Assembly (NCBI GenBank): GCA_047517965.1
Contig: JAKZRU010000001.1
Span: forward strand, 39,714 to 103,713
Length of the DNA: 64,000 bases
Direction of reading: 5' to 3'
Source: Gammaproteobacteria bacterium
GTDB taxonomy: Bacteria; Pseudomonadota; Gammaproteobacteria; Arenicellales; JAJDZL01
The stretch's first letter is position 1. Every line of letters begins with the position of its first letter. The notes beneath the pieces were generated by a model that did not search any database, was not told the DNA's origin, and saw only the letters and a program-made list of their open reading frames with translations. Of the stretch, positions 1 to 64,000 are shown piece by piece. A program made the translations under genes and the position numbers.

Positions 1-189
1 GTAACCCGCATTGAGCCAGGCTTGAGTGATTACGCCGTTGGAGGGGTTGTTCGACCACCATGCTCGATGAATGTCGGCTGACGGTGGCAGTTTCGCTCCG
101 ATGATATTTTCAATTTCATCAAATGTCATGGATACAGAAGATCCCCGCAACTTACGCAAATGAATTTCCAAAGGAGTGTATTTTGACAT
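1..189 (-). CDS. Hypothetical protein, N-terminal fragment (gene runs off the left edge)
   Basis: ATG at 189-187. The open frame reaches position 1 and translates MSKYTPLEIHLRKLRGSSVSMTFDEIENIIGAKLPPSADIHRAWWSNNPSNGVITQAWLNAGY. It is absent from the ORF track because its stop lies outside the window. The LPPSA...WWSN pattern recalls small uncharacterised proteins; function unknown. Confidence 0.4.
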   Translation of the reverse strand, partial: MSKYTPLEIHLRKLRGSSVSMTFDEIENIIGAKLPPSADIHRAWWSNNPSNGVITQAWLNAGY

Positions 190-832
190 ATCTCGGCTTC
201 ATATAGTTACTGTAGATATAACTAACTATACACTAATTCAACATAGATTTCAACACACGTTTCCAAGCATTCATGCCGATGTCTGTAGAAAAATTCACAA
301 CAAATGATCTGAATGATTGACAGTCTTTCACAGAAAATGTTAAAAAGTATTGCTGTAGGATTGGAGTTGGCATCAGGTTCACGAAATTGTTTCGTCCGCG
401 AATCGACAACCGATTGATCGATAGCCGCGAGTCGTCGGCCATACATTCAGGCCAGTACTTGAACGCCGATCAATACAGTCGTACATTTGCACTTCCGCAT
501 GTCCAAGATGCAGGCGATGTAACCTGCCGCACTGCGGCTGAAATCCCGGTCCACAGCCTAGTGCGATACCTGTGTTTTACGAGTAACACCGAATTCACCG
601 GAGCGCATGCAACTCCCAAAAGTCACCGTTACGGGTTTGGAGTCGCCGCGGTCGGGGAGCTTTTGTCTAGTGCATCGCTTGATTGACCACATAACGATCG
701 AGAGATCACATCGTGTTTTGCAAATTTGTATATTTTGAATATATCAACTTATGGTATTGTATATAGTGGTACGTGTGTAAAATTACTTAATACATACTAA
801 ATACCAACTACAGATTTTGGAGGAATTGAGTT

Positions 833-1984
833 ATGGCAATTCAAAAATCACGACGTAACTTTCTGAAGACTACCAGTGCTTTTGCCACTGCATATTCGAT
901 GGGAACGTTTCCCACTTTGGCGCGTGCAGCACGGGAGAAAGAACTCAACATTTACTGTTGGGAAGGATACAACTCGGACGATGTATTAGACCCATTTCGT
1001 CGGGAATTCGATGCTACTGTCCGAGCTGAGGGTCTGACTTCAGACCCAGATGCCGTAAATCGGCTCAGAGCAGGAGAAACCAAGATATGGGATTTGATCA
1101 ATGTGAATAACCCATGGGCACGTGAGATGATGTGGCCGGAAGGATTGATTCGGGAACTCCCTAGAGATCGGTTTGAGCCATTTTTTGAAAAAATGATGCC
1201 AGCATTTCATCCCCCATATCCGTGGGCGATGGACAAAACAGGTGAGCACTTACTCGGAGTTACCCAACGATTCGGCCCATTCAATTTCGTCGTGAACACG
1301 GACAAGATTTCCCGAGCGATGGCCGAAGATCAGGGGTTCAAGTTGTTTCTTGATCCCGCGATGAAGGATCGATACGGAGTTCTGACTTACGACAACTGGA
1401 ATATCTACCATATGTGTGTTGCGGCGGATGTTCATCCATTCACGTCGCATACTGCGGATGAAATTTCACGTTTTAGCGACATGGCTCGACAGATATTCAA
1501 TGGCGCAAAGCTTTTAACCGATGATCTGGTTGCGATGAATCTGGCTTTGATCAATGGAGAGATAGACGCCTATTTTACCGGTGGAACTTATACCGCTTCG
1601 CCGGCGCGATTCGATGGATACAAGAATGTACGAGGAATTACGCCGAATTCAGGTCCGATGGACGGCAAGGGCGGCATTGTGTGGATTGAGTTAACCTCTG
1701 TCGTCAACCATCCTGAAGTATCCCCATTGGCTGAAGAATTTCTTGCCTATATCCAGCGTCCCGATGTGAGCAAAAATGTTGCTTTCGCCGAAGGCACCTA
1801 CAACCCGGTCACGCAAATGGGTGACTCTGATGTTCTGGGAGCATTCAATGCCGACGAGCTGGATGCGATTCAATGGGATTCTCTGGAAGAGGAAATGGCG
1901 CGTTCACAGGATTACGACATTAATCCGGACTATGCGGAAATGTATGATCACTACTCCGCTGCCAAACGAGAACGTGAAAGCTAG
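833..1984 (+). CDS. ABC transporter periplasmic substrate-binding protein, PotD/PotF-like (polyamine/amine type)
   Basis: 383 aa. GGAGGA RBS about 12 nt upstream. Twin-arginine-type signal SRRNFLKTTSAFATAYS. NIYCWEGYNSDD start of the mature part is typical of PotD/PotF-family binding proteins. First gene of a 4-gene ABC operon. Confidence 0.85.
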   Translation: MAIQKSRRNFLKTTSAFATAYSMGTFPTLARAAREKELNIYCWEGYNSDDVLDPFRREFDATVRAEGLTSDPDAVNRLRAGETKIWDLINVNNPWAREMMWPEGLIRELPRDRFEPFFEKMMPAFHPPYPWAMDKTGEHLLGVTQRFGPFNFVVNTDKISRAMAEDQGFKLFLDPAMKDRYGVLTYDNWNIYHMCVAADVHPFTSHTADEISRFSDMARQIFNGAKLLTDDLVAMNLALINGEIDAYFTGGTYTASPARFDGYKNVRGITPNSGPMDGKGGIVWIELTSVVNHPEVSPLAEEFLAYIQRPDVSKNVAFAEGTYNPVTQMGDSDVLGAFNADELDAIQWDSLEEEMARSQDYDINPDYAEMYDHYSAAKRERES

Positions 1985-2035
1985 TCGACTAGATTCGCAT
2001 GTCATTTTCGGAATTTCTTCTGGAGTTCATTCTGT

Positions 2036-3112
2036 ATGGATGAAGGACAACTTGGCATTCTGGCACTACGAGGAATTACAAAATGTTTTGGTGACTTCAC
2101 AGCCCTCAATAATGTAGACCTCAATATTTCAGAAGGCGAGTTTTTCACACTGGTTGGGCCTTCCGGCAGTGGCAAGACAACTCTCATTCGCATACTGGTG
2201 GGGATGGAATTCCCCACCAGTGGCGAAATCTCCCTCAAAGGCAACATCATCAACGATGTTCCCGCAAACAAACGTCCGACGTGTATGGTGTTTCAGAACC
2301 TGGCACTGTTTCCACACAAATCGGTTGGGCAGAATGTAGAGTTTGCAATGAAGATTGCGGGGGTGGATTCCACCGTCAGACGCAAGCGGGTAATTGAGTT
2401 GCTGGAGCTTTTGCGACTACCGGCAGATTTTTACGGTAAAAACATCAATCAGTGTTCAGGCGGCGAGCAGCAGAGAATTGCCCTTGCTCGCGCGTTGGCG
2501 TTTGATCCTGAAATCCTGTTTTTTGACGAGCCGCTTTCTGCACTGGATTTCAGACTTCGAAAGACACTTGAGAAAGAACTCAAGGACATTCATCGGGAAA
2601 CCGGAAAGACGTTCGTCTACATTACCCATTCACTTGAGGAAGCAATGGTGATGAGTGATCGAATCGGAATTCTGAATGAAGGCGAACTAATCCAGATTGG
2701 AAGTCCGTATGATATCTACAATCGTCCGAAAAACAAGTTCGTCGCCCAGTTCATGGGAGAAGTGAATACGCTTGAGGTCGAACGTGTGGGCGGTACTCAT
2801 GTCAAAGAATACTCGATGAACGGCGAGTTTGAGATCGGAGCCAATGCTGAGGATTTTAAATCCGGATTTCTTATTATTCGTCCTGAAGTCATGAAGATCG
2901 GGCCGGCAGCGGAAACGCTGCCGAATCGGATTCAAGGTGTTTTTTTCAATGATTACGCACTCGGTTCGCGCATTCAGTATCAGGTACGCAGTGCCGATGG
3001 GGAATATCACTGGCTGGTTGAACGGTTGCAGGACGACCCATATTCCGGCAAGCGAGGGGAACCTGTGACTATTGGTTGGCGACCGCAGGATTCCATTCTG
3101 GTAAATCAGTGA
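2036..3112 (+). CDS. ABC transporter ATP-binding protein (PotA-like)
   Basis: Walker A GPSGSGKTT, signature CSGGEQQRIALARAL, Walker B ILFFDEPLSALD, plus a C-terminal regulatory/OB-like extension as in PotA/MalK-type ATPases. Confidence 0.95.
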   Translation: MDEGQLGILALRGITKCFGDFTALNNVDLNISEGEFFTLVGPSGSGKTTLIRILVGMEFPTSGEISLKGNIINDVPANKRPTCMVFQNLALFPHKSVGQNVEFAMKIAGVDSTVRRKRVIELLELLRLPADFYGKNINQCSGGEQQRIALARALAFDPEILFFDEPLSALDFRLRKTLEKELKDIHRETGKTFVYITHSLEEAMVMSDRIGILNEGELIQIGSPYDIYNRPKNKFVAQFMGEVNTLEVERVGGTHVKEYSMNGEFEIGANAEDFKSGFLIIRPEVMKIGPAAETLPNRIQGVFFNDYALGSRIQYQVRSADGEYHWLVERLQDDPYSGKRGEPVTIGWRPQDSILVNQ

Positions 3113-3130
3113 GCCTTTGAAATTGCAGCG

Positions 3131-3991
3131 ATGAAAGCCCTCTCAAATTGGGTCCGTCAGCCTGGATTTCTAACCGCACTGCCGGTTGGAATTTTTCTCT
3201 TGATCGGATTTGCGGGTCCTTTGGTACTGGTGGTGCTGTACAGCTTCATGCCACCAAGAACTTTCAAGCTTGGCCAACTGCCAACACTTGACAACTACAT
3301 TTCGGTCGTCACACAGAGCTACTATATATCGTTCAGCTGGTCGTTGACGCTTGCAGTCATAACGGTCATCCTGTTATTGATTGTCACTTATCCGGTCGCT
3401 TACGGCATGGCGAAATTATTTGGAAAGTGGGCAACGCTCATTACCATTTTGATTGTGCTTCCGTTGTTGATTTCAGAAAACATTCGCTTGTTCGGCTGGG
3501 TATTGCTGCTGCTGAAGAATGGAATCATCGATGGGTCTATCCAATTCCTGTTCGGAACGTCAGTATCAGGCATGCTGTATAACGTGCCTGCGATTGTACT
3601 GGGATTGGTATACGTGTATCTTCCCTTCATGTTATTTCCATTGGTGATCGGCATGTCCATGGTGCCGGAGTCGTTGAAGGAAGCCGCGTCGGACCTTGGC
3701 GCCTCAAGGCTTCAAATTTTCCGCGAAGTTGAACTGCCTCTTTCCATGCCGGGAATTTTGATAGGCTGTTTGTTGGTGTTTATTCTCACCTTGGGATCGT
3801 TGGCCGAATCCAAGATACTCGGGGGGCAGGCAGTTGTCATGATTGCCGATGATATTGAATCCGCTTTTACCTTTGCTCAAAACTGGCCGAAAGGGTCAGT
3901 CCTGTCAGTTTTACTCATCATGATCTCACTGATTATCATCTATTTCCTTTTCCGCAAGATAGATCTGGACCGATTGGTTGGCAGGCGATAA
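3131..3991 (+). CDS. ABC transporter permease (PotB-like)
   Basis: 286 aa, multi-pass hydrophobic, with an EAA-type loop (EAASDLGASRLQIFREVELP). Confidence 0.9.
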   Translation: MKALSNWVRQPGFLTALPVGIFLLIGFAGPLVLVVLYSFMPPRTFKLGQLPTLDNYISVVTQSYYISFSWSLTLAVITVILLLIVTYPVAYGMAKLFGKWATLITILIVLPLLISENIRLFGWVLLLLKNGIIDGSIQFLFGTSVSGMLYNVPAIVLGLVYVYLPFMLFPLVIGMSMVPESLKEAASDLGASRLQIFREVELPLSMPGILIGCLLVFILTLGSLAESKILGGQAVVMIADDIESAFTFAQNWPKGSVLSVLLIMISLIIIYFLFRKIDLDRLVGRR

Positions 3992-3994
3992 ATC

Positions 3995-4807
3995 GTGAAG
4001 AACCATCGTAAAGGCAGAATTTCCCGAGCTCTCATCATCGTCTGGACTGGGAGCATTCTCCTGTTCTTGTATATGCCGATGCTGTCAGTGGTGATGGCTT
4101 CGTTTACCAAACAGCGCTATTTCCAGTTTCCGGTCAAAATGTGGGATACGATATGGTATGAAAAAGCATTTTCTTCACTGTCGGTCCGCGATCTTTTCTG
4201 GACTTCCATTAGCATTGCGACATTGGTGACGCTGCTGTCGGTGGTGCTGGCATTTTTCGGTGCGCTTGCTTTCGCACGCTATGACTGGAAGGGGCGCAAA
4301 CTCTATCAGCGTCTGATCCTGCTGCCGATTTTCTTTCCTCAGGCAGTTCTTGGATTGGCTTTACTGTTGTGGTTTTCTTCGCTCGGAATTACGACAAGCT
4401 GGCAGACAGCGGTGTTCGCACACATGATCTGGATACTGCCAATTGTGACGCTGATCATGTCCATTCAGGTATACAGTTTTGATCCGGTGTGGGAGGAGGC
4501 GGCATACGATCTTGGCGCCTCGCGGTTGCAGGTGCTCAGGGAGATCACCTTGCCGATTCTCTCTCCAGGTATCATTTCCGGCGCCATCTTCGCATTTCTT
4601 CTTTCCTGGGGGAATTTTCCTCTATCGCTTTTTACAACCGGAGCTGACCAGACAATACCTGAATGGCTGTATGCAAAAATGGTATCGGGTTACACGCCGA
4701 TGGTGCCGACTCTTGGTTCGCTTACGATGGGCGGTGCTGCCGGCATCCTGCTGATCGCCTTTGTTTTTCTGGTTATCTATCGTAAGGTGCGAGGACGCAG
4801 CGGATAG
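3995..4807 (+). CDS. ABC transporter permease (PotC-like)
   Basis: GTG start 3 nt after the previous stop. 270 aa, hydrophobic, with EAA loop EAAYDLGASRLQVLREITLP. Confidence 0.9.
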   Translation: MKNHRKGRISRALIIVWTGSILLFLYMPMLSVVMASFTKQRYFQFPVKMWDTIWYEKAFSSLSVRDLFWTSISIATLVTLLSVVLAFFGALAFARYDWKGRKLYQRLILLPIFFPQAVLGLALLLWFSSLGITTSWQTAVFAHMIWILPIVTLIMSIQVYSFDPVWEEAAYDLGASRLQVLREITLPILSPGIISGAIFAFLLSWGNFPLSLFTTGADQTIPEWLYAKMVSGYTPMVPTLGSLTMGGAAGILLIAFVFLVIYRKVRGRSG

Positions 4808-5890
4808 TCAAATTACAGAACTTCGGCCTCGGTATTCACGTGGGGAGAGGCCGGTCCAGCGTCGGAATGCCCGACTGAATGCACTGAGCTCAGAATACCC
4901 CAACAAGTAGGCGATTTCGGACAGCGACAGATTTCGTTGCTTGAAATACATTTCAGCTAGACTTTTTCTAGTCTCTTCCACCAAATCGGTGTAGGAAAGT
5001 CCTTCCCAGGCAAGACTGCGCTGAATCGCGCTAGTGCTCATGTAAATACTCTCAGCAATCAGTTCAAGAGAAGGATAGCCATCCGCCAGCTTGATTCGAA
5101 TGATATTGCGAATACGATCTGTCAAATTTTGCGTGAACGGATTATTGGTGTGAAGGGATTCAAGACAGGTTCGAGTGAGTGACATCAGCTTCAGATCGCT
5201 GTTTGGCATTCTGGATTCGAGAATAGCAGGGCTGAATACGATGGCATTTACTTTTTGACTGAAAAACACTGGGGCGTCGAATGCTTTTTCGTGTTCAGCG
5301 CTGTTTTCAGGTTTTGGGTGTTCAAAATAGATTTCTTCCGGCTGCCAGTTTTTGCCTGCACCTTCACGAATTACGTTCAAGAACATTCCGAGGGATAATT
5401 CAGCGTCTTGTCTGCGTTCCACAATTTGCGGGTCGCGTACCTGATACTCAAGATTACAATAACCGTTGCTGGCGGAAGCCAGTCGCATCATGGAGCATTG
5501 TTGGTGGAATCGGAATAGATCGATGAGATTGTCAAGCGCATTGCCCAAAGTTGGAGAGGAAATAGCTGCATAGCCCCAAAGTCCGAGATCATTGGGTTGA
5601 AACTGGTTGCCGAACCACAATCCGAAATTGTCGTTCCGGGTGTTCTCTGAGGCTGATTCAAATAAACCACAGAAAGACTTTAGCGACACGCCTTTGGTCG
5701 GATTGCCGATGCACTTCTGGTCTACCCCAGCTTCACCAAAGACTCGGTCTACATCGCCTCCATGTTGACTGATGAATTCATCAACCCCGGTAGCTGCTGG
5801 TGCCAGTACGTGCGGGACTCGTTCAGCATCATAATCAGGCTGAGGAAATGTTCCTGAATTCTGAAATTCGTACACTGATTCAAAGTTCAT
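4808..5890 (-). CDS. AraC-family transcriptional regulator
   Basis: C-terminal AraC HTH (SEIAYLLGYSELSAFSRAFRRWTGLSPREYR) and a long N-terminal ligand-type domain. I prefer the ATG at 5890 (MNFESVYEF) over the track start at 5953. Its stop abuts the stop of the convergent permease gene. Confidence 0.85.
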   Translation of the reverse strand: MNFESVYEFQNSGTFPQPDYDAERVPHVLAPAATGVDEFISQHGGDVDRVFGEAGVDQKCIGNPTKGVSLKSFCGLFESASENTRNDNFGLWFGNQFQPNDLGLWGYAAISSPTLGNALDNLIDLFRFHQQCSMMRLASASNGYCNLEYQVRDPQIVERRQDAELSLGMFLNVIREGAGKNWQPEEIYFEHPKPENSAEHEKAFDAPVFFSQKVNAIVFSPAILESRMPNSDLKLMSLTRTCLESLHTNNPFTQNLTDRIRNIIRIKLADGYPSLELIAESIYMSTSAIQRSLAWEGLSYTDLVEETRKSLAEMYFKQRNLSLSEIAYLLGYSELSAFSRAFRRWTGLSPREYRGRSSVI

Positions 5891-6230
5891 TTTAATTTGA
5901 AATTCCGTTAATGTCGAAATCTGTATTACTAAGAATGCACTAATCTGTTTCAATTTGCAAGATTTGGTGTTCAGTGAACGCCCTACTCCTGTGCGTAATT
6001 TTCTCTACTTCGATCCTCAATTCGATTGAAGTCGAAATTGAGTCCACCGAATTTACAACTGAATGCATGATTGACAGTCGCACGTTATAACCCTTCTTGA
6101 AAAATTCAATAAATGTTTATTTCTGCAAAGGAAATCAGTTTCGAGCAATTTACAATTCGTCAAATTTTTTCATGGTACAGTATAGTAATACGCGTCAGTT
6201 TGAGAGTTCATTGCCAGGGGAGGTGATCTC

Positions 6231-9200
6231 ATGTCGATACTGCATTCACAACAGACACAAGCTCTCATAAACCGGCTTGTTGGCGATGAAGGCAATTTGC
6301 ATTCGCTTGAAGCCAAACAGTTTACTGAGTTCGTTCGTCACTATTTTCACGGAGCTCCGTACGAGGACTTGAGTGAACGAGACCTATTCGATCTGAGAGG
6401 TGCAGCACTTGCTCACATGGAATTGGGTAGAGTACGCAAGCAGGGTGAATCCAAAATTCGCATCTACACCCCGGACGTAGAAAGGGATGGCTGGCGGTCT
6501 AAACATGCTGTTCTTGAAGTGGTTACATTTGATCGGCCGTTTTTAGTTGACTCCATTACTATGGTTTTGAAGGAGATGGGGCTAAAAACTCACTTTGCGG
6601 TACACCCGGTGTTTGCCGTCAAGAGAAAGTCAAGTGGCGAACTCGAAAAAATCGCTTCCCCATTGAATGCAGATTTCATGGATGGGGAGTTTGAATCTTT
6701 TCTTCAATTTCAATTCTTCAAGCCATCTGGTGCGGATGAGATAAATGCTCTCAAGGCTCGATTGCTGCATACTCTCCAACTCATTGAGTCTGCTGTAACG
6801 GATTGGCCAGTGATGCGAAAACGAGTCGGGGAGACAGCTCAATATCTAGAACAGGAAATGAAACGCTCCGACAACGCAGCCATGGAAGACCACGCTGAAT
6901 TCTGCGATTGGATGAAGGACGGCAATTTCACATTCCTCGGTTACTGTGAATTCAAGAACTTAAAGTCGGGAAAGATTAGATTTGACGAAAAATCCAGACT
7001 TGGCGTGTTGCGGAACATAGACGATATTAGCGAAGTATTTCCAGTTGTCGAATTCAGTTCTAACGAACGAGAACAGTTGCTCACCATCACTAAAGCAAAC
7101 ACACACGCTCCGATTCATCGCGCGTCTTATATGGATTTAATCACGGTCCCGAAGTTTTCATCAAGCGGAAAGTGCACTGGCCTGCGAGTCCTAGTCGGGC
7201 TTTTTAGTTCGACTGCATACAATGGCAGTGCCAACCTAATCCCTTTACTCAGAGTCAAGATAAAGAAAGTCCTTCAAAGAAGCAGGTTTTCGGAAACGAC
7301 GCACAGCATTCGAGCACTGACGAACATCATTGACAATTATCCCCGCGACATGCTGTTTCGCGTTTCTGTTGACGAATTGTTTGAGGATGTCGCCGGTACT
7401 CTGGAACTGCAAGAACGTCAGCGTATTAAAGTGTTTTTAAGACGAGAACAGTACGGACGGTTTTATTCGGCGATCGTATATGTTCCACAGGAGCTGTTCA
7501 ATCGAACTTTACGAGTAAATATCGGGGAAATTCTAATGGAATCCCTAGAAGGCAAATCTTCGGATTTCTCTTCCACATTTTCTGAGTCAGTGCTAGCGCG
7601 TATTACCTATACGATTCATGTCGACAAAGACTCTGTTCCCAAAAGGGAATTGGCGGAGATTCAGCAATTGGTTGAGGATACCGCGATTACTTGGCAAGAT
7701 TCGCTATACAAGGCAACAATTGAACGCTATGGCGAAGAGACTGGCACGCAGTACTTTAAAAACTATGAAAATTCCTTCAGTGCCAGTTATCAGGAAGATC
7801 ATTCTCCATGGATGGCCGCGGCGGATTTTGAGCGATTTGCCAGATTGGGTGAGGATGAACTCATCGTTTCTTTTTATCGTCCTTTAAGCGAAGCGAACGA
7901 AGAAAAATGTCATCTGAAACTGTACTGCTACGGGAAACAGATTTCCCCTTCAGACGCGTTGCCTTATCTCGAAAATATGGGACTATACGTAGTCGAAGAA
8001 AGGCCATACGAAATCAGACCGAAATCCGGTGAAGCTCTTTGGATGCACGACTTCACGGTTGTGCATTCGAATGGGGATCATTTGGATCCGGACCAACAGC
8101 GAGCGACTTTCGAAGAAGCGTTCCGACGTATCTGGCGCGGAGACTCAGAGAACGACGGATTCAATCGTCTAGTGCTGACGGCAAATTTAGCTTGGAGGCA
8201 GGTAGTTATTTTGCGAGCGTACAGTCGCTACCTCAAACAGATCGGAAATCCATTCAGTGACTCCTATATTACTGAAACCCTCACTCGACATGTTGAAATG
8301 ACCGTCAGTTTAGTCGAGTATTTTCAAATGCTGTTCGATCCATCTTCAGATTCAACGGACAGTCAACGCAATCAAATTTTGGATCAACTCAACGGCTATC
8401 TGGATGAAATTACGAGTCTTGATGAAGACGTCATGATGCGCAATTGTATGAATGTGATTTCATCTACGATTCGAACGAATTTCTACCGCACTGACGAGAG
8501 TGGTCAACCGCTGAGCTATTTGTCGTTCAAGATTGATGCATTCAAAATTTTGAAAATGCCGGATCCCAGGCCGAAATACGAAATATTCGTTTACTCAACT
8601 CGTACTGAAGCTGTACATCTGCGCGGTGGCAAGGTCGCGCGTGGTGGATTACGTTGGTCAGATCGCAGGGAAGATTTTCGCACCGAAGTGCTTGGACTGG
8701 TGAAAGCACAAATTGTGAAGAACGCGGTGATTGTTCCGGTCGGTTCAAAAGGTGGTTTTGTTATTAAACAGCCACCACCAGAAGGTAAAACGTTACTTGA
8801 CGAGGCTATCTACTGTTATTCGACATTCATCCGTGGCATGCTGGATATCACGGACAATATCGTCGACAACGAGATTGTAAGCCCACCAGATGTAAAGTGT
8901 TACGACGACAGCGATCCATATCTGGTTGTTGCCGCAGACAAAGGTACAGCGACCTTTTCCGATATTGCCAACGGACTGGCGGGCGAATACGGGTTCTGGC
9001 TCGGCGATGCATTCGCATCCGGTGGTTCTGTCGGTTATGATCACAAAGGAATGGGGATTACCGCCCGTGGTGCGTGGGAATCGGTCAAGCGTCATTTTCG
9101 CGAACTTGGCACCGACATTCAGACCACTGACTTTACAGCAATTGGAATTGGCGACATGAGCGGCGATGTATTCGGAAACGGTATGCTATTGTCCCGTCAT

Positions 9201-11033
9201 ATTAAGCTGGTTGGTGCGTTCAATCACATTGAAATCTTCCTTGACCCAAATCCAGACGCGGCAATCAGTTACGAAGAACGTAAACATCTATTTGACAATC
9301 CAGGACTGACTTGGAAGGATTACAACAAGAAACTGATTTCAAAAGGCGGCGGGGTTTTCGATCGAACAGCTAAGGCGATCAACATTTCTCCTGAAGTGCA
9401 AAAGAGATTGCACATCAGCGAGAGCAAACTCGCCCCGACTGAATTGCTGAATGCCATGCTCAAGGCTCCGATTGATCTTTTATGGAACGGTGGCATTGGA
9501 ACCTACGTAAAAGCGACATTGGAATCACATGCAGATGCGGCAAACCGTTCGAATGATCTGATTCGAGTAAATGGCAGTGATCTTGGCTGCAAAGTTGTCG
9601 GCGAAGGCGGAAATCTTGGCATGACCCAGCTTGGTCGGGTTGAGTACTGCTTGAATGGCGGTCGTTGTTACACTGATTTCATTGACAACTCCGGCGGCGT
9701 CGACTGCTCCGACCATGAAGTCAATATCAAGATCTTGCTGAATCAGGTTGTGAACAATGGCGAGATGACCATGAAGCAACGGAAACAGATACTGAAGAAC
9801 ATGACCGATGAAGTCGCAAGTCTGGTTCTTACTGATAATTACCAACAAAGCCAGGCATTAAGCTTGATTAATGCGAATTCAAAAAATCTGTTGCAGGAGC
9901 ACGTACGCTTCATTCGAGAGTTGGAGTCATCTGGGGACTTGAATCGACAAATAGAATTCCTGCCTGACCGGGATGAAATGAAACGGCGAGAATCGGAAGG
10001 AATCGGGCTCAAGTTTCCAGAACTATCGGTACTGCTTGCGTATTCCAAAATGACACTCTACCAAACTTTACTCGCATCCGATCTTCCGGAGGACCCATAC
10101 CTGATCAAAGAACTATACGAATATTTCCCAGAGAGATTGGCAAGGGATTTCAAAGAAGAGATTCAGAAACACCGTCTGAAACGGGAAATTGTTGCTACTT
10201 ATGTGACAAACAACATGGTCAATCGCGTCGGCCCCACATTTGTCTTGCGCATGCAGCAATTTACTGGTGCTGATAGTTGTGATGTTGCTAGGGCATATTG
10301 TGCGGCGAGAGAGATTTTTCAGGTTCAGGATGTCTGGAAAGCAATTGAAGACCTCGACAATAAGGTTGCAGCACAAACCCAGATGACAATGCTTTCATTT
10401 GTTGGAGGACTGTTGGAGCGAGCAACACTATGGCTTCTTCGCCACCGTAGTCTTCCGATCGATGTTGAAGGAACGGTGAACTATTTTAGAGGCGAGATTA
10501 GCAAACTTTCCAAAGGACTATCGAAGGCGTTGACAGATCAGTACACCCAACCACTGAATGAACACGTTCGGGCGTTGATGGACGATCATGTTCCGGAGCC
10601 ACTCGCTCGACAGATTTCGGAGTTCATTCCACTTTCAACCGCGTTCGACATCGTTGAAATCATCAAGAATTCAAAAAAACCGATGTTATTTGTCACACAG
10701 GTGTATTTTGATGTTGGAGCACGTTTGGATTTGGTGTGGATTCGTCAGAGAGTTTCAATGCTTCCTGTAGAAAATCACTGGCACAGTCTTGCCAAATCAA
10801 GGCTGAGCGATGATATTCACGCTCACCAGTATGCAATTGCCAGCGATGTCGTGCGGGAGGCGAAAACGAATGACCCTACTGAAGCGGTATCGGAGTGGAT
10901 AGAATCCAACAACAATGGTTGCCGTATGCTGGCCAATATCATTTCCGACATGAAGTCTATCAGTAAAATAGATTTTGCTACACTTTCGGTTGCTATCAGC
11001 GAGGTTCACCTACTCGGAAGAGCTTCTGAATAG
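6231..11033 (+). CDS. gdhB: NAD-specific glutamate dehydrogenase, large (about 180 kDa) GdhB type
   Basis: 1600 aa. The catalytic-core block RGGKVARGGLRWSDRREDFRTEVLGLVKAQIVKNAVIVPVGSKGGFV matches my recollection of the bacterial NAD-GDH family signature. Length is characteristic. Confidence 0.9.
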   Translation: MSILHSQQTQALINRLVGDEGNLHSLEAKQFTEFVRHYFHGAPYEDLSERDLFDLRGAALAHMELGRVRKQGESKIRIYTPDVERDGWRSKHAVLEVVTFDRPFLVDSITMVLKEMGLKTHFAVHPVFAVKRKSSGELEKIASPLNADFMDGEFESFLQFQFFKPSGADEINALKARLLHTLQLIESAVTDWPVMRKRVGETAQYLEQEMKRSDNAAMEDHAEFCDWMKDGNFTFLGYCEFKNLKSGKIRFDEKSRLGVLRNIDDISEVFPVVEFSSNEREQLLTITKANTHAPIHRASYMDLITVPKFSSSGKCTGLRVLVGLFSSTAYNGSANLIPLLRVKIKKVLQRSRFSETTHSIRALTNIIDNYPRDMLFRVSVDELFEDVAGTLELQERQRIKVFLRREQYGRFYSAIVYVPQELFNRTLRVNIGEILMESLEGKSSDFSSTFSESVLARITYTIHVDKDSVPKRELAEIQQLVEDTAITWQDSLYKATIERYGEETGTQYFKNYENSFSASYQEDHSPWMAAADFERFARLGEDELIVSFYRPLSEANEEKCHLKLYCYGKQISPSDALPYLENMGLYVVEERPYEIRPKSGEALWMHDFTVVHSNGDHLDPDQQRATFEEAFRRIWRGDSENDGFNRLVLTANLAWRQVVILRAYSRYLKQIGNPFSDSYITETLTRHVEMTVSLVEYFQMLFDPSSDSTDSQRNQILDQLNGYLDEITSLDEDVMMRNCMNVISSTIRTNFYRTDESGQPLSYLSFKIDAFKILKMPDPRPKYEIFVYSTRTEAVHLRGGKVARGGLRWSDRREDFRTEVLGLVKAQIVKNAVIVPVGSKGGFVIKQPPPEGKTLLDEAIYCYSTFIRGMLDITDNIVDNEIVSPPDVKCYDDSDPYLVVAADKGTATFSDIANGLAGEYGFWLGDAFASGGSVGYDHKGMGITARGAWESVKRHFRELGTDIQTTDFTAIGIGDMSGDVFGNGMLLSRHIKLVGAFNHIEIFLDPNPDAAISYEERKHLFDNPGLTWKDYNKKLISKGGGVFDRTAKAINISPEVQKRLHISESKLAPTELLNAMLKAPIDLLWNGGIGTYVKATLESHADAANRSNDLIRVNGSDLGCKVVGEGGNLGMTQLGRVEYCLNGGRCYTDFIDNSGGVDCSDHEVNIKILLNQVVNNGEMTMKQRKQILKNMTDEVASLVLTDNYQQSQALSLINANSKNLLQEHVRFIRELESSGDLNRQIEFLPDRDEMKRRESEGIGLKFPELSVLLAYSKMTLYQTLLASDLPEDPYLIKELYEYFPERLARDFKEEIQKHRLKREIVATYVTNNMVNRVGPTFVLRMQQFTGADSCDVARAYCAAREIFQVQDVWKAIEDLDNKVAAQTQMTMLSFVGGLLERATLWLLRHRSLPIDVEGTVNYFRGEISKLSKGLSKALTDQYTQPLNEHVRALMDDHVPEPLARQISEFIPLSTAFDIVEIIKNSKKPMLFVTQVYFDVGARLDLVWIRQRVSMLPVENHWHSLAKSRLSDDIHAHQYAIASDVVREAKTNDPTEAVSEWIESNNNGCRMLANIISDMKSISKIDFATLSVAISEVHLLGRASE

Positions 11034-11332
11034 TTACGATTCAAGGGGCTTGTCGTTGCTTCTTACAATCATGAAGCAGCCGTTAATCTTTCAGTAAATT
11101 CCTAAAAAATTCAGCTTTTACATAAATCTTGCTGCGAATTTGGTTGATTCGTAGTTGTATGAATTCCTCTAGGCGGTCAAGTTGGTTGAATTTCGGTTCT
11201 ACCCAATCTGAGATCAACAATGCTCTGAAGTCAAAAGATTGAGTTCGATTGTCAAGAATCAATCATTTGGCAGCAAATAGAATTTGTTCTACAAGGCGAA
11301 GTGCCGTACGGAGACAGCTGAATTTTAGCCAA

Positions 11333-12913
11333 ATGACAACTTACTCACATCCAACACCAGTATTTCAAGCGAATCGGGTAATAGATCGTGCTCAATGGGC
11401 AGGAAGCGTCTTTTCGAACTACGCTCGTGAAGATGTTCTACGAATTACTAAAGCGGCTGCTGATCTGGGTGAGGCGACTGCTCGAAAGTATGCAGACTGG
11501 GCAGTAGCTGAAACTGGATTTGGCAATGCCGATCACAAGGAAATCAAGAATCGGATGTGCAGTGAGGGGATTTTCAAGTATTACAAGGATCAGAATTTTA
11601 CCAGCCACCGAGTTGACCACCAACGACAGGTAGTCGAAATTCCTCGTCCTGCAGGAGTTGTTTTTGCATTGACTCCTTCTACCAATCCGGTTTGCTCGGT
11701 TTTCTTCAAGGTATTACTCGCCTTGATGACCCGAAATTCGATTGTTATAAGTCCGCACCCAGCAGCGAAAGAGTGCTGCACAGACGCCGCACTAAAACTT
11801 GCCGAGGCTGTTGAGAAGGCGGGTGCACCGGATGGTGTCGTTCAAGTTATTGAGAATCCGACCTTGGAAGTCATCCACGCAGTAATGAGTTCTGAACGAG
11901 TAGATGTGATACTGGCCACAGGCGGTTCTCCAATGGTGCGAGCTGCGTACAGTTCAGGCAATCCTGCACTCGGTGTCGGTCCGGGTAACTGTCCGGCATT
12001 TGTCGATGAATCCGCCGACATCGAACATGCTGCAAAGTGCATTTCGGACAGCAAGGCTTTCGACAACAGTGTTTTGTGTACCAATGAATCTGCCGTAATT
12101 GCCCATAAATCCATCAGCGACGCACTGATTGTGGCATTACAAAAAAATGGATGTTATCTGTGCAGTGATGAGGAGCGTGACCGCTTGGCGGATGTGCTGT
12201 TTCCAGAAGGCGCATTTGATACAGTTGTCATCGGCAAGTCTGCTGAATGGATTGCGGAACGGGCTAGAATTCGAGTTCCAGCCAAAACTAGAGTTCTAAT
12301 AACGCCTCTCGAACGAATTGGTGATGATTATGTATTAAGCCGGGAAAAGCTCTGTCCGGTTTTGGGGTTTTATACGGTTTCCAATCGGGATGCAGCGTTC
12401 AAAGCGTGCAGTGCAATGGTTCGTCGAATGGGAAGCGGGCATTCAGCAGCCATACACTGCAAGGATCAGAAAGTGATTCTTGAATTCGGAGCTCATCTCA
12501 ATGTTCTGAGAACTCCAGTAAATGCGCCGTGCAGTACCGGCGCTTCGGGATTTGATACGAATCTAGCTCCCACGATGACTGTCGGCACCGGATTTTTCGG
12601 CAGAAGCTCAGTAGGAGAGAACGTCGGACCGCAACATCTGGTGCAGTGGTCGAAGGTCGCTTACAGCAAGGATGAAACTGTCGACATGAGAGAGTTCGAC
12701 AACCTCGTATTGCCGACAGTACGACCCTATAGTCGGGGTGATGGGCCGATCGACTACTCATTTTCCAGTGGATTTGAATCTAACGGTTCATCAGGACAGT
12801 CGAGTTCTGAAAGCGTTGATGGAGCTGTTGGGCGAGACTTGCGAGATGAAATTCACCGGATCATCCTTGAAGAGATCAGATCGTTACAACTTGTGAGTGA
12901 GTCACGGCACTAA
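11333..12913 (+). CDS. CoA-acylating aldehyde dehydrogenase (EutE/PduP-like) with C-terminal extension
   Basis: Catalytic-Cys block AFDNSVLCTNESAVIA. Co-oriented and translationally coupled (TAATG) with a BMC shell gene. About 85 aa lie beyond the ALDH core: an S/G-rich linker and then an amphipathic helix. The ATG at 11333 (MTTYSHPTP) is preferred over the TTG at 11249. Confidence 0.85.
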   Translation: MTTYSHPTPVFQANRVIDRAQWAGSVFSNYAREDVLRITKAAADLGEATARKYADWAVAETGFGNADHKEIKNRMCSEGIFKYYKDQNFTSHRVDHQRQVVEIPRPAGVVFALTPSTNPVCSVFFKVLLALMTRNSIVISPHPAAKECCTDAALKLAEAVEKAGAPDGVVQVIENPTLEVIHAVMSSERVDVILATGGSPMVRAAYSSGNPALGVGPGNCPAFVDESADIEHAAKCISDSKAFDNSVLCTNESAVIAHKSISDALIVALQKNGCYLCSDEERDRLADVLFPEGAFDTVVIGKSAEWIAERARIRVPAKTRVLITPLERIGDDYVLSREKLCPVLGFYTVSNRDAAFKACSAMVRRMGSGHSAAIHCKDQKVILEFGAHLNVLRTPVNAPCSTGASGFDTNLAPTMTVGTGFFGRSSVGENVGPQHLVQWSKVAYSKDETVDMREFDNLVLPTVRPYSRGDGPIDYSFSSGFESNGSSGQSSSESVDGAVGRDLRDEIHRIILEEIRSLQLVSESRH

Positions 12914-13518
12914 TGGCTGACATTCGTTCCTACATTTTCATAGATCAACTTCAGCCGAAAACCATGTGCTATCTAGGAAGTTGGATTCGTGGATATTTGC
13001 CGAAAACCAACATGGCGGCAATGGTAATAGAAGTCGTTCCAGGGCTGCACATTGAAGGAATTACGGATATCGCATTGAAGAGTGTCAATGTAAAGCCTGG
13101 AATTTTGGTTGTAGAACGTCAATTCGGCTATCTGGAATTCCATTCGCATTCAACTGCCGATGTTGTCGCAGGCGGAGAGGCGGTAATGGAGGCTCTCAAT
13201 GCAAATGCTAGTGATGCCATGCCGCCTGAAATTCTTGCGTCAACCATCGTAAAGCGAGTCGATGATTACCATGCATTCTTGATCAATCGAAACAAGCTTG
13301 GTTCTATGGTACTGCCTGGCGAATCGCTTTTCGTCCTTGAGATGCAACCAGCCTCATACAGCATATTGGCCACGAATGAAGCGGAGAAGGCAGCGGATGT
13401 CAAGGTCGTTGACTATCGAATGATCGGTGCCACAGGTCGGGTCTATCTGAGTGGTTCGGAGAGCGATGTACGTTGTGCAGCTCGGGCAGCGGAAGAAGCA
13501 TTGGAAGCAAGGATGTAG
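12913..13518 (+). CDS. BMC shell protein, tandem BMC domains (BMC-T-like), paralog 1
   Basis: 201 aa with two BMC-like halves (MVIEVVPGLHIEGITDIALKSVNVKPGILVVERQFGYLEFHS; FVLEMQPASYSILATNEAEKAADVKVVDYRMIGATGRVYLSG). Clear paralog of 14729..15358. Confidence 0.75.
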   Translation: MADIRSYIFIDQLQPKTMCYLGSWIRGYLPKTNMAAMVIEVVPGLHIEGITDIALKSVNVKPGILVVERQFGYLEFHSHSTADVVAGGEAVMEALNANASDAMPPEILASTIVKRVDDYHAFLINRNKLGSMVLPGESLFVLEMQPASYSILATNEAEKAADVKVVDYRMIGATGRVYLSGSESDVRCAARAAEEALEARM

Positions 13519-13525
13519 AGAACAA

Positions 13526-14056
13526 ATGAGCGGCAATACTTTTTCCAGTGACCAGATTCGCGCGGTCGTGCGAGAGGCTCTACTTGAAGCGCTTCCAGGC
13601 GCAACGAATGGCGGCCGCCCCCAAAAGCAAATGCCGGATTGCCCGCTGATGAAGCAAATTCTCGAAACCATTGCGACAAACTGTAATTCAGCCATAGTCG
13701 TGGATGTGGCAACGGACCGAAAATTTAACGAATTTTTAAAGAATTTAGCCAAATGCCTTCAAGACCAGGATGTCGAAGCACTGATTCTTTCCAATCGACT
13801 GAAATTCGCACTAAAGAATTTCGAAAGGCAAAGAAGTCAAAATCTTCATGTAAGCTCGCACAAGAGCAGTCATCAGAGTCAAAATACCAATGATGGGCAG
13901 AGCAATGGGCGCTTGGACTCTGGAGTGCTGACGGAATCGAAAGTATTGGCGCTGGCAAAAACGAATCAGTGTATTGAAATAGGGAGTAAAGTCGTTTTGA
14001 CTCCGCTAGCCAAAGATCGAGCGCGCAAAATCGGACTAAAAATAGTGAGGCAGTAG
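13526..14056 (+). CDS. BMC-associated protein of unknown function (putative encapsulated or scaffold protein)
   Basis: Internal ATG at 13526 of track ORF 13451..14056 avoids overlap with the shell gene. It has an N-terminal amphipathic helix (DQIRAVVREALLEAL), a P/G linker, an S/Q/N-rich stretch, and the C-terminal motif KVVLTPLAKDRARKIGLKIV. It sits between shell genes with 7- and 6-nt spacers. Confidence 0.6.
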   Translation: MSGNTFSSDQIRAVVREALLEALPGATNGGRPQKQMPDCPLMKQILETIATNCNSAIVVDVATDRKFNEFLKNLAKCLQDQDVEALILSNRLKFALKNFERQRSQNLHVSSHKSSHQSQNTNDGQSNGRLDSGVLTESKVLALAKTNQCIEIGSKVVLTPLAKDRARKIGLKIVRQ

Positions 14057-14062
14057 ATAGTC

Positions 14063-14329
14063 ATGAAAGTTGGAACTGTAATCGGAAAAATATGGGCGAC
14101 TCGCAAATTGAACGAGTTGCCGAACGGAGCGCTGTTGGAGATTGATCTGATTGACAACAGTGAGAATCCAGAAAGAATTCTGGCCTTTGACCCACTTGGA
14201 GCAGGTTCGGGAGAACGTGTTCTCGTTACTCAAGGTTCTGTAGCGAAGGGGTGGTTCAAGTCTGGAAACGCCGTTATTGATGCCTTGGTTATCGGAATTG
14301 TTGACGATACCTCAGACAACGGCAACTAA
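14063..14329 (+). CDS. BMC vertex protein (BMC-P, EutN/CcmL family)
   Basis: 88 aa. MKVGTVIGKIWATRK...GERVLVTQGSVA...DALVIGIVDD is the typical EutN/CcmL pattern. Confidence 0.9.
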   Translation: MKVGTVIGKIWATRKLNELPNGALLEIDLIDNSENPERILAFDPLGAGSGERVLVTQGSVAKGWFKSGNAVIDALVIGIVDDTSDNGN

Positions 14330-14362
14330 TTTAACTGTCAAATTAATTTTCAGGAGAAAATC

Positions 14363-14644
14363 ATGTCAAATGCAATTGGATTTATTGAAACTCGGGGCTA
14401 CGTTGCCGCGTTCACTGCCGCAGATGCTATGGTGAAAGCTGCCAATGTTGAAATTATTACTCGTGAGCAGGTTGGTGCTGGACTAGTATCGGTGCTGGTG
14501 AGAGGCGATGTTGGTGCTGTGAAAGCGGCAACTGAAGCTGGATCTGAAGCTGCCGCTTCGGTGGGGGAAGTGATTTCCGTACACGTAATTCCTCGTCCGC
14601 ATGCGGATGTCGTTAAAAAATTTGATGTAGCTGCAGATAAGTAG
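14363..14644 (+). CDS. BMC hexamer shell protein (BMC-H, PduA/EutM-like)
   Basis: 93 aa. [29 protein letters not shown]...[23 protein letters not shown] is a canonical single BMC domain. AGGAGA RBS. Confidence 0.95.
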
Positions 14645-14728
14645 AAATTTTCACAGTTTTAGACTTTCTGTTGATGTGTAAACTGATTTGCCACAATGCT
14701 AGACTGCTACAGTTGAAGGTAATCGACT

Positions 14729-15358
14729 ATGGCTGATTTGCGAGTCTATCTGCAGATTGAGAGTCTTCAGACGCAATTTGCTGCCTATATGGCAACTGCA
14801 TTGCGGGCGAGAGGCTATGTACCTTTTCAAGGTATGCATTCGCTCATAATTGAAATATCGCCTGCGCTTGCCATACACAGAGTCATTGATCTTGCATTGA
14901 AGTCTGTGCCTGGAATTGAACCGGGGATTCTGTATGTAGAACGTCAGTTCGGCATTCTGGAATTACACAGCACAAAAATGGAAGATCTGGAAGAGGCTGG
15001 CAATGCGATTCTTGACGGGTTTAGCCTTAAGGCGGAAGATCGCCTGAAACCGCGAATTCTGTATTCAGATTTAGTAGCGGAGGTTGTTGACCAGCACTCG
15101 GTGATTATCAATCGCCAGAGAGACGCGTCTATGATTCTGCCCGGCGAGTCGCTCTTACTGCTAGAGACTACACCGGCACTGTTCGCAGCAGCAGCAGCGA
15201 ATGAAGCAGAAAAAGCCGTTCCGGAAAATGTTCTGGTTGACTGTCAAATGTTCGGCGTTTCAGGAAGGGTCTTTATTTCGGGCGATGAGAAAAATACCCA
15301 AAAGGCACTGAGTCACGTACTTGAGGTGATAGAGAACATTCCCGGTCGAGAGCACTAG
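14729..15358 (+). CDS. BMC shell protein, tandem BMC domains (BMC-T-like), paralog 2
   Basis: 209 aa. It shares MAD(I/L)R.Y..I..LQ, VERQFG.LE.HS, (V/I)LPGESL..LE..PA and NEAEKA blocks with 12913..13518. Confidence 0.75.
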   Translation: MADLRVYLQIESLQTQFAAYMATALRARGYVPFQGMHSLIIEISPALAIHRVIDLALKSVPGIEPGILYVERQFGILELHSTKMEDLEEAGNAILDGFSLKAEDRLKPRILYSDLVAEVVDQHSVIINRQRDASMILPGESLLLLETTPALFAAAAANEAEKAVPENVLVDCQMFGVSGRVFISGDEKNTQKALSHVLEVIENIPGREH

Positions 15359-15436
15359 TGGGGCTGAATTCTTTCAAAAGTATTTCTAATGTCGCGAATG
15401 CGATTGCATTCCCGGCATTGAGGGTTGCGGAATCAA

Positions 15437-15898
15437 CTACTTTTTAAGTACTTCAGGCCAATTCGCATCGGCCCGCTCAATGTTTCCAGGGATGTCTTTG
15501 CTCCACGTCTTACGTACGCTTCGACTGAAGTTCAGATAGAGTCGATCATCCACGATAGACCATGCATCAGGGTCAGTCTTAGCAGTGTAGTTGTTGGATA
15601 CTGCCCATGCACAATATCCCCCATAGCGTGGCGCCCATCTTTCTGGGTCGGATTCGAATAGGTCGCGGTTTTCATTACTCGCGAAACGCCAATTGGCTCC
15701 GTTCCATTGCACGGTATAGCTGCTATCACCTTTGACGGGTTTCTGTTCCTTGTGATAAGCGAGAGCATCATACCCGTTGATTGCGAACTCTCCTGTGCCA
15801 GTAAATACGGGCGGTTCTGCAGCGAAGGCTTGAGTGGCGATCATCAGCAAACCTATTACAATCAGAACGGGTTGTGAAATTCTGGTAAAAATGTTCAT
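15437..15898 (-). CDS. Secreted YHS-domain protein
   Basis: 153 aa. Signal peptide MNIFTRISQPVLIVIGLLMIATQAFA. Core INGYDALAYH...WNGANWRFASNENRDLFESDPERWAPRYGGYCAWAV. Confidence 0.75.
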   Translation of the reverse strand: MNIFTRISQPVLIVIGLLMIATQAFAAEPPVFTGTGEFAINGYDALAYHKEQKPVKGDSSYTVQWNGANWRFASNENRDLFESDPERWAPRYGGYCAWAVSNNYTAKTDPDAWSIVDDRLYLNFSRSVRKTWSKDIPGNIERADANWPEVLKK

Positions 15899-16231
15899 AT
15901 AGCTCTCCTGTCGTATCTATCGCATTACGCTGGATTTGCAATTTCCTGAGTCAATTTACACATTTTAGCGGAAATCAGAATTCGCTTTCATTCAGAAAAT
16001 CAGTTTGGAATTTACCGATTTTTTCTAGAATGAATTATGGAATTTAGGCACAAGACAGTCTGAAATAGAACTGTCCGTCCGCTCAGGTTGTTGGCTTATG
16101 AGCTGCGCGTGTCTGGACTCCGAATTTGGGCAGTCCAAACCTCAAAAACCTACCACGCGGCGATTGGCGCACAACTTTCATACCGGTTTTGCTACGGCCG
16201 GTGGGGTTTGTTTAGATTTAGTGTGCTTGGC

Positions 16232-16768
16232 CTATTTTGAAAGGACACCAGGCCAGTTCCCGTCTGCACTCTCTATATAGCCCGGTATGTCTTTAGTCCA
16301 CTTTTTTCTTACTCTCAGACTATAGTTCAGGTAGAGTCGGTCTTCGTAAACCGTCCAAGCTCTTGGATCAGTCGGCGCTAACGCATCATTGGCTGCCGCA
16401 TATGCGCAGTACCCACCATAGCGAGGTGCCCATCGTTCAGGATCCGATATAAAGAGATCGCGGTTTTCAGCAGAAGCAAAATGCCAGACAGCGCCTTTCC
16501 ACTCAGTCGAAAATTCGCTGCTGCCCTTTACAGGACGTTGTTCCAGGTGATAGGAGACGGGGTCATAAGCTCTGATAGCAATGTCTACTTTACCAGTAAA
16601 AACATAGTCTTTCTCATCAGCTATCGCATTGGAGGCAATAATCAGAAAGCTTAAAAAAACAGTTGTAAGAGTCGAAACTCGGAAAAAAGCAGACAATGTA
16701 ATAACTCCATTAAATTTTATAGGTCGGCTATGAATGCTGTAGACAAAGTCTAGACGCTTTAGTTTCAT
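16232..16768 (-). CDS. Secreted YHS-domain protein (paralog)
   Basis: Same core as the neighbour (IRAYDPVSYH...WKGAVWHFASAENRDLFISDPERWAPRYGGYCAYAA). The ATG at 16768 (MKLKRLDF...) is preferred over the TTG at 16831. Hydrophobic signal or anchor LTTVFLSFLIIASNAIA. Confidence 0.7.
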   Translation of the reverse strand: MKLKRLDFVYSIHSRPIKFNGVITLSAFFRVSTLTTVFLSFLIIASNAIADEKDYVFTGKVDIAIRAYDPVSYHLEQRPVKGSSEFSTEWKGAVWHFASAENRDLFISDPERWAPRYGGYCAYAAANDALAPTDPRAWTVYEDRLYLNYSLRVRKKWTKDIPGYIESADGNWPGVLSK

Positions 16769-16827
16769 ATTCTGTTCTCGACAGTTGCAAATATTTAGAT
16801 TTAGGGCAAATTTTTTTTCGGATCTGA

Positions 16828-17841
16828 TCAATCGCTGAATTTCGACAGATAGGCCTCACACAATCCAACGGTTTCGGCGGTGTACGGCAAGCCCATAGAT
16901 TGGGCTAGTTTCGTTTCGGAGTGCGATCCAATCCATGCAACCAGAAGCAGACGACGAAGCATGACGAATGTAGGGATTTCATGCTCGTCTTCCTCCAGCA
17001 AGTCCATGACTGAGCGATAACCTCGCACCCATGCCTGAATCAGATCAGGTACATCCTCTCTTGCCTCAAAAAAGCTGAGTGCAGTAGCACAGTCATACAT
17101 GAACCAGCTGAATCCACAGTCATCGAAATCTATTACTTTAGTTACATCTCCTTCAATCAGCAGATTGGCGAGTCGAATGTCGCAGTGAACGAGCCCCCAT
17201 CTACGCGAGCGTTGCCCGAAATCCCGCAACCTAGACTTGATTAGTTCTGCAGTCTTGCCGAACAGTTGTTCTCTTTCGAGATTCATTCCCATACCGTCCT
17301 GCCATCTCCCCCAGTGAGGCTTGCTGCCAAGACTTGTTTCAAAATCCCATGTATAGCGTTCAAACCAGGAAGGTCGTTGCCAGGTCATTGAGTGCTGATG
17401 CATTTGTGCGGAAACTTTCCCAAGCAGCTCAAATGGGTCAAGTAAATTTTCTTCGGGGGGCTCTACGCCCGATTCCCAATCGAACATGACAACGTGTCGA
17501 GCGCCACCCGGCATTCCTTTCACATGTATCCACTGAATGTTCTGATCATCTCTTCCAGGCACGATTGTTGGTGTGATTACCCCAGCATCTTCACGCAAGG
17601 CATCTGTCCATGCATGCTCCGAAGCGATCGCTGTTTTAGAGTGATACCCTTCTCGGTGTACTCGTAGAGCCCACTTCTTACCACTGACAGGATCTTCTAC
17701 ACGATAGGTTGCATTTTCCGAAATATTGATGAGTTCAACCCCAACATCAGACGGCAAGTCATAAAACGGAATAGCGTTCTGTGCGACTTGTCGTAGCAAG
17801 GTAAGTTGTTGTTCATGGGGCAATTCATCAAATTTTTGCAT
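16828..17841 (-). CDS. APH-fold phosphotransferase (putative amino-alcohol kinase)
   Basis: 337 aa. Catalytic loop LVHCDIRLANLL and metal-binding VIDFDDCG match the aminoglycoside/choline-ethanolamine kinase fold. It lies directly downstream of the class-III PLP enzyme. Confidence 0.8.
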   Translation of the reverse strand: MQKFDELPHEQQLTLLRQVAQNAIPFYDLPSDVGVELINISENATYRVEDPVSGKKWALRVHREGYHSKTAIASEHAWTDALREDAGVITPTIVPGRDDQNIQWIHVKGMPGGARHVVMFDWESGVEPPEENLLDPFELLGKVSAQMHQHSMTWQRPSWFERYTWDFETSLGSKPHWGRWQDGMGMNLEREQLFGKTAELIKSRLRDFGQRSRRWGLVHCDIRLANLLIEGDVTKVIDFDDCGFSWFMYDCATALSFFEAREDVPDLIQAWVRGYRSVMDLLEEDEHEIPTFVMLRRLLLVAWIGSHSETKLAQSMGLPYTAETVGLCEAYLSKFSD

Positions 17842-17860
17842 TTCTCTCTCCTGTTCGCTG

Positions 17861-19177
17861 TTATGCAGCGTTAGCCATCTCCCGTTTCACTTGTTGGTTT
17901 GAGTCTGCGGATTTTCTTGCAGAAATTCCCTGAAAGGCAGATGCCCGCGCTTGTCCCAAAGCGGTATCGAGTCGGTTCAAAATATCGTCGCAGAGCTCCT
18001 TGTCAACTAGAATTCCCGGCTTGAATTGCAACACCTTGGGGTCCAGGGAAGAGAATATAGCCCACACACCGTTGTGGAACAATGCTTTCATAACATGAAT
18101 CGCACCTTCCGGATGACTGAATTCCAACCCAATTACAACACCTCTCTGGCGAATTCCGACAAAAAAGTCTGAGTAAGTATTCCGAAGCTGCTCTAGTCCG
18201 TTGCGTATGTATCGTGCAATGTAGTGCACCATGGAACGCACTTCAGGCCGATTGGAAATCTCAAGCACCTTGGCTGCTGCAATACAGCCAAGCTCAGCAC
18301 CGCCAAATGTAGACATGTGTCCCCAACCGTCTTCTTTCAACCACGCTCCGGCTCGCTCACTGACTACGACTGCACCAATCGGATAGATTCCACCTGATAG
18401 TCCTTTTCCGGTTACCAAAATATCGGGTATGACTCCATAAGTGTCAATCCCCCAAATTTCGCCGCATCGCATTAAGCCGGTCTGTACTTCATCAGCGATG
18501 AATAGTGTGTCGACTCTTTCACAGGCCGCCTTTATTGCACTCAGGTACCCCTGTTTTGGCATGGGGAACCCATAAGTTGCAGGAATAGTCTCTATGATTA
18601 CGCAAGCGGCGTCGCCCACTCGAATTTCGCGCTCAATCGCCTCAAGATCGTTGAACGGAACTTTGACGACCTCCTGCTTCGATGCATCACTTAGAAACAG
18701 TTTGGAATATCGATCATCACCGACTTGCACTGCGAGTCCGGTATGACCGTGGTAGCAATGATCAATGCAGATTATTTTACGTCTTTGGGTGGCATGGCGT
18801 GCACACTTCAGTGCTATGTCGATTGCTTCGCCGCCGCCTGATGCGTAGATTGTATACTGCAATCCTTCCGGAGTACACTCAGCCAGCATCTGCGCGACAT
18901 TTGTTCGCATTAACGAAGGAAAGTGGTGGTTGCCGATGTCGAAATATTTCATTCCCTCCTTTACTGCCGCCACGACTTCGGGGTTGCGATGTCCGAGATT
19001 GTATGTGCCTCCGTTCAGGTGAACATCAATCAGACGTTTTCCATCCATATCATACAGATAGTAGTCTTCCCGCCGATCGATCACCAGGTCTACTCCGAAA
19101 TTTTGCCAGTCGGTAGTTTTGCCTGGATTCCAGTATTCTTTAGTGCGGTCCAAAAATTCTTGCTTTGTTTCTTTCAT
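17861..19177 (-). CDS. Class-III aminotransferase-fold PLP enzyme (putative amino-alcohol O-phosphate phospho-lyase)
   Basis: 438 aa. ASGGGEAID, FIADEVQTGLMRCG and the PLP-lysine block VTGKGLSGG indicate the class-III fold. The lyase assignment is inferred only from context (kinase + AldDH + BMC). Confidence 0.8.
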   Translation of the reverse strand: MKETKQEFLDRTKEYWNPGKTTDWQNFGVDLVIDRREDYYLYDMDGKRLIDVHLNGGTYNLGHRNPEVVAAVKEGMKYFDIGNHHFPSLMRTNVAQMLAECTPEGLQYTIYASGGGEAIDIALKCARHATQRRKIICIDHCYHGHTGLAVQVGDDRYSKLFLSDASKQEVVKVPFNDLEAIEREIRVGDAACVIIETIPATYGFPMPKQGYLSAIKAACERVDTLFIADEVQTGLMRCGEIWGIDTYGVIPDILVTGKGLSGGIYPIGAVVVSERAGAWLKEDGWGHMSTFGGAELGCIAAAKVLEISNRPEVRSMVHYIARYIRNGLEQLRNTYSDFFVGIRQRGVVIGLEFSHPEGAIHVMKALFHNGVWAIFSSLDPKVLQFKPGILVDKELCDDILNRLDTALGQARASAFQGISARKSADSNQQVKREMANAA

Positions 19178-19255
19178 GTAATTCTCCTTTGCCCCAATAC
19201 GGACAGGGATTTAGTTTCTTACACGCTCAATTTATTTGAGTAAAACAAAAAAAAC

Positions 19256-19284
19256 TTGACAGTTGATATCGAATTGTTGATAAC
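19256..19284 (+). promoter_or_regulatory. Candidate sigma70-type promoter for the SDR gene, with GTTGATA/TTGTTGA repeats
   Basis: TTGACA (19256-19261), 17-nt spacer, GATAAC (19279-19284), about 100 nt upstream of the ATG at 19384. GTTGATA occurs twice and TTGTTG(A/C) three times between 19262 and 19318. Confidence 0.3.
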
Positions 19285-19383
19285 GCACCGAAAATGCGAA
19301 ATTGTTGCATTGTTGATTCAGAAATCAGTACATTATCCGAACCTATTTAAACATCAATCGAACTAAAACGAGGTAAATGAGCC

Positions 19384-20163
19384 ATGCTTACATCAGTAGA
19401 AGGCAGATCGGTCATAGTGACGGGGTCCAGTAAAGGAATTGGAAAAGGCATTGCTACAGTATTTGCCAATCAGGGCGCGCGGGTGTTAATTGTTGCACGC
19501 GGGATTTCTGACGCCGAAGCTACGGCAGCGGAAATCAGGGAAGCAGGTGGTACGGCATCCGCTTTCGCGGCGGATGTAACGAAATCTGAGGAATTGGATG
19601 CCATGGCAGCTGCTGCGACTGAGCGCCATGGCGGGATTGATGTGCTGTGTTGCAATGCTGGCATATTTCCTCAGAGTCATTTGGAAAACATGTCTAGCGA
19701 CGAGTGGGACCTGGTGCTTGGAACAAACCTGAAAGGAACATTTCTTGCAATAAAGAGCTGTTTGCCCCATCTCAAGGAGAGCAGTTGTGGGCGAATCATA
19801 TTGACATCTTCGATTACAGGTCCCATAACCGGATATCCAGGCTGGACGCACTATGGTGCAAGCAAATCAGGTCAGCTGGGATTTATGAAAACCGCTTGCA
19901 TGGAATTCGCCAAGTACGGAATTACGATCAATGCTGTTATGCCGGGCAACATCATAACGGAGGGACTAATGGGTCTTGGAGAGGATTACCTTGAGACTAT
20001 GGCAGTATCAATTCCATTGAAGCGTCTGGGATCAGTGACGGATATAGGAAACGCTGCATTGTTTTTTGCATCTGACGAAGCGGGTTACATTACCGGCCAG
20101 ACAATTGTTGTGGACGGTGGACAGACAATTCCAGAGTCAGTTGAAGCACTCGAAGAGGCATAG
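19384..20163 (+). CDS. Short-chain dehydrogenase/reductase (SDR)
   Basis: TGSSKGIGKGIA cofactor motif, NAG, and catalytic YGASK. Divergent from the aminotransferase operon. Confidence 0.9.
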   Translation: MLTSVEGRSVIVTGSSKGIGKGIATVFANQGARVLIVARGISDAEATAAEIREAGGTASAFAADVTKSEELDAMAAAATERHGGIDVLCCNAGIFPQSHLENMSSDEWDLVLGTNLKGTFLAIKSCLPHLKESSCGRIILTSSITGPITGYPGWTHYGASKSGQLGFMKTACMEFAKYGITINAVMPGNIITEGLMGLGEDYLETMAVSIPLKRLGSVTDIGNAALFFASDEAGYITGQTIVVDGGQTIPESVEALEEA

Positions 20164-20303
20164 ACTAGTAACAGTGGGAACAGACAGTCGAAGCTGCTGA
20201 ACGCCATTCCGATCAGAGTCTAGAATTTGTCCCTGATTTCTAACCGAAAAGCAGCCATCAATGTGTAATCGATGCTTGTATCTGCATTTGCAATTCTAAA
20301 AGT

Positions 20304-21320
20304 ATGAAGGGTGTCATCAACCCCGTACGTATTGTCAGTCTGGGTGAAGTTTCCTATTTAGAATCTCAGACGCTCTACCACTCGGTTGCACAGTGCATGA
20401 CAGAAAATTCTCCGGATACGATTATTCTATGTCGCCCTAGGGAGTCGTATTTTTGTATTGGCTATCACCAAAACAGCCATCACGTGCTAGACAATGCTGC
20501 ACTTATACGACTAGGTTATCCAGTCATGCGCAGACAACTCGGTGGCGGAGTAACCTATCTTGACAGCCAACAACTTTTTTACCAGTGCATATTTCACCGG
20601 AGCAGGAGTCCAGCTATTCCTGCACAAGCCTACAAGGTGCGATTGGAGGCACCAATCAAGGCGTTGCAAAAATTGGGTTTGGATGCTGAACTTCTCTATG
20701 TAAATGAGATAGAGATTTCGGGTAAACGAATTGCAGGGATTGGCGGAGGTTTGATTGGCGAAGCCAGCGTTGTTGTGGGCAACATCCTAAACGAATTCAA
20801 CTATCAAGCCATGGCAGAAATCATTAACGCTCCGTGCGATACATTCCGGCAATTTGCATTGGCTGCAATGCGCAGAAGGATCACCACACTGAATCAGGAG
20901 GGTTGCAAAACGAACTGGAGTCGACTGTCGGAACTGCTGGTTGATGAATATGAGCAGTCTTTTGGCCAACCGGTTTACTTGGATAAATTGTCATCACAGG
21001 AGTGTGAGAAGGCCATCAAATTGGCAGACAAGATGATCTCAAAAAACTATCTTGAAGGGTACAGGTGTTCGGACTTCCAGCAACCGAAGCCACTCACTCG
21101 GCTCAAGATTTCCGGGTCCACTTGGATTGAATTAGTCGGGGTAAAGCATAGCAATCGCTTGAAATATTGTGTACTGATGATCAAGGATGATGTCATCGAA
21201 GAAGTTTCAGCTGCCGATGAACTGGATGATCAATATAGTTACACAGATGCCGTTTCAGGATTAAAAACATGCTACTTAACGGATCTCAGAGTAGGGAATA
21301 AATTTTCTCAATTGAGCTGA
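20304..21320 (+). CDS. Biotin/lipoate A/B protein ligase family protein (LplA-like)
   Basis: 338 aa. RRQLGGGVTYLD and ISGKRIAGIGGG blocks resemble the LplA/LipB catalytic-domain motifs. The C-terminal 90 aa is unassigned. Confidence 0.6.
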   Translation: MKGVINPVRIVSLGEVSYLESQTLYHSVAQCMTENSPDTIILCRPRESYFCIGYHQNSHHVLDNAALIRLGYPVMRRQLGGGVTYLDSQQLFYQCIFHRSRSPAIPAQAYKVRLEAPIKALQKLGLDAELLYVNEIEISGKRIAGIGGGLIGEASVVVGNILNEFNYQAMAEIINAPCDTFRQFALAAMRRRITTLNQEGCKTNWSRLSELLVDEYEQSFGQPVYLDKLSSQECEKAIKLADKMISKNYLEGYRCSDFQQPKPLTRLKISGSTWIELVGVKHSNRLKYCVLMIKDDVIEEVSAADELDDQYSYTDAVSGLKTCYLTDLRVGNKFSQLS

Positions 21321-21343
21321 GTAATGGATATAGTTCTGAATTG

Positions 21344-21913
21344 ATGTCCATTCCAAAGAGCAAGGAAAATTCGGTGTCGGAAAGCGACTATATCGTTCGA
21401 GATGTTCTTCAGGCAGGTTTAATTACCGTATTTTGTGGCAGAGCGCCAAGTAAAGAGTCCAAACGGCGGCGTGCGTATTACGCACATCGTTCAAATAAAT
21501 TCTGGGAAATTCTTGCTGAAACAGGGCTAACTGACCGGCAACTTGAACCAGAGGAGTTCGGTAGTCTTCCCATTTATGGCATAGGGTTGACTGACCTAAA
21601 CAAGACAGAATTCGGCAGTGATCACGAACTTACAGGTCAGGGAGATAGTCCAGAATCAGTGCTCGAGAAAATCAAGAAATATCGGCCTCGACTTTTGGCT
21701 TTTACAGGCAAGAACAATAGCAGGTTGTTCTTTCATTCAGTCTTCGGCATTTCGAAAACTGCAGAGATAGAATATGGACTTCAGAAATCGTTGTCAGTGG
21801 ATATCACGGAAATTCACGTATTGCCAAGCACATCCGCCAGAGCCCGAGGCTATTGGAATTCCGATTACTGGCATGAGCTGGCCAATCATCACAGGAAAAT
21901 TAAACTAGAATGA
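21344..21913 (+). CDS. Uracil-DNA glycosylase superfamily protein, MUG/TDG-like
   Basis: VFCGRAPSKES...AHRSNKFWEIL...GIGLTDL...HVLPSTSARA aligns by eye with E. coli Mug (VVFCGINPGLSS...AHPANRFWKVI...VLPNPSGLS). Motif A is GRAPS rather than GINPG. Confidence 0.65.
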   Translation: MSIPKSKENSVSESDYIVRDVLQAGLITVFCGRAPSKESKRRRAYYAHRSNKFWEILAETGLTDRQLEPEEFGSLPIYGIGLTDLNKTEFGSDHELTGQGDSPESVLEKIKKYRPRLLAFTGKNNSRLFFHSVFGISKTAEIEYGLQKSLSVDITEIHVLPSTSARARGYWNSDYWHELANHHRKIKLE

Positions 21914-22020
21914 AATTTATTTGCAGCCTGACATTGGGCAAGTGGAATCACATACTCGCTATTGGGCGAAAAATTCACAGAACCCTGAACAAAAACAGTG
22001 AAGAAACTGTTTGATATTTT

Positions 22021-23097
22021 ATGACTCGAATCACCAGAACATTTTTAATGGGATTGATTATTGCATTGAGCATACCTTTGCATAATGCAATGGCTCAGCA
22101 GAGCGAAACCGTTTCCAGTGCAAGTGAAACTAGCCTTGGCACTTTTTCAGGCGCCAAACCTACAGTATATCCTCCATGGTTTAAGGAGAGTTTTCTTGAG
22201 TTCACAGACGACATTGCCGAAGCTGCAGAGGAGGGCAAACGAGTGTTGCTGCTTTTTCACCAAGACGGCTGTCCCTATTGCAATCTTTTGGTGGAGCGAA
22301 ATCTGAGTCAGAAAAATATTGTTGATTTCATGCAGTCCAATTTCAGCGTAATTGCTCTTAACATGTGGGGTGATCGCCAGGTTGTGACAGTCGGAGGTGA
22401 CGCTTATACGGAAAAGGAATTAGCCTCTGCGCTGAAAGTCCAGTTTACCCCCACTCTAATATTTTTCAATGAGCGCGGCAAGCCAATATTGACACTAAAT
22501 GGTTACCTGCCGCCGAATGAATTCTTGACTGCCATTCGCTATGTTGGCGAACGACACGAGTCTATAGTATCCTATCGCGATTTTGTTCACAGCCAGCCAA
22601 GAGACGACAGTGGCGCCAAGGAATTAATCTTCGAACCTTTTTTCCAATCTCCACCTTTCATTCTTGATCGAACTGCAAGCCAGACCAATCGTCCTCTTGC
22701 AGTATTTTTTGAACAGAAACAGTGTCCAAACTGCGAAATTCTGCATAAAAATGTTCTGATTGATGAGGAATCCAGAAAACTTCTCACCGAGTACGATGTC
22801 GTTCAGTTGGATATGTGGTCAGATACACCACTGATTTCAACCTCAGGAGAAAAGACGACCGCACGGGATTGGGCTTCCAGTTTGGGAGTAAGTTTTGCAC
22901 CTACGATTATTCTGTTTAATCGTAACGGCGAAGAAGTCATACGTTCCGAAGCTTGGTTCAAGATATTTCACACACAGTCGCTATTCGACTATGTTCACAG
23001 CGAGTCTTATCAGACTGAGGCGAGTTTTCAGCGATACATTTCGGTCCGTGCAGATCATCTAATTGAGCAGGGAATCGATGTAGACATCTGGAATTGA
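22021..23097 (+). CDS. Secreted protein with two thioredoxin-like domains
   Basis: Signal peptide (LMGLIIALSIPLHNAMA). Two CxxC motifs in Trx-like context (FHQDGCPYCNLL; FEQKQCPNCEILH). Confidence 0.65.
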   Translation: MTRITRTFLMGLIIALSIPLHNAMAQQSETVSSASETSLGTFSGAKPTVYPPWFKESFLEFTDDIAEAAEEGKRVLLLFHQDGCPYCNLLVERNLSQKNIVDFMQSNFSVIALNMWGDRQVVTVGGDAYTEKELASALKVQFTPTLIFFNERGKPILTLNGYLPPNEFLTAIRYVGERHESIVSYRDFVHSQPRDDSGAKELIFEPFFQSPPFILDRTASQTNRPLAVFFEQKQCPNCEILHKNVLIDEESRKLLTEYDVVQLDMWSDTPLISTSGEKTTARDWASSLGVSFAPTIILFNRNGEEVIRSEAWFKIFHTQSLFDYVHSESYQTEASFQRYISVRADHLIEQGIDVDIWN

Positions 23098-23101
23098 ACA
23101 G

Positions 23102-26100
23102 TCAATTAAGACTGGCAATATCATGAATGGATACGGGCTGCAGCAAAGATGTAGCACTGATCTGGATGTTGCTTTCCATTCTTAGCATATGAGACAGTTC
23201 TACAGCCAGCAGGCTGTCGATTCCAAAATTCACAATTGGTTCGTGTAGGTCAACTGCATCTCGGGGGATTCCCAGCACCCGCGACACGCAAGAAAGTACT
23301 ATCTGTTGGACATCTGTATTATTAGAATCTGTCATTTCCAACCCATTCAGCCCATTTTCGAATAACTTCGATGTACCAATCGTAGAACAGCCGAACATTC
23401 GTGTCCGGGCAGCTTCCTGCGCCCATGTTCCTCCTGCAATGACAATTCTATTGTCGGATGCTGATCCCAGTGATCCATTAAGCAAAGAGAGCATCCTTTG
23501 AGCTGGCAGAGGGAATACTCCAAATTTATCTACTGTCTCGACTGATCTTTGAGTATTGTCCGCGACATATCCGCGGTCTGATACTGCTCCCCAGTTTACT
23601 GAGGTTGCTGGTATTCCTCTATCCCTCAGATAATCTGCGAACGAATCCAAGAAGGCGTTTGCGGCAGAGTAGCTAGCCTGTCCAGGGGGGCCAACGATAG
23701 AAGTTACTGAAGAGTAAAGAACGAAGAAATCCAACTCCATATATCTGGTGACTTGATGTAGATTCCATGCGCCTAGAATTTTTGTGTGCGTAGATTTGAC
23801 ATAATTATCTGAATCCAAATTTGCCAGTACACGGTCGTCGATTTCCATTGCGCAGTGGAAAACTCCACGAATCGGCGGCATATTTCCATCAAGTCTTGCC
23901 AGATTTTCCTGCAACTGATCAAGTCGAGTAATATCAGCTTTCACAACTTCTATTGTCGTTCCAGATTCCTCAAATTTGTATCTGTATTTTTGCAGTGTAT
24001 CAGTGGATTCGGGGGCTCGGGAGATGAGCACAAGATATTTAGCACCGTTTTCGCTGAGCCACAGTGCGGTAGCAAATCCGAACCCGCGACTGCCACCCGC
24101 GATGACATAAGTTGCATTGGGCGATATGCGTGTTTTAGGGCGAATTCGGAAATTCTCCTGCTGCAGTTGAGTCATTGATACCACAACTTTGCCGATATGC
24201 TGAGCGGAGGCCATATGTCTGAAGGCATCTACCGTGTTTTGTGCGGGAAACACTCTATATGGCAATACCGGCAAACGGTTCTGCTCGAAGGTTTTCATTG
24301 TATCTCTGATATAGCTCGCTAGAGAATCCGGATCGTCATTCCACATTCTGTCTATGTCCACAATTTCGATTTTGGCTGCTGGATGGATGTCCAGAATTGA
24401 TTGGTGAAGGTTCTCCCGATTTTCATACTTGCCGAGCTCGATGAACGTGCCATCAGGTTTAAGAATCTCGCGATTCGCCATCGCCAATTCTCGCCCGAGT
24501 GTATTGACAATTACATCGACGCCTTTGCCTTGGGTCCACTCAAGTATGTCCTTTACAAATGATGCAGAACGAGAATCTGAAATCTGTCGGATGCCTGTCA
24601 AATTCAAAAATTTCGCTTTGTCGGAAGTGCCGACAGTTGCAAAGATATCTGCTTTGGCTTTCTGAGCTAAATTCACCAGAGCAAGTCCAACACCACCCGA
24701 TGCAGAATGTATCAGGATTGAATTTCCAGGTTTCAATTTCGCTGCTTGCTCTAGGCAGAAAAGTGCTGTTACATACGCGGTTGGCAATCCTGTTGCCTGC
24801 TCAAATGTCAGATTGTTCGGTATTCGGTAAACGAACTTTACATCGGTCGTTACGAAAGTGGATATTGAATTGCGTGCGAGTGCGATTACCCGGTCGCCGA
24901 CTGAAAAATTGGCTACATCTTTTCCAGTCTCCACAATTTCCCCTGCGCACTCGATTCCGAGTGAATTCTGCATGAAACCACTTGAAACTGCACTGACCGG
25001 TAAAGCGTCCAGCGCAACCATGATGTCTCGAAAATTCAGTGCGGAGGATGCTATTTTTACGACGACTTCTGTGTTCTTAGGTGCTGGGCAGGCAATCCGC
25101 TTGAATTCAAGTTGATTCAAATCACCTGATTGAGAGCAGTTGAGTACGAGCGCATTATTCTCTGGCTGAATCAAGCGGTCAACATGCAAATTACGGGCAA
25201 TTGGAACATACCATCCGGACTCTCTTAGGGACACTTCCAGAATATCTTCGTTACACTCAATAAAATTGTGCAGGCCTTTTGCAGAATTGGAATTACCAGT
25301 GTCGATGTCAATGAGTCTGCAGTGCGTATCCGGATATTCATTTCTTAGGGTTCGTCCAATGCCCCAAATGGATGCGTTGAAGCATGTCGAGATGTTGCGA
25401 ATTTTATTTTCCTGATGAGCGTCTGCGGAAACGAGTGTCATTCGAGGCAGTGCTTTCGCTTCATGATCAAACGCTTGCACTAGGCGCGCGATTACCAAAG
25501 CCATAGGCGTAGCGGCGTAAATCGCATCAAATTCATTAGCTGTTGCGGTTTGCGGGCTAAAGTTCCACAGAAAAATAATTTCATCTGGTAACTGTTCGGA
25601 CTGACCCAAAGCCCTCATAATTTGCAAGTAGTCTTCTACGGAATTTGGACGAATTTTAAATCCCGATTTGTTTCTCGAATATCGCTTGCCGCACGTTACC
25701 CGAAATGCACTATCGGTTTGAAAATGTTTAAGTAATTTTCTGGAAAAAGAACTGTCGTCTGAAAATACAAGCCGCTTTCGATTTGTTCCGATCGCTGCGG
25801 GTGTTTTCCCCCGGTTTGTTACAGCGTTCTGTGCAAGAAATATCGAGTGCAGAGGGTCTTTGTCGTCTGTTCTGTCGCTAATCGTTAGAATCGACTTGCA
25901 TTCAAGTCGATTCAACAACTCCAACCATTGATGACGTGACTTGCAGGGACTATTGTGCAGTCGATTGGTATCAGCGTTATGCCACCAACCATGAAGCATT
26001 CCAAAAACGAGCCGAGCCCAGTCAGGTTCGTCAGTGAGTTCAATGAAATAAAAGAATCCTCCAGGAACCAGCAATTTACGAAGTTTTTTCAGTGCTTGCT

Positions 26101-29100
26101 CGCTGTCGTGTGCCAGGTGTAAGGTGTCACTAGCAAGAATCACATCGTAGTGATGGCTTACGTATCCCTGCGCTAGGGGGTCAGCGTCAAAATCAAGTTC
26201 GCCAAATCGAATGAATTCATATTTCTCGAAGCGAGTCCGTGCACGTCTGATGAAGCTGCTGGAGATGTCAGTAAAGGTATACTCAACAGGGTGTTCTTGC
26301 AGAACCGGAGCAAGGTGAAACAGTAACGCGCCGGTTCCGCCACCAACTTCGAGAATTCGGCACTTTCTGGCAAACGGCCAATCTTGCAGCAGTTTTTCAA
26401 TGGATTCTCGAATCACTTCGTTATAAATTCGACACGTCGGTGAAGTCTGGTACAGATTCTGTAAATCCACTATTGACCCTTCTGGGAACAGCGTATTCAA
26501 ACCGGTCTGCTTTCCGGTCAGTACGGAGTTCAAGCAGCTTCCGCAACGGTCAATCAACAATAATTCAGATACATACTCTGCCGCATCGGGGGATTCAAGA
26601 AATTTGGAAACAGCTCGGTCGGGATTTGATGGGAGGTCGTGCACTACGTCGATTTCCACGCTGCCGACATCATTGAAATTGCCTACTTGTCTGTTGTCGT
26701 ATTTCAGACGAATAATCTGATTCTTTTCTAGCAATGCCAGCAGTGAATGGAACAAAGGAATCTGCTGGCTGTCGATACGTAGATTGAGTTCCAATGTAGG
26801 CAGGGAAATCCGCATGCCTCTGGCTGGAAAGCCAGCGAGATTGAAACACTGTCCGATGTAATTGAGTGTGATCTCGTCCAGCCCATGGGAAATTTTTTTA
26901 TAGTAGTTTTGTCTTCGACAGGATTCGGATAGTCGAAGCATGTAGGTTTGAAGATTTTGATGATACCTGTCGATTTTGCTGTCAAACCAGTCGACACCTT
27001 GAGAATTCGGTTGATATAGTGCCCACTCTGGTCGAAATGCATGAATCGGTACGGAACAATCTGGTGACAAGGGATTTCTGACGTCGAATTGACGAAGCGC
27101 AAAGCGTGAGATTCTGGCAATGACATGCCCGTTTTCATTGGAAATTTCCAGATCGAGTTCCAATGAATCTTTCATCACCGACTTTACTTGAATGTAACAC
27201 CAAACTGCCCGTGAATGATCCGTCCAGTATTCGAGACGTTCAATCTCTTGAGGCAGATAAACGCGATTTCCCCCAGTTATTGTTGAGGCGGTTCGAAAGC
27301 ATAAATCCAACAGTGAAGGATCCAACTGATATTTCAATCGCAGTTCACTTGGCTGTTCCAGAAACTCAATTCGAGCCAGAACTTCTTTCTTGTCAATAAC
27401 TTTCAAATTCCTGATCTTCCATGTAGACCAGTCGCCTTCAAGACCCAATTCATTCAATTCCTCCCGCAGCCGAATTGGTTCAACAGATTTCACAAAGCGC
27501 TCCTTCAAGTCACTGAGGTTCGACCTAGGTTGTGGACTATTGCCAGACTGAAGCGCTCCATGGCAGTAGATGGTGGATTTCGGCTGAGCTGAACTTGAGT
27601 GCTGCAAAATTTGAAAATCAAACGAGTTTTCGTTAGTGTTGTCGGTTATGTTCAATTTCAAAAGAGTCTGAGCAGTTTCTCCTTCGTCTTGCAGCTGAAG
27701 AATTTGATCAAATTGAATTGAAGTCAATTCAATCGATGGCTGATCCAGCCATGAACTGGCGGCCTCCAGAGCCGCTTCTACATATCCTGCCGCGGGGAAA
27801 ACCAGTTCTCCTCGAATTCGATGATTTTTCAGCCAGACCAACTCGTTGACATTCAATGCCAAGTCCCATGAACCTTGGCCTATGCTGTCCGAATCTTGTA
27901 AAAGAGGGAAGTGTTTGAGCTGCCGGCCTCGCCGTCCTTCCAGTACCATCGCAGTGCGCTTCCAATGCTTCTGACGGTTGAACTCAGCGACCGGAAAATC
28001 ACATATCTGTGCTTTTGAGTTGATTTTTTCCCAATCTAGTTTGACGCCGAGGCTGAACAATTTCCCGGCCGTGGAAATCATGTTTGCTCTGTCTTGGCCA
28101 TTTCGTTGAAGTGAATAAAGAGAGGGCGCTATCACTCCCTCGCTTCGAAGGCATTCCTGTATGTCGTACGAAAGATTTGGGTGAGGACCTATCTCGACAA
28201 AGCAGTGAATTCCCGCATGTATACAGGCCTGCACGCACTCGGAAAATCGTACCGGCTCTCGAAAATTCTCCCACCAGTAATTGGGCTTCATCACATCGTT
28301 GACGATTTCCGTCCCATGAACTGAAGAAAACCAACGAATTTGATTGTGCCTTGACCTGACAATACGAATTTTCGACGTGATTTCAGTTTGACACTCGTCT
28401 ATGAGTGGGCTGTGAAAGGGAACGGAGAGTTCCAGTAGGCGGCAGAATTTGCCTTGATTCTCTAGCTGTTTGCAAATTAGCCGGATCGACTGTTCGGTTC
28501 CAGAAAATGTGACCGAAGTCTTACTGTTGATTGCTGCAACAAAGAGTTCGCTAGGCATTGATTCTGCGATGTGATTTGCTTCAGCCGGTGAAAGCGCAGC
28601 CGCCAGCATCAAGCCGCGTCCTGAGCACTTCTGAAGCGTTCGTGCTCGTTCGCATACAATTCTGCTTGCATCGACAATGTCTAAATGACCTGCCGCGCAC
28701 GCCGCTGCAACCTCTCCGACACTATGCCCGACTACGGCATCTGGCTTCACGCCCCAGGAATTCCATAGTTCATGTGTTGCGATTTGTACTGCGAAATACA
28801 GCGCATGAATCCTTTCCAGACCGCCTTGTGAATTTGGATCTTCATGCAAGAAGTAGGAACGAATGTTCGGTAGGCTGAACTCCTTCTGAAATATGGCATC
28901 ACAGAGGTCAATCGTTGCTGCAAACACGGGTTCCGTGGCATAAAATTCTAACCCCGCAGATTGCCAATCAGCTCCCATCCCATTGAAAACAAAAGCGATT
29001 TTCGCTACTGAATCGATTGCTTTTATATTGGTTGCACTGTCGGTTTCCAGCGCTGACAATGATGGTGTTGGTTTGCCGTCAATTTCTGCTGCGATTGGAA

Positions 29101-30601
29101 TCGAACAGCGAAATTTCTTGTGAGCTCTCCTTGCGGCGGTATTGCACAAACTGCTGACATCTGGGTAGTTGTTCAATTCGAGTGTCGTCAAGCAGTTGCG
29201 CAACTGCTTGAGGTTCTTCGAGGTTGAAGCAGTCAGTGGAAGAAGGAAAACTTTTTTCGACATTGCCTGTTTTCGATCTAGTTTGGTTGGAGCTTGCTGG
29301 ATGATTACATGTGCATTGGTGCCTCCAAATCCAAATGAGTTTATCGCCGCACAACGTGGCTTGCCAGCTGTCTCATGCCATTCTTCAAATTCATTCGGGA
29401 CACGGATACCAAGAGCCGTGAAATCAATTTTGGGATTTGGATTCACAAAGTGGAGATTCGGTGGAATTTGGCCATGATGCACTGCCAGTGTCGCTTTGAT
29501 CAATCCGGCGATGCCCGCAGCTGCTTCTGTATGACCGATATTGGTTTTGACCGAGCCGACCGGGCAGCCGTGAATTTTTTCCGGTTGTCCATACACTTCG
29601 CCAAGTGATGTAGCTTCAACCGTATCCCCGGCTTGCGTTCCAGTGCCGTGCGCTTCAACATAGCCGATATCCGATGGATGAAGTCCACACTGTTGCAATG
29701 AAGTGTGCATCATTCGTACCTGAGCCTCGGGGTTCGGTGCCATCAAGCCAATGGTGCGTCCATCTTGATTTACGCTACTAGCAACGATTGTCGTGTAAAT
29801 TCTGTCCCCATCAACCAGAGCATCAGAGAGTCGTTTCAGCATTACCAAACCGCCGCCCTCTGCACGCACGAAGCCGTCCGCGTTTTTGTCGAAAGCCTGA
29901 CACATTCCCGCTTTCGACAACATGGATGCCTGCGAAAATTCAATGTAACTCTCCGGTAGCACAATGGCGTTTGCTCCACCCGCCAAAGCGACATCAACAT
30001 CCCCGGACCTGAGTGCCTTGCAGGCAGAATCAACAGCAGTCAGCGAAGAGGAGCACGCAGTGTCAATCGTCAAACTTGGACCTTGCAGGTTGAAACAGTA
30101 TGAAATTCTGTTTGCTGCGATGCTTGTAGATCGTCCAAGTGCGGAATACTGGGAAATTTGTTGCCGGTCAAAAAGAATCAGCCTTTCATAGTCGTGGTTA
30201 ATGACGCCGGCGTATACGCCGGTCTGCAATCTGGATAAACAATCGGGAGAAATCGCAGCATTTTCCATGCACCGCCAGGCAAGTTCGAGTAGTATTCTCT
30301 GCTGTGGGTCAATCTCGGATGCCTCTCTGGGAGAAATGCCGAAAAATGCAGTGTCGAACTGGTCGATATCGTCAATAAACCCTCCGACCTTTGCAAACTG
30401 TGCCCCAAATTTTTTATCGACATCAGTCAGAATTCGACTGTCCCAGCGTTCGGGCGGAATGGGAGTTATGCAGTCGACTTTGTTTTTAATGTTTTGCCAG
30501 AATGTACTGGGGTTATCGGCTTTTCCGGGAAAACGGCAGGACATGCCGACGATGGCAATTGGAGAACAATAGTGTTCTTTCATCTTACCGAACCGTAGCA
30601 T
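23102..30601 (-). CDS. Type I polyketide synthase, single fully reducing module: KS-AT-DH-MT-ER-KR-ACP
   Basis: 2499 aa. KS about 30565-29294 (DTACSSS, EAHGTGT, NIGHTE). AT about 28999-28052 (GHSVGE; VPFHS). DH about 27919-27062 (HRIRGELVFP; DPSLLDLCF). Methyltransferase about 26584-25832 (ILEVGGGTG). ER about 25144-24167 (HSASGGVGLA). KR about 24124-23567 (GGSRGFG; YSAANA). ACP about 23314-23105 (FGIDSLLAVEL). No TE, R or C domain. Confidence 0.95.
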   Translation of the reverse strand: MLRFGKMKEHYCSPIAIVGMSCRFPGKADNPSTFWQNIKNKVDCITPIPPERWDSRILTDVDKKFGAQFAKVGGFIDDIDQFDTAFFGISPREASEIDPQQRILLELAWRCMENAAISPDCLSRLQTGVYAGVINHDYERLILFDRQQISQYSALGRSTSIAANRISYCFNLQGPSLTIDTACSSSLTAVDSACKALRSGDVDVALAGGANAIVLPESYIEFSQASMLSKAGMCQAFDKNADGFVRAEGGGLVMLKRLSDALVDGDRIYTTIVASSVNQDGRTIGLMAPNPEAQVRMMHTSLQQCGLHPSDIGYVEAHGTGTQAGDTVEATSLGEVYGQPEKIHGCPVGSVKTNIGHTEAAAGIAGLIKATLAVHHGQIPPNLHFVNPNPKIDFTALGIRVPNEFEEWHETAGKPRCAAINSFGFGGTNAHVIIQQAPTKLDRKQAMSKKVFLLPLTASTSKNLKQLRNCLTTLELNNYPDVSSLCNTAARRAHKKFRCSIPIAAEIDGKPTPSLSALETDSATNIKAIDSVAKIAFVFNGMGADWQSAGLEFYATEPVFAATIDLCDAIFQKEFSLPNIRSYFLHEDPNSQGGLERIHALYFAVQIATHELWNSWGVKPDAVVGHSVGEVAAACAAGHLDIVDASRIVCERARTLQKCSGRGLMLAAALSPAEANHIAESMPSELFVAAINSKTSVTFSGTEQSIRLICKQLENQGKFCRLLELSVPFHSPLIDECQTEITSKIRIVRSRHNQIRWFSSVHGTEIVNDVMKPNYWWENFREPVRFSECVQACIHAGIHCFVEIGPHPNLSYDIQECLRSEGVIAPSLYSLQRNGQDRANMISTAGKLFSLGVKLDWEKINSKAQICDFPVAEFNRQKHWKRTAMVLEGRRGRQLKHFPLLQDSDSIGQGSWDLALNVNELVWLKNHRIRGELVFPAAGYVEAALEAASSWLDQPSIELTSIQFDQILQLQDEGETAQTLLKLNITDNTNENSFDFQILQHSSSAQPKSTIYCHGALQSGNSPQPRSNLSDLKERFVKSVEPIRLREELNELGLEGDWSTWKIRNLKVIDKKEVLARIEFLEQPSELRLKYQLDPSLLDLCFRTASTITGGNRVYLPQEIERLEYWTDHSRAVWCYIQVKSVMKDSLELDLEISNENGHVIARISRFALRQFDVRNPLSPDCSVPIHAFRPEWALYQPNSQGVDWFDSKIDRYHQNLQTYMLRLSESCRRQNYYKKISHGLDEITLNYIGQCFNLAGFPARGMRISLPTLELNLRIDSQQIPLFHSLLALLEKNQIIRLKYDNRQVGNFNDVGSVEIDVVHDLPSNPDRAVSKFLESPDAAEYVSELLLIDRCGSCLNSVLTGKQTGLNTLFPEGSIVDLQNLYQTSPTCRIYNEVIRESIEKLLQDWPFARKCRILEVGGGTGALLFHLAPVLQEHPVEYTFTDISSSFIRRARTRFEKYEFIRFGELDFDADPLAQGYVSHHYDVILASDTLHLAHDSEQALKKLRKLLVPGGFFYFIELTDEPDWARLVFGMLHGWWHNADTNRLHNSPCKSRHQWLELLNRLECKSILTISDRTDDKDPLHSIFLAQNAVTNRGKTPAAIGTNRKRLVFSDDSSFSRKLLKHFQTDSAFRVTCGKRYSRNKSGFKIRPNSVEDYLQIMRALGQSEQLPDEIIFLWNFSPQTATANEFDAIYAATPMALVIARLVQAFDHEAKALPRMTLVSADAHQENKIRNISTCFNASIWGIGRTLRNEYPDTHCRLIDIDTGNSNSAKGLHNFIECNEDILEVSLRESGWYVPIARNLHVDRLIQPENNALVLNCSQSGDLNQLEFKRIACPAPKNTEVVVKIASSALNFRDIMVALDALPVSAVSSGFMQNSLGIECAGEIVETGKDVANFSVGDRVIALARNSISTFVTTDVKFVYRIPNNLTFEQATGLPTAYVTALFCLEQAAKLKPGNSILIHSASGGVGLALVNLAQKAKADIFATVGTSDKAKFLNLTGIRQISDSRSASFVKDILEWTQGKGVDVIVNTLGRELAMANREILKPDGTFIELGKYENRENLHQSILDIHPAAKIEIVDIDRMWNDDPDSLASYIRDTMKTFEQNRLPVLPYRVFPAQNTVDAFRHMASAQHIGKVVVSMTQLQQENFRIRPKTRISPNATYVIAGGSRGFGFATALWLSENGAKYLVLISRAPESTDTLQKYRYKFEESGTTIEVVKADITRLDQLQENLARLDGNMPPIRGVFHCAMEIDDRVLANLDSDNYVKSTHTKILGAWNLHQVTRYMELDFFVLYSSVTSIVGPPGQASYSAANAFLDSFADYLRDRGIPATSVNWGAVSDRGYVADNTQRSVETVDKFGVFPLPAQRMLSLLNGSLGSASDNRIVIAGGTWAQEAARTRMFGCSTIGTSKLFENGLNGLEMTDSNNTDVQQIVLSCVSRVLGIPRDAVDLHEPIVNFGIDSLLAVELSHMLRMESNIQISATSLLQPVSIHDIASLN

Positions 30602-30658
30602 TTATCGATACAGTTTCGGATATGCGAAGTGCCGAAAATATCGCAGTCGAGGGGTGTG

Positions 30659-30976
30659 TCAGAGCCTTGATTCGGAAGGAGTGCAGTAAATTTCATGTAG
30701 AAGTTCAATGACTTGCAAGGCATTTTCATTTGCAATGGAATAGTATTTGGATTGCGAATGCCGACGTGCTTTGATAATTCCTTGTTTCCTCAGCCTCGCT
30801 AGGTGTTGAGAGATGGAGGATTGTTCCAATCCAACAAGACTTTGTAGTTCACTGACGGATTTCTCGCCATCTGCAAGATGACAAAGAATCATCAATCGTT
30901 GCTCATTCGCCAACTGCTTCAGGAAACTGCTTGCCTCAAGAGCAATGGCTTGTAGTTGTTCCGGTGCAAATTCCAT
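30659..30976 (-). CDS. ArsR/SmtB-family transcriptional regulator (SoxR-like position)
   Basis: 105 aa. LANEQRLMILCHLADGEKSVSELQSLVGLEQSSISQHLARLRKQGII is a winged HTH. Divergent from soxX and 57 nt upstream of, and co-directional with, the PKS. Confidence 0.85.
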   Translation of the reverse strand: MEFAPEQLQAIALEASSFLKQLANEQRLMILCHLADGEKSVSELQSLVGLEQSSISQHLARLRKQGIIKARRHSQSKYYSIANENALQVIELLHEIYCTPSESRL

Positions 30977-31214
30977 TGTTAGAAAGTGAGATTTCTTGCG
31001 GAAAGATTATGCAGTTGATAAATGTTCAGTTTCAAAATTTTGCAACGATCAGTACCGAAATCGATTCTTCATTCTCCACCACGTACCACCATTCATTGAA
31101 TTGAACAATGAAACAAATTATTGTATATTGCCAAGCAAATTTTCGGGTGTCTCGAAGTATTATTTTCGCAGACGATTAGAAACAAAACCGACGCTTTAGG
31201 AGTCTTAAACAGTA

Positions 31215-31580
31215 ATGATGAAATCACTATTTGGATTATTCTCGCTTGTTGCGGTATTGTTCTTCTCGACAATCTACATAGTTCCGGGGCATGCCGACAG
31301 CGGAGCAGACGTCATTGCGGAAGGAAAAAAAATTTCAGTGGACCGAAAGAAAGGCAACTGCCTTGCTTGTCACATTATGGAAGACGGTGAAATGCCTGGC
31401 ACACAAGGCCCGCCACTCATCTTCATGAAGCAACGTTTTGCAGACAAGGCAAAGCTGAGAGCGCGAATTTATGATGCTACAGCATTCAATCCGAATTCGA
31501 TGATGCCGCCGTTCGGGAGGCACGGCATTCTAACAGATGATGAAATCGACAAAATTACTGAATATCTATACACGTTATAA
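31215..31580 (+). CDS. soxX: Sulfur-oxidation c-type cytochrome SoxX
   Basis: 121 aa. Signal peptide, single heme motif CLACH, and position immediately upstream of soxYZA. Confidence 0.7.
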   Translation: MMKSLFGLFSLVAVLFFSTIYIVPGHADSGADVIAEGKKISVDRKKGNCLACHIMEDGEMPGTQGPPLIFMKQRFADKAKLRARIYDATAFNPNSMMPPFGRHGILTDDEIDKITEYLYTL

Positions 31581-31593
31581 ATGAGGTGTCTCA

Positions 31594-32070
31594 ATGAAAA
31601 CGATTGAAGTACACAGACGCAAGATACTCAAGGGGGCATTAGCAACAGCCCTCACCGGTCTTGCTGCGTCTTGGGGCTTACTGACAAATTTAGCATACGC
31701 CGCACGTCCGCAGATGGCATTTGATGCCGAGGAAGTGCCTGAAACCCTGAAAGCGTTGTTTGGAGAAGACAGTGTTCAGGATAGCGATGCCGTTGTCGTC
31801 AAAGCGCCGGACATCGCGGAAAATGGTGCGGTGGTTCCAATCAAGGTCACAGCGAATTTTGACAACGTGGAATCCATCGCCATCATCGTTCCGGAAAATC
31901 CGGCGCCCATGGTTGCCGCATTCGACCTGCAGCCTGGCGTTGTCCCTGAGGTCTCCGTGAGGATCAAAATGGGTAAAACCTCCGATGTCATTGCCTTAGT
32001 CAAAGCGGACGGCAGCGTATACAGAGGCTCGAAAGAAGTGAAAGTCACCATCGGCGGATGCGGTGGGTAG
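31594..32070 (+). CDS. soxY: Thiosulfate-oxidation carrier protein SoxY
   Basis: Tat signal (HRRKILKGALATAL) and the diagnostic C-terminal GGCGG-stop. Confidence 0.9.
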   Translation: MKTIEVHRRKILKGALATALTGLAASWGLLTNLAYAARPQMAFDAEEVPETLKALFGEDSVQDSDAVVVKAPDIAENGAVVPIKVTANFDNVESIAIIVPENPAPMVAAFDLQPGVVPEVSVRIKMGKTSDVIALVKADGSVYRGSKEVKVTIGGCGG

Positions 32071-32093
32071 ACGAAATTTACGAGGAATTTATT

Positions 32094-32405
32094 ATGACTA
32101 TGAAAGTAAGAGCCAAAATGACCAGCGACAATAAGGTCCAGGTCAAGATGCTGATCAAGCACCCGATGGAAACCGGACTGCGTAAAGACAGAAAGACCGG
32201 TAAACCAATTCCTGCTAATTTTGTTGAATCAGTCACCTGCCACTGGCAAGATAAGGAGTTGCTGCGAGCTCACTGGGGCCCGGCAATCTCGAAAAATCCG
32301 TATATGTCTTTCAAGCTGAGTGGCCCGAAGTCAGGTGATGTATTGATGCTCCGCTGGTCGGACAATCAAGGTAAATCAGGCGAACTGGCATCGACAATTG
32401 GATAA
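32094..32405 (+). CDS. soxZ: Thiosulfate-oxidation carrier complex protein SoxZ
   Basis: 103 aa from the internal ATG (MTMKVRAKM) with a GAGGAA RBS. Size and position after soxY fit. IKHPMETGLRKD block. Confidence 0.8.
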   Translation: MTMKVRAKMTSDNKVQVKMLIKHPMETGLRKDRKTGKPIPANFVESVTCHWQDKELLRAHWGPAISKNPYMSFKLSGPKSGDVLMLRWSDNQGKSGELASTIG

Positions 32406-32444
32406 CGCATCCAATACGGACAGTCGAATTAGGAGAGCAATTTA

Positions 32445-33281
32445 ATGAAAAGAATGTTGTCGGCTGTACTGATTGGTTGCGTGATGGCAGGCGTGTCGAT
32501 TTTAACGTTTGCTACACCTGAAGAAGACCGGCAGGCATTTCAACAGTATTACCTGACCAAATTTCCGGACACGCCGAAAGACGATTTCATCAATGGAGCT
32601 TATTCCCTAGATGCGGGTTCGCGGGAGCAATGGTTAGCCCTTGAGGAGTTTCCACCATATGAATTCGCGTTGAGTCGAGGTGAGGAAGCCTTTGGAACTT
32701 CATTTGCCAACGGTAAATCCTATGCGGACTGTTTCGAGAACGGCGGAATCGAGATTCGGCAAAATTATCCTTATTTTGATACCGAACAGGGACAGGTGGT
32801 AACGCTAGAGCTTGCGATCAACCAATGTAGAGAAGCGAATGGCGAAAAACCTCTCAAGTACAAATCCGGCGACATTGCCGCAATTTCGGCATACATGGCA
32901 TACACTTCGCGTGGCCAGACCATCAATGTAGTCATTCTGGATGATCCGCGCGCATTGGAAGCGTATGAAGCCGGCAAGCAGTTCTATTACACCAAGAGAG
33001 GTCAATTGAACTTTGCATGTGCAGACTGCCACGTCAATGCTTCAGGCGGATATATCCGTTCGGAGTTGTTGAGCCCGGCATTGGGACAAATGAGTCACTT
33101 TCCAGTGTATCGCCTGAAGTGGGGTGCGATTGGAACCCTGCATCGTTTTTTCAGTGGGTGTAATCAGCAGGTGCGGGCAAAAGCCTTCAAGCCGCAAGGC
33201 CCCGAATATCGGAATCTTGAATACTTTTTGACCTACATGAGCAATGGATTGGAATTCAACGGACCCGGAGTTCGCAAGTAA
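32445..33281 (+). CDS. soxA: Sulfur-oxidation cytochrome SoxA, monoheme type
   Basis: 278 aa with a signal peptide. A single CADCH heme site and the conserved distal Cys in FFSGCNQQV. The site where diheme SoxA carries a first CxxCH reads SYADCFENG. Confidence 0.8.
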   Translation: MKRMLSAVLIGCVMAGVSILTFATPEEDRQAFQQYYLTKFPDTPKDDFINGAYSLDAGSREQWLALEEFPPYEFALSRGEEAFGTSFANGKSYADCFENGGIEIRQNYPYFDTEQGQVVTLELAINQCREANGEKPLKYKSGDIAAISAYMAYTSRGQTINVVILDDPRALEAYEAGKQFYYTKRGQLNFACADCHVNASGGYIRSELLSPALGQMSHFPVYRLKWGAIGTLHRFFSGCNQQVRAKAFKPQGPEYRNLEYFLTYMSNGLEFNGPGVRK

Positions 33282-33297
33282 ACGACGGGAGACAGAC

Positions 33298-33624
33298 ATG
33301 AGATCAACGGTAACAAAACTGTTCTTTAGCCTATTGTTCGTTTCTGCCGCAATGTCGTTCAATGTGGCGAACGCATCGGAGCCTACCGTGGAAGAATTCA
33401 ATGCAGCCTTTGTGGAAGCAAACGAAGCGAGAAAGATGTCCGGTTCGCTCGGCCATGAATGGCGCGATACTGTAAAAATCCTCAGAGCTGCTCAAAAAGC
33501 TGCCGAAGGCGGGGATCTTGTAGCAGCAATGAAACTTGTTGCTCAGGCCAAATTTCAGAGCGACGCGGCAATTGTACAGGCGAACAGAGAACAAAGTCTG
33601 TGGAAAGGCCGAGTGATTCGATAG
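33298..33624 (+). CDS. Small periplasmic protein, possibly SoxK-like (SoxXA-binding subunit)
   Basis: 108 aa from the internal ATG (MRSTVTKLFFSLLFVSAAMSFNVANA signal). Helical, A/E/K-rich. The SoxK call rests only on size, position between soxA and soxB, and the monoheme SoxA. Confidence 0.35.
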   Translation: MRSTVTKLFFSLLFVSAAMSFNVANASEPTVEEFNAAFVEANEARKMSGSLGHEWRDTVKILRAAQKAAEGGDLVAAMKLVAQAKFQSDAAIVQANREQSLWKGRVIR

Positions 33625-33735
33625 TTCAATTTAATTTCGATTTTTTTGATTCCAAATCTACGGTGATTTAGCGGATTGACTTGACCTTCAGTGATCGGCT
33701 TTGCCCGGATGAATTGGTACTATGGGTGAATAGTC

Positions 33736-35490
33736 GTGCACATGGACCGTCGTGAATTTGTACAAACGCTCGCAGCAGCGAGTTTTGCTGGGTTTTTGCC
33801 GACGACGTCTGTTGCTGGCAAAAGTCTGTATGACATTCCCACATTCGGGCAGATTCGTCTGCTTCACATCACTGATTCGCATGCCCAGCTCAATCCGATT
33901 TATTATCGGGAACCACACGTCAACATAGGCATTGCCGACTCTTGGGGAAAGCCGCCTCATATCGTCGGCAACGCATTTTTCGAGCACTTCGGAATTTCTC
34001 CAGCATCACCGCAGGCGTACGCCTTTACGTATTCCGATTTCGCTGAACTTGCACATCAGTACGGCAAGGTAGGTGGATATGCATACATCAAGTCTCTGGT
34101 GGACCAGTTGCGACAAACCTATGGTTCGGAGCGAACTCTTCTGCTTGATGGCGGCGACAGTTGGCAAGGCAGTGGAACTGCATTGTGGACGCGCGGCATG
34201 GAAATGGTGCAAGCCAACAATATTCTGGGCGTGGATATTTCGACAGGCCATTGGGAGTTCACCTATACACCGGAAGAATTTCAGCAAAACCTGCAGGCAT
34301 TTGAAGGGGAATTCTTGGCTCAGAACATCTTTTTGACCGAAGATGCTCTGTTTGAGGAGAAGCCTGCTTTCGATGACTTTACCGGGCACGTATTTCAACC
34401 GTACACGATGAAATCTCTCAGCGGGTTTGACGTAGCCATCATCGGTCAGGCTTTCCCCTACACTCCGATTGCCAATCCGAGTCGAAATATTCCAGACTGG
34501 ACTTTCGGCATTCGCGTGGAGGAGATGCAAGACCTGATCAATGGGATTCAGAAGAGAGAAAAACCGGATGCAATTATCTTGCTCTCGCACAACGGTATGG
34601 ATGTAGACCTGAAGCTTGCGAGCATTGTTACGGGCATAGATGTGATTCTAGGTGGTCATACTCACGACGCGGTTCCTGCGGCAATTCCGGTGAAGAATTC
34701 GGCGTCGACTACACTGGTGACGAATGCTGGATCAAATGGGAAGTTTGTTGGCGTTCTGGATTTGAAGCTGAGCGAGAAAGGGGTTAATGAAATTCAGTAT
34801 CGGCTGTTGCCGGTGTTTGGAAATTATCTGGATGCGGATTTTGAAATGCAGAATTTCATTGACACTTCTCGTCAGCCTTACGCCGAGCAGTTGGACGAAG
34901 AACTGGCAGTGACTGAGTCGCTTCTGTTCAGGCGGGGGAATTTCAATGGCACCTTTGATGAGCTTATCTGTGATGCATTACGAAATACAGGCGGCGCGCA
35001 GATTGCATTGTCTCCCGGCTTTCGGTGGGGAACTTCCATTATTCCAGGACAGACCATCACCATGGAGGACGTGCTGGCACAGACAGCGATGACTTATCCT
35101 GAAACGTACAATCGGGAAATGAATGGTGAAACCTTGAAGCTGATACTTGAGGATGTTGCAGATAATGCATTCAACCCGGATCCGTTTTACCGACAGGGCG
35201 GAGATATGGTGCGAGTGTCCGGACTGACGTATGCGATCAATCCGACGATGTCATTCGGCAGCAGAATTTCAGACATGCGGCTGGAAAATGGCGAGTTGAT
35301 CGAGGCGAGCCGCAATTACACTGTAGCCGGATGGGCAACGGTACGTGAAGTCTCACCAGGTCCTCCGGTGTGGGATTTGGTTGCAGAACATCTTCGATCG
35401 CGAGGAACGGTTAGAATAGACAAGGTTAACCAGCCAGAAGTAATCATGAAAGCTGGCAATCCCGGAGTTGGAATCTGGGACAGCAGTTAG
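33736..35490 (+). CDS. soxB: Thiosulfohydrolase SoxB
   Basis: 584 aa. Tat signal (DRREFVQTLAAASFAGF). Dinuclear metallophosphoesterase/5'-nucleotidase motifs (HITDSHAQ, GGDSWQGS, LSHNG, GGHTHD). GTG at 33736 or ATG at 33742. Confidence 0.9.
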   Translation: MHMDRREFVQTLAAASFAGFLPTTSVAGKSLYDIPTFGQIRLLHITDSHAQLNPIYYREPHVNIGIADSWGKPPHIVGNAFFEHFGISPASPQAYAFTYSDFAELAHQYGKVGGYAYIKSLVDQLRQTYGSERTLLLDGGDSWQGSGTALWTRGMEMVQANNILGVDISTGHWEFTYTPEEFQQNLQAFEGEFLAQNIFLTEDALFEEKPAFDDFTGHVFQPYTMKSLSGFDVAIIGQAFPYTPIANPSRNIPDWTFGIRVEEMQDLINGIQKREKPDAIILLSHNGMDVDLKLASIVTGIDVILGGHTHDAVPAAIPVKNSASTTLVTNAGSNGKFVGVLDLKLSEKGVNEIQYRLLPVFGNYLDADFEMQNFIDTSRQPYAEQLDEELAVTESLLFRRGNFNGTFDELICDALRNTGGAQIALSPGFRWGTSIIPGQTITMEDVLAQTAMTYPETYNREMNGETLKLILEDVADNAFNPDPFYRQGGDMVRVSGLTYAINPTMSFGSRISDMRLENGELIEASRNYTVAGWATVREVSPGPPVWDLVAEHLRSRGTVRIDKVNQPEVIMKAGNPGVGIWDSS

Positions 35491-35509
35491 TTTTTGGAAT
35501 CGAGAACGT

Positions 35510-36055
35510 ATGAAGCAGGCAGGCAAAGTATTTACAGCACTCGTCGTATTCTTCCTGTGTGGAATTTTGCAGGTTTCAGCGGAGATTCGGTCGCCGGAGG
35601 AATATTTTTTCCATCAAACCTTTGGTGACCTATTGGAAGAAGTGGAGATTGCCAAAGAAGAAGGGCAGGGTTCCATTTTGGTCATGTTCGAGTTGAACGA
35701 TTGTCCATGGTGCGAGCGTATGAAAGCAATGATTTTGAATCAGTCTGAGGTTCAAGATTACTATCGCGAGCACTTTCGAATCTTGACGATCAATGTCGAA
35801 GGAGATAACCTGATCGTCGATTTCAATGGTGAAGATATTGCTGAAAAGGAATTTGCCCTCAAGCACAACAGAATTCGTGCGACACCGGTGTTTTTATTTT
35901 TAGACCTTGAAGGAAACCGCATTATGCGCTTTACTGGTGCGGCAAAAAGTGTCGAAGAGTTCATGCTGTTGGGAGAGTTTGTTGTGCAACGGCATTATGA
36001 GACGACCAATTTTATAAAATTCAAGCGCAACCGATCAAACTCGAATACGCAATAG
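35510..36055 (+). CDS. Periplasmic thioredoxin (SoxW/SoxS-like)
   Basis: Internal ATG (MKQAGKVFTALVVFFLCGILQVSA signal). FELNDCPWCERM CxxC motif. Position after soxB. Confidence 0.6.
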   Translation: MKQAGKVFTALVVFFLCGILQVSAEIRSPEEYFFHQTFGDLLEEVEIAKEEGQGSILVMFELNDCPWCERMKAMILNQSEVQDYYREHFRILTINVEGDNLIVDFNGEDIAEKEFALKHNRIRATPVFLFLDLEGNRIMRFTGAAKSVEEFMLLGEFVVQRHYETTNFIKFKRNRSNSNTQ

Positions 36056-36108
36056 GAAGCCGAATTCTTGTTGACTATCATTCATGGAATCGCGGGGAGA
36101 CTTTAGAA

Positions 36109-37422
36109 TTGAAAGGGACAGAATTTTGCTTGGCATTTCTGTCGCTGCTGTGGTTCGTTCCCCCTTGTTCATTTGCTACAAGCTATAGTGCGCCTGGTGA
36201 TCCGCTTACGCTATCAGAAGCGCTGAATATCACATCTTCATTCCATCCTTCCATTGAAAGTGCTGAGCTTGATGTTGCACGCGCTCACACAGATTATGAT
36301 TTTTATCACAACGGAAGTCGTGGCAGCGTAGAAGCACTGATCGTACCTCAGCTGGCTGACCGAGCCGCATCCGGTGCCGGTAATTCTCAAGACGACAGTT
36401 ACATAACACTACGGTTTGTTCAACCAATTTATGATTTCGGTCGAAAACTGGCATCTGAAGCACACGCAGAGACTGAACTCAAGCGAACCAACGACTTGCT
36501 TGAGTATCGGATTCAGCAACAACAGCTTACAGTGATGAGGCGATTTTTTGACGTTCTAGTTGCTGATTTGAACTACGCAGTGAAGAACGAGAAGATGACT
36601 CTCGCTTTCCTGCTATTCAATCGTTTACAGGAAGAATCTGAGATGCACGGAGCGCATGCTGAAGTCGATGTGCTGGCGCATGAAACCATTTATCGGGAGA
36701 GGTTTCATGAGCGTCAGCAAGCCGGTATTCATCAAATAGCTACTCGACGTTTTTTGGTATTGGCTATGGGATTCATTCCAGGACATCATGACTATGTTCC
36801 GCGGGATTTGGTTCCACCTGATATTGCGGATTATGTCAATCGAGAAGTGCCAGCGTATGAAACCATGCTGGAACAGGTACTGGCAAACAGTTATGAGCTG
36901 GCTGATGCACGACTGAAACTACAAGGAGCGGAGAATGCTTTGGATGTCAGCATCAAGAAATATTCACCAACGCTGGATGCGACTCTTGAAGCGACAGAAT
37001 GGGTGCAGGAGACCGGCAGTAGAAATTCTGCTTCGATTGGGTTTCAGATCAGAGTGCCCCTAGTTGCCGGAGCAACAAAGAAAAGAGACCGAGAAATTGC
37101 ACGGATCGAAATTGAGCAGGCGCGGGTGAAACTCGAACAGCTCACATACGATCTGCAAGCTCGTGTTTTTGATTTGTGGAAAAATTTACAGCTCTATCAG
37201 GTGGAACTGGCAGCTGCGAATGTAAGAACTGAATTTCGAGACCAGTATATGGACCGAAGTCGCACTTTGTATGAATTGGAAGAAAGTGCCGATCTTGGAG
37301 ATGCCCAAGCCGAACAGTTGCGTGCACTACTAGAAACCAAGAGAATTGAATATGAACTTGCGATGACGTGGGCAGAATTTGAAGTAATGCGTGGTGCAGG
37401 TTATTCCTCAATTGGGTGGTAA
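36109..37422 (+). CDS. TolC-like outer-membrane efflux protein
   Basis: 437 aa. TTG start with a GGGGAGA RBS. Signal peptide. Long heptad-rich helical segments in two similar halves. Assignment by overall pattern only. Confidence 0.55.
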   Translation: MKGTEFCLAFLSLLWFVPPCSFATSYSAPGDPLTLSEALNITSSFHPSIESAELDVARAHTDYDFYHNGSRGSVEALIVPQLADRAASGAGNSQDDSYITLRFVQPIYDFGRKLASEAHAETELKRTNDLLEYRIQQQQLTVMRRFFDVLVADLNYAVKNEKMTLAFLLFNRLQEESEMHGAHAEVDVLAHETIYRERFHERQQAGIHQIATRRFLVLAMGFIPGHHDYVPRDLVPPDIADYVNREVPAYETMLEQVLANSYELADARLKLQGAENALDVSIKKYSPTLDATLEATEWVQETGSRNSASIGFQIRVPLVAGATKKRDREIARIEIEQARVKLEQLTYDLQARVFDLWKNLQLYQVELAAANVRTEFRDQYMDRSRTLYELEESADLGDAQAEQLRALLETKRIEYELAMTWAEFEVMRGAGYSSIGW

Positions 37423-37635
37423 CTGATACCTCTGTTTCCTGCTGCATTGTAAAATCGGAATACTTTTCAGTGCGCTACTGCTCTTGCAGCGCAGATTGAC
37501 TCGCAACATAAATCTTCAGAGTTTATCCACTTAGGCGCTTTAAATTAATTTTAGTATGCTGTGTTTAATCGATGTATATAATCGAATTCTTGTAATTCAT
37601 CCAGCAAAATTGAAAATTTACTATTAGAGAGAGAC

Positions 37636-39111
37636 ATGGATTCTACAGACCTCGAACGACACGTAAACAGACCAGGACGAGCTGATCTGGTCAAGCAAGT
37701 CAGAGAAAAAATAAACGAACTGAATATTGATTACATCTACTACCAATTTATTTCTGTAACTGGACGAATTGTCGGTAAGGGTGTGCCTGCAGATCACTGG
37801 GAGGTGATTGCCAGTCGAGGATTTCAATTGGTATACGGATCCACTGCCAACCTGTTTGTTGACCGTTATGGCGACTATATCGGTTACGGACCGGAATCCA
37901 TGGAGCTTGTTGGAATTCCAGATCCAGAAACTTTTTGCCAGTTGCCATGGGACAAACGAGTTGCACGCGTTTACTGTACGTGTTTCCGCAATCGGGAGGA
38001 ACGCGAGAATCCAGGCGGACACTTGAGTTCCGACTGTCGTGGAAACTTACGAATCATGCATAAAGAATTCCAGGCCAAACACGACGGATTACATCTGCGT
38101 CACGGTATGGAACCTGAAATGATGTGGTTGAAACGGGGAGAAGACGGCAAGCCGGATGGTGGCTTCTCGAAACCGTACTGCTATCACATCGACCAGTTTG
38201 AAAGTCTGCGTCCGGTGTTTATGAAAGCCATCGAGTATTCGAGGTTCATGGGGCTGGACATGATCCAGGGCGACCACGAAGATGCACCGGGCCAACTGGA
38301 GCTGAATTTCACTTATGACGATGCTCTTCGAACCTGCGATCGACTGTCGACCTATCGACAGATCTGTGCTCAGGTCGCAAGAGAAAACAACTTGATCGCC
38401 TGCTTCATGACCAAACCCTTCATGGGTGTATCCGCAAGCGGCTGCCATACCAATATGTCGCTTTGGACAGGGGGCGAGGACAAGTTGAATCGGCTCGGCA
38501 ACGATGTATTGAACGGCTTGGAGGATAACTACCATTACATGCAAGGTGGTGATAACAAGTTCATGCCGGATACCGATGACCAGCAACTCCCAGGAAAAAT
38601 CGGTCTTTATGCTGTTGCTGGAGTGATGAAACATTTAGATGGTCTGACTGCACTTGGCTGCTCAACCGTGAATTCCTACCGACGCCTGTGGGATACTGGA
38701 TTCTGGGCTCCGGTGTATAAGGACTGGGGATATCAGAATCGGACGACTGCACTGAGAATTTCAGCACCCGGCCGGTTTGAATTCCGCGCAGTAGATTCAA
38801 TGGTTAATCCTTATCTCTTATGTGGGGGATTATTGAAGGCGTTTGATGACGGTATATCCAATCAGCTTGATCCTGGAGAGCCGGAAGGACGCAATATCTA
38901 TGAAGCCATGGAAGCGGGAAAGAAAGTAACAAAACTGCCAATGTCGCTGGGTGAAGCGCTGGAAGCATTGAAGAATGACCATTTACTGATGGAAGCTTTG
39001 CCGGATGAAATGGGCAAAGTTTTTATGCACTACAAGGAAGACGAGTGGGCAAAATTCATGTCAACCGTAACCGAATGGGATATTGAAACCTATCTCGATT
39101 GTCTGCCATAG
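37636..39111 (+). CDS. gmaS: Glutamine-synthetase-family enzyme, gamma-glutamylmethylamide synthetase-like
   Basis: 491 aa. GS catalytic blocks (GDHEDAPGQLELNFTY, SGCHTNMSLW, NSYRRL). Directly followed by the three mgs-type genes. Confidence 0.7.
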   Translation: MDSTDLERHVNRPGRADLVKQVREKINELNIDYIYYQFISVTGRIVGKGVPADHWEVIASRGFQLVYGSTANLFVDRYGDYIGYGPESMELVGIPDPETFCQLPWDKRVARVYCTCFRNREERENPGGHLSSDCRGNLRIMHKEFQAKHDGLHLRHGMEPEMMWLKRGEDGKPDGGFSKPYCYHIDQFESLRPVFMKAIEYSRFMGLDMIQGDHEDAPGQLELNFTYDDALRTCDRLSTYRQICAQVARENNLIACFMTKPFMGVSASGCHTNMSLWTGGEDKLNRLGNDVLNGLEDNYHYMQGGDNKFMPDTDDQQLPGKIGLYAVAGVMKHLDGLTALGCSTVNSYRRLWDTGFWAPVYKDWGYQNRTTALRISAPGRFEFRAVDSMVNPYLLCGGLLKAFDDGISNQLDPGEPEGRNIYEAMEAGKKVTKLPMSLGEALEALKNDHLLMEALPDEMGKVFMHYKEDEWAKFMSTVTEWDIETYLDCLP

Positions 39112-39121
39112 GAACCAGATT

Positions 39122-40069
39122 ATGTGTGGAATAGCAGGACTCATTCATCGCGGTAAAACATCTGACATCGGCAGCGCATTGCTGTCAATGCTTCAGGCGT
39201 TGAAGCATCGCGGACCTGATTCAACCGGTTTGGCCGTCTACGGTGTCTCCTCTGAAAATGGGGAAGGCGCAGACTACGTGATGCGATTCAAGGTTGCAGA
39301 AGGTGCGGATTTAGCGACTGGCTTTAAGATTTACGATCAGATCAAAGAGAGAATTGCGGCAGTAAGGGATCGTCTATCCGAAAGTGGGGCGGAGGTTACG
39401 CTGGAACAGGAAGTAACGAAATATGCCTATCGATGCCGGTTCAATTTTGAAGGTGATTTACGACGACTTGCAGACTATCTCGAGGATGTCGAAGGGGTGG
39501 AAATTCTTTCGATTGGAAAAAGTCTCGAACTGATCAAGGATCTTGGAGATGCCCAGGTTGTCGGGAGCCAGTATGGTTTACAGAATTTTCAAGGAACCCA
39601 CGCAATCGGGCATACTCGAATGGCAACCGAATCCGACGTAGATATTCGTTCAGCGCATCCGTATTGGGCATATCCATTTCTGGATGTATCGGTCGTACAT
39701 AACGGACAGTTGACCAACTACTGGAATTCGAGACGCGCTATGGAAAGACGGGGACATCGATTCATGTCCAACTGCGATTCGGAACTGATCGCCGTTTATC
39801 TGGCAGACTCAATCGATCGCGGCGATGATCTTGAGGAATCTATGAATCGTTCTCTCTCTGATTTAGATGGCGTTTTTACCTACGTTGTGGCTTCGCAGAA
39901 TCAACTCGGCATGGCCAAAGATTACATGGCCGCAAAACCCATGGTGCTCTACGAGTCCGACGAGTTCGTTGCGTTGGCTTCAGAGGAAGTTGCAATCCGT
40001 AGCATTTTTCCCCACGAAATCGACACGATTGATCCCTATGAAGGAGAGGTAAGAGTATGGCAGAGCTAA
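39122..40069 (+). CDS. mgsA: N-methylglutamate synthase subunit A-like (class-II glutamine amidotransferase domain)
   Basis: Starts MCGIAGLI (Ntn-type Cys1) at the internal ATG 39122. HTRMATES and NGQLTNY blocks. Confidence 0.75.
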   Translation: MCGIAGLIHRGKTSDIGSALLSMLQALKHRGPDSTGLAVYGVSSENGEGADYVMRFKVAEGADLATGFKIYDQIKERIAAVRDRLSESGAEVTLEQEVTKYAYRCRFNFEGDLRRLADYLEDVEGVEILSIGKSLELIKDLGDAQVVGSQYGLQNFQGTHAIGHTRMATESDVDIRSAHPYWAYPFLDVSVVHNGQLTNYWNSRRAMERRGHRFMSNCDSELIAVYLADSIDRGDDLEESMNRSLSDLDGVFTYVVASQNQLGMAKDYMAAKPMVLYESDEFVALASEEVAIRSIFPHEIDTIDPYEGEVRVWQS

Positions 40070-40887
40070 AAGAAGCGGGTTCGATGCATGCAGAAAAACT
40101 TGCGGGTCGAACTCAGCAGGTATTTTTTCCCGCTGTTGAATCTGATCGCCTCGCCTCTCCACTTGCCATTGAGGTTGATATTGACAAGAGTGCCGTGATT
40201 GACGCGGATGGTCTGACAGCGCGAGAAGTGAACTCGCGAATCATGCGGTTAATGCATGAGGGGCACGGTACCATTACCGTGCTGAACCCCGGTGCCAAAC
40301 ACTCGTTGGGAGTCGGAATTCTGAATCGCCTGAATTTGAATTTTGAAGGCAGTCTCGGTTATTTCGGCTGCGGATTGAGTGACGGCCCGAATATTCGAAT
40401 TTCCGGACGGGTCGGATGGTCGTGCGCTGAAAATATGATGTCTGGCACCATCGTGATCGAGAAAAATGCCGGGTCGACGTTCGGTGCGGCTTTACGAGGC
40501 GGCGATCTGGTGTGCAAGTCCGATGTTGGTTCTAGGACTGGAATTGACATGAAAGGCGGCACAATCATCGTCGGTGGACGCACTGGAGCGTTCAGCGGAT
40601 TCATGATGCAGCGAGGTCGCATGATCGTTCTTGGTGATGCCGGCCCGAACCTGGGTGACTCAATGTATGACGGCATCATCTATGTGGGCGGTAGCATTAA
40701 AGGACTCGGAGTTGATGCAGTCGATGCTGAAATGACGGATTTGGAATGCGAGTGGATTGAACGGAAATTGGCATTGTACGGAATGGAAGCACCAAATGGC
40801 GCACGTAATTTGCGCAAAATAGAATCGGGCAAGCAGCTGTGGAACTATGACAGCCTTGAACCTGCCGAAAAGAAACTTGTTCTGTGA
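40057..40887 (+). CDS. mgsB: N-methylglutamate synthase subunit B-like (GXGXG-motif / GltB C-terminal domain)
   Basis: 276 aa with repeated G-x-G-x-G beta-helix motifs (GYFGCGLSDG, GSTFGAALRGG, GAFSGFMMQRG). 13-nt overlap with the previous gene. Confidence 0.75.
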   Translation: MAELKEAGSMHAEKLAGRTQQVFFPAVESDRLASPLAIEVDIDKSAVIDADGLTAREVNSRIMRLMHEGHGTITVLNPGAKHSLGVGILNRLNLNFEGSLGYFGCGLSDGPNIRISGRVGWSCAENMMSGTIVIEKNAGSTFGAALRGGDLVCKSDVGSRTGIDMKGGTIIVGGRTGAFSGFMMQRGRMIVLGDAGPNLGDSMYDGIIYVGGSIKGLGVDAVDAEMTDLECEWIERKLALYGMEAPNGARNLRKIESGKQLWNYDSLEPAEKKLVL

Positions 40888-40897
40888 TGGATTAAAT

Positions 40898-42271
40898 ATG
40901 GACCCTAAACCAAAATCAACACCACCCGAGCCACCAAAGGTGTCCCGGAATACCAGTAGTCTCGGCAGGAGTTCAATTTTCCCGCCGGAAGTTATTGACG
41001 ATATACACATCAAGTCAGAACTCGGTCGATACCGAATGCGGGGATTTTCGCTATTCAAGAACATTCCTACATTTGATCAATTGACATTTCTGCCAGGCAC
41101 GCTTACGAGGTTCGTTATCGAAGGATATCGAGAACGATGCGTAACCGAAACCGTTTTAGGTCCGCGCGCAAAGCGGCCGCTGAAGCTGGATATCCCCGTC
41201 TACATTACGGGCATGAGCTTTGGTGCGCTGTCGTACGAAGCAAAGACTGCGCTCGCTCGAGGCGCTACCATGGCTGGCACTGCAACTTGTTCAGGGGAAG
41301 GCGGCATGATTCCTGACGAGAGGCGTTATTCAAGCAAATGGTTTTACCAATGCATTCAATCTCGCTATGGATTTAATCCTCATCACCTTCGCTTGGCTGA
41401 TGCGTGTGAATTTTTCATTGGGCAGGGTTGCAAAGTCGGTCTTGGCGGGCATTTGATGGGACAGAAGGTGACCGACCAGGTTGCCGAGATGAGATCTTTG
41501 CCAGCTGGTATCGACCAAAGATCACCAGCTCGGCATCCGGACTGGCTGGGACCGGATGACCTTGCGTTGAAAATTGAAGAAATCCGTGAGGCAACGGATT
41601 GGCAGATTCCGATTCAGCTTAAACTAGGCGCTGCACGCGTGTATGACGATGTGCGTATGGCGGCAAAAACCGATCCGGATATGATCTATATAGACGGTAT
41701 GGAAGGATCGACAGGGGCTGGGCCGCATCTAGCGACTGAAGAGACTGGAGTGCCGGGTATTGCTGCAATCCGCCAAGCCCGAAAGGCCTTGGATGATGTC
41801 GGCAAAACTGGGGAAATATCGCTGATTTATGCAGGCGGAGTTCGTAATGGCGGAGATCTGGCTAAAGCTTTGGCGCTGGGTGCTGATGCTGTAGCAATCG
41901 GGCACGCTTCACTGATGGCGTTAAACTGCAACAAGGACATTCCAGAAGCAGATTACGAAAATGAAATCGGGGTTGAGGCTGGATACTGCTATCACTGCCA
42001 CACGGGACGTTGCCCGGTAGGGGTTGCTACTCAGGACCCAATCCTGCGAGCGCGACTCGATCCTGACGCTGCTGCCGAGCGTGTCTACAATTTTCTGCAC
42101 ACGCTTGCGATTGAGTGCCAGATGATGGCTCGTGCATGTGGTAAAACGAATGTCCACTCGCTTGAACCAGAAGATCTTGCTGCTCTGACGATGGAAGCCT
42201 CAGCCATGGCTATGGTACCGCTTGCAGGTACCCAGCACACTGTGGGACGACCCGACATGACTCGCTATTGA
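40898..42271 (+). CDS. mgsC: N-methylglutamate synthase subunit C-like (FMN-dependent glutamate-synthase domain)
   Basis: 457 aa from the internal ATG (MDPKPKST). GMSFGALS, IGQGCKVGLGGHL, IDGMEGSTGAGP and AGGVRNGGDLAKALALGADAV are GltS FMN-domain blocks. Confidence 0.8.
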   Translation: MDPKPKSTPPEPPKVSRNTSSLGRSSIFPPEVIDDIHIKSELGRYRMRGFSLFKNIPTFDQLTFLPGTLTRFVIEGYRERCVTETVLGPRAKRPLKLDIPVYITGMSFGALSYEAKTALARGATMAGTATCSGEGGMIPDERRYSSKWFYQCIQSRYGFNPHHLRLADACEFFIGQGCKVGLGGHLMGQKVTDQVAEMRSLPAGIDQRSPARHPDWLGPDDLALKIEEIREATDWQIPIQLKLGAARVYDDVRMAAKTDPDMIYIDGMEGSTGAGPHLATEETGVPGIAAIRQARKALDDVGKTGEISLIYAGGVRNGGDLAKALALGADAVAIGHASLMALNCNKDIPEADYENEIGVEAGYCYHCHTGRCPVGVATQDPILRARLDPDAAAERVYNFLHTLAIECQMMARACGKTNVHSLEPEDLAALTMEASAMAMVPLAGTQHTVGRPDMTRY

Positions 42272-42282
42272 GGTGAACAGGA

Positions 42283-42690
42283 ATGGATAAAGTTACAGAT
42301 ATAAGTCAGAAGTTCAATAGTGATTCAACAACCGAACGAGAACAGGAAATCGGTCAGCATATTGGCTATAGGTATGATGTCAACTTGGTGCCGGACTATT
42401 CCAAGATCACGCCGTTTCTGAAGAAGTATATTGAGTTTATGGGTTGGGATGATTTGAACTGGCTAGAAGATGTTCATCTCGGATACGAGGAGGGAAGACC
42501 TGCAGTATTCGATCGGAACATTAATGGCTGGGTGCAGGTGCCTGCGGATCTTGAATTGCCCGACAGTCAACAGGAACGCGACATGATTGCACGCGAACTG
42601 TTGGTCAAGTTCCAGTCTTCCGAAGAGCATCCGATGGTGGAACTCGATCAGGAATACGGCAAAGTCAGGCCACCTGCGGAAATTTCATAA
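42283..42690 (+). CDS. Hypothetical acidic protein (135 aa), last gene of the gmaS-mgs operon
   Basis: Starts 11 nt after the mgsC stop and is followed by a strong hairpin terminator. No motif recognised. Confidence 0.5.
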   Translation: MDKVTDISQKFNSDSTTEREQEIGQHIGYRYDVNLVPDYSKITPFLKKYIEFMGWDDLNWLEDVHLGYEEGRPAVFDRNINGWVQVPADLELPDSQQERDMIARELLVKFQSSEEHPMVELDQEYGKVRPPAEIS

Positions 42691-42740
42691 ACATTGATTT
42701 GTGCATGGCTTACTGCAGCTATGCGCAATTGTCTCTGATA

Positions 42741-42780
42741 AAAACCATGCCTGGCTTGTTTGCGGGCATGGTTTTTCTTT
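42741..42780. terminator. Bidirectional rho-independent terminator between convergent operons
   Basis: AAAACCATGCC-tggcttgtttgcg-GGCATGGTTTTTCTTT. A 9-bp perfect stem is flanked by an A-run and a T-run, so it can terminate both strands. Confidence 0.65.
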
Positions 42781-42813
42781 GTTTGACGGACAGTCTGAAC
42801 CAGCCAGCAGGTG

Positions 42814-44157
42814 TCAGGCGGGCTGCCCGAGATAACTCTCCATGGAATCATCCATTGCTTTCAGCCACTCGGTGTGGTGAACCGGCTGTTGGTTATTTGT
42901 AATTAGTGAACGATGTCCGTTGTTTCGATACGTTATGATATTTTCATGTTTGTGATGTTCCCACTCCATGAACGTATTGTTGATTCCCTGCACATCGAAT
43001 TTCGGATAGTCACTTTGATCTAGCAGAGTCTGTACATAATCCCCCTGAAACCAGATTTCCTGTTCGTAGTCCGCAAGAGTCGCTTCCCGTTCCAGCCAGG
43101 CAGCGCTGTCCTTTTGCATCTCATCTTTGGACGGCAGCTTTATGCGCCCCATGATGACATCCCGTGCATACCAAGCCTGAACGTCGAACATGTTGAACGT
43201 GTAGTACTGATCCTGCATTCCGAGGTACATCACTTTGGGATTGTCTTGCCATACGACGCCTTGATACAGATCTGGCGTCCACATACGGTTCCCTGTTCTG
43301 AGCTTCAAGTCTTCTGCCATGAAAGGAAAGTGGTGCAAATATCCTGTGCACAGAATTATCGCGTCAATTCGTTTGCTGCTGCCGTCCTTGAAGTAAGCGG
43401 TCTCGCCATCAACATGTGTCAGCAGAGGAACTTCCTCAAAAGAGTCTGGCCAGTGAAAGCCAGTGGGGGCAGTACGATGGCTGATTGTGATCGATCTCGC
43501 ACCATATTTATGACACTGAGAGGCGATATCTTCCGCTGAGTAACTTGTTCCGATTACTAGCAGATCCATGCCTTCAAACTCGAGAGCATCCCGAAAATCA
43601 TGGGAGTGCAGAATACGTCCATTGAAAGTGTGAAACCCGTCAAATTGGGGAACATTCGGAACCGAGAAGTGCCCGCTTGCGACGACTACGTAGTCGAATT
43701 CCTCAGTCACCAGCGTGTTGTTTTCGAGATTCCTGGCAGTTACACAAAAGATATCGCGGTCTTCCAAGTAGGACACCCAATGCATTGAATGATTGAATTT
43801 GCACCATTTTCTGACTCCGGAAGCTTCGACTCGTCCTTTGACGTAGTCCGTTAGCACCGCTCGTGGCGGATATGAAGGTATCGCCCGACCGAAATGTTCC
43901 TCAAAAGTATAGTCAGCAAACTCCAGGCACTCCTTGGGACCATTCGACCATAAATACCTGTACATGCTGCCATGAACCGGTTCACCGTAGGCGTCTGAAC
44001 CTGTACGCCAGGTATAGTTCCACAGTCCACCCCAGTCGCTCTGTTTTTCGTAGCACACAATTTCTGGAATTTCTGCGCCCTTCTTTTCTGCTGAGGCAAA
44101 TGCGTGTAACTGTGCTACGCCACAGGGCCCTGCTCCGATGATTGCAATTCGTGACAT
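42814..44157 (-). CDS. tmm: Flavin-containing monooxygenase, trimethylamine monooxygenase-like
   Basis: 447 aa. FAD motif IIGAGPCG, FMO-identifying motif FNGRILHSHDFRD, NADPH motif VIGTSYSAED. Size and context (tdm, gmaS) match bacterial Tmm. Confidence 0.8.
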   Translation of the reverse strand: MSRIAIIGAGPCGVAQLHAFASAEKKGAEIPEIVCYEKQSDWGGLWNYTWRTGSDAYGEPVHGSMYRYLWSNGPKECLEFADYTFEEHFGRAIPSYPPRAVLTDYVKGRVEASGVRKWCKFNHSMHWVSYLEDRDIFCVTARNLENNTLVTEEFDYVVVASGHFSVPNVPQFDGFHTFNGRILHSHDFRDALEFEGMDLLVIGTSYSAEDIASQCHKYGARSITISHRTAPTGFHWPDSFEEVPLLTHVDGETAYFKDGSSKRIDAIILCTGYLHHFPFMAEDLKLRTGNRMWTPDLYQGVVWQDNPKVMYLGMQDQYYTFNMFDVQAWYARDVIMGRIKLPSKDEMQKDSAAWLEREATLADYEQEIWFQGDYVQTLLDQSDYPKFDVQGINNTFMEWEHHKHENIITYRNNGHRSLITNNQQPVHHTEWLKAMDDSMESYLGQPA

Positions 44158-44424
44158 AAATCTTCTCCCTTTGTTTCTATCGTTGAAATTTGCAATTCAG
44201 CAAAGAATTTTTCGCAAATTTCTTGGTATCGCTTCAATCATTATAGTAATAGTTGAAACAACTCCAAGATTCTGTATCTCCTTCAGATTCCAGAATTTGC
44301 ATCCAGAGCATTAATTGCATCGCATTGATTCTGAGTTTTTGTTCAAAGTTGAAAATTTATCCGCCACCATACGTGAAAAATTTTAAAGCTTGTAAAGAAA
44401 CGTGCCTGGGAGGGCAAAATTGAT

Positions 44425-45543
44425 GTGGCTGACTTTGAAGTGAAAATAGTAAAACTGAACTCGATAGTGGATCATCCCAATGCTGACCGTCTAGATATTT
44501 GCAAAATAGGAGATTACAACGTGATTTCCGTCAAGAGAATGCATTCACCAGGGGATGAGGTCGCTTACATTCCGGAACAGTCCATTCTGCCGGATTGGCT
44601 GATAGAGGACATGGGGTTGGTAGGGAAACTGTCGGGCTCCAAAAAGAATCGAGTGAAAGCGATAAAACTGCGAGGAGTATTGTCACAAGGTCTGATTTAC
44701 AGTTTGGAGCGAATTCGTAATAGATTTCCATCTATGGAGTTTACCGATAATTCTGTGGGATTGGATGTGACTCGGTTGATGGGAATTGAAAAGTATGAGC
44801 CTCGCATCCCAATGCACATGGAAGGAGAGGTTTGTAATGCTCAAGGGTCAACTCTTAAATACGATATAGAAAATTTGAAGAAGTATCCCGATGTATTTGA
44901 GGAAGGTGAGGAAGTAGTCATTACTGAAAAACTTCATGGAACGCTTCTGCTCGCTGGCTGGCATCATCAAGTCGGTGCAGTAATTTCATCGAAGGGGTTC
45001 GGTGCAAAGGGGCTGATGTTCAAGGATAACGAAGTGAACAACGCCGGAAATTTGTATGTGATAGCAGCTAAGCAGGCGAATCCTTCCGGAATGAGCCTTA
45101 TGGATTGTCTGAAAAGGGAGTATGATGCTTTGTCCAGCACTTCGGGCGAAGAGGAGCTTGCCATCTATGCTCTGGGTGAAATTGTCGGACGTGGAATCCA
45201 GGATTTACAATACGCAACCCTGAAACCGACAGTACATCTGTTTGATGTATATGTCGGGATTCCAGGGCGTGGGGAGTTCCTCGATTCCAGCTTGTTAGGC
45301 AAAGTATCCGAGTGTTGGAAAATCAATTCGGTTCCACAACTTTACAAAGGTGAGTTCAGCAAAGAAGTTGTACAGGAGTATACCGACGGAAGAGAGACTG
45401 TATCTGGAACAGATTCTCACGTACGTGAAGGAGTGGTAATCCGTCCGACAAAGGAAAGATGGGATCGCATACTCGGCCGAGTCATTCTCAAAAGCATATC
45501 AGAGCATTATTTATTGCGAAAGGGCGGCACCGAATTCAGCTAA
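44425..45543 (+). CDS. ATP-dependent RNA ligase, DraRnl (Rnl5)-like, with N-terminal OB/tRNA-binding-like domain
   Basis: 372 aa, GTG start. The N-terminus VDHPNADRLDICKIGDYNVIS is an EMAP/Trbp111-like OB fold. Nucleotidyl-transferase motif I is ITEKLHGT (Lys169). EGVVIRP is motif-IV/V-like. Confidence 0.6.
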   Translation: MADFEVKIVKLNSIVDHPNADRLDICKIGDYNVISVKRMHSPGDEVAYIPEQSILPDWLIEDMGLVGKLSGSKKNRVKAIKLRGVLSQGLIYSLERIRNRFPSMEFTDNSVGLDVTRLMGIEKYEPRIPMHMEGEVCNAQGSTLKYDIENLKKYPDVFEEGEEVVITEKLHGTLLLAGWHHQVGAVISSKGFGAKGLMFKDNEVNNAGNLYVIAAKQANPSGMSLMDCLKREYDALSSTSGEEELAIYALGEIVGRGIQDLQYATLKPTVHLFDVYVGIPGRGEFLDSSLLGKVSECWKINSVPQLYKGEFSKEVVQEYTDGRETVSGTDSHVREGVVIRPTKERWDRILGRVILKSISEHYLLRKGGTEFS

Positions 45544-45660
45544 AGTACCTGAAAAGGAGCATACGATTCTAGAATAAATTGCATTCAATTTCAGTGTTGT
45601 TCAAATTGAACAAGAGACAGTTTCGATCGCTGTAAACGATTGTCAACCGCAGCGCATGAG

Positions 45661-45900
45661 ATCGCTGATTGTGCCCCTGGCAGCCTGAGGGCTGTCAAAC
45701 AATCCACTCGGCAATGCCTGGCGGCAGGTTCTTGCGCGGCCTGAATTCACACAATCGCAGCCATCAACACGATGGACAGAGCCATTCGACGGTGGCAGCT
45801 GCGAAAACAGCTTGAATGGGCATCGGTAGCAGAAATTTTGGAATTTTGAAGTGAGAAGATTACCGGTGGAAATAAAAAATGCGCCAACGGGAAACTCTCA
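45661..45900 (+). repeat. Tandem duplicated module, copy 1 (period 458 bp)
   Basis: 45731-45900 aligns without indels to 46189-46358, with about 13 mismatches in 170 nt by hand count. 45667-45744 aligns in register to 46125-46202, with conserved ends and a scrambled middle. Confidence 0.9.
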
Positions 45901-45956
45901 TATTAAACGATTAAACGGTATTTTGATTTTTATGTTATAGTCAATAACCAACTAGC

Positions 45957-46202
45957 ATGAGTCTAAATTTGAGGTCTACTGTTATGTTATCAATCATCCT
46001 CCCCCGATCAATCTATCAGATAGTTGATTCTGGAAATCGCCGAGAAAATCCAAAATTAATATTTTTCTCGGTTTTTCTTTTTGGAAGTCTCATTCTTAAG
46101 TCTGCTTCTGTCGCGTACGCTGTTGATTGTCAACCTGGCGAGCGGGGTACGATTGATAGAATCAACGAGGACTTTAGTCCGGGTACCTCTTGTGCGGCCT
46201 GA
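45957..46202 (+). CDS. Possible small secreted Cys-containing peptide precursor (81 aa)
   Basis: ORF with an internal hydrophobic segment ending AYA (LIFFSVFLFGSLILKSASVAYA), followed by VDCQPGERGTIDRINEDFSPGTSCAA-stop. Its 3' end is part of repeat copy 2. No clear RBS. Confidence 0.3.
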   Translation: MSLNLRSTVMLSIILPRSIYQIVDSGNRRENPKLIFFSVFLFGSLILKSASVAYAVDCQPGERGTIDRINEDFSPGTSCAA

Positions 46203-46358
46203 ATTCACAGAATCGCAGTCATCAACACGATTGACAGAGCCATTCGACGGGGGCAGCTGCCCAAACAGCTTGAATGGGCATCGGTAGCGGAAATTTTGGA
46301 ATTTTTAAGTGAGAATCTTACCAGTGGAAATAAAAAAAGCGCCAACGGGAAACTCTCA
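46119..46358 (+). repeat. Tandem duplicated module, copy 2
   Basis: See copy 1. The offset is exactly 458 nt for both the peptide-coding part and the downstream 170-nt block. Confidence 0.9.
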
Positions 46359-46579
46359 ACAACATATATTCTTGACATTCTGACACGATACGGTTTATGT
46401 TTACGCTATCAGTTGAAGTAATTTTATTGAATTAACAACAAATAAAAAATTTTCTGGGTTTGTTCAGAAGTTCGGTCGCAAATATTTGGGATTGTGTTCA
46501 ACCGATTATCACTAACCATAAATGATTGAACAAACACACAAGCCTGTCAATTTTGTGATTATTCTGAAGGAGGATATAC

Positions 46580-47860
46580 ATGGAAAACAAAGTAATGCAA
46601 ACTTCAAGACGTAAGTTTCTTAAACAAGTTGCTGCAGGGGCTACTACGGCGACAGCAGTAGGAATTATTCCGAGCCGCGCTTTCTCTGCCAACAAAATGT
46701 TGACCGTTGGTATGAACATTCCAATGACCGGTGATTTAGCACCTTGGGGGCTGCCCGGATTCTATGGTTGTGAAATTATCGCCAACAATATTAATGCCGC
46801 AGGCGGCGTCACGATTGGCGGTGAAACCTATGACATCAACATTGCAACCTATGATCATGCATACGATACCGAGGCAGCGATTCAAGGCATGAAGAAATTG
46901 ACGTTGGAAGATGATGCAAAAATGGTAATGATGCTTGGTGGTGCGACTGTCGGTGCAATACTTCCCTGGACGACCCGTAAGAATGTGCTCTCCACGACAT
47001 TGTTGCCAAGCGACATCACACCGGATTCAAACTACCTTGTTGCGACTTGTGAATCACACCCGTTGTACAACGTAACCGGTGTTGAATATCTGGCTAGAAA
47101 TTTCCCGGATGCGAAGACGGCTGTCATTGTCACGAACAACGACGCTGAATATGGTCTGCAGTCTACCGCAACCTACAATGCAGCATTTGAAGTGGCCGGT
47201 ATTGAGGTAGTTGATACCAACCTGCACGGATTTGACGTTACCGACTTTGCGCCAATCGTCAGTTCCGTTCTGGCGAAAAATCCTGACATATTCTGTATGG
47301 CGACAAGTTTTTATGTCACGCCGATCATGGAACAGTTATACCATCAAGGATTTGAAGGCAAAATAATTTCCTGCACACTGGACTACTATGACGAGATCAT
47401 TGCAAAAACCAGCGTTGATTTTGTCAATGGTACAATTTTTCAGTTCCCGGATTTTGATGATCCAGCCCTGCTACAGGAAGGCATTAGTTTTCCTGACCCA
47501 GCGGGATTCGATGCGGCGTTCCGCAAAGATCATCCAAATGACTGGTCTGCGGTTGCCTGGGAATATCCCGTCAAACTGCTGAACTGGCTGGAAAATGCCA
47601 AAGCTGCCGGTAGTGTCAATTCAGAAGATGTAATTTCACAAATGACTGGCAACGCTCAGGACTTCGTCTTTGGTGGCGGAAACTGGTGGGGCAGCCAATT
47701 ATGGGGGCTTGACAACGTTCTGGTCGGACGTTGGCCAGTTGTCGTAGTTCAGGATGGAAAAGCTCGAATTCAGGAATACGGCGATCTCGCTGCATGGCTG
47801 GACGCGAACAATGACACCCTGATCAAACACATGAAAGAATTGGGTCTGCGAACCGTGTAA
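46580..47860 (+). CDS. ABC transporter substrate-binding protein, LivJ/amide-urea-type (type-1 periplasmic binding fold)
   Basis: 426 aa. GGAGGA RBS. Tat-type signal SRRKFLKQVAAGATTATAVGIIPSRAFSA. Followed by its own terminator and then four Liv-type genes. Confidence 0.8.
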   Translation: MENKVMQTSRRKFLKQVAAGATTATAVGIIPSRAFSANKMLTVGMNIPMTGDLAPWGLPGFYGCEIIANNINAAGGVTIGGETYDINIATYDHAYDTEAAIQGMKKLTLEDDAKMVMMLGGATVGAILPWTTRKNVLSTTLLPSDITPDSNYLVATCESHPLYNVTGVEYLARNFPDAKTAVIVTNNDAEYGLQSTATYNAAFEVAGIEVVDTNLHGFDVTDFAPIVSSVLAKNPDIFCMATSFYVTPIMEQLYHQGFEGKIISCTLDYYDEIIAKTSVDFVNGTIFQFPDFDDPALLQEGISFPDPAGFDAAFRKDHPNDWSAVAWEYPVKLLNWLENAKAAGSVNSEDVISQMTGNAQDFVFGGGNWWGSQLWGLDNVLVGRWPVVVVQDGKARIQEYGDLAAWLDANNDTLIKHMKELGLRTV

Positions 47861-47875
47861 TTTCTGCGGCGAACA

Positions 47876-47912
47876 AAAAGGGGGAGGGAACTGCATTCTC
47901 TCCCCTTTTTTT
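47876..47912 (+). terminator. Rho-independent terminator or attenuator after the binding-protein gene
   Basis: AAAAAGGGGGAGgga-actgcat-tCTCTCCCCTTTTTTT. GC-rich stem followed by a T7 run. Confidence 0.6.
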
Positions 47913-47946
47913 AGTATTGGAACCTTTCTAGTTTGAGAAGAGTCTA

Positions 47947-48816
47947 TTGGACCTGTTGATCCAAACCATTGTGAACGGAATCATTCAGAGCGGATTTTAC
48001 GCTTTGGCAGCAATCGGTCTCGTACTGGTTTTCGGTGTGATGCGGGTTGTAAATTTCGCACATGGCGAGTTGGTCATGATTGGTGCTTACACCGTATGGT
48101 ATGTCCATGCGCAAAACCACGTGCCTTACCTACTCACGGTTGTTCTCGCAATTGCCTTAGTTGCTGGCATCGGCCTGCTGATGGAGCGGTTCCTGTTTCG
48201 TCCCATGATCAACGACCCACTGGGCGGACTGATTTGTTCGATCGGGGTGTTGTTCATTTTGCAGGTTATTGCTTCGTTTCTCGGTGGTGAAGGGCCTTCC
48301 AAACAGGTTCCTCCACCGTTTGAAGGTACGATGATCATTCAGGATTCGATTCGAATTCCCTATCAGCGGCTGTTCAGCATTACTGTTTCCGTCGCAGCGC
48401 TCGTCGTTCTGTGGTATTTCCTTACTAGAACTAGACTGGGCTGGGCTTTGCGTGCAGTTTCACAGGATCGAGAAGCGGCAGCTCTGCAAGGAATCAGTTC
48501 AGTACGAATTTCAATGATTGCAATCGGAGTCGGTGCGGGTCTGGCGGGTCTGGCGGGTGCTCTGATTGCGCCGTTGACTAACATAAACCCGCACATGGGA
48601 CACAACGTCATTATTACTGCTTTTATCGTAACGATCGTCGGTGGAATCGGAAGCCTTCCGGGAGCTGTTATTGCATCCGTACTTTATGCGTTGTTCCATA
48701 CCTTTGTTACAACATACTTCAGCGGTACGATTGCTACCATATCGGGACTGCTGATCATGGTTTTGATACTGATCGTACGTCCGACAGGAATCATGGGGCA
48801 GAAGATCAGTGAATAG
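47947..48816 (+). CDS. Branched-chain-amino-acid-type ABC permease (LivH-like)
   Basis: 289 aa, TTG start, highly hydrophobic. NFAHGELVMIGAY block is typical of LivH. Confidence 0.85.
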   Translation: MDLLIQTIVNGIIQSGFYALAAIGLVLVFGVMRVVNFAHGELVMIGAYTVWYVHAQNHVPYLLTVVLAIALVAGIGLLMERFLFRPMINDPLGGLICSIGVLFILQVIASFLGGEGPSKQVPPPFEGTMIIQDSIRIPYQRLFSITVSVAALVVLWYFLTRTRLGWALRAVSQDREAAALQGISSVRISMIAIGVGAGLAGLAGALIAPLTNINPHMGHNVIITAFIVTIVGGIGSLPGAVIASVLYALFHTFVTTYFSGTIATISGLLIMVLILIVRPTGIMGQKISE

Positions 48817-49777
48817 GGTGCACTCAATTAATCTAAAGACTGTTGTCGCACTGAGTGTACTGTTTGCGGTTCTTGTTGTACTTCCGCACTTCCTCAAATA
48901 TCATCATCAGGATTTTCTAATTTTTCTCACCATAAACATTCTGGTGGTTGTGAGCTACAGGCTGGTTACACTTACTGGCGAATGGTCACTGATTCACGCC
49001 GTCATGATGGGTGTTGGCGCATATACGAGCGCGATTCTAAGTAAAAACTTCGACATATCCTTTTGGATTACGCTTCCGCTTGCAGGTCTTGCCGCAGGAA
49101 CAATGGCAGCTTTGCTGAGTTATCCGCTGTTTCGCATGACGCAGTTCTATTTCCTGATCGGCTCATTCGCTGCGGGTGAAGCCATTCGACTATGCTGGAT
49201 CCAGTTTATCCAGCCGTTCGGTGGTTCAGGAGGCATCAGTGGAATTCCATCACCGGAACTCTTAAACATTGATTTTCTTGAACCAATCCCGTATTTCTAT
49301 CTTGCTCTTATCATCGTTAGTGTCTGTATATTCCTGCTCTATCGAATCGAGAATTCCAGAATTGGATTGACCTTGCATGCAGTTCACTGGAAAGGCGTGC
49401 TGGCCGAATCCGTCGGGGTGAATACTTGGAACTATCGGTCACTTGCGTTCATAATCGGTTCGTTGTTCGTCGGTTTGGCGGGTGCGCTCAAGGTGCACTA
49501 CATAGGAACGGTAGCTCCCAAGCAATTTGATATCGGCTTTATGGTGTTTATCTTGATCTGGGTGGTCGTGGGCGGTTACAGAACTATTTATGGCGGTATA
49601 GTGGGTGCGGTTGTGCTATCAATTCTCAATGAACTTTTCCGTGAAATTGATCAGCTTCGACCGGCAATCTATGGTGCCACCTTGATCATTTTTATTCTGT
49701 ATCTGCCTGGAGGGATGGAAAGCATCCCGCAGAAGATAAGAAGTCTGCGGCAGATGAGACAAAGGAAGATGACATGA
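48809..49777 (+). CDS. Branched-chain-amino-acid-type ABC permease (LivM-like)
   Basis: 322 aa, GTG start overlapping the previous stop. Hydrophobic. LTGEWSLIHAVMMGVGAY block. Confidence 0.85.
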   Translation: MNRVHSINLKTVVALSVLFAVLVVLPHFLKYHHQDFLIFLTINILVVVSYRLVTLTGEWSLIHAVMMGVGAYTSAILSKNFDISFWITLPLAGLAAGTMAALLSYPLFRMTQFYFLIGSFAAGEAIRLCWIQFIQPFGGSGGISGIPSPELLNIDFLEPIPYFYLALIIVSVCIFLLYRIENSRIGLTLHAVHWKGVLAESVGVNTWNYRSLAFIIGSLFVGLAGALKVHYIGTVAPKQFDIGFMVFILIWVVVGGYRTIYGGIVGAVVLSILNELFREIDQLRPAIYGATLIIFILYLPGGMESIPQKIRSLRQMRQRKMT

Positions 49778-50529
49778 TGCCGATCCTCGAAGTCAAGAAC
49801 CTTATCAAGCAGTTTGGTGGTTTGATCGCAGTGAATGATGTCAGTTTCGAGGTTAACGATGGTGATATTCATGGATTGATTGGTCCGAATGGAGCAGGAA
49901 AAAGCACTACGTTCAAGATTGTTGCCGGATTCATGTCGCCAACTGAGGGCGATGTGCTGTTCCACAATTCAAGCATAAAAGGGCAGAAACCATCGACAAT
50001 TGCCACACTTGGAATCGCACGCACTTTTCAGGAAACAACGCTGTTTCAGGAATTAAGTGTTTTCAACAATATTCTGATCGGTGTTCATAAGGAAGCCCGC
50101 ACCGATATTTTCTCGGCACTCTTGGGACTGGATCATGAAAAGCAGCAGGCTGCTTCTGAAGCAACAACCCAAGTGATTGAGTTTATGGGACTCTCCGATC
50201 GACAGAATCAGTTGGCAGCGGAACTCCCGCTTGGATATCAACGAATTCTTGCAATTTCGATTGCACTGGCATCAAAACCCAGTTTGTTGTTGATGGATGA
50301 GCCGTTTGCAGGCATGAATCCAGAAGAGACCCGACACATGATGGAACTCACTCGGAAAGTCCGGGAAACCGGAATTACGATAGTACTGGTCGAACACAAC
50401 ATGAACGCCATTATGGGATTGTGTGATCGCCTTACTGTATTGAATTTCGGTACTGTTCTGGATGACGGAACGCCGGAGCAGGTGCGAAATAATCCTGATG
50501 TGATTCAGGCCTATCTTGGTGGCAGCTAG
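49774..50529 (+). CDS. ABC ATP-binding protein (LivG-like)
   Basis: Walker A GPNGAGKST, Walker B LLLMDEPFAGMNP. 4-nt overlap with the permease gene. Confidence 0.9.
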   Translation: MMPILEVKNLIKQFGGLIAVNDVSFEVNDGDIHGLIGPNGAGKSTTFKIVAGFMSPTEGDVLFHNSSIKGQKPSTIATLGIARTFQETTLFQELSVFNNILIGVHKEARTDIFSALLGLDHEKQQAASEATTQVIEFMGLSDRQNQLAAELPLGYQRILAISIALASKPSLLLMDEPFAGMNPEETRHMMELTRKVRETGITIVLVEHNMNAIMGLCDRLTVLNFGTVLDDGTPEQVRNNPDVIQAYLGGS

Positions 50530-50540
50530 GAATTATCGCG

Positions 50541-51248
50541 ATGGACCTGGTAGTTTCAAACCTAAAAGTCAATTACCACAATGTTGCAGCGCTGAAAGGC
50601 ATTAGTTTTAGTGTATCCGCAGGCGCTTTTATTACATTGATTGGTTCAAATGGTGCAGGAAAAAGTACGACTCTGCGGGCCATTTCAGGGCTGGTAAGAC
50701 CGAGTGCCGGATCTATCACATTGGACGATCAGAGAATTGACAACATTGCAGCGGACAAGCTACTTTCCATGGGAATTGCTCACGTCCCGGAGGGACGGCG
50801 AGTGTTCAAGGACCTTTCGGTATTGGAAAATCTGCTTCTTGGTGCGTTTATCTATAAAGACCAGCATCGAATCAATCAGGATCTTGACGAAGTGTATCGA
50901 CACTTTCCTGTACTGAAGGATAGGCAGAATCAGCAGGCGAGAACATTGAGCGGTGGCGAGCAGCAGATGCTTTCAATCGGGCGTGCTTTGATGTCGCGTC
51001 CCAAGATTCTGTTGCTTGACGAGCCGTCTTTAGGATTGGCGCCTTTGATCGTTCAGGAAATTGGGGAAATTTTGCAGGAAATTAACAAGCAGGGTGTTAC
51101 TGTCATTCTTGTCGAACAGAATGCAGATTTGGCATTGAAGCTGGTTGACTACGGATATGTTTTGGAAAACGGCAAAATTACCATGAACGACAAGGCCGAA
51201 GCCCTTTCCAACAACGAGCACGTCCAAAAGGCTTATCTCGGAATCTAA
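50541..51248 (+). CDS. ABC ATP-binding protein (LivF-like)
   Basis: Walker A GSNGAGKST, signature LSGGEQQMLSIGRAL, Walker B ILLLDEPSLGLAP. Confidence 0.9.
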   Translation: MDLVVSNLKVNYHNVAALKGISFSVSAGAFITLIGSNGAGKSTTLRAISGLVRPSAGSITLDDQRIDNIAADKLLSMGIAHVPEGRRVFKDLSVLENLLLGAFIYKDQHRINQDLDEVYRHFPVLKDRQNQQARTLSGGEQQMLSIGRALMSRPKILLLDEPSLGLAPLIVQEIGEILQEINKQGVTVILVEQNADLALKLVDYGYVLENGKITMNDKAEALSNNEHVQKAYLGI

Positions 51249-53617
51249 TCGGATTCCGGGTAGATTCCTCGAACTCGGGATTTAGTCGGATCAAAGTGAG
51301 GGAATGGCACAACCTTCGCAGGAATTCGTTTTTGGTGTTGATCCAGTTTGCCAATCTCTATTTCAGTGCCGTCAGCCGCATACTCAATATTCATCTTGCA
51401 CAGGGCGATGGTTTTTCCAAGCACGGGAGAAATGGTTGAACTTGTAATTTCTCCGACTTTGTAGCGTCCCTCAAATACGCCATCTCCACTTGCGGCAGCT
51501 TCCCGGCCGGCAAGCTCAAGACCGACCAACTTGCGTTGCGGGCTCGCCGCCTTACGTCGTTCCAACGCATCGCGGCCGATAAAGTTGTCAGTCTTCGATT
51601 TGAGTGGAACAGTAAATGGTATGCCGGCTTCAAATGGGTCAGTTTGCTCACAAAATTCTTGGCCCGCAAAAATAAGCCCGGCTTCAATGCGAAGAATATC
51701 CAATGCTTCAAGCCCCATGGGTTTGACGGTGGATATGTCCTGTTCCAAAAGAATGCGCCAAACTTTTGAAGCGTCACGAGGGTGACAGAAAATTTCATAG
51801 CCAAGTTCTCCCGTGTAGCCAGTACGAGAAATGATGATTGGCACGCCGGTTGAGTTGCACATCCGGGCAATGGAAAATCGAAACCACTCCAGTTCTGCAA
51901 CAGATGCCTGATCCGGCCGCGTCCAGATCAACTGTTTTAGGATGTTGCGGCTCTCGGGTCCTTGCACCTGAAGATTGGCCAACTGGTCAGTTGAATTTTT
52001 AACCCAGGCCTTCAATCCCAGTTCTTCGGCCTTCTGACGCAGCCACAATCCAGAACCATCACATCCTCCTACCCATCGAAAATTGTTCTGGCCGATGCGA
52101 AAGACCGTGCCATCATCAATCATTCCGCCGGATGGATTGCACATCGCAGTGTACGTTACCTGTCCGGATGAAAGCTTCTTGATGTCTCTCGTCACGCAAG
52201 TCTGAAGAAGCATTTCCGCATCGGGTCCTACAACCTCATATTTTCTCAGCGCTGAAAGATCAATCATCACCGCCCCTTGACGGCAGGCCCAGTATTCTTC
52301 AATTGCGCCTTGGTTGGTATACGCATTTGCTATCCAGTATCCTGCGTATTCGACAAAGTGTCGAGTCAATTTGGAGGTTTCAGAATGAAATCCAGTTTCT
52401 TGTGTCATGGTGGGATCCGCATCTGTGGTTTTTCGAACTGCTATGGACTGTTTGAACATCTCGTTACTACCGTATACGCGCACTTGGATATCAGTTGGAT
52501 TCCAGGCATTGGCCGCGTCAATATCGTCAGGGCATGAAGATGACACGCACACCATATCTCTGAGTGCACGCATAAGCACATAATCTCCCGGCCTGGACCA
52601 GGGTTCATCCATATAAAGCTGAAAACTGTCATCGAAAAAAGAGTTGAAGAATAGATTGATTGCCATCCAGCCTTTTCGAGGAGACACAGGGTATTCTTGG
52701 AGGGCATAATTGAAGTTATCAGAACAGTTGACGTGACCTGGATATCCTGCGTCATCATAGAATTTGCTAGTGCAGGCGAGACCAAAACTGTCGTGCCGAC
52801 CGCAAGTGTCCTGGACCACTTCAATAACAGGTTCTAGATCGAAATCAAAGAATTTCGAGGCAAGACCTGGTCTCGGATAGGCCGCACCTGTAAGTGATCG
52901 GGTTGCAGTTGCATCAAGACAGCGTTCCAAGCCTTTGTCGAGAGATTTTAGGTCAAAGCACTGGAAATCAGAGCACTGGCGTCCGTCTATGTCGAGTATC
53001 TGAATGTATTCTCCAGCCTTCACTTCGTAACTCACTGCAGTTGCCGCTTTGATTGTGAAATCTTGACGCGTGGTTGCCAGTGGATCTGGCAGACCGTTTG
53101 CAATGTGCTGGTTTGGATGACTGCGAGTAACCCATACGATCAGATCGGTCGGTGGGTTCTGTTCACTCACTTTCATTGGTTCGCCAGGAGCACCAATGAT
53201 GACGATGCACTCGGTATTGCAGGTTAGTGTTTCTCGGCACCCCGGTAATGTTTCTCCATCGAGATAAACAGCGGCCTGTGCGTTTGCCAAATCCATGTCG
53301 AATAATTTTAGTTTTGACCTAATTTTGGAGGCGCCGTTTGTATCGCGCTTCAGCATCTGAGCAAGCTTTTGTCCAGTTGTAGCGGTACTATAGGAGAATT
53401 GTCCGGTACTAACTGCACCCTTGGAATCGAAAGCAACGATATGTGCACACTGCAATCCTTCCGGATCGACAATTTCAACAGTGTCGCCAGCGAGAAAGGG
53501 AATAACGACTAGTGCACCGCCTCGGACAGTATAGCGTTCTTGGCCAATGCCGAAATTTGCAAGTCCAGGTTCGCGAACTTGCTTGGAGAAGTCAGATGCT
53601 AGATTTACAGTTGACAT
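51245..53617 (-). CDS. tdm: Trimethylamine-N-oxide demethylase-like (DUF1989-type N-domain + GcvT folate-binding C-domain)
   Basis: About 790 aa from the ATG at 53617 (the track TTG at 53677 is rejected). The C-terminal half has aminomethyltransferase blocks (CRQGAVMIDLSALRKYEVVGPDAEMLLQ; TGYTGELGYEIF). The two-domain length matches my recollection of Tdm. Context is tmm/gmaS. Confidence 0.75.
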   Translation of the reverse strand: MSTVNLASDFSKQVREPGLANFGIGQERYTVRGGALVVIPFLAGDTVEIVDPEGLQCAHIVAFDSKGAVSTGQFSYSTATTGQKLAQMLKRDTNGASKIRSKLKLFDMDLANAQAAVYLDGETLPGCRETLTCNTECIVIIGAPGEPMKVSEQNPPTDLIVWVTRSHPNQHIANGLPDPLATTRQDFTIKAATAVSYEVKAGEYIQILDIDGRQCSDFQCFDLKSLDKGLERCLDATATRSLTGAAYPRPGLASKFFDFDLEPVIEVVQDTCGRHDSFGLACTSKFYDDAGYPGHVNCSDNFNYALQEYPVSPRKGWMAINLFFNSFFDDSFQLYMDEPWSRPGDYVLMRALRDMVCVSSSCPDDIDAANAWNPTDIQVRVYGSNEMFKQSIAVRKTTDADPTMTQETGFHSETSKLTRHFVEYAGYWIANAYTNQGAIEEYWACRQGAVMIDLSALRKYEVVGPDAEMLLQTCVTRDIKKLSSGQVTYTAMCNPSGGMIDDGTVFRIGQNNFRWVGGCDGSGLWLRQKAEELGLKAWVKNSTDQLANLQVQGPESRNILKQLIWTRPDQASVAELEWFRFSIARMCNSTGVPIIISRTGYTGELGYEIFCHPRDASKVWRILLEQDISTVKPMGLEALDILRIEAGLIFAGQEFCEQTDPFEAGIPFTVPLKSKTDNFIGRDALERRKAASPQRKLVGLELAGREAAASGDGVFEGRYKVGEITSSTISPVLGKTIALCKMNIEYAADGTEIEIGKLDQHQKRIPAKVVPFPHFDPTKSRVRGIYPESD

Positions 53618-53798
53618 TGTGCTACCGTGTGCTGAATTAATTTCAGTATAGTATAGCGAGAAAGTAGCTGAAGCCAAACATACGGAGATAGTGAAATTAT
53701 TGTTGTGAACCCCAATGCCAATTGAATTAAATTTGAACGATCTAGGGAGATTAAACCCGAGCGACTCCGCTGCCCAGTTTAGATATTAATGGGCTGAA

Positions 53799-56700
53799 TC
53801 ATGCTTGTGGAATTGAAACATCGATTACGCAGACTGAAATCCTACGTTTTTCATCTGATGTGAGTGCATCAAGTAATCGGTTTCGGAGTTCATCGGCACT
53901 ATTGGGAAGTTTACCCGAATCCGGATTTTGGCAACAATCCCTGCCAAACCAGAATACCAGTAGAATTCCATATCCATTAGAATTCGGGTCGCGCGTATAT
54001 TTTCGAATCAAATGCTCCTGGATAGCGCTCCACAAATCTCGACTGTCACTCTTTTTAACCTCCACCGGCACGTTGTAACCATCGTAAGAAATAAGCATGT
54101 CCGAACGTTTGTCATCCGTATGTTCGACTTCCTTGTGAACGCTTATCCCTAAATGTCGTAGTTCTGTACACAATTTCCCCATCAAGGTATCACGACACAG
54201 ATTTTCTATTCTCGGTCTCTCGGGATTTCGTCCGCTAAAGTTCCAGAAATCCCGCCATCCAGAAGAGTTCCCGTTAGAAATATCATTACCGATGTTTTTA
54301 ATGCAGTCCACTGCTAGTGCAGCAAGGTCAGTGGAATTTGCAGGCTTATTGTTGCTTAGTGTTTCAAGCACCTTTTCAATACTGTAACTACAAAATTCTG
54401 CTTCACGTCTAATGATGCGTTGTCGATGTTGTGCATCAGTAAGGTATCTTTGCCAATCCGGTAAATCTTCCGATAAAGACTGAAGAGATTCACCAGCGGA
54501 TTGGCTTGAATTAGAAGCAAGTTGATCAATAAAGCCACGAATACAGTTAGATGCAAACTTGGCGATTGATATCCAGTCCGTACTTTTGGAATGCTCAAAT
54601 GGACGATATGACGACCCGATCAGCTTTATAAGTTTCTCTAAGACAGAAGAATTTTCTTGAATTGACAACCAAATTGATTTGTCCACGTTGACTGCAAATT
54701 CCGTAAAGTGCCGAATGCGACGCTCATCCTTTTTCAAATAGGAAATTAGTTTTCCACAAAAATCCTCTGGTTCGACAATGAGCCCTGTAGCCAGCCAGTA
54801 AATTTTCTGAGCTACGGTGATACTCTTGCTAGCTATTTTTCTTCTAATCAATTCTAGCAACTGTGCTTTCTCGCAAAATTGGATGGATGCCTGAAGCAGA
54901 CAATTCAAACTCCCAAGTTGTGAGTTCTTGCAATATACAGGAAACAAATTGAGAAGTTTTAACCCTACAAGTGAAGCAACTTCCGCATAATCTTGATCCA
55001 ATGCCAGCTTATTAAGTACGTCAGGAATCTCCTTGTTACGAAATTTCAAACGAGCCCAGTGAACGATAAAGTCGGAAACCAAATCTGGACTGGAGCTAAG
55101 CAATGAAGAAAACCACTTTGGAGATTTAGCTCCTGAATGATTCGGATCAACCCAGTCTGCTGTGGTGTAGTAAAAAGCGAGTGATAAACGACTTTGTTTT
55201 TCATCAAGAGAAATTTCGCTAGGCGGTGCTGATTTGGTAATTTCATCTAACCCGGCTAAATACGGAAGTGCCAGATAGTGATTTTGTTTCCGGCTTTCCA
55301 ACTTTAGAATTTCGGCTACGTCAGGAAGATCATTTCGTTTAATCGAACTTCTGAATGCTTGCATAACTGCATCATGCAATTCTATATCGTCGTTGCAAAT
55401 CCATTTGATGCGGAGCGACGGAGAATCGTCTTGAACATCCATATATCTACCGTAGTAAACTAGGGCCAAATGGTGCAGATAATTCGGAGGGCACCTGTTC
55501 CCCCGCATTGCCGTTAAATAAGGCATCAATCCTGTGTGCCAATCCTGCTGTCGAGTTTGCTCCTGCTTTTCAAATTCGCTTCGCCTTTTGGTTTCCTTTG
55601 CATGATGTTGCTCTGCTTCGACAAGATGACTATTACGCTCTCGCTGAATCTCTTGATACACGCTTTCTTGTATCGTATGGCTTGCAACCTGGAAGTTGAC
55701 TAACTGTGAAACTTCACTATTCAGAGCTTTTTCAAGAAAAAATTTGATTTGTATTCGATCATTTCTAGTCATTGCTTGTTCTAGACACCATGATCCGAAA
55801 TCAACTGGTGCCTCTGCGCCAAATAAACGTCTTTCGATGCTCCGTTTCAACTTTCTGAAATCATCTGAATCCGGACGTTGTTCCATACTGACCAGAATTA
55901 ACTCTTTCTGCATTTCGGGATTTTGAGTTAACCAATTTCTAACGCGTTTGACATCCTCGTAGTCTTGTTGAAAATCAGGTATATCCGACACTAGTCCCAA
56001 CCATCTGTGAAGTTGATCAGGAGTAATTCTTTCTGTCGAAGAAACAAGAATTCTTGACAACAGTTTGATTGGAATTTTACGTATCCAGAGTGGACGTAAG
56101 CGATCAAAACCTTCACCAAAAAATGCGACGTCTTCGGCAGAATCAAGCATTGATATGAGCTGGGTACCGGATGATGTTTCCACGACGTGCCGGTACCAAA
56201 ATTCAAAGTATTTTGCAAACAGTACGGGTTCTTTGGGTTGAAAAAGATATTTCCAAATTTCTGACGAATTCAAATTGTCAGGATAAAGCGCACACAATAC
56301 ATTTCCTAGCAATTCGTCATCTGGGTCTGATACGGTTCCCGCGTACAAATCATTCAGTAATTTTTTTAGTTGTCCAGTAGGCTCAAATCTGTTGGAATAG
56401 CGAATAAATACATCAAGCGCGGTATGGCGTATCCCACTTTTCCATTTTTCATCCCTAACAATTTCCATCACTAGGTCGGCTTGTTCCGGGAACTCTTGTC
56501 CATACTTTAGTGAATTGAGCAAAATTTTTACGAACGACTGTCGCTCATCGTCTCGTCTACGGTCTTGAAGAAATTCTCGAAAATACTGCTCCATGCCAAC
56601 TGACACCAATTCTCCTATCGCGGGGTTAGACTCGAATATTGTCCAACTCCACGGGTCTTTCCTTGACTCGTTGTGAAGACTATCGAAAATCAGCCGCTTC

Positions 56701-57869
56701 TCACAGACCGAGAATTTTCGGATATCGCCATATAAAATCGTTCCGACCGGGTCGCGCTCGACAATCTCTGCTCGACTACAATTGCTATGCGATGCAAGCC
56801 AAGCAGCAAGACCGCTCAAATTAGATACAATTCCTCCATCGTTTCCTGTCATAAGCGCCAAAACTCTTTGAAGCGGAAGCCCACCTTTATCGATCAGGGA
56901 GGCTAAATATCTCGCCGCCAAGAACTCAGCAATGTTTCGATGAGTTGGAACTACACAATCCTCAACCTTGAATAGTTTCGTATTAAGCGTGTGCCGAATC
57001 GATCTGAGTTTGAATTTTTTATCGGATATTTCTCGTACGTCTATCGCTTCATGGCTAATTTCGTGACCGGCAGGAGTGAATCCAGTTCGACCTGCTAGCA
57101 ACTGCACAGCACTAAGGAATCCAGCGATATCCATTAATTCGGCATCGCTTAAGTCTTGCGTTTCTGCGTCGTAGTAATTTTGGTTGCATTCACGAAGAAG
57201 CGTCTTACACGCCAGTTCGAATGTTTCTGTCCGACTTTCGGGCCAGGAATTTTTGTTCCCGACAATTTTCGCCAGCATCTCTAGGCTCTGAGGATTGGCA
57301 AGCAACGAATCAATTCCTATTGTTTTACTTTCTCCAATAAATTCTTCTATGTTTTGAATATTTATATTTTGCTTAAGAAATTCATGAATTCCATCATCCG
57401 ACAACGGTTCCAAGCGAAGTACTATCACCTTTGCATTGTCCAATATTCCTCTCTCAAGGCTTTCCTTGTAGTTTGTTCTAAACCACTCTATATCACGGCA
57501 GGACAGGCGAAATTGTTTACACTTCAGAGAGTAAAGATTCTTGCAAATCTTTCCAAACTGTGAACGTCCGCCACTCGTCCCCGTAGTTATTTCATCAAGC
57601 CCATCAATAAACAGCACTTTGTCTCGCCATTCAGGTTTATAACTAAAATCAATAAAGTCTCTTGCGGAAACAAAGCAATACTCTTCTGGGTTGGATTCAA
57701 CCTCATGCAGAAATGATGTGGATTTGCCCACTCCAGGTGCTCCTAGCAGTACATAAGCATCTACAATTCGATAGTCTTCCAGAGTGGCGGGAAGATTATT
57801 CGCCGCTCCTGAATTTCTTTCAGCACTAATTTCAATGCAAGTGCGCGGGACAAAAATCTTTGAATTCAT
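53799..57869 (-). CDS. NACHT-type STAND NTPase with C-terminal PD-(D/E)xK-like nuclease module
   Basis: The ATG at 57869 overlaps the upstream stop (ATGA); an alternative GTG lies at 57878. Walker A LLGAPGVGKST, Walker B VLFIDGLDE, and RLEPLSDDGIHEFL as in NACHT. About 1000 aa of unassigned, apparently helical sequence follows. The C-terminus reads HKEVEH...RSDMLISYDGYNVPVEVKKS. Confidence 0.7.
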   Translation of the reverse strand: MNSKIFVPRTCIEISAERNSGAANNLPATLEDYRIVDAYVLLGAPGVGKSTSFLHEVESNPEEYCFVSARDFIDFSYKPEWRDKVLFIDGLDEITTGTSGGRSQFGKICKNLYSLKCKQFRLSCRDIEWFRTNYKESLERGILDNAKVIVLRLEPLSDDGIHEFLKQNINIQNIEEFIGESKTIGIDSLLANPQSLEMLAKIVGNKNSWPESRTETFELACKTLLRECNQNYYDAETQDLSDAELMDIAGFLSAVQLLAGRTGFTPAGHEISHEAIDVREISDKKFKLRSIRHTLNTKLFKVEDCVVPTHRNIAEFLAARYLASLIDKGGLPLQRVLALMTGNDGGIVSNLSGLAAWLASHSNCSRAEIVERDPVGTILYGDIRKFSVCEKRLIFDSLHNESRKDPWSWTIFESNPAIGELVSVGMEQYFREFLQDRRRDDERQSFVKILLNSLKYGQEFPEQADLVMEIVRDEKWKSGIRHTALDVFIRYSNRFEPTGQLKKLLNDLYAGTVSDPDDELLGNVLCALYPDNLNSSEIWKYLFQPKEPVLFAKYFEFWYRHVVETSSGTQLISMLDSAEDVAFFGEGFDRLRPLWIRKIPIKLLSRILVSSTERITPDQLHRWLGLVSDIPDFQQDYEDVKRVRNWLTQNPEMQKELILVSMEQRPDSDDFRKLKRSIERRLFGAEAPVDFGSWCLEQAMTRNDRIQIKFFLEKALNSEVSQLVNFQVASHTIQESVYQEIQRERNSHLVEAEQHHAKETKRRSEFEKQEQTRQQDWHTGLMPYLTAMRGNRCPPNYLHHLALVYYGRYMDVQDDSPSLRIKWICNDDIELHDAVMQAFRSSIKRNDLPDVAEILKLESRKQNHYLALPYLAGLDEITKSAPPSEISLDEKQSRLSLAFYYTTADWVDPNHSGAKSPKWFSSLLSSSPDLVSDFIVHWARLKFRNKEIPDVLNKLALDQDYAEVASLVGLKLLNLFPVYCKNSQLGSLNCLLQASIQFCEKAQLLELIRRKIASKSITVAQKIYWLATGLIVEPEDFCGKLISYLKKDERRIRHFTEFAVNVDKSIWLSIQENSSVLEKLIKLIGSSYRPFEHSKSTDWISIAKFASNCIRGFIDQLASNSSQSAGESLQSLSEDLPDWQRYLTDAQHRQRIIRREAEFCSYSIEKVLETLSNNKPANSTDLAALAVDCIKNIGNDISNGNSSGWRDFWNFSGRNPERPRIENLCRDTLMGKLCTELRHLGISVHKEVEHTDDKRSDMLISYDGYNVPVEVKKSDSRDLWSAIQEHLIRKYTRDPNSNGYGILLVFWFGRDCCQNPDSGKLPNSADELRNRLLDALTSDEKRRISVCVIDVSIPQA

Positions 57870-59145
57870 TTGAACCACTCTGAAGCAGGAGTTGTAAAAA
57901 ACTCTGATAATCCAACTCCATTTTTACCAACGATTAATGTATTGGCACTCTGAAACTGACTTGAGAACTCGCTAAGACCACTAAGTTTCCCAAGTGAACT
58001 TGCACCGCTCTTAACCTCTACGGCGACAATTTTTTTGCCGCGCTCAAGTACGAAATCTACCTCGAATCCGCGATGCGCCAATAATGCACGCGTATCTCAG
58101 GAAATCCAGAATTAATTAAGTGTGCTCCAACTGCACTTTCAACCAAACGACCCCAATAGCTTCTATCCGATTTTGCCTCCTCGAATGTGTAACCGGAATA
58201 CGCGGACATGAATGCGGTGTTAAGCACGTTGAGTTTAGGGCTTGATGCCCTTCGATGGATAGTTCCTTGCGCATATTTTTGAATACCAATCATTAGTCCT
58301 GCGCTACCCAATAAATCCAAGTAGTGCGCCAAAGTTGTTGTATTCCCTGCATCTTGAAGTTGGCCAAGCATTTTGTTGTATGACAAAATCTGCCCAGAAT
58401 ATACGGCTCCGAGTTCGAAAAGCCGTTTCAAAATTATGGGTTTGTCTACTCGTTGAATAGCAAGAACATCACGTTCCAGATTGGGCTCGACAACTGCACT
58501 TCTAACATACTCCCGCCAACGGCTTTGATCGCCGATAAGTGACGCTGAACCCGGAATGCCCCCGAAATATAGGTAACGATCTAAATCGATATCGAATGCC
58601 ACTGACATTTCATCGAAAGACCAATGCGATAAGTAAATCGTTTCAAATCGCCCAAGTAAACTCTCATGTGTTCCTTTTCGCATCAACAGAGGCGCTGACC
58701 CCAACAGAACTACATGCAGTTGAACTCCACTATGTCGGTCTGCATCCCACAATCCTTTGACTGTTGTCGACCAATTCGGTATGAATTGAATTTCATCAAA
58801 TACGAGAACAAGTCCTTGTTTCGAACCTAGTGACTCAATTCGAGCCTGTTCCCAGCAACGTACTAGCCAGCGCTTATCTCTCGCGACACTACGCGAGGTG
58901 TACATATTGCTCGAAGTGGTGAAATTTTCATTTTCAATACTGAAGAAAGGCGGAGTAGCTTCTGCTTCAGGCTCGTCTACAGCAAAATAACGATATGGTT
59001 TATCAAGCCGTGTCAAAGCCTGTGTTACAAGTGTAGTCTTACCAGTTTGACGAGGGCCAGTGACAATAATTAAATGCGTTGGATCTTCGTTCAAACAAGC
59101 ACACAACGTTGAAATTTGCTCGCGTGAAAATTCTTTCATATTCAT
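57866..59145 (-). pseudogene. AAA ATPase of the AAA_14/DUF4143 type, interrupted by a -1 frameshift near 58075
   Basis: The 362-aa ORF (Walker A GPRQTGKTT, Walker B LVFDEIQ) ends ...IRVHYWRIADSR-stop. The overlapping 71-aa ORF continues in another frame as HRGFEVDFVLERGKKIVAVEVKSG, the expected DUF4143 C-terminus. Restoring one nucleotide after TGGCG joins them into about 430 aa. Confidence 0.7.
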
Positions 59146-59393
59146 TTAGTAACGGCAAAATTAACTCATTACCTGAAGAGAGAAATGCGTTGTCAGCTTT
59201 TTTCGATCAATTGGTTGCATTGAACGGATAAGATTCAACTGAGAAACACATGATTGTTCACTATCCCGGGATTTATACCCTGACTCTTATCTTTCCTCGT
59301 GACATTGTTTGCTCGAGACAAAGTTCATTGAGATACAGCAGGTGATATAAAATCCACGCTAGCATAGTTTTGTACTAGAGAGGGTGAAATAGG

Positions 59394-60209
59394 GTGACCT
59401 TGAGATTAACCGCAAAATTTACCGCATTCACAATATTGGGTGCTACACTGATGCTGTCGTCACTTGTGGCAAATGCAGATCAGGTTGCGGGAACAGTCGA
59501 TTTCAGGTACCGGATTCCGATTAATGCATTGTCAAAAGGAACGGTTGCTGCGGTTAATGTGAATGTCGCAGATTCAGTTGATACTGGAACGGTTCTGATC
59601 GAATTTGATCCGGCGCACCAAGCGGCTAGAGTGAGCGCAAGGCAGAGCCGGGTAGATCGCATGCAAATTGAGCTGGATAGCGTCTCTGCGAAATTTGAAC
59701 GACAACAGGAGTTGTTCGATCGAGGGTCATTATCTCTTCTGGCTTATGAAGAATCCGAGAATGAGGTGAGGACAGTTCGTGCCCAATTGGTTGAAGCACA
59801 GGCGAAACTTGATGCTGCAAAAATTCGACTTCAAAACACTAGACTGATCTCACCAATTGATGCGATCGTGCTGAAAAAAAATGTGCATCCCGGCATGAAC
59901 ATCCTCCCAGACGAGTCAATTCAGCCGCTCATGGTACTGGGGAGCGCTCAGGAGTATGTCATTCGTGTAACGGTACCCTATGAGCGACGAATTCTGATTG
60001 AAGCAGGAAATCGGTTTCAGGTTTTTGTAGATGCACCGAATAATCTACCTGAATTGAGTTTTATAGCGGGTTATCTAGCTGAAGTGGAATTTTCGACATT
60101 GGATCCGATAACTGCAAAAAACGGCATGCAATACCCTGTCAACCTCCATTTTCGCGAGGAATCGGCCTTAATCCTTCCGGGAACGCCCGCGTCAGTGATA
60201 TTTGATTAG
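59394..60209 (+). CDS. HlyD/RND-adaptor-family periplasmic protein (short, stand-alone)
   Basis: 271 aa, GTG start, signal peptide ending VANA. Biotinyl-lipoyl-like hairpin (GTVAAVNVNVADSVDTGTVLIEFD ... LISPIDAIVLKKNVHPG) flanks a coiled coil. Confidence 0.6.
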   Translation: MTLRLTAKFTAFTILGATLMLSSLVANADQVAGTVDFRYRIPINALSKGTVAAVNVNVADSVDTGTVLIEFDPAHQAARVSARQSRVDRMQIELDSVSAKFERQQELFDRGSLSLLAYEESENEVRTVRAQLVEAQAKLDAAKIRLQNTRLISPIDAIVLKKNVHPGMNILPDESIQPLMVLGSAQEYVIRVTVPYERRILIEAGNRFQVFVDAPNNLPELSFIAGYLAEVEFSTLDPITAKNGMQYPVNLHFREESALILPGTPASVIFD

Positions 60210-60303
60210 GCAATTGCAAATCTCAGTTCTTGCACCAATAATTCCTAAGTGCTCCAGCGGTATTCAGCACCTGCCGCAATACTAAATTCAAGATTCAAGG
60301 TAA

Positions 60304-61164
60304 GTGAGTAAAGCATTTGCCTGGATGACAGGCACACTATTCTGTTACACCGCTGTTGCGGTTGCCACCCGAGAAGTTTCTTATGATCTCGGCACACCTT
60401 CAATACTGTTCGTCCGTTCCATCGTAGCAGTACTGCTGACTACTTTCCTTGTTGGAATCTCCAAACGAGGATTTTCCCAGATACGCACACAATGCATTCG
60501 CCTGCACGCCATTCGAAACTGCGTCCACTTTGTGGGTCAGTTTGGATGGTTTTTCGCCATTGCTGCCATTCCACTTGCTCATGTCTTTGCACTTGAATTC
60601 ACTGTTCCGATCTGGATTGCACTACTGGCCCCAATTTTTCTGAAAGAAAAGCTAACGCTAGAAAGAATGACTTATATACTTATCGGATTTGCTGGCATAT
60701 TGATTATTGTTCGTCCCTTTGACCTGAACGTTGAGTTGGGTGCGATCGTAATGCTGATCGGCGCACTTGGTTTTGCTGGTGGAATGCTTTGCACAAGACA
60801 GCTGACGTTAACTGAAACGCCTTTGTGCATCTTGTTTTACATGGCGGTTCTGCAGTTGCCTCTGTCAGCCACATTGCTTATCAGTACTGGGACAATTCAG
60901 TTGCCAAGTCCTGAGAATCTTGCATTGATTGTGTTCATAACAGCAGGTGTGATGACTGCGCACTACTGTATGGCACGGGCATTTCAGCTTGCGGAAGTCA
61001 TAGCAGTCGTGTCGTTGGAATATTTGCGATTGCCAATGATTGCTATCGTAGGTGCGTTGCTTTACTCGGAAGCGATTGATGTCGCAACCGTGGTAGGCGG
61101 ATTGGCAATTCTAGTCGGAAATTACCTGAACGTGAGGATGTCATCGCGAAAACGCGATGGTTGA
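60304..61164 (+). CDS. EamA/DMT-family transporter
   Basis: 286 aa, about 10 hydrophobic segments in two similar halves. GTG start; the N-terminus is uncertain. Confidence 0.7.
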   Translation: MSKAFAWMTGTLFCYTAVAVATREVSYDLGTPSILFVRSIVAVLLTTFLVGISKRGFSQIRTQCIRLHAIRNCVHFVGQFGWFFAIAAIPLAHVFALEFTVPIWIALLAPIFLKEKLTLERMTYILIGFAGILIIVRPFDLNVELGAIVMLIGALGFAGGMLCTRQLTLTETPLCILFYMAVLQLPLSATLLISTGTIQLPSPENLALIVFITAGVMTAHYCMARAFQLAEVIAVVSLEYLRLPMIAIVGALLYSEAIDVATVVGGLAILVGNYLNVRMSSRKRDG

Positions 61165-61176
61165 AAGAAAGGAGTC

Positions 61177-61251
61177 TGGTGGGCGATACTGGGATTGAAC
61201 CAGTGGCCTCTGCCGTGTGAAGGCAGCGCTCTCCCGCTGAGCTAATCGCCC
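61177..61251 (-). tRNA. tRNA-Val (anticodon CAC), CCA encoded
   Basis: The reverse complement is GGGCGAT-TA-GCTC-AGCGGGA-GAGC-G-CTGCC-TTCACAC-GGCAG-AGGCC-ACTGG-TTCAATC-CCAGT-ATCGCCC-A-CCA. It folds by hand into a perfect cloverleaf, 75 nt. Confidence 0.95.
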
Positions 61252-61370
61252 GCGACAAATAATTATAGGGTATTATCAAGCACAGCCTTCCGACAGAAGG
61301 CTGTACTTTTGGCGAATTCGAAAAGAATTCGAGTTTCAGTATTAGTCACAATTCAATAATTAACACGAAT

Positions 61371-62075
61371 ATGAAGAACCAGATTCGCGCCATTATGTTT
61401 GATGTTTTTGGCACAGTGGTTGACTGGCGCAGCAGCATTGCCGATGAAGTACGGAAGATTCCCGAATTGGATTCTGTAAATGGAGAGTCATTTGCAGACC
61501 GATGGCGCGGTAAATATCAACCCGCCATGGAACGAATTCGGAATGGTACTCGACCTTGGGCTAAACTGGATATTCTTCACAAGGAAAATTTATGTGAATT
61601 GCTGGATGAACTCGGCATTGATTCATTGGATGAGGAGAAGAAGACGCATCTGAATCAGGTATGGCATCGATTGCAGCCATGGAAAGATTCTGTTGAAGGT
61701 TTACATAGACTAAAGAAAAAATACATCATTGCAACGCTTTCCAATGGCAATGTTTCATTGATTCTGAATATGGCAAAACATGCCAGCCTGCCTTGGGATA
61801 TGGTACTGGGCGCTGAAGTCGTACAGCATTACAAACCACAGCCGGAAGCTTACTTTAAATCCGCAGAAATGCTTGACCTTGAACCGAGACAGTGCATGCT
61901 GACGGCAGCGCACAACTCTGACCTCATTGCTGCAGCTCAATGTGGTTTTCGAACTGCTTTTGTTCCTCGACCGACAGAGTATGGTCCCAACCAAACTGTA
62001 GATATTGAAGCGGAAGATTCATTTGATTTTGTTGTAGAGAATTTCATTGATCTAGCAGAGCAACTTGGATGCTAA
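61371..62075 (+). CDS. HAD-superfamily hydrolase, type II haloacid dehalogenase-like
   Basis: 234 aa. Motif I MFDVFGTVVDW, TLSNGN, and the HYKPQPEAY lysine motif. Confidence 0.8.
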   Translation: MKNQIRAIMFDVFGTVVDWRSSIADEVRKIPELDSVNGESFADRWRGKYQPAMERIRNGTRPWAKLDILHKENLCELLDELGIDSLDEEKKTHLNQVWHRLQPWKDSVEGLHRLKKKYIIATLSNGNVSLILNMAKHASLPWDMVLGAEVVQHYKPQPEAYFKSAEMLDLEPRQCMLTAAHNSDLIAAAQCGFRTAFVPRPTEYGPNQTVDIEAEDSFDFVVENFIDLAEQLGC

Positions 62076-62142
62076 GGCATCTGGATCGCGTGGTGAGTGC
62101 AGCGATACTCAACCTTTCTTCTGCTTGAAATCGCTCCCTGAC

Positions 62143-63345
62143 ATGCGTATTCTCCCCAATGGGTTAGGCACAACCCTATTAATGCTGCTGACTATGGCGG
62201 TTGGCAGTTCTTCCATACTCGCGGTAGCTGTAAGTGCACCCGACTCTGCTCCCGATATTGGTGTCCGGGCCACCTATGTTGGACTCTTCACAGGATTTGT
62301 TTACTTCGTTTCCATGTTTACGGGAAGCTTCTGTACCGGTCTCATCGTCAGGTACGGACCAATACGGGTGTTGCAAGTATCCGCGTTATCTTCAATTCTG
62401 GGACTGGTTGTATTCACATTTGCTTCGCCGTTGGCCACTATCCTCTGTGCGGTACTGCTCGGCATCGCCTACGGCCCGATCAATCCTGCGAATGCACCAA
62501 TTCTGCTGAAGGTTACGCATTCTGGAAATCGGGCATTCATGTTTTCGATCAAGCAATCCGGCGTTACTGTTGGAGGAGCTGTTGCAGCACTGGTTGTACC
62601 GTTTGTCGCAGTTTGGTGGAACTGGCAAGCCGGAATACTTGCAATCACTCTGCTAGGCGTGGCATCGATTTGGATTCTGCAGCCGATGCGCGTCCGATTC
62701 GACAGTGTAAAAACTAGTGTTCCCATGCAATGGTCGCTGTCATCATTTATCGGCCCGGTGTTACAGGTTCTCAAAATTCCGCTGCTCAGAGGATTCTCAA
62801 TGGTCGGGTTTATCTACGCCGGCGTGCAAATCAGTGTCAGCAGTTTCTTCGTCGTTTATCTTGTCGAGCAGGGGTTTTCCCTGGTTGAGGCTGGAGTGTG
62901 TTTTCTGTTTGTGAATTTGGGCGGGATACTTGGCCGTGTTGCTTGGGGTGGATTGTCCGACAAATGGCTGACTCCGAAATATACGCTGACGGTAATTGGA
63001 ATCACCTCGGCAGTATCGTTAAGCGGAATGTTTTTGATATCCGACAGTTGGAATAATTTTTTTCTCTATGTGTTTTGTTTTGTTGTTGGCGCCAGTACAC
63101 ACGGTTGGAATGGAGTATTTCTTTCCGAAGTTGCGAATCAGGCACCGGAAGGTGAAGTACACAACTGGACTGGTGGAGTACAGTTTGTAATCTATGGAGG
63201 CGTGGCGCTAATGCCGCCAGTTTTTGGAGTGATTATCCTGGCAACCAATGGCTACACATTGCCATTCTTTCTGATCGCGATATCTGCTCTACTGGCGAGT
63301 TTTATGCTTCTATGGCTGTACAGGAGGTATTCCGATTTTCGCTGA
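62143..63345 (+). CDS. MFS transporter
   Basis: 400 aa from the internal ATG (MRILPNGLGTT), 12 predicted hydrophobic spans. The upstream part of the track ORF overlaps the HAD gene and is rejected. Confidence 0.75.
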   Translation: MRILPNGLGTTLLMLLTMAVGSSSILAVAVSAPDSAPDIGVRATYVGLFTGFVYFVSMFTGSFCTGLIVRYGPIRVLQVSALSSILGLVVFTFASPLATILCAVLLGIAYGPINPANAPILLKVTHSGNRAFMFSIKQSGVTVGGAVAALVVPFVAVWWNWQAGILAITLLGVASIWILQPMRVRFDSVKTSVPMQWSLSSFIGPVLQVLKIPLLRGFSMVGFIYAGVQISVSSFFVVYLVEQGFSLVEAGVCFLFVNLGGILGRVAWGGLSDKWLTPKYTLTVIGITSAVSLSGMFLISDSWNNFFLYVFCFVVGASTHGWNGVFLSEVANQAPEGEVHNWTGGVQFVIYGGVALMPPVFGVIILATNGYTLPFFLIAISALLASFMLLWLYRRYSDFR

Positions 63346-63393
63346 TTTCAGGCTTATTTCGGATTCTGAAATGTTGCCTGGCAACTAGCAATC

Positions 63394-64000
63394 TCAGCTG
63401 CCGTAATTGTTCGCATAAGGCAAAGATTGGTACAGCTTTGCTACTTTATCCATATTTTCAAGCAGAAGTGTAGTACTGTCCCACAAACCCTGCATCAATG
63501 TTTCCCTATGGTGTTGCTGCATATGACATTGGAATGACATTTCACCACCGGTAACTGTAGAAGATTCAAGATCCACAGTCCATATCACTTCAGAGTCATC
63601 CATAGAGAGCCGTTGAATTTCTTTCATGTCGTTTTCGGAAACTGTAACCGCAGGAATTCCGAGCGTGATACAGTTTGAGGCGAATATTTCTGCGAATGAT
63701 TCTCCAACAATTGCGTCGATTCCCCATCGCTTGAGGGCTTGAGGTGCGTGTTCTCGACTTGATCCACAACCAAAATTCTTGTTGACGAAAAGTGCCTTTG
63801 CGCCTTGACGGTCCGGATCATTGAACGGATGATTCTTCTTACTCATGTCATCGTGGAAGCGCTCGTCGTGAAACGGGTATTTGCCTAAATTCGAGAAGGT
63901 TATCTCCTTTAGAAATCGGGCAGGTATGATTCTATCGGTGTCAATGTCATCACCATTGATGACAATTCCTTTACCCGATACGGAAACTATCTTGCTATCC
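63394..64000 (-). CDS. leuD: 3-isopropylmalate dehydratase small subunit-like (aconitase-family swivel domain), 5' end outside the window
   Basis: The track ORF starts at MSKKNHPF, but the frame stays open to the window edge (…GKGIVINGDDIDTDRIIPARFLKEITFSNLGKYPFHDERF…). NFGCGSSREHAPQAL and ESFAEIF are LeuD blocks. Confidence 0.8.
   Translation of the reverse strand, partial: DSKIVSVSGKGIVINGDDIDTDRIIPARFLKEITFSNLGKYPFHDERFHDDMSKKNHPFNDPDRQGAKALFVNKNFGCGSSREHAPQALKRWGIDAIVGESFAEIFASNCITLGIPAVTVSENDMKEIQRLSMDDSEVIWTVDLESSTVTGGEMSFQCHMQQHHRETLMQGLWDSTTLLLENMDKVAKLYQSLPYANNYGS

What the first reader, a model, noticed from the sequence alone, without database searches (positions are those of the whole stretch)
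11333..20163. Amino-alcohol (aminoacetone / RMM-type) microcompartment locus in a Gram-negative-type genome, split into shell and enzyme operons
The plus-strand operon is tightly packed (TAATG overlap; 6-84-nt spacers). It reads acylating AldDH, tandem-BMC, unknown, BMC-P, BMC-H, tandem-BMC. The convergent minus-strand operon reads class-III PLP enzyme, APH-fold kinase and two YHS proteins, and there is a divergent SDR. SDR + amino-alcohol kinase + class-III-fold O-phospho-lyase + CoA-acylating AldDH is the signature set I recall for the Rhodococcus/Mycobacterium microcompartment. In that pathway aminoacetone goes to 1-amino-2-propanol, then to its O-phosphate, then to propionaldehyde + NH3 + Pi, and finally to propionyl-CoA. 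Here the genome also encodes Sox, TolC and Tat-type binding proteins. The locus has no PduL-type phosphotransacylase, alcohol dehydrogenase, permease or local regulator, so the metabolosome core is incomplete. The same chemistry on ethanolamine (via phosphoethanolamine to acetaldehyde) would be a B12-independent ethanolamine route inside a BMC.
Basis: partly seen in the sequence, partly recalled or inferred. Interest (0 to 1): 0.7.

Follow-up and report, generated by a model that had tools for sequence, protein, structure and literature searches.

The report
Known-type amino-alcohol microcompartment locus (RMM1/AAUM1)

Summary
The genes are present exactly as described. All four shell proteins have the Mycobacterium smegmatis RMM shell proteins as their best natural match among solved structures. 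The kinase matches the M. smegmatis aminopropanol kinase (6EF6, E 4e-86). The SDR matches 6CI8/6CI9 (E 7e-94), which I recall as its aminopropanol dehydrogenase. The order AldDH, BMC-Tdp, unknown, BMC-P, BMC-H, BMC-Tdp recurs throughout 80 related loci from Proteobacteria and Actinobacteria.

The "split" convergent layout matches Bauldia litoralis, which Sutter et al. 2021 label RMM1/AAUM1 (140 loci, Actinobacteria and Proteobacteria). The type, its presence in Gram-negatives and its lack of PduL and alcohol dehydrogenase are therefore all published.

One claim is wrong. A PotABCD-like ABC importer (833-4807) and a QhpR-like AraC regulator (4808-5953) belong to the locus. A gdhB insertion separates them from AldDH, and the two YHS genes are a second lineage-specific insertion.

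The PLP enzyme has an invariant Gln and Thr where E. coli GabT has its R398/E211 pair. That favours a phospho-lyase over a transaminase, but no assay is available. AldDH and the conserved unknown protein carry similar encapsulation-peptide-like helices.

Verdict: new member of a known kind, low interest.

The parts
833..1984 (+). Periplasmic substrate-binding protein of an ABC importer. It has a twin-arginine signal (SRRNFLK) and is only distantly PotD-like.
   Evidence: NCBIfam PotD E 1.5e-4 only; no Pfam hit. Orthologues at 58-85% identity sit next to RMM genes in about 25 proteobacterial loci (L087).
2036..3112 (+). ABC transporter ATPase, PotA-like.
   Evidence: ABC_tran + TOBE_2. PotA 298 bits, below its cut-off. 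Conserved next to RMM loci.
3131..4807 (+). Two ABC permeases, PotB-like (3131-3991) and PotC-like (3995-4807).
   Evidence: BPD_transp_1; PotB and PotC are the best NCBIfam hits; conserved synteny.
4808..5953 (-). AraC-family regulator of the QhpR (amine-responsive) type; the likely local activator.
   Evidence: Arabinose_bd + HTH_18. NF049968 QhpR scores 311.9, above the cut-off of 250. Orthologues at 44-73% identity lie directly divergent from AldDH in L004, L002, L083 and others.
6231..11033 (+). 1600-aa NAD-specific glutamate dehydrogenase (gdhB). It is a lineage-specific insertion between the regulator and AldDH and is probably not part of the system.
   Evidence: Bac_GDH_CD and related domains. 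Present at this place in L003 but absent in L004, L088 and all other loci.
11333..12913 (+). CoA-acylating aldehyde dehydrogenase (EutE/PduP class). A Ser/Gly-rich linker leads to a C-terminal amphipathic encapsulation-peptide-like helix (residues about 498-518, nt about 12824-12886).
   Evidence: Aldedh; acetylating AldDH models at 412-440 bits, below their cut-offs. 50% identical to the Mycolicibacterium RMM AldDH. The terminal LRxEIRRxIxEELR helix is conserved in nearly all loci and is the most amphipathic 14-mer in the protein.
12913..13518 (+). BMC-Tdp shell trimer 1; orthologue of M. smegmatis MSM0275 (rmmT1).
   Evidence: PDB 5L39 E 2.5e-85; CcmP-like.
13526..14056 (+). Conserved RMM protein of unknown function, at the position I infer to be that of msmeg_0274. 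It has an N-terminal EP-like helix, a small middle domain, a disordered linker and a C-terminal beta-alpha-beta-alpha-beta domain with a TPLAxDxAR motif.
   Evidence: An ORF ending in the TPLAxDxAR motif sits between T1 and BMC-P in 62 of the 80 related loci. No Pfam or NCBIfam family. AF2 model pLDDT 75. No significant fold match.
14063..14329 (+). BMC-P vertex pentamer; orthologue of MSM0273.
   Evidence: EutN_CcmL 4e-22; PDB 5L37 is the best hit at 2.2e-19.
14363..14644 (+). BMC-H hexamer; orthologue of MSM0272.
   Evidence: BMC domain 1.6e-27; 5L38 is the best natural PDB hit at 2.6e-34.
14729..15358 (+). BMC-Tdp shell trimer 2; orthologue of MSM0271 (rmmT2).
   Evidence: PDB 5SUH E 7.8e-78.
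15437..16831 (-). Two secreted YHS-domain proteins (15437-15898, and 16232-16696 or -16831). They are a lineage-specific insertion between the convergent operons and are probably unrelated to the compartment.
   Evidence: NF041384 YHS_seleno_dom 2e-49 and 1.5e-45. Found only in the nearest relatives L001 and L003. Absent in L004, L088, L002, L083 and all others.
16828..17841 (-). APH-fold amino-alcohol kinase; orthologue of the M. smegmatis (S)-1-amino-2-propanol kinase.
   Evidence: PDB 6EF6 E 4.4e-86 over residues 18-334, with the HxDxxxxN and DFDD motifs aligned.
17861..19177 (-). Class-III-fold PLP enzyme of the RMM-specific clade; a candidate amino-alcohol O-phosphate phospho-lyase. Catalytic K258 is kept. 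Q384 and T201 replace the GabT R398/E211 pair.
   Evidence: Aminotran_3 1.5e-71. Below the cut-off of all 25 NCBIfam models listed, of 69 that matched. 62% identical to the Mycolicibacterium RMM enzyme. The (V/A/I)LQ(F/Y/W)K(P/L)G motif, with its Gln, is kept in all 61 loci where the site could be read.
19384..20163 (+). SDR whose best solved-structure matches are M. smegmatis 6CI8/6CI9, which I recall as the (S)-1-amino-2-propanol dehydrogenase. It is divergent from the PLP-kinase operon.
   Evidence: PDB 6CI8/6CI9 E 7e-94. Same divergent position in L001, L083 and L088.

Best explanation
This is a complete, intact RMM1/AAUM1-type bacterial microcompartment locus (aminoacetone / 1-amino-2-propanol utilisation) in an Arenicellales gammaproteobacterium. 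It has the same convergent two-operon layout as the catalogued RMM1 locus of Bauldia litoralis. The full system spans about 833-20163 and is interrupted by two lineage-specific insertions, gdhB and two YHS genes.

Proposed working, with each step marked:
- A QhpR-like AraC regulator switches the genes on in response to an amine (inferred).
- A PotABCD-like ABC importer takes up the amino ketone or amino alcohol (inferred).
- The SDR interconverts aminoacetone and (S)-1-amino-2-propanol (shown for the M. smegmatis and Rhodococcus orthologues; inferred here).
- The APH-fold kinase makes 1-amino-2-propanol O-phosphate with ATP (shown for the M. smegmatis orthologue; inferred here).
- The class-III PLP enzyme eliminates phosphate and ammonia to give propionaldehyde (inferred; I found no assay).
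- The encapsulation-peptide-tagged acylating AldDH turns the aldehyde into propionyl-CoA inside a shell built from one BMC-H, one BMC-P and two different BMC-Tdp (inferred from orthology).
- The conserved 176-aa unknown protein carries an EP-like helix resembling that of AldDH. It is probably a lumen or assembly component (speculative).
- How NAD+ and CoA are recycled is unknown for this whole BMC type.
For: The best natural PDB hits of the four shell proteins are M. smegmatis MSM0275, MSM0271, MSM0272 and MSM0273. The kinase matches 6EF6 at 4e-86 and the SDR matches 6CI8/6CI9 at 7e-94. AldDH is 50% and the PLP enzyme 62% identical to the Mycolicibacterium locus proteins. The order AldDH-T1-unk-P-H-T2 is universal in the 80 related loci kept out of at least 581 matching stretches in species-representative genomes. 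The layout is identical to Bauldia litoralis ATCC 35022, labelled RMM1 by Sutter 2021. An NJ tree of AldDH+T1+T2+H puts the window with Arenicellales in the Bauldia/Kaustia clade, apart from the Rhodobacteraceae (RMM2-genus) clade. The catalogue definition is one BMC-H, one BMC-P and two different BMC-Tdp, in Actinobacteria and Proteobacteria. The transporter and AraC regulator are syntenic in about 25 loci. The PLP enzyme lacks the GabT R398/E211 pair, invariantly, across 61 loci. EP-like helices are conserved on the AldDH C-terminus and the unknown protein's N-terminus.
Against: No enzyme of this organism has been assayed. In the literature I could reach, the phospho-lyase step is only a 'candidate' even in M. 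smegmatis. The PLP enzyme is more similar to putrescine aminotransferase (E 2e-47) than to the one solved phospho-lyase, human ETNPPL (E 2e-29). Published alternative pathways exist: lactaldehyde/lactyl-CoA and methylglyoxal/pyruvyl-CoA. Nothing in the locus or the window recycles NAD+ or CoA. Only AldDH and the unknown protein show EP-like helices, so which enzymes are inside the shell is open.
Confidence: 0.8

Rival explanations
1. Same organelle, but the main physiological substrate is ethanolamine or another small amino alcohol. The route would be ethanolamine to O-phosphoethanolamine to acetaldehyde + NH3 + Pi to acetyl-CoA, a B12-independent ethanolamine route inside a BMC.
For: The best NCBIfam hits of the AldDH are acetaldehyde dehydrogenase (acetylating) models, though below their cut-offs. 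From my own recollection, the classical Erwinia and Pseudomonas amino alcohol kinase and phospho-lyase activities (Jones, Faulkner and Turner, 1970s) act on both ethanolamine and 1-aminopropan-2-ol, and the M. smegmatis kinase was described as only 'moderately specific'. The importer and regulator differ from the actinobacterial GabP/GntR set.
Against: An SDR whose best PDB match (E 7e-94) is the M. smegmatis enzyme I recall as aminopropanol dehydrogenase is conserved in the locus. It has no role in an ethanolamine route. Nothing tested here separates the substrates.
Confidence: 0.12
2. The PLP enzyme is a true aminotransferase. 1-amino-2-propanol would give lactaldehyde and then lactyl-CoA, with the APH protein acting late as a phosphotransferase (Ravcheev 2019). 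Alternatively aminoacetone would give methylglyoxal and then pyruvyl-CoA (Axen 2014).
For: Both schemes are published. The closest solved relatives of the PLP enzyme are transaminases.
Against: The APH orthologue in M. smegmatis was solved and, as the title of the 2018 JBC paper cited states, characterised as an (S)-1-amino-2-propanol kinase. The PLP enzyme has an invariant Gln and Thr at the positions of GabT R398 and E211. From my own knowledge, those residues bind or gate the alpha-carboxylate of the amino-acid/oxo-acid co-substrate. The kinase and PLP genes travel together in almost every locus.
Confidence: 0.06
3. The locus is a decaying or silent remnant. Two insertions have uncoupled it from its regulator and split its operons, so no compartment is made.
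For: gdhB separates the AraC regulator from AldDH. YHS genes sit between the convergent operons. Relatives carry other insertions at the same two places.
Against: Every gene is full length and matches its orthologues in length: AldDH 526, T1 201, unknown 176, P 88, H 93, T2 209, kinase 337, PLP 438, SDR 259 aa. The insertions lie between transcription units, not within them. Near relatives at 83-98% identity keep all of the genes.
Confidence: 0.02

Closest known systems
RMM1 / AAUM1 microcompartment (type locus M. smegmatis msmeg_0269-0279; Axen 2014, Sutter 2021, Mallette & Kimber 2017-2018)
   Same: The shell set is identical: one BMC-H, one BMC-P and two distinct BMC-Tdp, each the best match to its M. 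smegmatis counterpart. The enzyme set is the same: SDR, APH kinase, class-III PLP enzyme and acylating AldDH with a C-terminal EP-like helix. The core order AldDH-T1-unk-P-H-T2 is the same, and PduL and AlcDH are likewise absent.
   Different: The kinase-PLP pair forms a separate operon convergent on the shell operon, whereas all genes lie on one strand in Actinobacteria. A PotABCD-like ABC importer and a QhpR-like AraC regulator replace the GabP-type permease and GntR regulator. gdhB and two YHS genes are inserted.
Proteobacterial RMM1 locus of Bauldia litoralis ATCC 35022 (labelled RMM1 in the Sutter 2021 trees) and of Kaustia mangrovi
   Same: The layout is the same gene for gene: SDR divergent from PLP-kinase, convergent on T2-H-P-unk-T1-AldDH, then the AraC regulator and ABC permeases. 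Protein identities are 55-85%.
   Different: Those loci lack the gdhB and YHS insertions. Their hosts are Alphaproteobacteria rather than Arenicellales.
RMM2 / AAUM2 (Rhodobacteraceae such as Roseovarius nubinhibens and Pelagicola)
   Same: The same protein families and the same AldDH-T1-..-T2 core.
   Different: In the Roseovarius-type loci the PLP gene lies directly upstream of AldDH, and the ABC transporter, SDR and kinase follow T2. Those shell proteins are only 46-61% (AldDH, T1) identical, and the NJ tree puts them in a separate clade.
Ethanolamine-phosphate phospho-lyase (ETNPPL/AGXT2L1) with its APH-type kinase partners (hydroxylysine kinase / AGXT2L2 pair)
   Same: The logic is the same: an APH-fold kinase makes an O-phospho amino alcohol, and a class-III-fold PLP enzyme eliminates phosphate and ammonia to give an aldehyde.
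   Different: The window enzyme is not a member of that clade. Its match to 6TOR is E 2e-29, weaker than its match to putrescine aminotransferase. Lyase activity here is inferred.
EUT and PDU metabolosomes
   Same: An aldehyde-generating signature step, an EP-tagged acylating AldDH and a BMC-H/T/P shell. Four of 39 orthologues of the unknown protein weakly hit PF15953 (PduM family; best E 0.0077).
   Different: There is no B12-dependent lyase or dehydratase, no PduL/Pta, no alcohol dehydrogenase and no PduS. The shell uses BMC-Tdp trimers.

Membership tests
RMM1/AAUM1 BMC locus | Shell complement of one BMC-H, one BMC-P and two different BMC-Tdp (Sutter 2021 Suppl. Data 2) | tested here: met
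   No other shell gene appears among the window ORFs scanned.
RMM1/AAUM1 BMC locus | Shell proteins orthologous to msmeg_0271, 0272, 0273 and 0275 | tested here: met
   Best natural PDB hits: 5SUH 7.8e-78, 5L38 2.6e-34, 5L37 2.2e-19, 5L39 2.5e-85.
RMM1/AAUM1 BMC locus | APH-family kinase of the aminopropanol-kinase type | tested here: met
   6EF6 E 4.4e-86 over nearly the full length, with catalytic motifs aligned.
RMM1/AAUM1 BMC locus | [quoted passage not shown] | tested here: met
   6CI8/6CI9 E 7e-94.
RMM1/AAUM1 BMC locus | RMM-clade class-III PLP enzyme (msmeg_0277 type) | tested here: met
   62% identical to the Mycolicibacterium locus enzyme. Shares the clade-invariant LQFKPG motif.
RMM1/AAUM1 BMC locus | Acylating AldDH directly upstream of BMC-Tdp 1; core order AldDH-T1-unk-P-H-T2 | tested here: met
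RMM1/AAUM1 BMC locus | No PduL/Pta phosphotransacylase and no alcohol dehydrogenase in the locus | tested here: met
   stated for the type.
RMM1/AAUM1 BMC locus | GabP-type amino-acid permease and GntR regulator (actinobacterial form) | tested here: not met
   Replaced by a PotABCD-like ABC importer and a QhpR-like AraC regulator, as in other proteobacterial members including the RMM1-labelled Bauldia locus. This is an accessory feature, not a defining one.
RMM1/AAUM1 BMC locus | Forms shells and degrades aminoacetone/1-amino-2-propanol | not testable with these tools
   Needs expression, EM, enzyme assays and genetics.
RMM2/AAUM2 BMC locus | RMM2 gene order and RMM2-clade shell proteins (Roseovarius/Pelagicola type) | tested here: not met
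   The gene order differs. The NJ tree places the window in the Bauldia (RMM1) clade (no bootstrap support computed).
ETNPPL/AGXT2L-type phospho-lyases | Sequence membership of the characterised phospho-lyase clade | tested here: not met
   6TOR E 1.8e-29 against putrescine aminotransferase 2e-47. No NCBIfam model reached its cut-off among the 25 listed.
Canonical class-III aminotransferases | Arg (GabT R398) and Glu (GabT E211) for recognising the amino-acid/oxo-acid co-substrate | tested here: not met
   Q384 and T201 occupy these positions. The Gln is invariant in 61 loci. The role of the two residues is from my own knowledge of GabT and OAT.
EUT metabolosome | Ethanolamine ammonia-lyase EutBC | tested here: not met
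   No EutB/EutC family hit in any ORF scanned.

The most novel reading that the evidence does not exclude
Two readings are not excluded. First, the proteobacterial RMM1 form, with its own PotABCD-like importer and QhpR-like amine-responsive regulator, may handle a broader or different set of amino alcohols, including ethanolamine. That would give marine bacteria a B12-independent, compartmentalised ethanolamine route. Second, the conserved unknown protein (13526-14056) may be an EP-bearing adaptor that brings the EP-less phospho-lyase into the shell. That would bear on which RMM enzymes are inside, an open question for this BMC type.
Probability: 0.15. Interest if true: 0.5.

Novelty: new member of a known kind. 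Interest (0 to 1): 0.2.

Why it matters
The locus adds an Arenicellales example to a catalogued BMC type; this marine order includes sponge-associated families. It also shows that the proteobacterial RMM1 unit is larger than the shell and enzyme genes: it includes a PotABCD-like importer and a QhpR-like regulator.

It does not change what is known about the type. The questions that remain interesting are type-wide and are not made more testable by this copy:
- Is the PLP enzyme really a phospho-lyase?
- Which enzymes are encapsulated?
- How are NAD+ and CoA recycled?
- What does the msmeg_0274-like protein do?

Cultured relatives with the same layout, Kaustia mangrovi and Bauldia litoralis, would be better experimental entry points.

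Tried and rejected
- Promoter and terminator consensus scans of 4500-20500 gave counts at or below the shuffled expectation, so they say nothing about operon structure.
- A hairpin in the 79-nt gap between the convergent T2 and YHS genes is not significant (z -1.42).
- The unknown protein has no Pfam or NCBIfam family. PF15953 (PDU_like, the PduM family) was hit weakly by only 4 of 39 orthologues, best E 0.0077. I keep this as a lead only.
- The AF2 model (pLDDT 75) had no Foldseek match in the PDB below E 0.1.
- A profile search of 1.84 billion representatives with the C-terminal domain found 934 clusters, but the 150 listed are all the same small-protein family, so no bridge to PduM was obtained.
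- The two JBC papers by Mallette and Kimber are not held. Their content is cited from memory, from PDB entry names, or from the paper title in others' reference lists.
- No paper in the library reports an assay of the RMM PLP enzyme.
- I considered whether the YHS proteins or gdhB belong to the system. I rejected this because they occur only in the nearest relatives, and other genes are inserted at the same two places elsewhere.
- I considered RMM2 and rejected it on gene order and tree position.

Full report
**Observation.**
- Plus strand: acylating AldDH 11333-12913, CcmP-like tandem BMC (BMC-Tdp) 12913-13518, a 176-aa protein with no family 13526-14056, BMC-P 14063-14329, BMC-H 14363-14644, and a second BMC-Tdp 14729-15358.
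- Minus strand: two YHS proteins (15437-15898; 16232-16696/16831), an APH-fold kinase 16828-17841 and a class-III PLP enzyme 17861-19177.
- A divergent SDR lies at 19384-20163.

The TAATG overlap is real, and the spacers are 7, 6, 33 and 84 nt.

**Identity of the parts.** Each shell protein has an M. smegmatis RMM shell protein as its best natural match among solved structures.

| Window protein | PDB entry (M. smegmatis protein) | E-value |
|---|---|---|
| T1 | 5L39 (MSM0275) | 2.5e-85 |
| T2 | 5SUH (MSM0271) | 7.8e-78 |
| BMC-H | 5L38 (MSM0272) | 2.6e-34 |
| BMC-P | 5L37 (MSM0273) | 2.2e-19 |

The kinase matches 6EF6 at 4.4e-86 with its catalytic motifs aligned. I recognise 6EF6 as the (S)-1-amino-2-propanol kinase of the M. 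smegmatis compartment. The SDR matches 6CI8/6CI9 at 7e-94; from memory these are the aminopropanol dehydrogenase of the same locus. AldDH and the PLP enzyme are 50% and 62% identical to the proteins of a Mycolicibacterium litorale RMM locus (L045).

**Relatives and classification.** I scanned one genome per species with a T1 alignment. At least 581 matching stretches encoded a relative, and the nearest are Arenicellales MAGs at 92% and 86% identity. The window therefore comes from an Arenicellales gammaproteobacterium, an order that includes sponge-associated candidate families.

In the 80 loci fetched, the order AldDH-T1-unknown-P-H-T2 is universal. What varies is the position of the PLP, kinase and SDR genes.
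- In Actinobacteria all genes lie on one strand.
- In the window the PLP-kinase pair converges on the shell operon and the SDR is divergent. The same holds for near relatives (L001, L004, L088), Kaustia mangrovi (L002) and Bauldia litoralis ATCC 35022 (L083).

Sutter et al. 2021 label the Bauldia shell proteins RMM1. They define RMM1/AAUM1 as 140 loci 'in various Actinobacteria and Proteobacteria' with one BMC-H, one BMC-P and two different BMC-Tdp. Roseovarius and Pelagicola are RMM2. The Roseovarius-type loci have a different order and lower identity.

An NJ tree of concatenated AldDH+T1+T2+H puts the window with Arenicellales inside the Bauldia/Kaustia clade and away from the Rhodobacteraceae clade (no support values were computed). 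No Arenicellales entry appears in the 2021 catalogue files. This is therefore a new member of a known type, not a new type or variant.

Upstream of the stated region lie four ABC-transporter genes and an AraC regulator.
- The transporter genes are a Tat-signal binding protein (833-1984), a PotA-like ATPase (2036-3112), and PotB- and PotC-like permeases (3131-4807).
- The regulator (4808-5953, minus strand) passes the NCBIfam QhpR model: 311.9 bits against a cut-off of 250.

Orthologues of all five, at 44-86% identity, sit directly beside the RMM genes in about 25 proteobacterial loci. In the Arenicellales locus L004 they run uninterrupted into AldDH. In an Acidiferrobacter contig the whole set is colinear, from the regulator through the transporter, SDR, kinase, PLP and AldDH to T2.

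In the window, and in L003, a 1600-aa NAD-glutamate dehydrogenase gene (6231-11033) is inserted between the regulator and AldDH. In L088 a different gene is inserted at that place. The two YHS genes occur only in the closest relatives. L001 additionally has two AAA_14/DUF4143 genes there, and Bauldia, Kaustia, L004 and L088 have no YHS genes. I treat gdhB and the YHS genes as insertions at two permissive intergenic sites, not as parts of the system. The system spans about 833-20163.

**Mechanism.** The published hypothesis for this type runs aminoacetone to (S)-1-amino-2-propanol (SDR), then to its O-phosphate (kinase), then to propionaldehyde + NH3 + Pi (PLP phospho-lyase), then to propionyl-CoA (AldDH). 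I recall it from Mallette and Kimber 2018, which the library does not hold. Reviews cite that paper for amino alcohols as the RMM/AAUM substrate. The SDR and kinase steps rest on characterised orthologues. The lyase step is inferred.

I tested the lyase step by sequence. Aligned with E. coli GabT, PatA and ArgD, the RMM-linked enzymes keep the catalytic Lys (K258). They carry Gln at the position of GabT R398 and Thr at the position of GabT E211; 'ETIPATYGF' replaces 'EPxQGEGG'. The Gln motif (V/A/I)LQ(F/Y/W)K(P/L)G is kept in all 61 loci where the site could be read. From my own knowledge, that Arg/Glu pair recognises and gates the alpha-carboxylate of the amino-acid/oxo-acid co-substrate in GabT and ornithine aminotransferase. 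Its invariant loss, together with the near-obligate pairing with the kinase, favours a lyase over a transaminase.

Against this, the enzyme is not in the ETNPPL clade: 6TOR scores E 2e-29 against putrescine aminotransferase at 2e-47. All 25 NCBIfam matches listed (of 69) fall below their curated cut-offs. A 2021 paper still listed ethanolamine-phosphate phospho-lyase and one close relative as the only documented lyases of class III. Two rival schemes remain formally open: lactaldehyde/lactyl-CoA and methylglyoxal/pyruvyl-CoA.

**Encapsulation.** AldDH ends in a low-complexity linker followed by an amphipathic helix, DLRDEIHRIILEEIRSL. This helix is conserved as LRxEIRRxIxEELR in nearly all loci and is the most amphipathic segment of the protein.

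The unknown protein is found between T1 and BMC-P, ending in the conserved C-terminal motif, in 62 of the 80 related loci. I infer that this is the position of msmeg_0274, because Sutter's table numbers its neighbours msmeg_0273 and msmeg_0275. It begins with a similar helix (consensus LRxxVREVLRExL). A disordered linker follows, then a small middle domain, a second disordered linker, and a beta-alpha-beta-alpha-beta C-terminal domain with a TPLAxDxAR motif (AF2 pLDDT 75).

It has no significant fold match and no family. Its only family signal is a weak hit of 4 of 39 orthologues to PF15953, the PduM family. In Burkholderiales loci the same positional protein carries a SnoaL-like middle domain. 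The PLP enzyme, kinase and SDR show no comparable terminal helix. That the unknown protein is an assembly or adaptor component is speculation.

**Cofactor recycling.** No PduL, Pta or alcohol dehydrogenase is encoded by any ORF scanned in the locus or elsewhere in the window. This is a recognised, unexplained property of RMM/AAUM as a type, not a defect of this copy.

**Verdict.** The finding is a well-preserved new member of the RMM1/AAUM1 family, and its interest is low. The residual novelty lies in type-wide open questions (lyase chemistry, substrate range including ethanolamine, role of the msmeg_0274-like protein), for which cultured relatives with the same layout are better experimental systems.

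Noticed in passing
window 37636-44157 and 46580-53677: A cluster that looks like methylated-amine catabolism. It contains a Gln-synt_C protein followed by GATase_6, GXGXG and Glu_synthase proteins (gmaS/mgsABC-like), an FMO-like monooxygenase on the minus strand (Tmm-like), a Liv-type ABC transporter, and an 810-aa DUF1989+GCV_T protein (Tdm-like architecture). The amino-alcohol compartment therefore sits in an amine-rich catabolic neighbourhood. The names are from domain content only.
   Followed up: partly
window 6231-11033: A 1600-aa NAD-specific glutamate dehydrogenase (gdhB) is inserted between the QhpR-like regulator and AldDH. The Arenicellales locus L003 has it at the same place; L004 and L088 do not. 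I did not test whether it is functionally linked, for example to the ammonia released by the lyase, or is a neutral insertion.
   Followed up: partly
window 23102-30601 (minus strand): A single 2499-aa ORF whose translation has motifs I recognise as type I polyketide synthase domains. I did not run it through any family search. It lies next to the thioredoxin-like gene at 22021-23097.
   Followed up: no
window 58057-59145 (minus strand); L001 13567-16739; L088 448-1602: AAA_14/DUF4143 ATPase genes recur in this lineage. Two copies are inserted between the YHS genes inside the relative's RMM locus (L001). One copy lies elsewhere in the window and one lies near the locus in L088. They may mark mobile or insertion-prone DNA.
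   Followed up: no
L069, L071, L072 (about 10612-11577); proteins P0197-P0240: In Burkholderiales RMM1 loci (Limnohabitans, Comamonadaceae) the msmeg_0274-like protein is about 300-320 aa. It carries a SnoaL-like/DUF4440 domain between the EP-like helix and the conserved C-terminal domain.
   Followed up: partly
L087 109-1035: In an Acidiferrobacter contig with a fully colinear RMM locus, a PTA_PTB phosphate acyltransferase gene lies about 1.5 kb beyond the AraC regulator. This could be a CoA-recycling partner in that organism. Nothing comparable is in the window.
   Followed up: no
window 32445-37422: SoxA/TsdA-type cytochrome c, a 5'-nucleotidase-C-domain protein (SoxB-like), a thioredoxin-like protein and an outer-membrane efflux (TolC-like) protein.
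   Followed up: no
window 20304-21913: An LplA/LipB-like catalytic-domain protein (338 aa, far below the lipoate-protein ligase cut-offs) and a UDG-superfamily protein follow the SDR. Both are also next to the SDR in L001 (86% and 94% identity) but in no other related locus.
   Followed up: partly

Follow-up and report, generated by a model that had tools for sequence, protein, structure and literature searches.

An Erebus (EruA)/Avs10-like NACHT gene and a PDC-S01-type ATPase gene form a conserved pair, a probable two-gene anti-phage operon, at a gammaproteobacterial locus with a frameshifted ATPase

In a 64,000-nucleotide stretch of DNA from a Gammaproteobacteria bacterium (GCA_047517965.1 JAKZRU010000001.1:39714-103713), referred to here as the window, a large NACHT gene and an ATPase gene directly upstream of it occupy positions 53,799 to 59,145 on the complementary strand. 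A first-pass annotation had put this pair forward as a candidate undescribed defence system, which raises the question of whether the two proteins are new, and whether they form one system or merely lie side by side. The parts themselves proved to be ordinary and already catalogued, and the conserved, translationally coupled pairing alone appears to be new.

The large gene (53,799 to 57,869, minus strand, stop codon included) is an intact open reading frame encoding 1356 amino acids from its ATG, and 120 homologues cover the protein at 100%. The N-terminal part was modelled using AF2 with a pLDDT of 82.7, and a NACHT NTPase module with NBD, helical and winged-helix parts was placed, using the model and Foldseek, at amino acids 30 to 400 (56,670 to 57,782, minus strand; limits approximate). 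Foldseek analysis of the predicted model of amino acids 1 to 1160 gave NLRC4 (4kxf) as the best match at an E value of 4e-6, followed by NAIP5-NLRC4 (6b5b, 9.5e-5) and human NLRC4 (8fw2, 1.4e-4), which points to an NBD-helical-winged-helix fold like that of the animal NLRs. The Walker A motif GAPGVGKST is located at amino acids 43 to 51 (57,717 to 57,743, minus strand), and the Walker B motif with the NACHT signature, VLFIDGLDE, at amino acids 85 to 93 (57,591 to 57,617, minus strand). This is the pattern of the NACHT clade, Walker A GxxGxGK[ST] and then a Walker B with D[GAS]hDE; the latter was given as the NACHT signature in a preprint by Kibby et al., and DGLDE (amino acids 89 to 93) fits it. 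Residues G43, P45, G46, G48, K49, D89, D92 and E93 are invariant in both a 25- and an 80-homologue set, and for G90 and L91 this holds in the former set, with at least 90% conservation in the latter. The invariant residues and the NLRC4 match confirm the NACHT-type P-loop and DGLDE motif that had been noted at the N-terminus. Pfam NACHT (PF05729) did not match the window protein at E ≤ 0.1 and matched one of 25 homologues, at 0.047. The local copy of Pfam, without PF28130, gave nothing for the 1356-aa protein, and PF28130 (DUF8371) is carried by its homologues. A PDB sequence search gave nothing useful for the NACHT protein or the ATPase, and a PHROGs search gave no matches.

Amino acids 401 to 1160, approximately (54,390 to 56,669, minus strand), form an all-alpha solenoid according to the AF2 secondary structure and to Foldseek, which matched HEAT/ARM solenoids, among them CAND1, importins and CRM1; a long charged helix lies at amino acids 735 to 789. 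By analogy with Avs10, this solenoid is presumed to be the sensor. The domain that follows, at approximately amino acids 1200 to 1356 (53,802 to 54,272, minus strand), was modelled with a pLDDT of 82 and has an alpha-beta-beta-beta-alpha-beta core. The codons of four putative catalytic residues lie within positions 54,054 to 54,131 of the same strand, namely E1247 (54,129 to 54,131), D1257 (54,099 to 54,101), E1270 (54,060 to 54,062) and K1272 (54,054 to 54,056), and none of the four residues varies in the two alignments that reach the C-terminus (25 and 54 sequences). In the predicted model the D is found just ahead of strand 2 and the ExK within strand 3, so that an acidic residue, a D and a (D/E)xK are carried on this core as in PD-(D/E)xK enzymes. 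Foldseek matches to this domain were all weak (E values of 0.012 to 0.16), and the top ones (0.012 to 0.1, TM scores of 0.25 to 0.41) were nearly all PD-(D/E)xK nucleases; Can1, EndoMS/NucS, Can2, Hjc, PspGI, SfsA and Avs4 were among the matches. PADLOC LmuA also matched weakly, at amino acids 1226 to 1284. The invariant E-D-ExK residues, the topology of the model and the predominance of nucleases among these weak matches bear out the restriction-endonuclease-like core proposed in the first-pass annotation, and support the prediction that the C-terminus is a PD-(D/E)xK-like nuclease, the presumed effector.

The NCBIfam model NF058535 (antiphage_EruA) matched the window protein at 2.3e-256 and 854.3 bits, in one colinear, full-length stretch of amino acids 29 to 1352 against positions 17 to 1318 of 1318. 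This model is an equivalog with a curated cutoff of 1000 bits, a score reached neither by the window protein nor by four clade members (897 to 936 bits), but passed by the paired proteins of loci L095 (1032) and L096 (1040) and by a solo Bradyrhizobium protein (1035). The window protein is 29 to 31% identical to the relatives above the cutoff, and given this identity and its lower score, its trigger may differ from that of EruA. The name Erebus (EruA) comes from van den Berg et al. (2024). The title of NF058535 is 'NACHT domain-containing antiphage protein EruA', and EruA is the only Erebus protein named by NCBI. Lee et al. (Nature 2026) grouped Erebus, Hypnos and bNACHT64 as Avs10 and reported that proteins of this group are triggered by the major capsid protein of phages and depend on their effector; the mechanism of Erebus is called unclear in the literature. 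With Erebus (EruA)/Avs10 the window protein shares its length, its colinear architecture, its NACHT NTPase and its large helical sensor, but its branch is set apart from the solitary rhizobial, Vibrio and Pantoea EruA homologues by always occurring with a PDC-S01-type ATPase gene, joined through overlapping stop and start codons. Judged by its sequence, the large protein is not undescribed: it is a member of Erebus (EruA)/Avs10, a family that already has a name and experimental validation, and in annotation 'hypothetical protein' can give way to Erebus-like anti-phage NACHT protein for this 1356-aa product. Hypnos (HyoA, NCBIfam NF058534), of the same Avs10 grouping, is a distant homologue (5.6e-48 over amino acids 146 to 1351), but its score, 163 bits against a cutoff of 1200, clearly excludes the window protein from HyoA itself.

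Nucleases of the PD-(D/E)xK fold are also found in other bacterial systems of this kind, as Cap4/Mrr-type domains at the N-terminus of Avs1-4 and Avs7 and as the Mrr-like REase effector of bNACHT25. Like the window protein, these combine a STAND NTPase, a helical-repeat sensor and a PD-(D/E)xK domain, with a scheme of binding, oligomerisation and DNA cleavage that may be common to both. They are unlike it in that their effector is N-terminal rather than C-terminal, in that they are single-gene systems, and in showing no detectable sequence homology to it. The order of NTPase, repeats and effector, which had been thought unusual, was already noted by Kibby et al. as an infrequent but known arrangement in bacterial NACHT proteins.

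The 5' part of the upstream ATPase gene, as identified using Pfam and PADLOC, comprises 362 codons (58,057 to 59,145, minus strand) and ends at a premature stop. It contains an AAA_14 P-loop, GPRQTGKTT, together with DEIQ and DUF4143 (Pfam E values of 3.6e-22 for AAA_14 and 1.6e-16 for DUF4143), and a tail ORF at 57,866 to 58,081 on the same strand matches the end of DUF4143. The PADLOC model PDLC04791 (PDC-S01) matched the 5' fragment at 3.9e-136, the tail at 3.9e-16 (model positions 331 to 394), and an intact allele of the ATPase at 5.7e-159. The C-terminus of the intact allele matches the YraN family at 2.8e-5. Translation of the out-of-frame 3' remnant in the window (57,866 to 58,072, minus strand) gives EVDF and EVK, with the PD-(D/E)xK codons at 58,055 to 58,057 (D of EVDF), 58,016 to 58,018 (E of EVK) and 58,010 to 58,012 (K of EVK), and both motifs are at least 95% conserved in 71 ATPase partners. 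These results confirm an AAA_14/DUF4143 gene with a PD-(D/E)xK end of its own, and its match to the PDC-S01 HMM, along with AAA_14 and DUF4143, makes it a member of a candidate that is already catalogued. NCBIfam has no model matching the ATPase partner.

PDC-S01 is a single-gene phage-defence candidate of PADLOC, an ATPase fused to PD-(D/E)xK, and has been reported to rank fourth in frequency among prokaryotic defence candidates; its function is unvalidated, and one representative that was assayed gave no protection against T4, T5 and T7. The upstream gene shares its domains, along with the conserved Walker and E/D/ExK residues. PDC-S01 is catalogued as stand-alone, however, whereas here it is a monophyletic subclade with an insertion of about 30 amino acids, locked to an EruA-type gene, and the window copy is frameshifted. 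The similar D...ExK spacing at the C-termini of the two proteins, pointed out in the first-pass annotation, is real but generic; because hhalign aligned just a 23-column D...ExK motif, with a probability of 1%, specific homology of the two nuclease ends was rejected.

Alignment with locus L001 placed a 1-nt deletion, of one G of CGG, between positions 58,076 and 58,075 of the minus strand, at approximately codon 359 of 426. The frameshift suspected in this gene is real, as the G is absent in comparison with a 99%-identical metagenome contig in which the gene is intact. The same truncated 362-aa allele is present on 10 contigs, its protein differing by two residues, and intact 426-aa alleles are present in relatives from the same species cluster. 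Since these intact alleles exist and the gene is a continuous single ORF at other loci, programmed frameshifting was rejected. The deletion parts codons 1 to 359 from EVDF...EVK, leaving no intact PDC-S01 frame in the window, and for annotation purposes the upstream ORFs are one frameshifted ATPase gene.

The stop codon of the ATPase gene overlaps the start codon of the NACHT gene in an ATGA at 57,866 to 57,869 (minus strand), as had been described, and this 4-nt overlap is kept in 68 of 75 related loci (ATGA in 50, GTGA in 17 and TTGA in one). In all of 83 loci from more than 12 phyla the ATPase gene lies immediately upstream, on the same strand as the NACHT gene, and it is also upstream in IMG/VR loci L095 and L096, in Pelodictyon luteolum DSM 273 (CP000096.1, about 2.017 to 2.029 Mb) and in a Dechloromonas MAG. 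One monophyletic EruA branch, again from more than 12 phyla, thus has the ATPase gene directly upstream in 87 of 87 loci, and the expected linkage of the two genes in other genomes was borne out. In the IMG/VR search, peptide patterns derived from the NACHT protein missed L095 and L096, and a scan for the ATPase recovered both; their NACHT proteins read FLDGLDE and LIDGLDE. Pairwise identities of the NACHT and ATPase proteins are correlated (r=0.89), with a mean identity of 63% for the ATPases versus 44% for the NACHT proteins. In NJ trees the paired NACHT proteins form one clade and the paired ATPases form one clade, and the latter have both the insertion of about 30 amino acids, at approximately amino acids 60 to 90, and residues specific to the clade. 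The accessible literature, which does not extend to the original Erebus paper (van den Berg et al. 2024), makes no mention of an ATPase partner for EruA.

Solitary EruA homologues are found in rhizobia, Vibrio and Pantoea, and PDC-S01 proteins assigned to the same submodel (PDLC04791) also occur alone, which indicates that neither part strictly needs the other. E. coli genomes searched with the Pantoea EruA-like DNA gave no match. In related strains one gene is broken and the other intact (the window and P0257 versus L121), a pattern that favours relaxed selection over strict interdependence.

The GC content of the unit is 42.6%, compared with 46.9% for the rest of the window and 48.5% for tdm, and is among the lowest 1% or so of 5.3-kb stretches in the window. 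It had been stated that the unit is lower in GC than its surroundings, which is correct, but the contrast was overstated by a value of 53% for tdm. In many phyla the cassette of about 5.3 kb is a solitary insert among unrelated housekeeping genes, and this, together with the lowest GC in the window, supports a horizontal origin. An intergenic region at 59,146 to 59,393 on the ORF map separates the unit from a divergent RND-adaptor-like gene and is presumed to be the promoter region; no consensus promoter or terminator was found above chance. No convincing direct or inverted repeats were found flanking the unit, and no integrase or transposase within it. Among 146 ORFs scanned at the flanks of 37 loci, housekeeping genes predominate, alongside a small number of DNA methyltransferases, mad2 and Fic. 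Locus L002 has AbiE and PIN nearby, and locus L122 has HepT/MNT and Xre-MbcA. The anticipated enrichment of defence genes in the neighbourhoods is weak, and as the flanking ORFs are mostly housekeeping, a strong 'defence island' argument was dropped.

We consider it probable that the two genes constitute an anti-phage operon falling in a distinct, monophyletic 'paired' branch within Erebus (EruA)/Avs10, in which a sensor-nuclease is accompanied by a dedicated ATPase partner, and a defence role for the unit is likely. The NACHT protein would be a STAND protein made up of a NACHT NTPase, an alpha-solenoid sensor of about 760 amino acids and a PD-(D/E)xK nuclease effector. By homology, the sensor may bind a conserved phage protein, which for the tested Avs10 proteins is the major capsid protein, and binding would lead to ATP-dependent oligomerisation of the NACHT modules; the oligomer would gather the nuclease domains, DNA would be cut and infection stopped, probably at a cost to the cell. 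The ATPase, translationally coupled to the NACHT gene and co-evolved with it, would be a dedicated partner and not a chance neighbour, and may act as a second effector or as a modulator of the NACHT protein. In the window genome the deletion strips the ATPase of its nuclease residues, and what is left works at best as an Erebus-like solo gene or is decaying. That the sensor and the ATPase-nuclease of the paired branch are an obligate two-component machine, in which the NACHT oligomer might recruit or activate the ATPase as a second effector or amplifier, is possible, if doubtful.

It does not seem likely that the locus is a mini defence islet of two independent single-gene systems travelling together without functional interplay. 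Both families do occur alone, NCBI names EruA alone and has no model for the ATPase, PADLOC lists PDC-S01 as single-gene, and either gene can be broken with the other intact in related strains, but two independent systems would hardly be expected to keep the same order and strand in 87/87 loci from more than 12 phyla, to share a 4-nt overlap in 68/75, to diverge together at r=0.89 or to form two monophyletic paired clades, with an insertion and residues specific to the paired ATPases. Fixed overlapping junctions are also not usual for loose neighbours in a defence island. Quite improbable is a role for the ATPase as a restraint, antitoxin-like or as a checkpoint, on a self-toxic NACHT nuclease, or as a reset or disassembly helper, instead of as an effector. 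The junction implies coupled translation in which the ATPase is made first, the ATPase is the more conserved protein (63% versus 44% mean identity), and AAA+ proteins often remodel complexes. However, an intact NACHT gene sits beside a frameshifted ATPase on at least 10 contigs, from which the full-length ATPase is dispensable for viability; the truncated product of about 359 amino acids might still act. The conserved E/D/ExK residues of the ATPase point to a catalytic and not solely regulatory role.

We regard it as very improbable that the cassette is not for defence, being instead either a two-gene selfish or mobile element whose ATPase and nuclease would serve its own mobility, or a STAND protein that signals in some cellular process. 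Its solitary insertion amid housekeeping genes unrelated to it, seen in many phyla, its low GC relative to its surroundings and the weak defence enrichment of its neighbours would all suit such an element, but the unit lacks an integrase or transposase as well as repeats at or beside its ends, its NACHT protein is homologous over its full length to a validated anti-phage family, and some loci lie among TA, Abi and R-M genes (L002, L122).

The conserved, translationally coupled PDC-S01/EruA operon joins an unvalidated candidate to the Erebus/Avs10 family. Closely related strains offer natural single-gene knock-outs of the ATPase or the NACHT gene. If the two-component reading is true, the operon would give PDC-S01 its first functional context and would represent a counterpart, in bacteria, of sensor/helper pairs.

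The window carries two abutting genes on the minus strand between 53799 and 59145, and both this arrangement and the ATGA overlap reported in the first-pass annotation were borne out by the ORF map and the sequence. The downstream gene (53799-57869, minus strand) is an intact ORF of 1356 codons starting MNSKIF and encodes the large NACHT protein. The upstream ATPase gene is in two pieces, an ORF of 362 codons (58057-59145, minus strand) and an out-of-frame tail (57866-58081, minus strand), a remnant of the same gene whose stop codon overlaps the downstream ATG within an ATGA. Alignment with L001, a metagenome contig 99% identical to the window and with the same tdm/ABC-transporter context, revealed that one G is absent from the window at 58075/58076; the L001 ATPase gene is an uninterrupted frame (...HYWRHRGFEVDFVLERG...). 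Intact 426-aa forms predominate in the ATPase 90%-identity cluster. Since a second 362-aa form, found in 10 contigs, keeps the aberrant end HYWRIADSR and carries two other substitutions, the frameshift is an allele that is truly inherited rather than an isolated error of assembly. It lies between YWR and EVDF, so the window ATPase product is left without the D and ExK residues.

No match to the 1356-aa protein was found in a local copy of Pfam. Against NCBIfam it matched NF058535, NACHT domain-containing antiphage protein EruA (Erebus), in a single stretch (aa 29-1352 versus model positions 17-1318 of 1318; 2.3e-256), at 854 bits, which is below the curated cutoff of 1000 bits; HyoA (Hypnos) was also matched, distantly. 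Lee et al. (preprint PMC12803255; Nature 2026, PMC13581612) credit van den Berg et al. 2024 with naming Erebus and Hypnos. Together with bNACHT64 they make up Avs10, a STAND family activated by the phage major capsid protein, with toxicity that depends on the effector domain (Lee et al., PMC12803255, PMC13581612).

Among solved structures, those closest to the AF2 model built for aa 1-1160 (pLDDT 82.7) were NLRC4 and NAIP5-NLRC4 (E 4e-6 to 1e-4), followed by HEAT/ARM solenoids, and the Walker B region, DGLDE, fits the NACHT signature D[GAS]hDE. The model of aa 1150-1356 (pLDDT 82) has an alpha-beta-beta-beta-alpha-beta core, with D1257 ahead of strand 2 and E1270-x-K1272 within strand 3. Its Foldseek matches were nearly all PD-(D/E)xK nucleases (Can1, NucS/EndoMS, Can2, Hjc, PspGI, SfsA and Avs4), yet weak (E 0.012-0.16). 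E1247, D1257, E1270 and K1272 show no variation in either alignment that reaches the C-terminus (n=25 and n=54). An opening NACHT P-loop and a PD-(D/E)xK-like end, as originally proposed, agree with the models, the DGLDE motif and the invariant E/D/ExK residues, and the middle region, previously left unassigned, is on the model's evidence a helical-repeat region, presumed to be the sensor. This order of NTPase, repeats and C-terminal effector is an infrequent bacterial NACHT layout already recorded by Kibby et al. The solenoid is broken at aa 735-789 (window ~55503-55667) by a lone, highly charged helix of ~55 residues (EAEQHHAKETKRRSEFEKQEQTRQQDW...), poorly conserved in sequence and with low-confidence segments on either side.

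The upstream protein matched Pfam AAA_14 and DUF4143, and both its N-terminal part (3.9e-136) and the tail (3.9e-16) matched PDLC04791, a PADLOC submodel of PDC-S01; an intact allele matched at 5.7e-159, and the intact C-terminus matched the YraN family (2.8e-5). The literature describes PDC-S01 as a fusion of an ATPase with a PD-(D/E)xK domain, and it is reported to rank fourth in frequency among prokaryotic defence candidates; it is mostly unvalidated, and one representative failed to protect against T4, T5 or T7. Conserved in at least 95% of 71 partner proteins are GPRQxGKTT, DEiQ, the ESavGAHL helix, EVDF and EVK.

Related loci were scanned in one genome per GTDB species using the NACHT alignment and the peptide patterns LFIDGLDE and ADWFG[AT]ND, and because of these patterns the scan samples the window's own clade. 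It returned 80 loci, from Acidobacteriota, Gamma- and Alphaproteobacteria, Latescibacterota, Nitrospirota, Dadabacteria, Thermodesulfobacteriota, Binatia, Gemmatimonadota, Chloroflexota, Nitrospinota, Verrucomicrobiota, Spirochaetia, Rhodothermales and Entotheonella. An ATPase relative was directly upstream on the same strand in all 80, and in 3 metagenome loci; the ATPase relatives are 50-64% identical, versus 34-42% for the NACHT protein. Stop and start overlap by 4 nt in 68 of the 75 loci whose upstream ORF is complete (ATGA 50, GTGA 17, TTGA 1), the others having a 1-nt overlap or a 2-3 nt gap, and pairwise identities of the two proteins are correlated (r=0.89, 71 pairs). Scanning IMG/VR with the ATPase alignment gave two further paired loci, L095 and L096; their NACHT proteins are only 29-31% identical to the window's and lie above the EruA cutoff (1032 and 1040 bits), and pairing extends to their relatives in Pelodictyon luteolum DSM 273 and a Dechloromonas MAG. 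Other giant ORFs (1700-1900 aa) were seen less than 10 kb upstream of the pair at L044:917-6601, L060:1998-7607 and L076:3396-8507. By record title (L004-L083), many of the 80 genomes are MAGs with names suggesting marine sponge symbionts (Entotheonella, 'Porisulfidus', Latescibacterota, Dadabacteria, Binatia; APA_/RHO_/CAR_ bins), and these names hint at spread of the paired unit within one habitat.

Both genes also occur alone. Solitary EruA homologues were found on Vibrio, Pantoea and Bradyrhizobium plasmids and in Mesorhizobium, Rhodopseudomonas and Methylocystis, and solitary PDLC04791-type ATPases (40-51% identity) on the Coxiella QpRS plasmid, a Thermus oshimai plasmid and two IMG/VR contigs. 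The 31-36 plasmids that carry an EruA-like gene and the seven with a close ATPase relative do not overlap. The Rhodopseudomonas homologue (L090:9493-13758, L091:4899-9164) has a VWA, PP2C phosphatase and Ser-Thr kinase trio after it and MobA/TraD and an integrase before it, and so belongs to an integrative mobile element. Simple NJ trees put the paired NACHT proteins in a single clade that excludes the solo ones, and the paired ATPases are monophyletic relative to two solo plasmid proteins. Paired ATPases have in common a ~30-aa insertion and several clade-specific residues, missing from the solo PDC-S01 proteins of Coxiella and Thermus. The insertion (aa ~60-90, window ~58876-58968) is variable and follows the VDEP motif; the residues are R137, H144 and P221/N222/E224. 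The insertion region is a candidate surface for contact with the NACHT protein.

One flank of the unit holds tdm (TMAO demethylase; NCBIfam NF053776, 1129 bits) with adjoining LivG/LivF-type ABC ATPases of a Liv-type transporter (49774-53677), and the same block follows the unit in L001 and in L121, an ENA contig, indicating a fixed site in a methylamine-catabolism neighbourhood. The other flank holds an RND-adaptor-like gene and an EamA transporter gene, which separate the unit from tRNA-Val(cac) (61177-61251, minus strand) 2 kb past its 5' end, as well as genes for a HAD hydrolase and an MFS transporter. ARAGORN also called a tRNA-Pro(tgg) at 445-542 (minus strand) that is unusually long (98 nt) and is not reported by Rfam at gathering score. 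GC content is 42.6% in the unit versus 46.9% in the rest of the window, within the lowest ~1% of equal-sized stretches; a search around the unit found no flanking repeats. The four nearest ORFs at 37 related loci are mainly housekeeping genes, with a few DNA methyltransferases, mad2 and Fic, and TA/Abi genes surround the pair at some loci.

The unit is polymorphic inside the window's own species cluster, with alternative broken versions in L121 and in the clusters of P0001/P0255. In the window and P0257 the ATPase is broken and the NACHT gene intact; L121:6001-11352 (ERZ25069191), which shares the window's genomic context, has an intact 426-aa ATPase and, in place of one continuous NACHT frame, two ORFs of 533 and 789 codons, and another relative, on a 1.07-Mb contig, has a 417-aa truncated NACHT. 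These opposite broken alleles indicate that neither gene is addictive for the other, and in this lineage the unit seems to be under relaxed selection. With its partner ATPase truncated, the window's pair, as a pair, is probably non-functional.

Alongside the observed domain architecture, invariant catalytic-type residues and conserved operon structure, the family suggests a mechanism in which the sensor would bind a phage protein, with the major capsid protein as precedent, the NACHT would oligomerise with ATP and the C-terminal nuclease would become activated. The genomics suggest that the ATPase is a dedicated partner, perhaps as co-effector, regulator or recycler. The proposal of an undescribed system does not hold, because EruA and PDC-S01 both have catalogue entries and one of the two has been validated. 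In the accessible literature, the original Erebus paper left aside, the conserved EruA/PDC-S01 operon has no description, and it is this operon that looks new, its two parts being known already.
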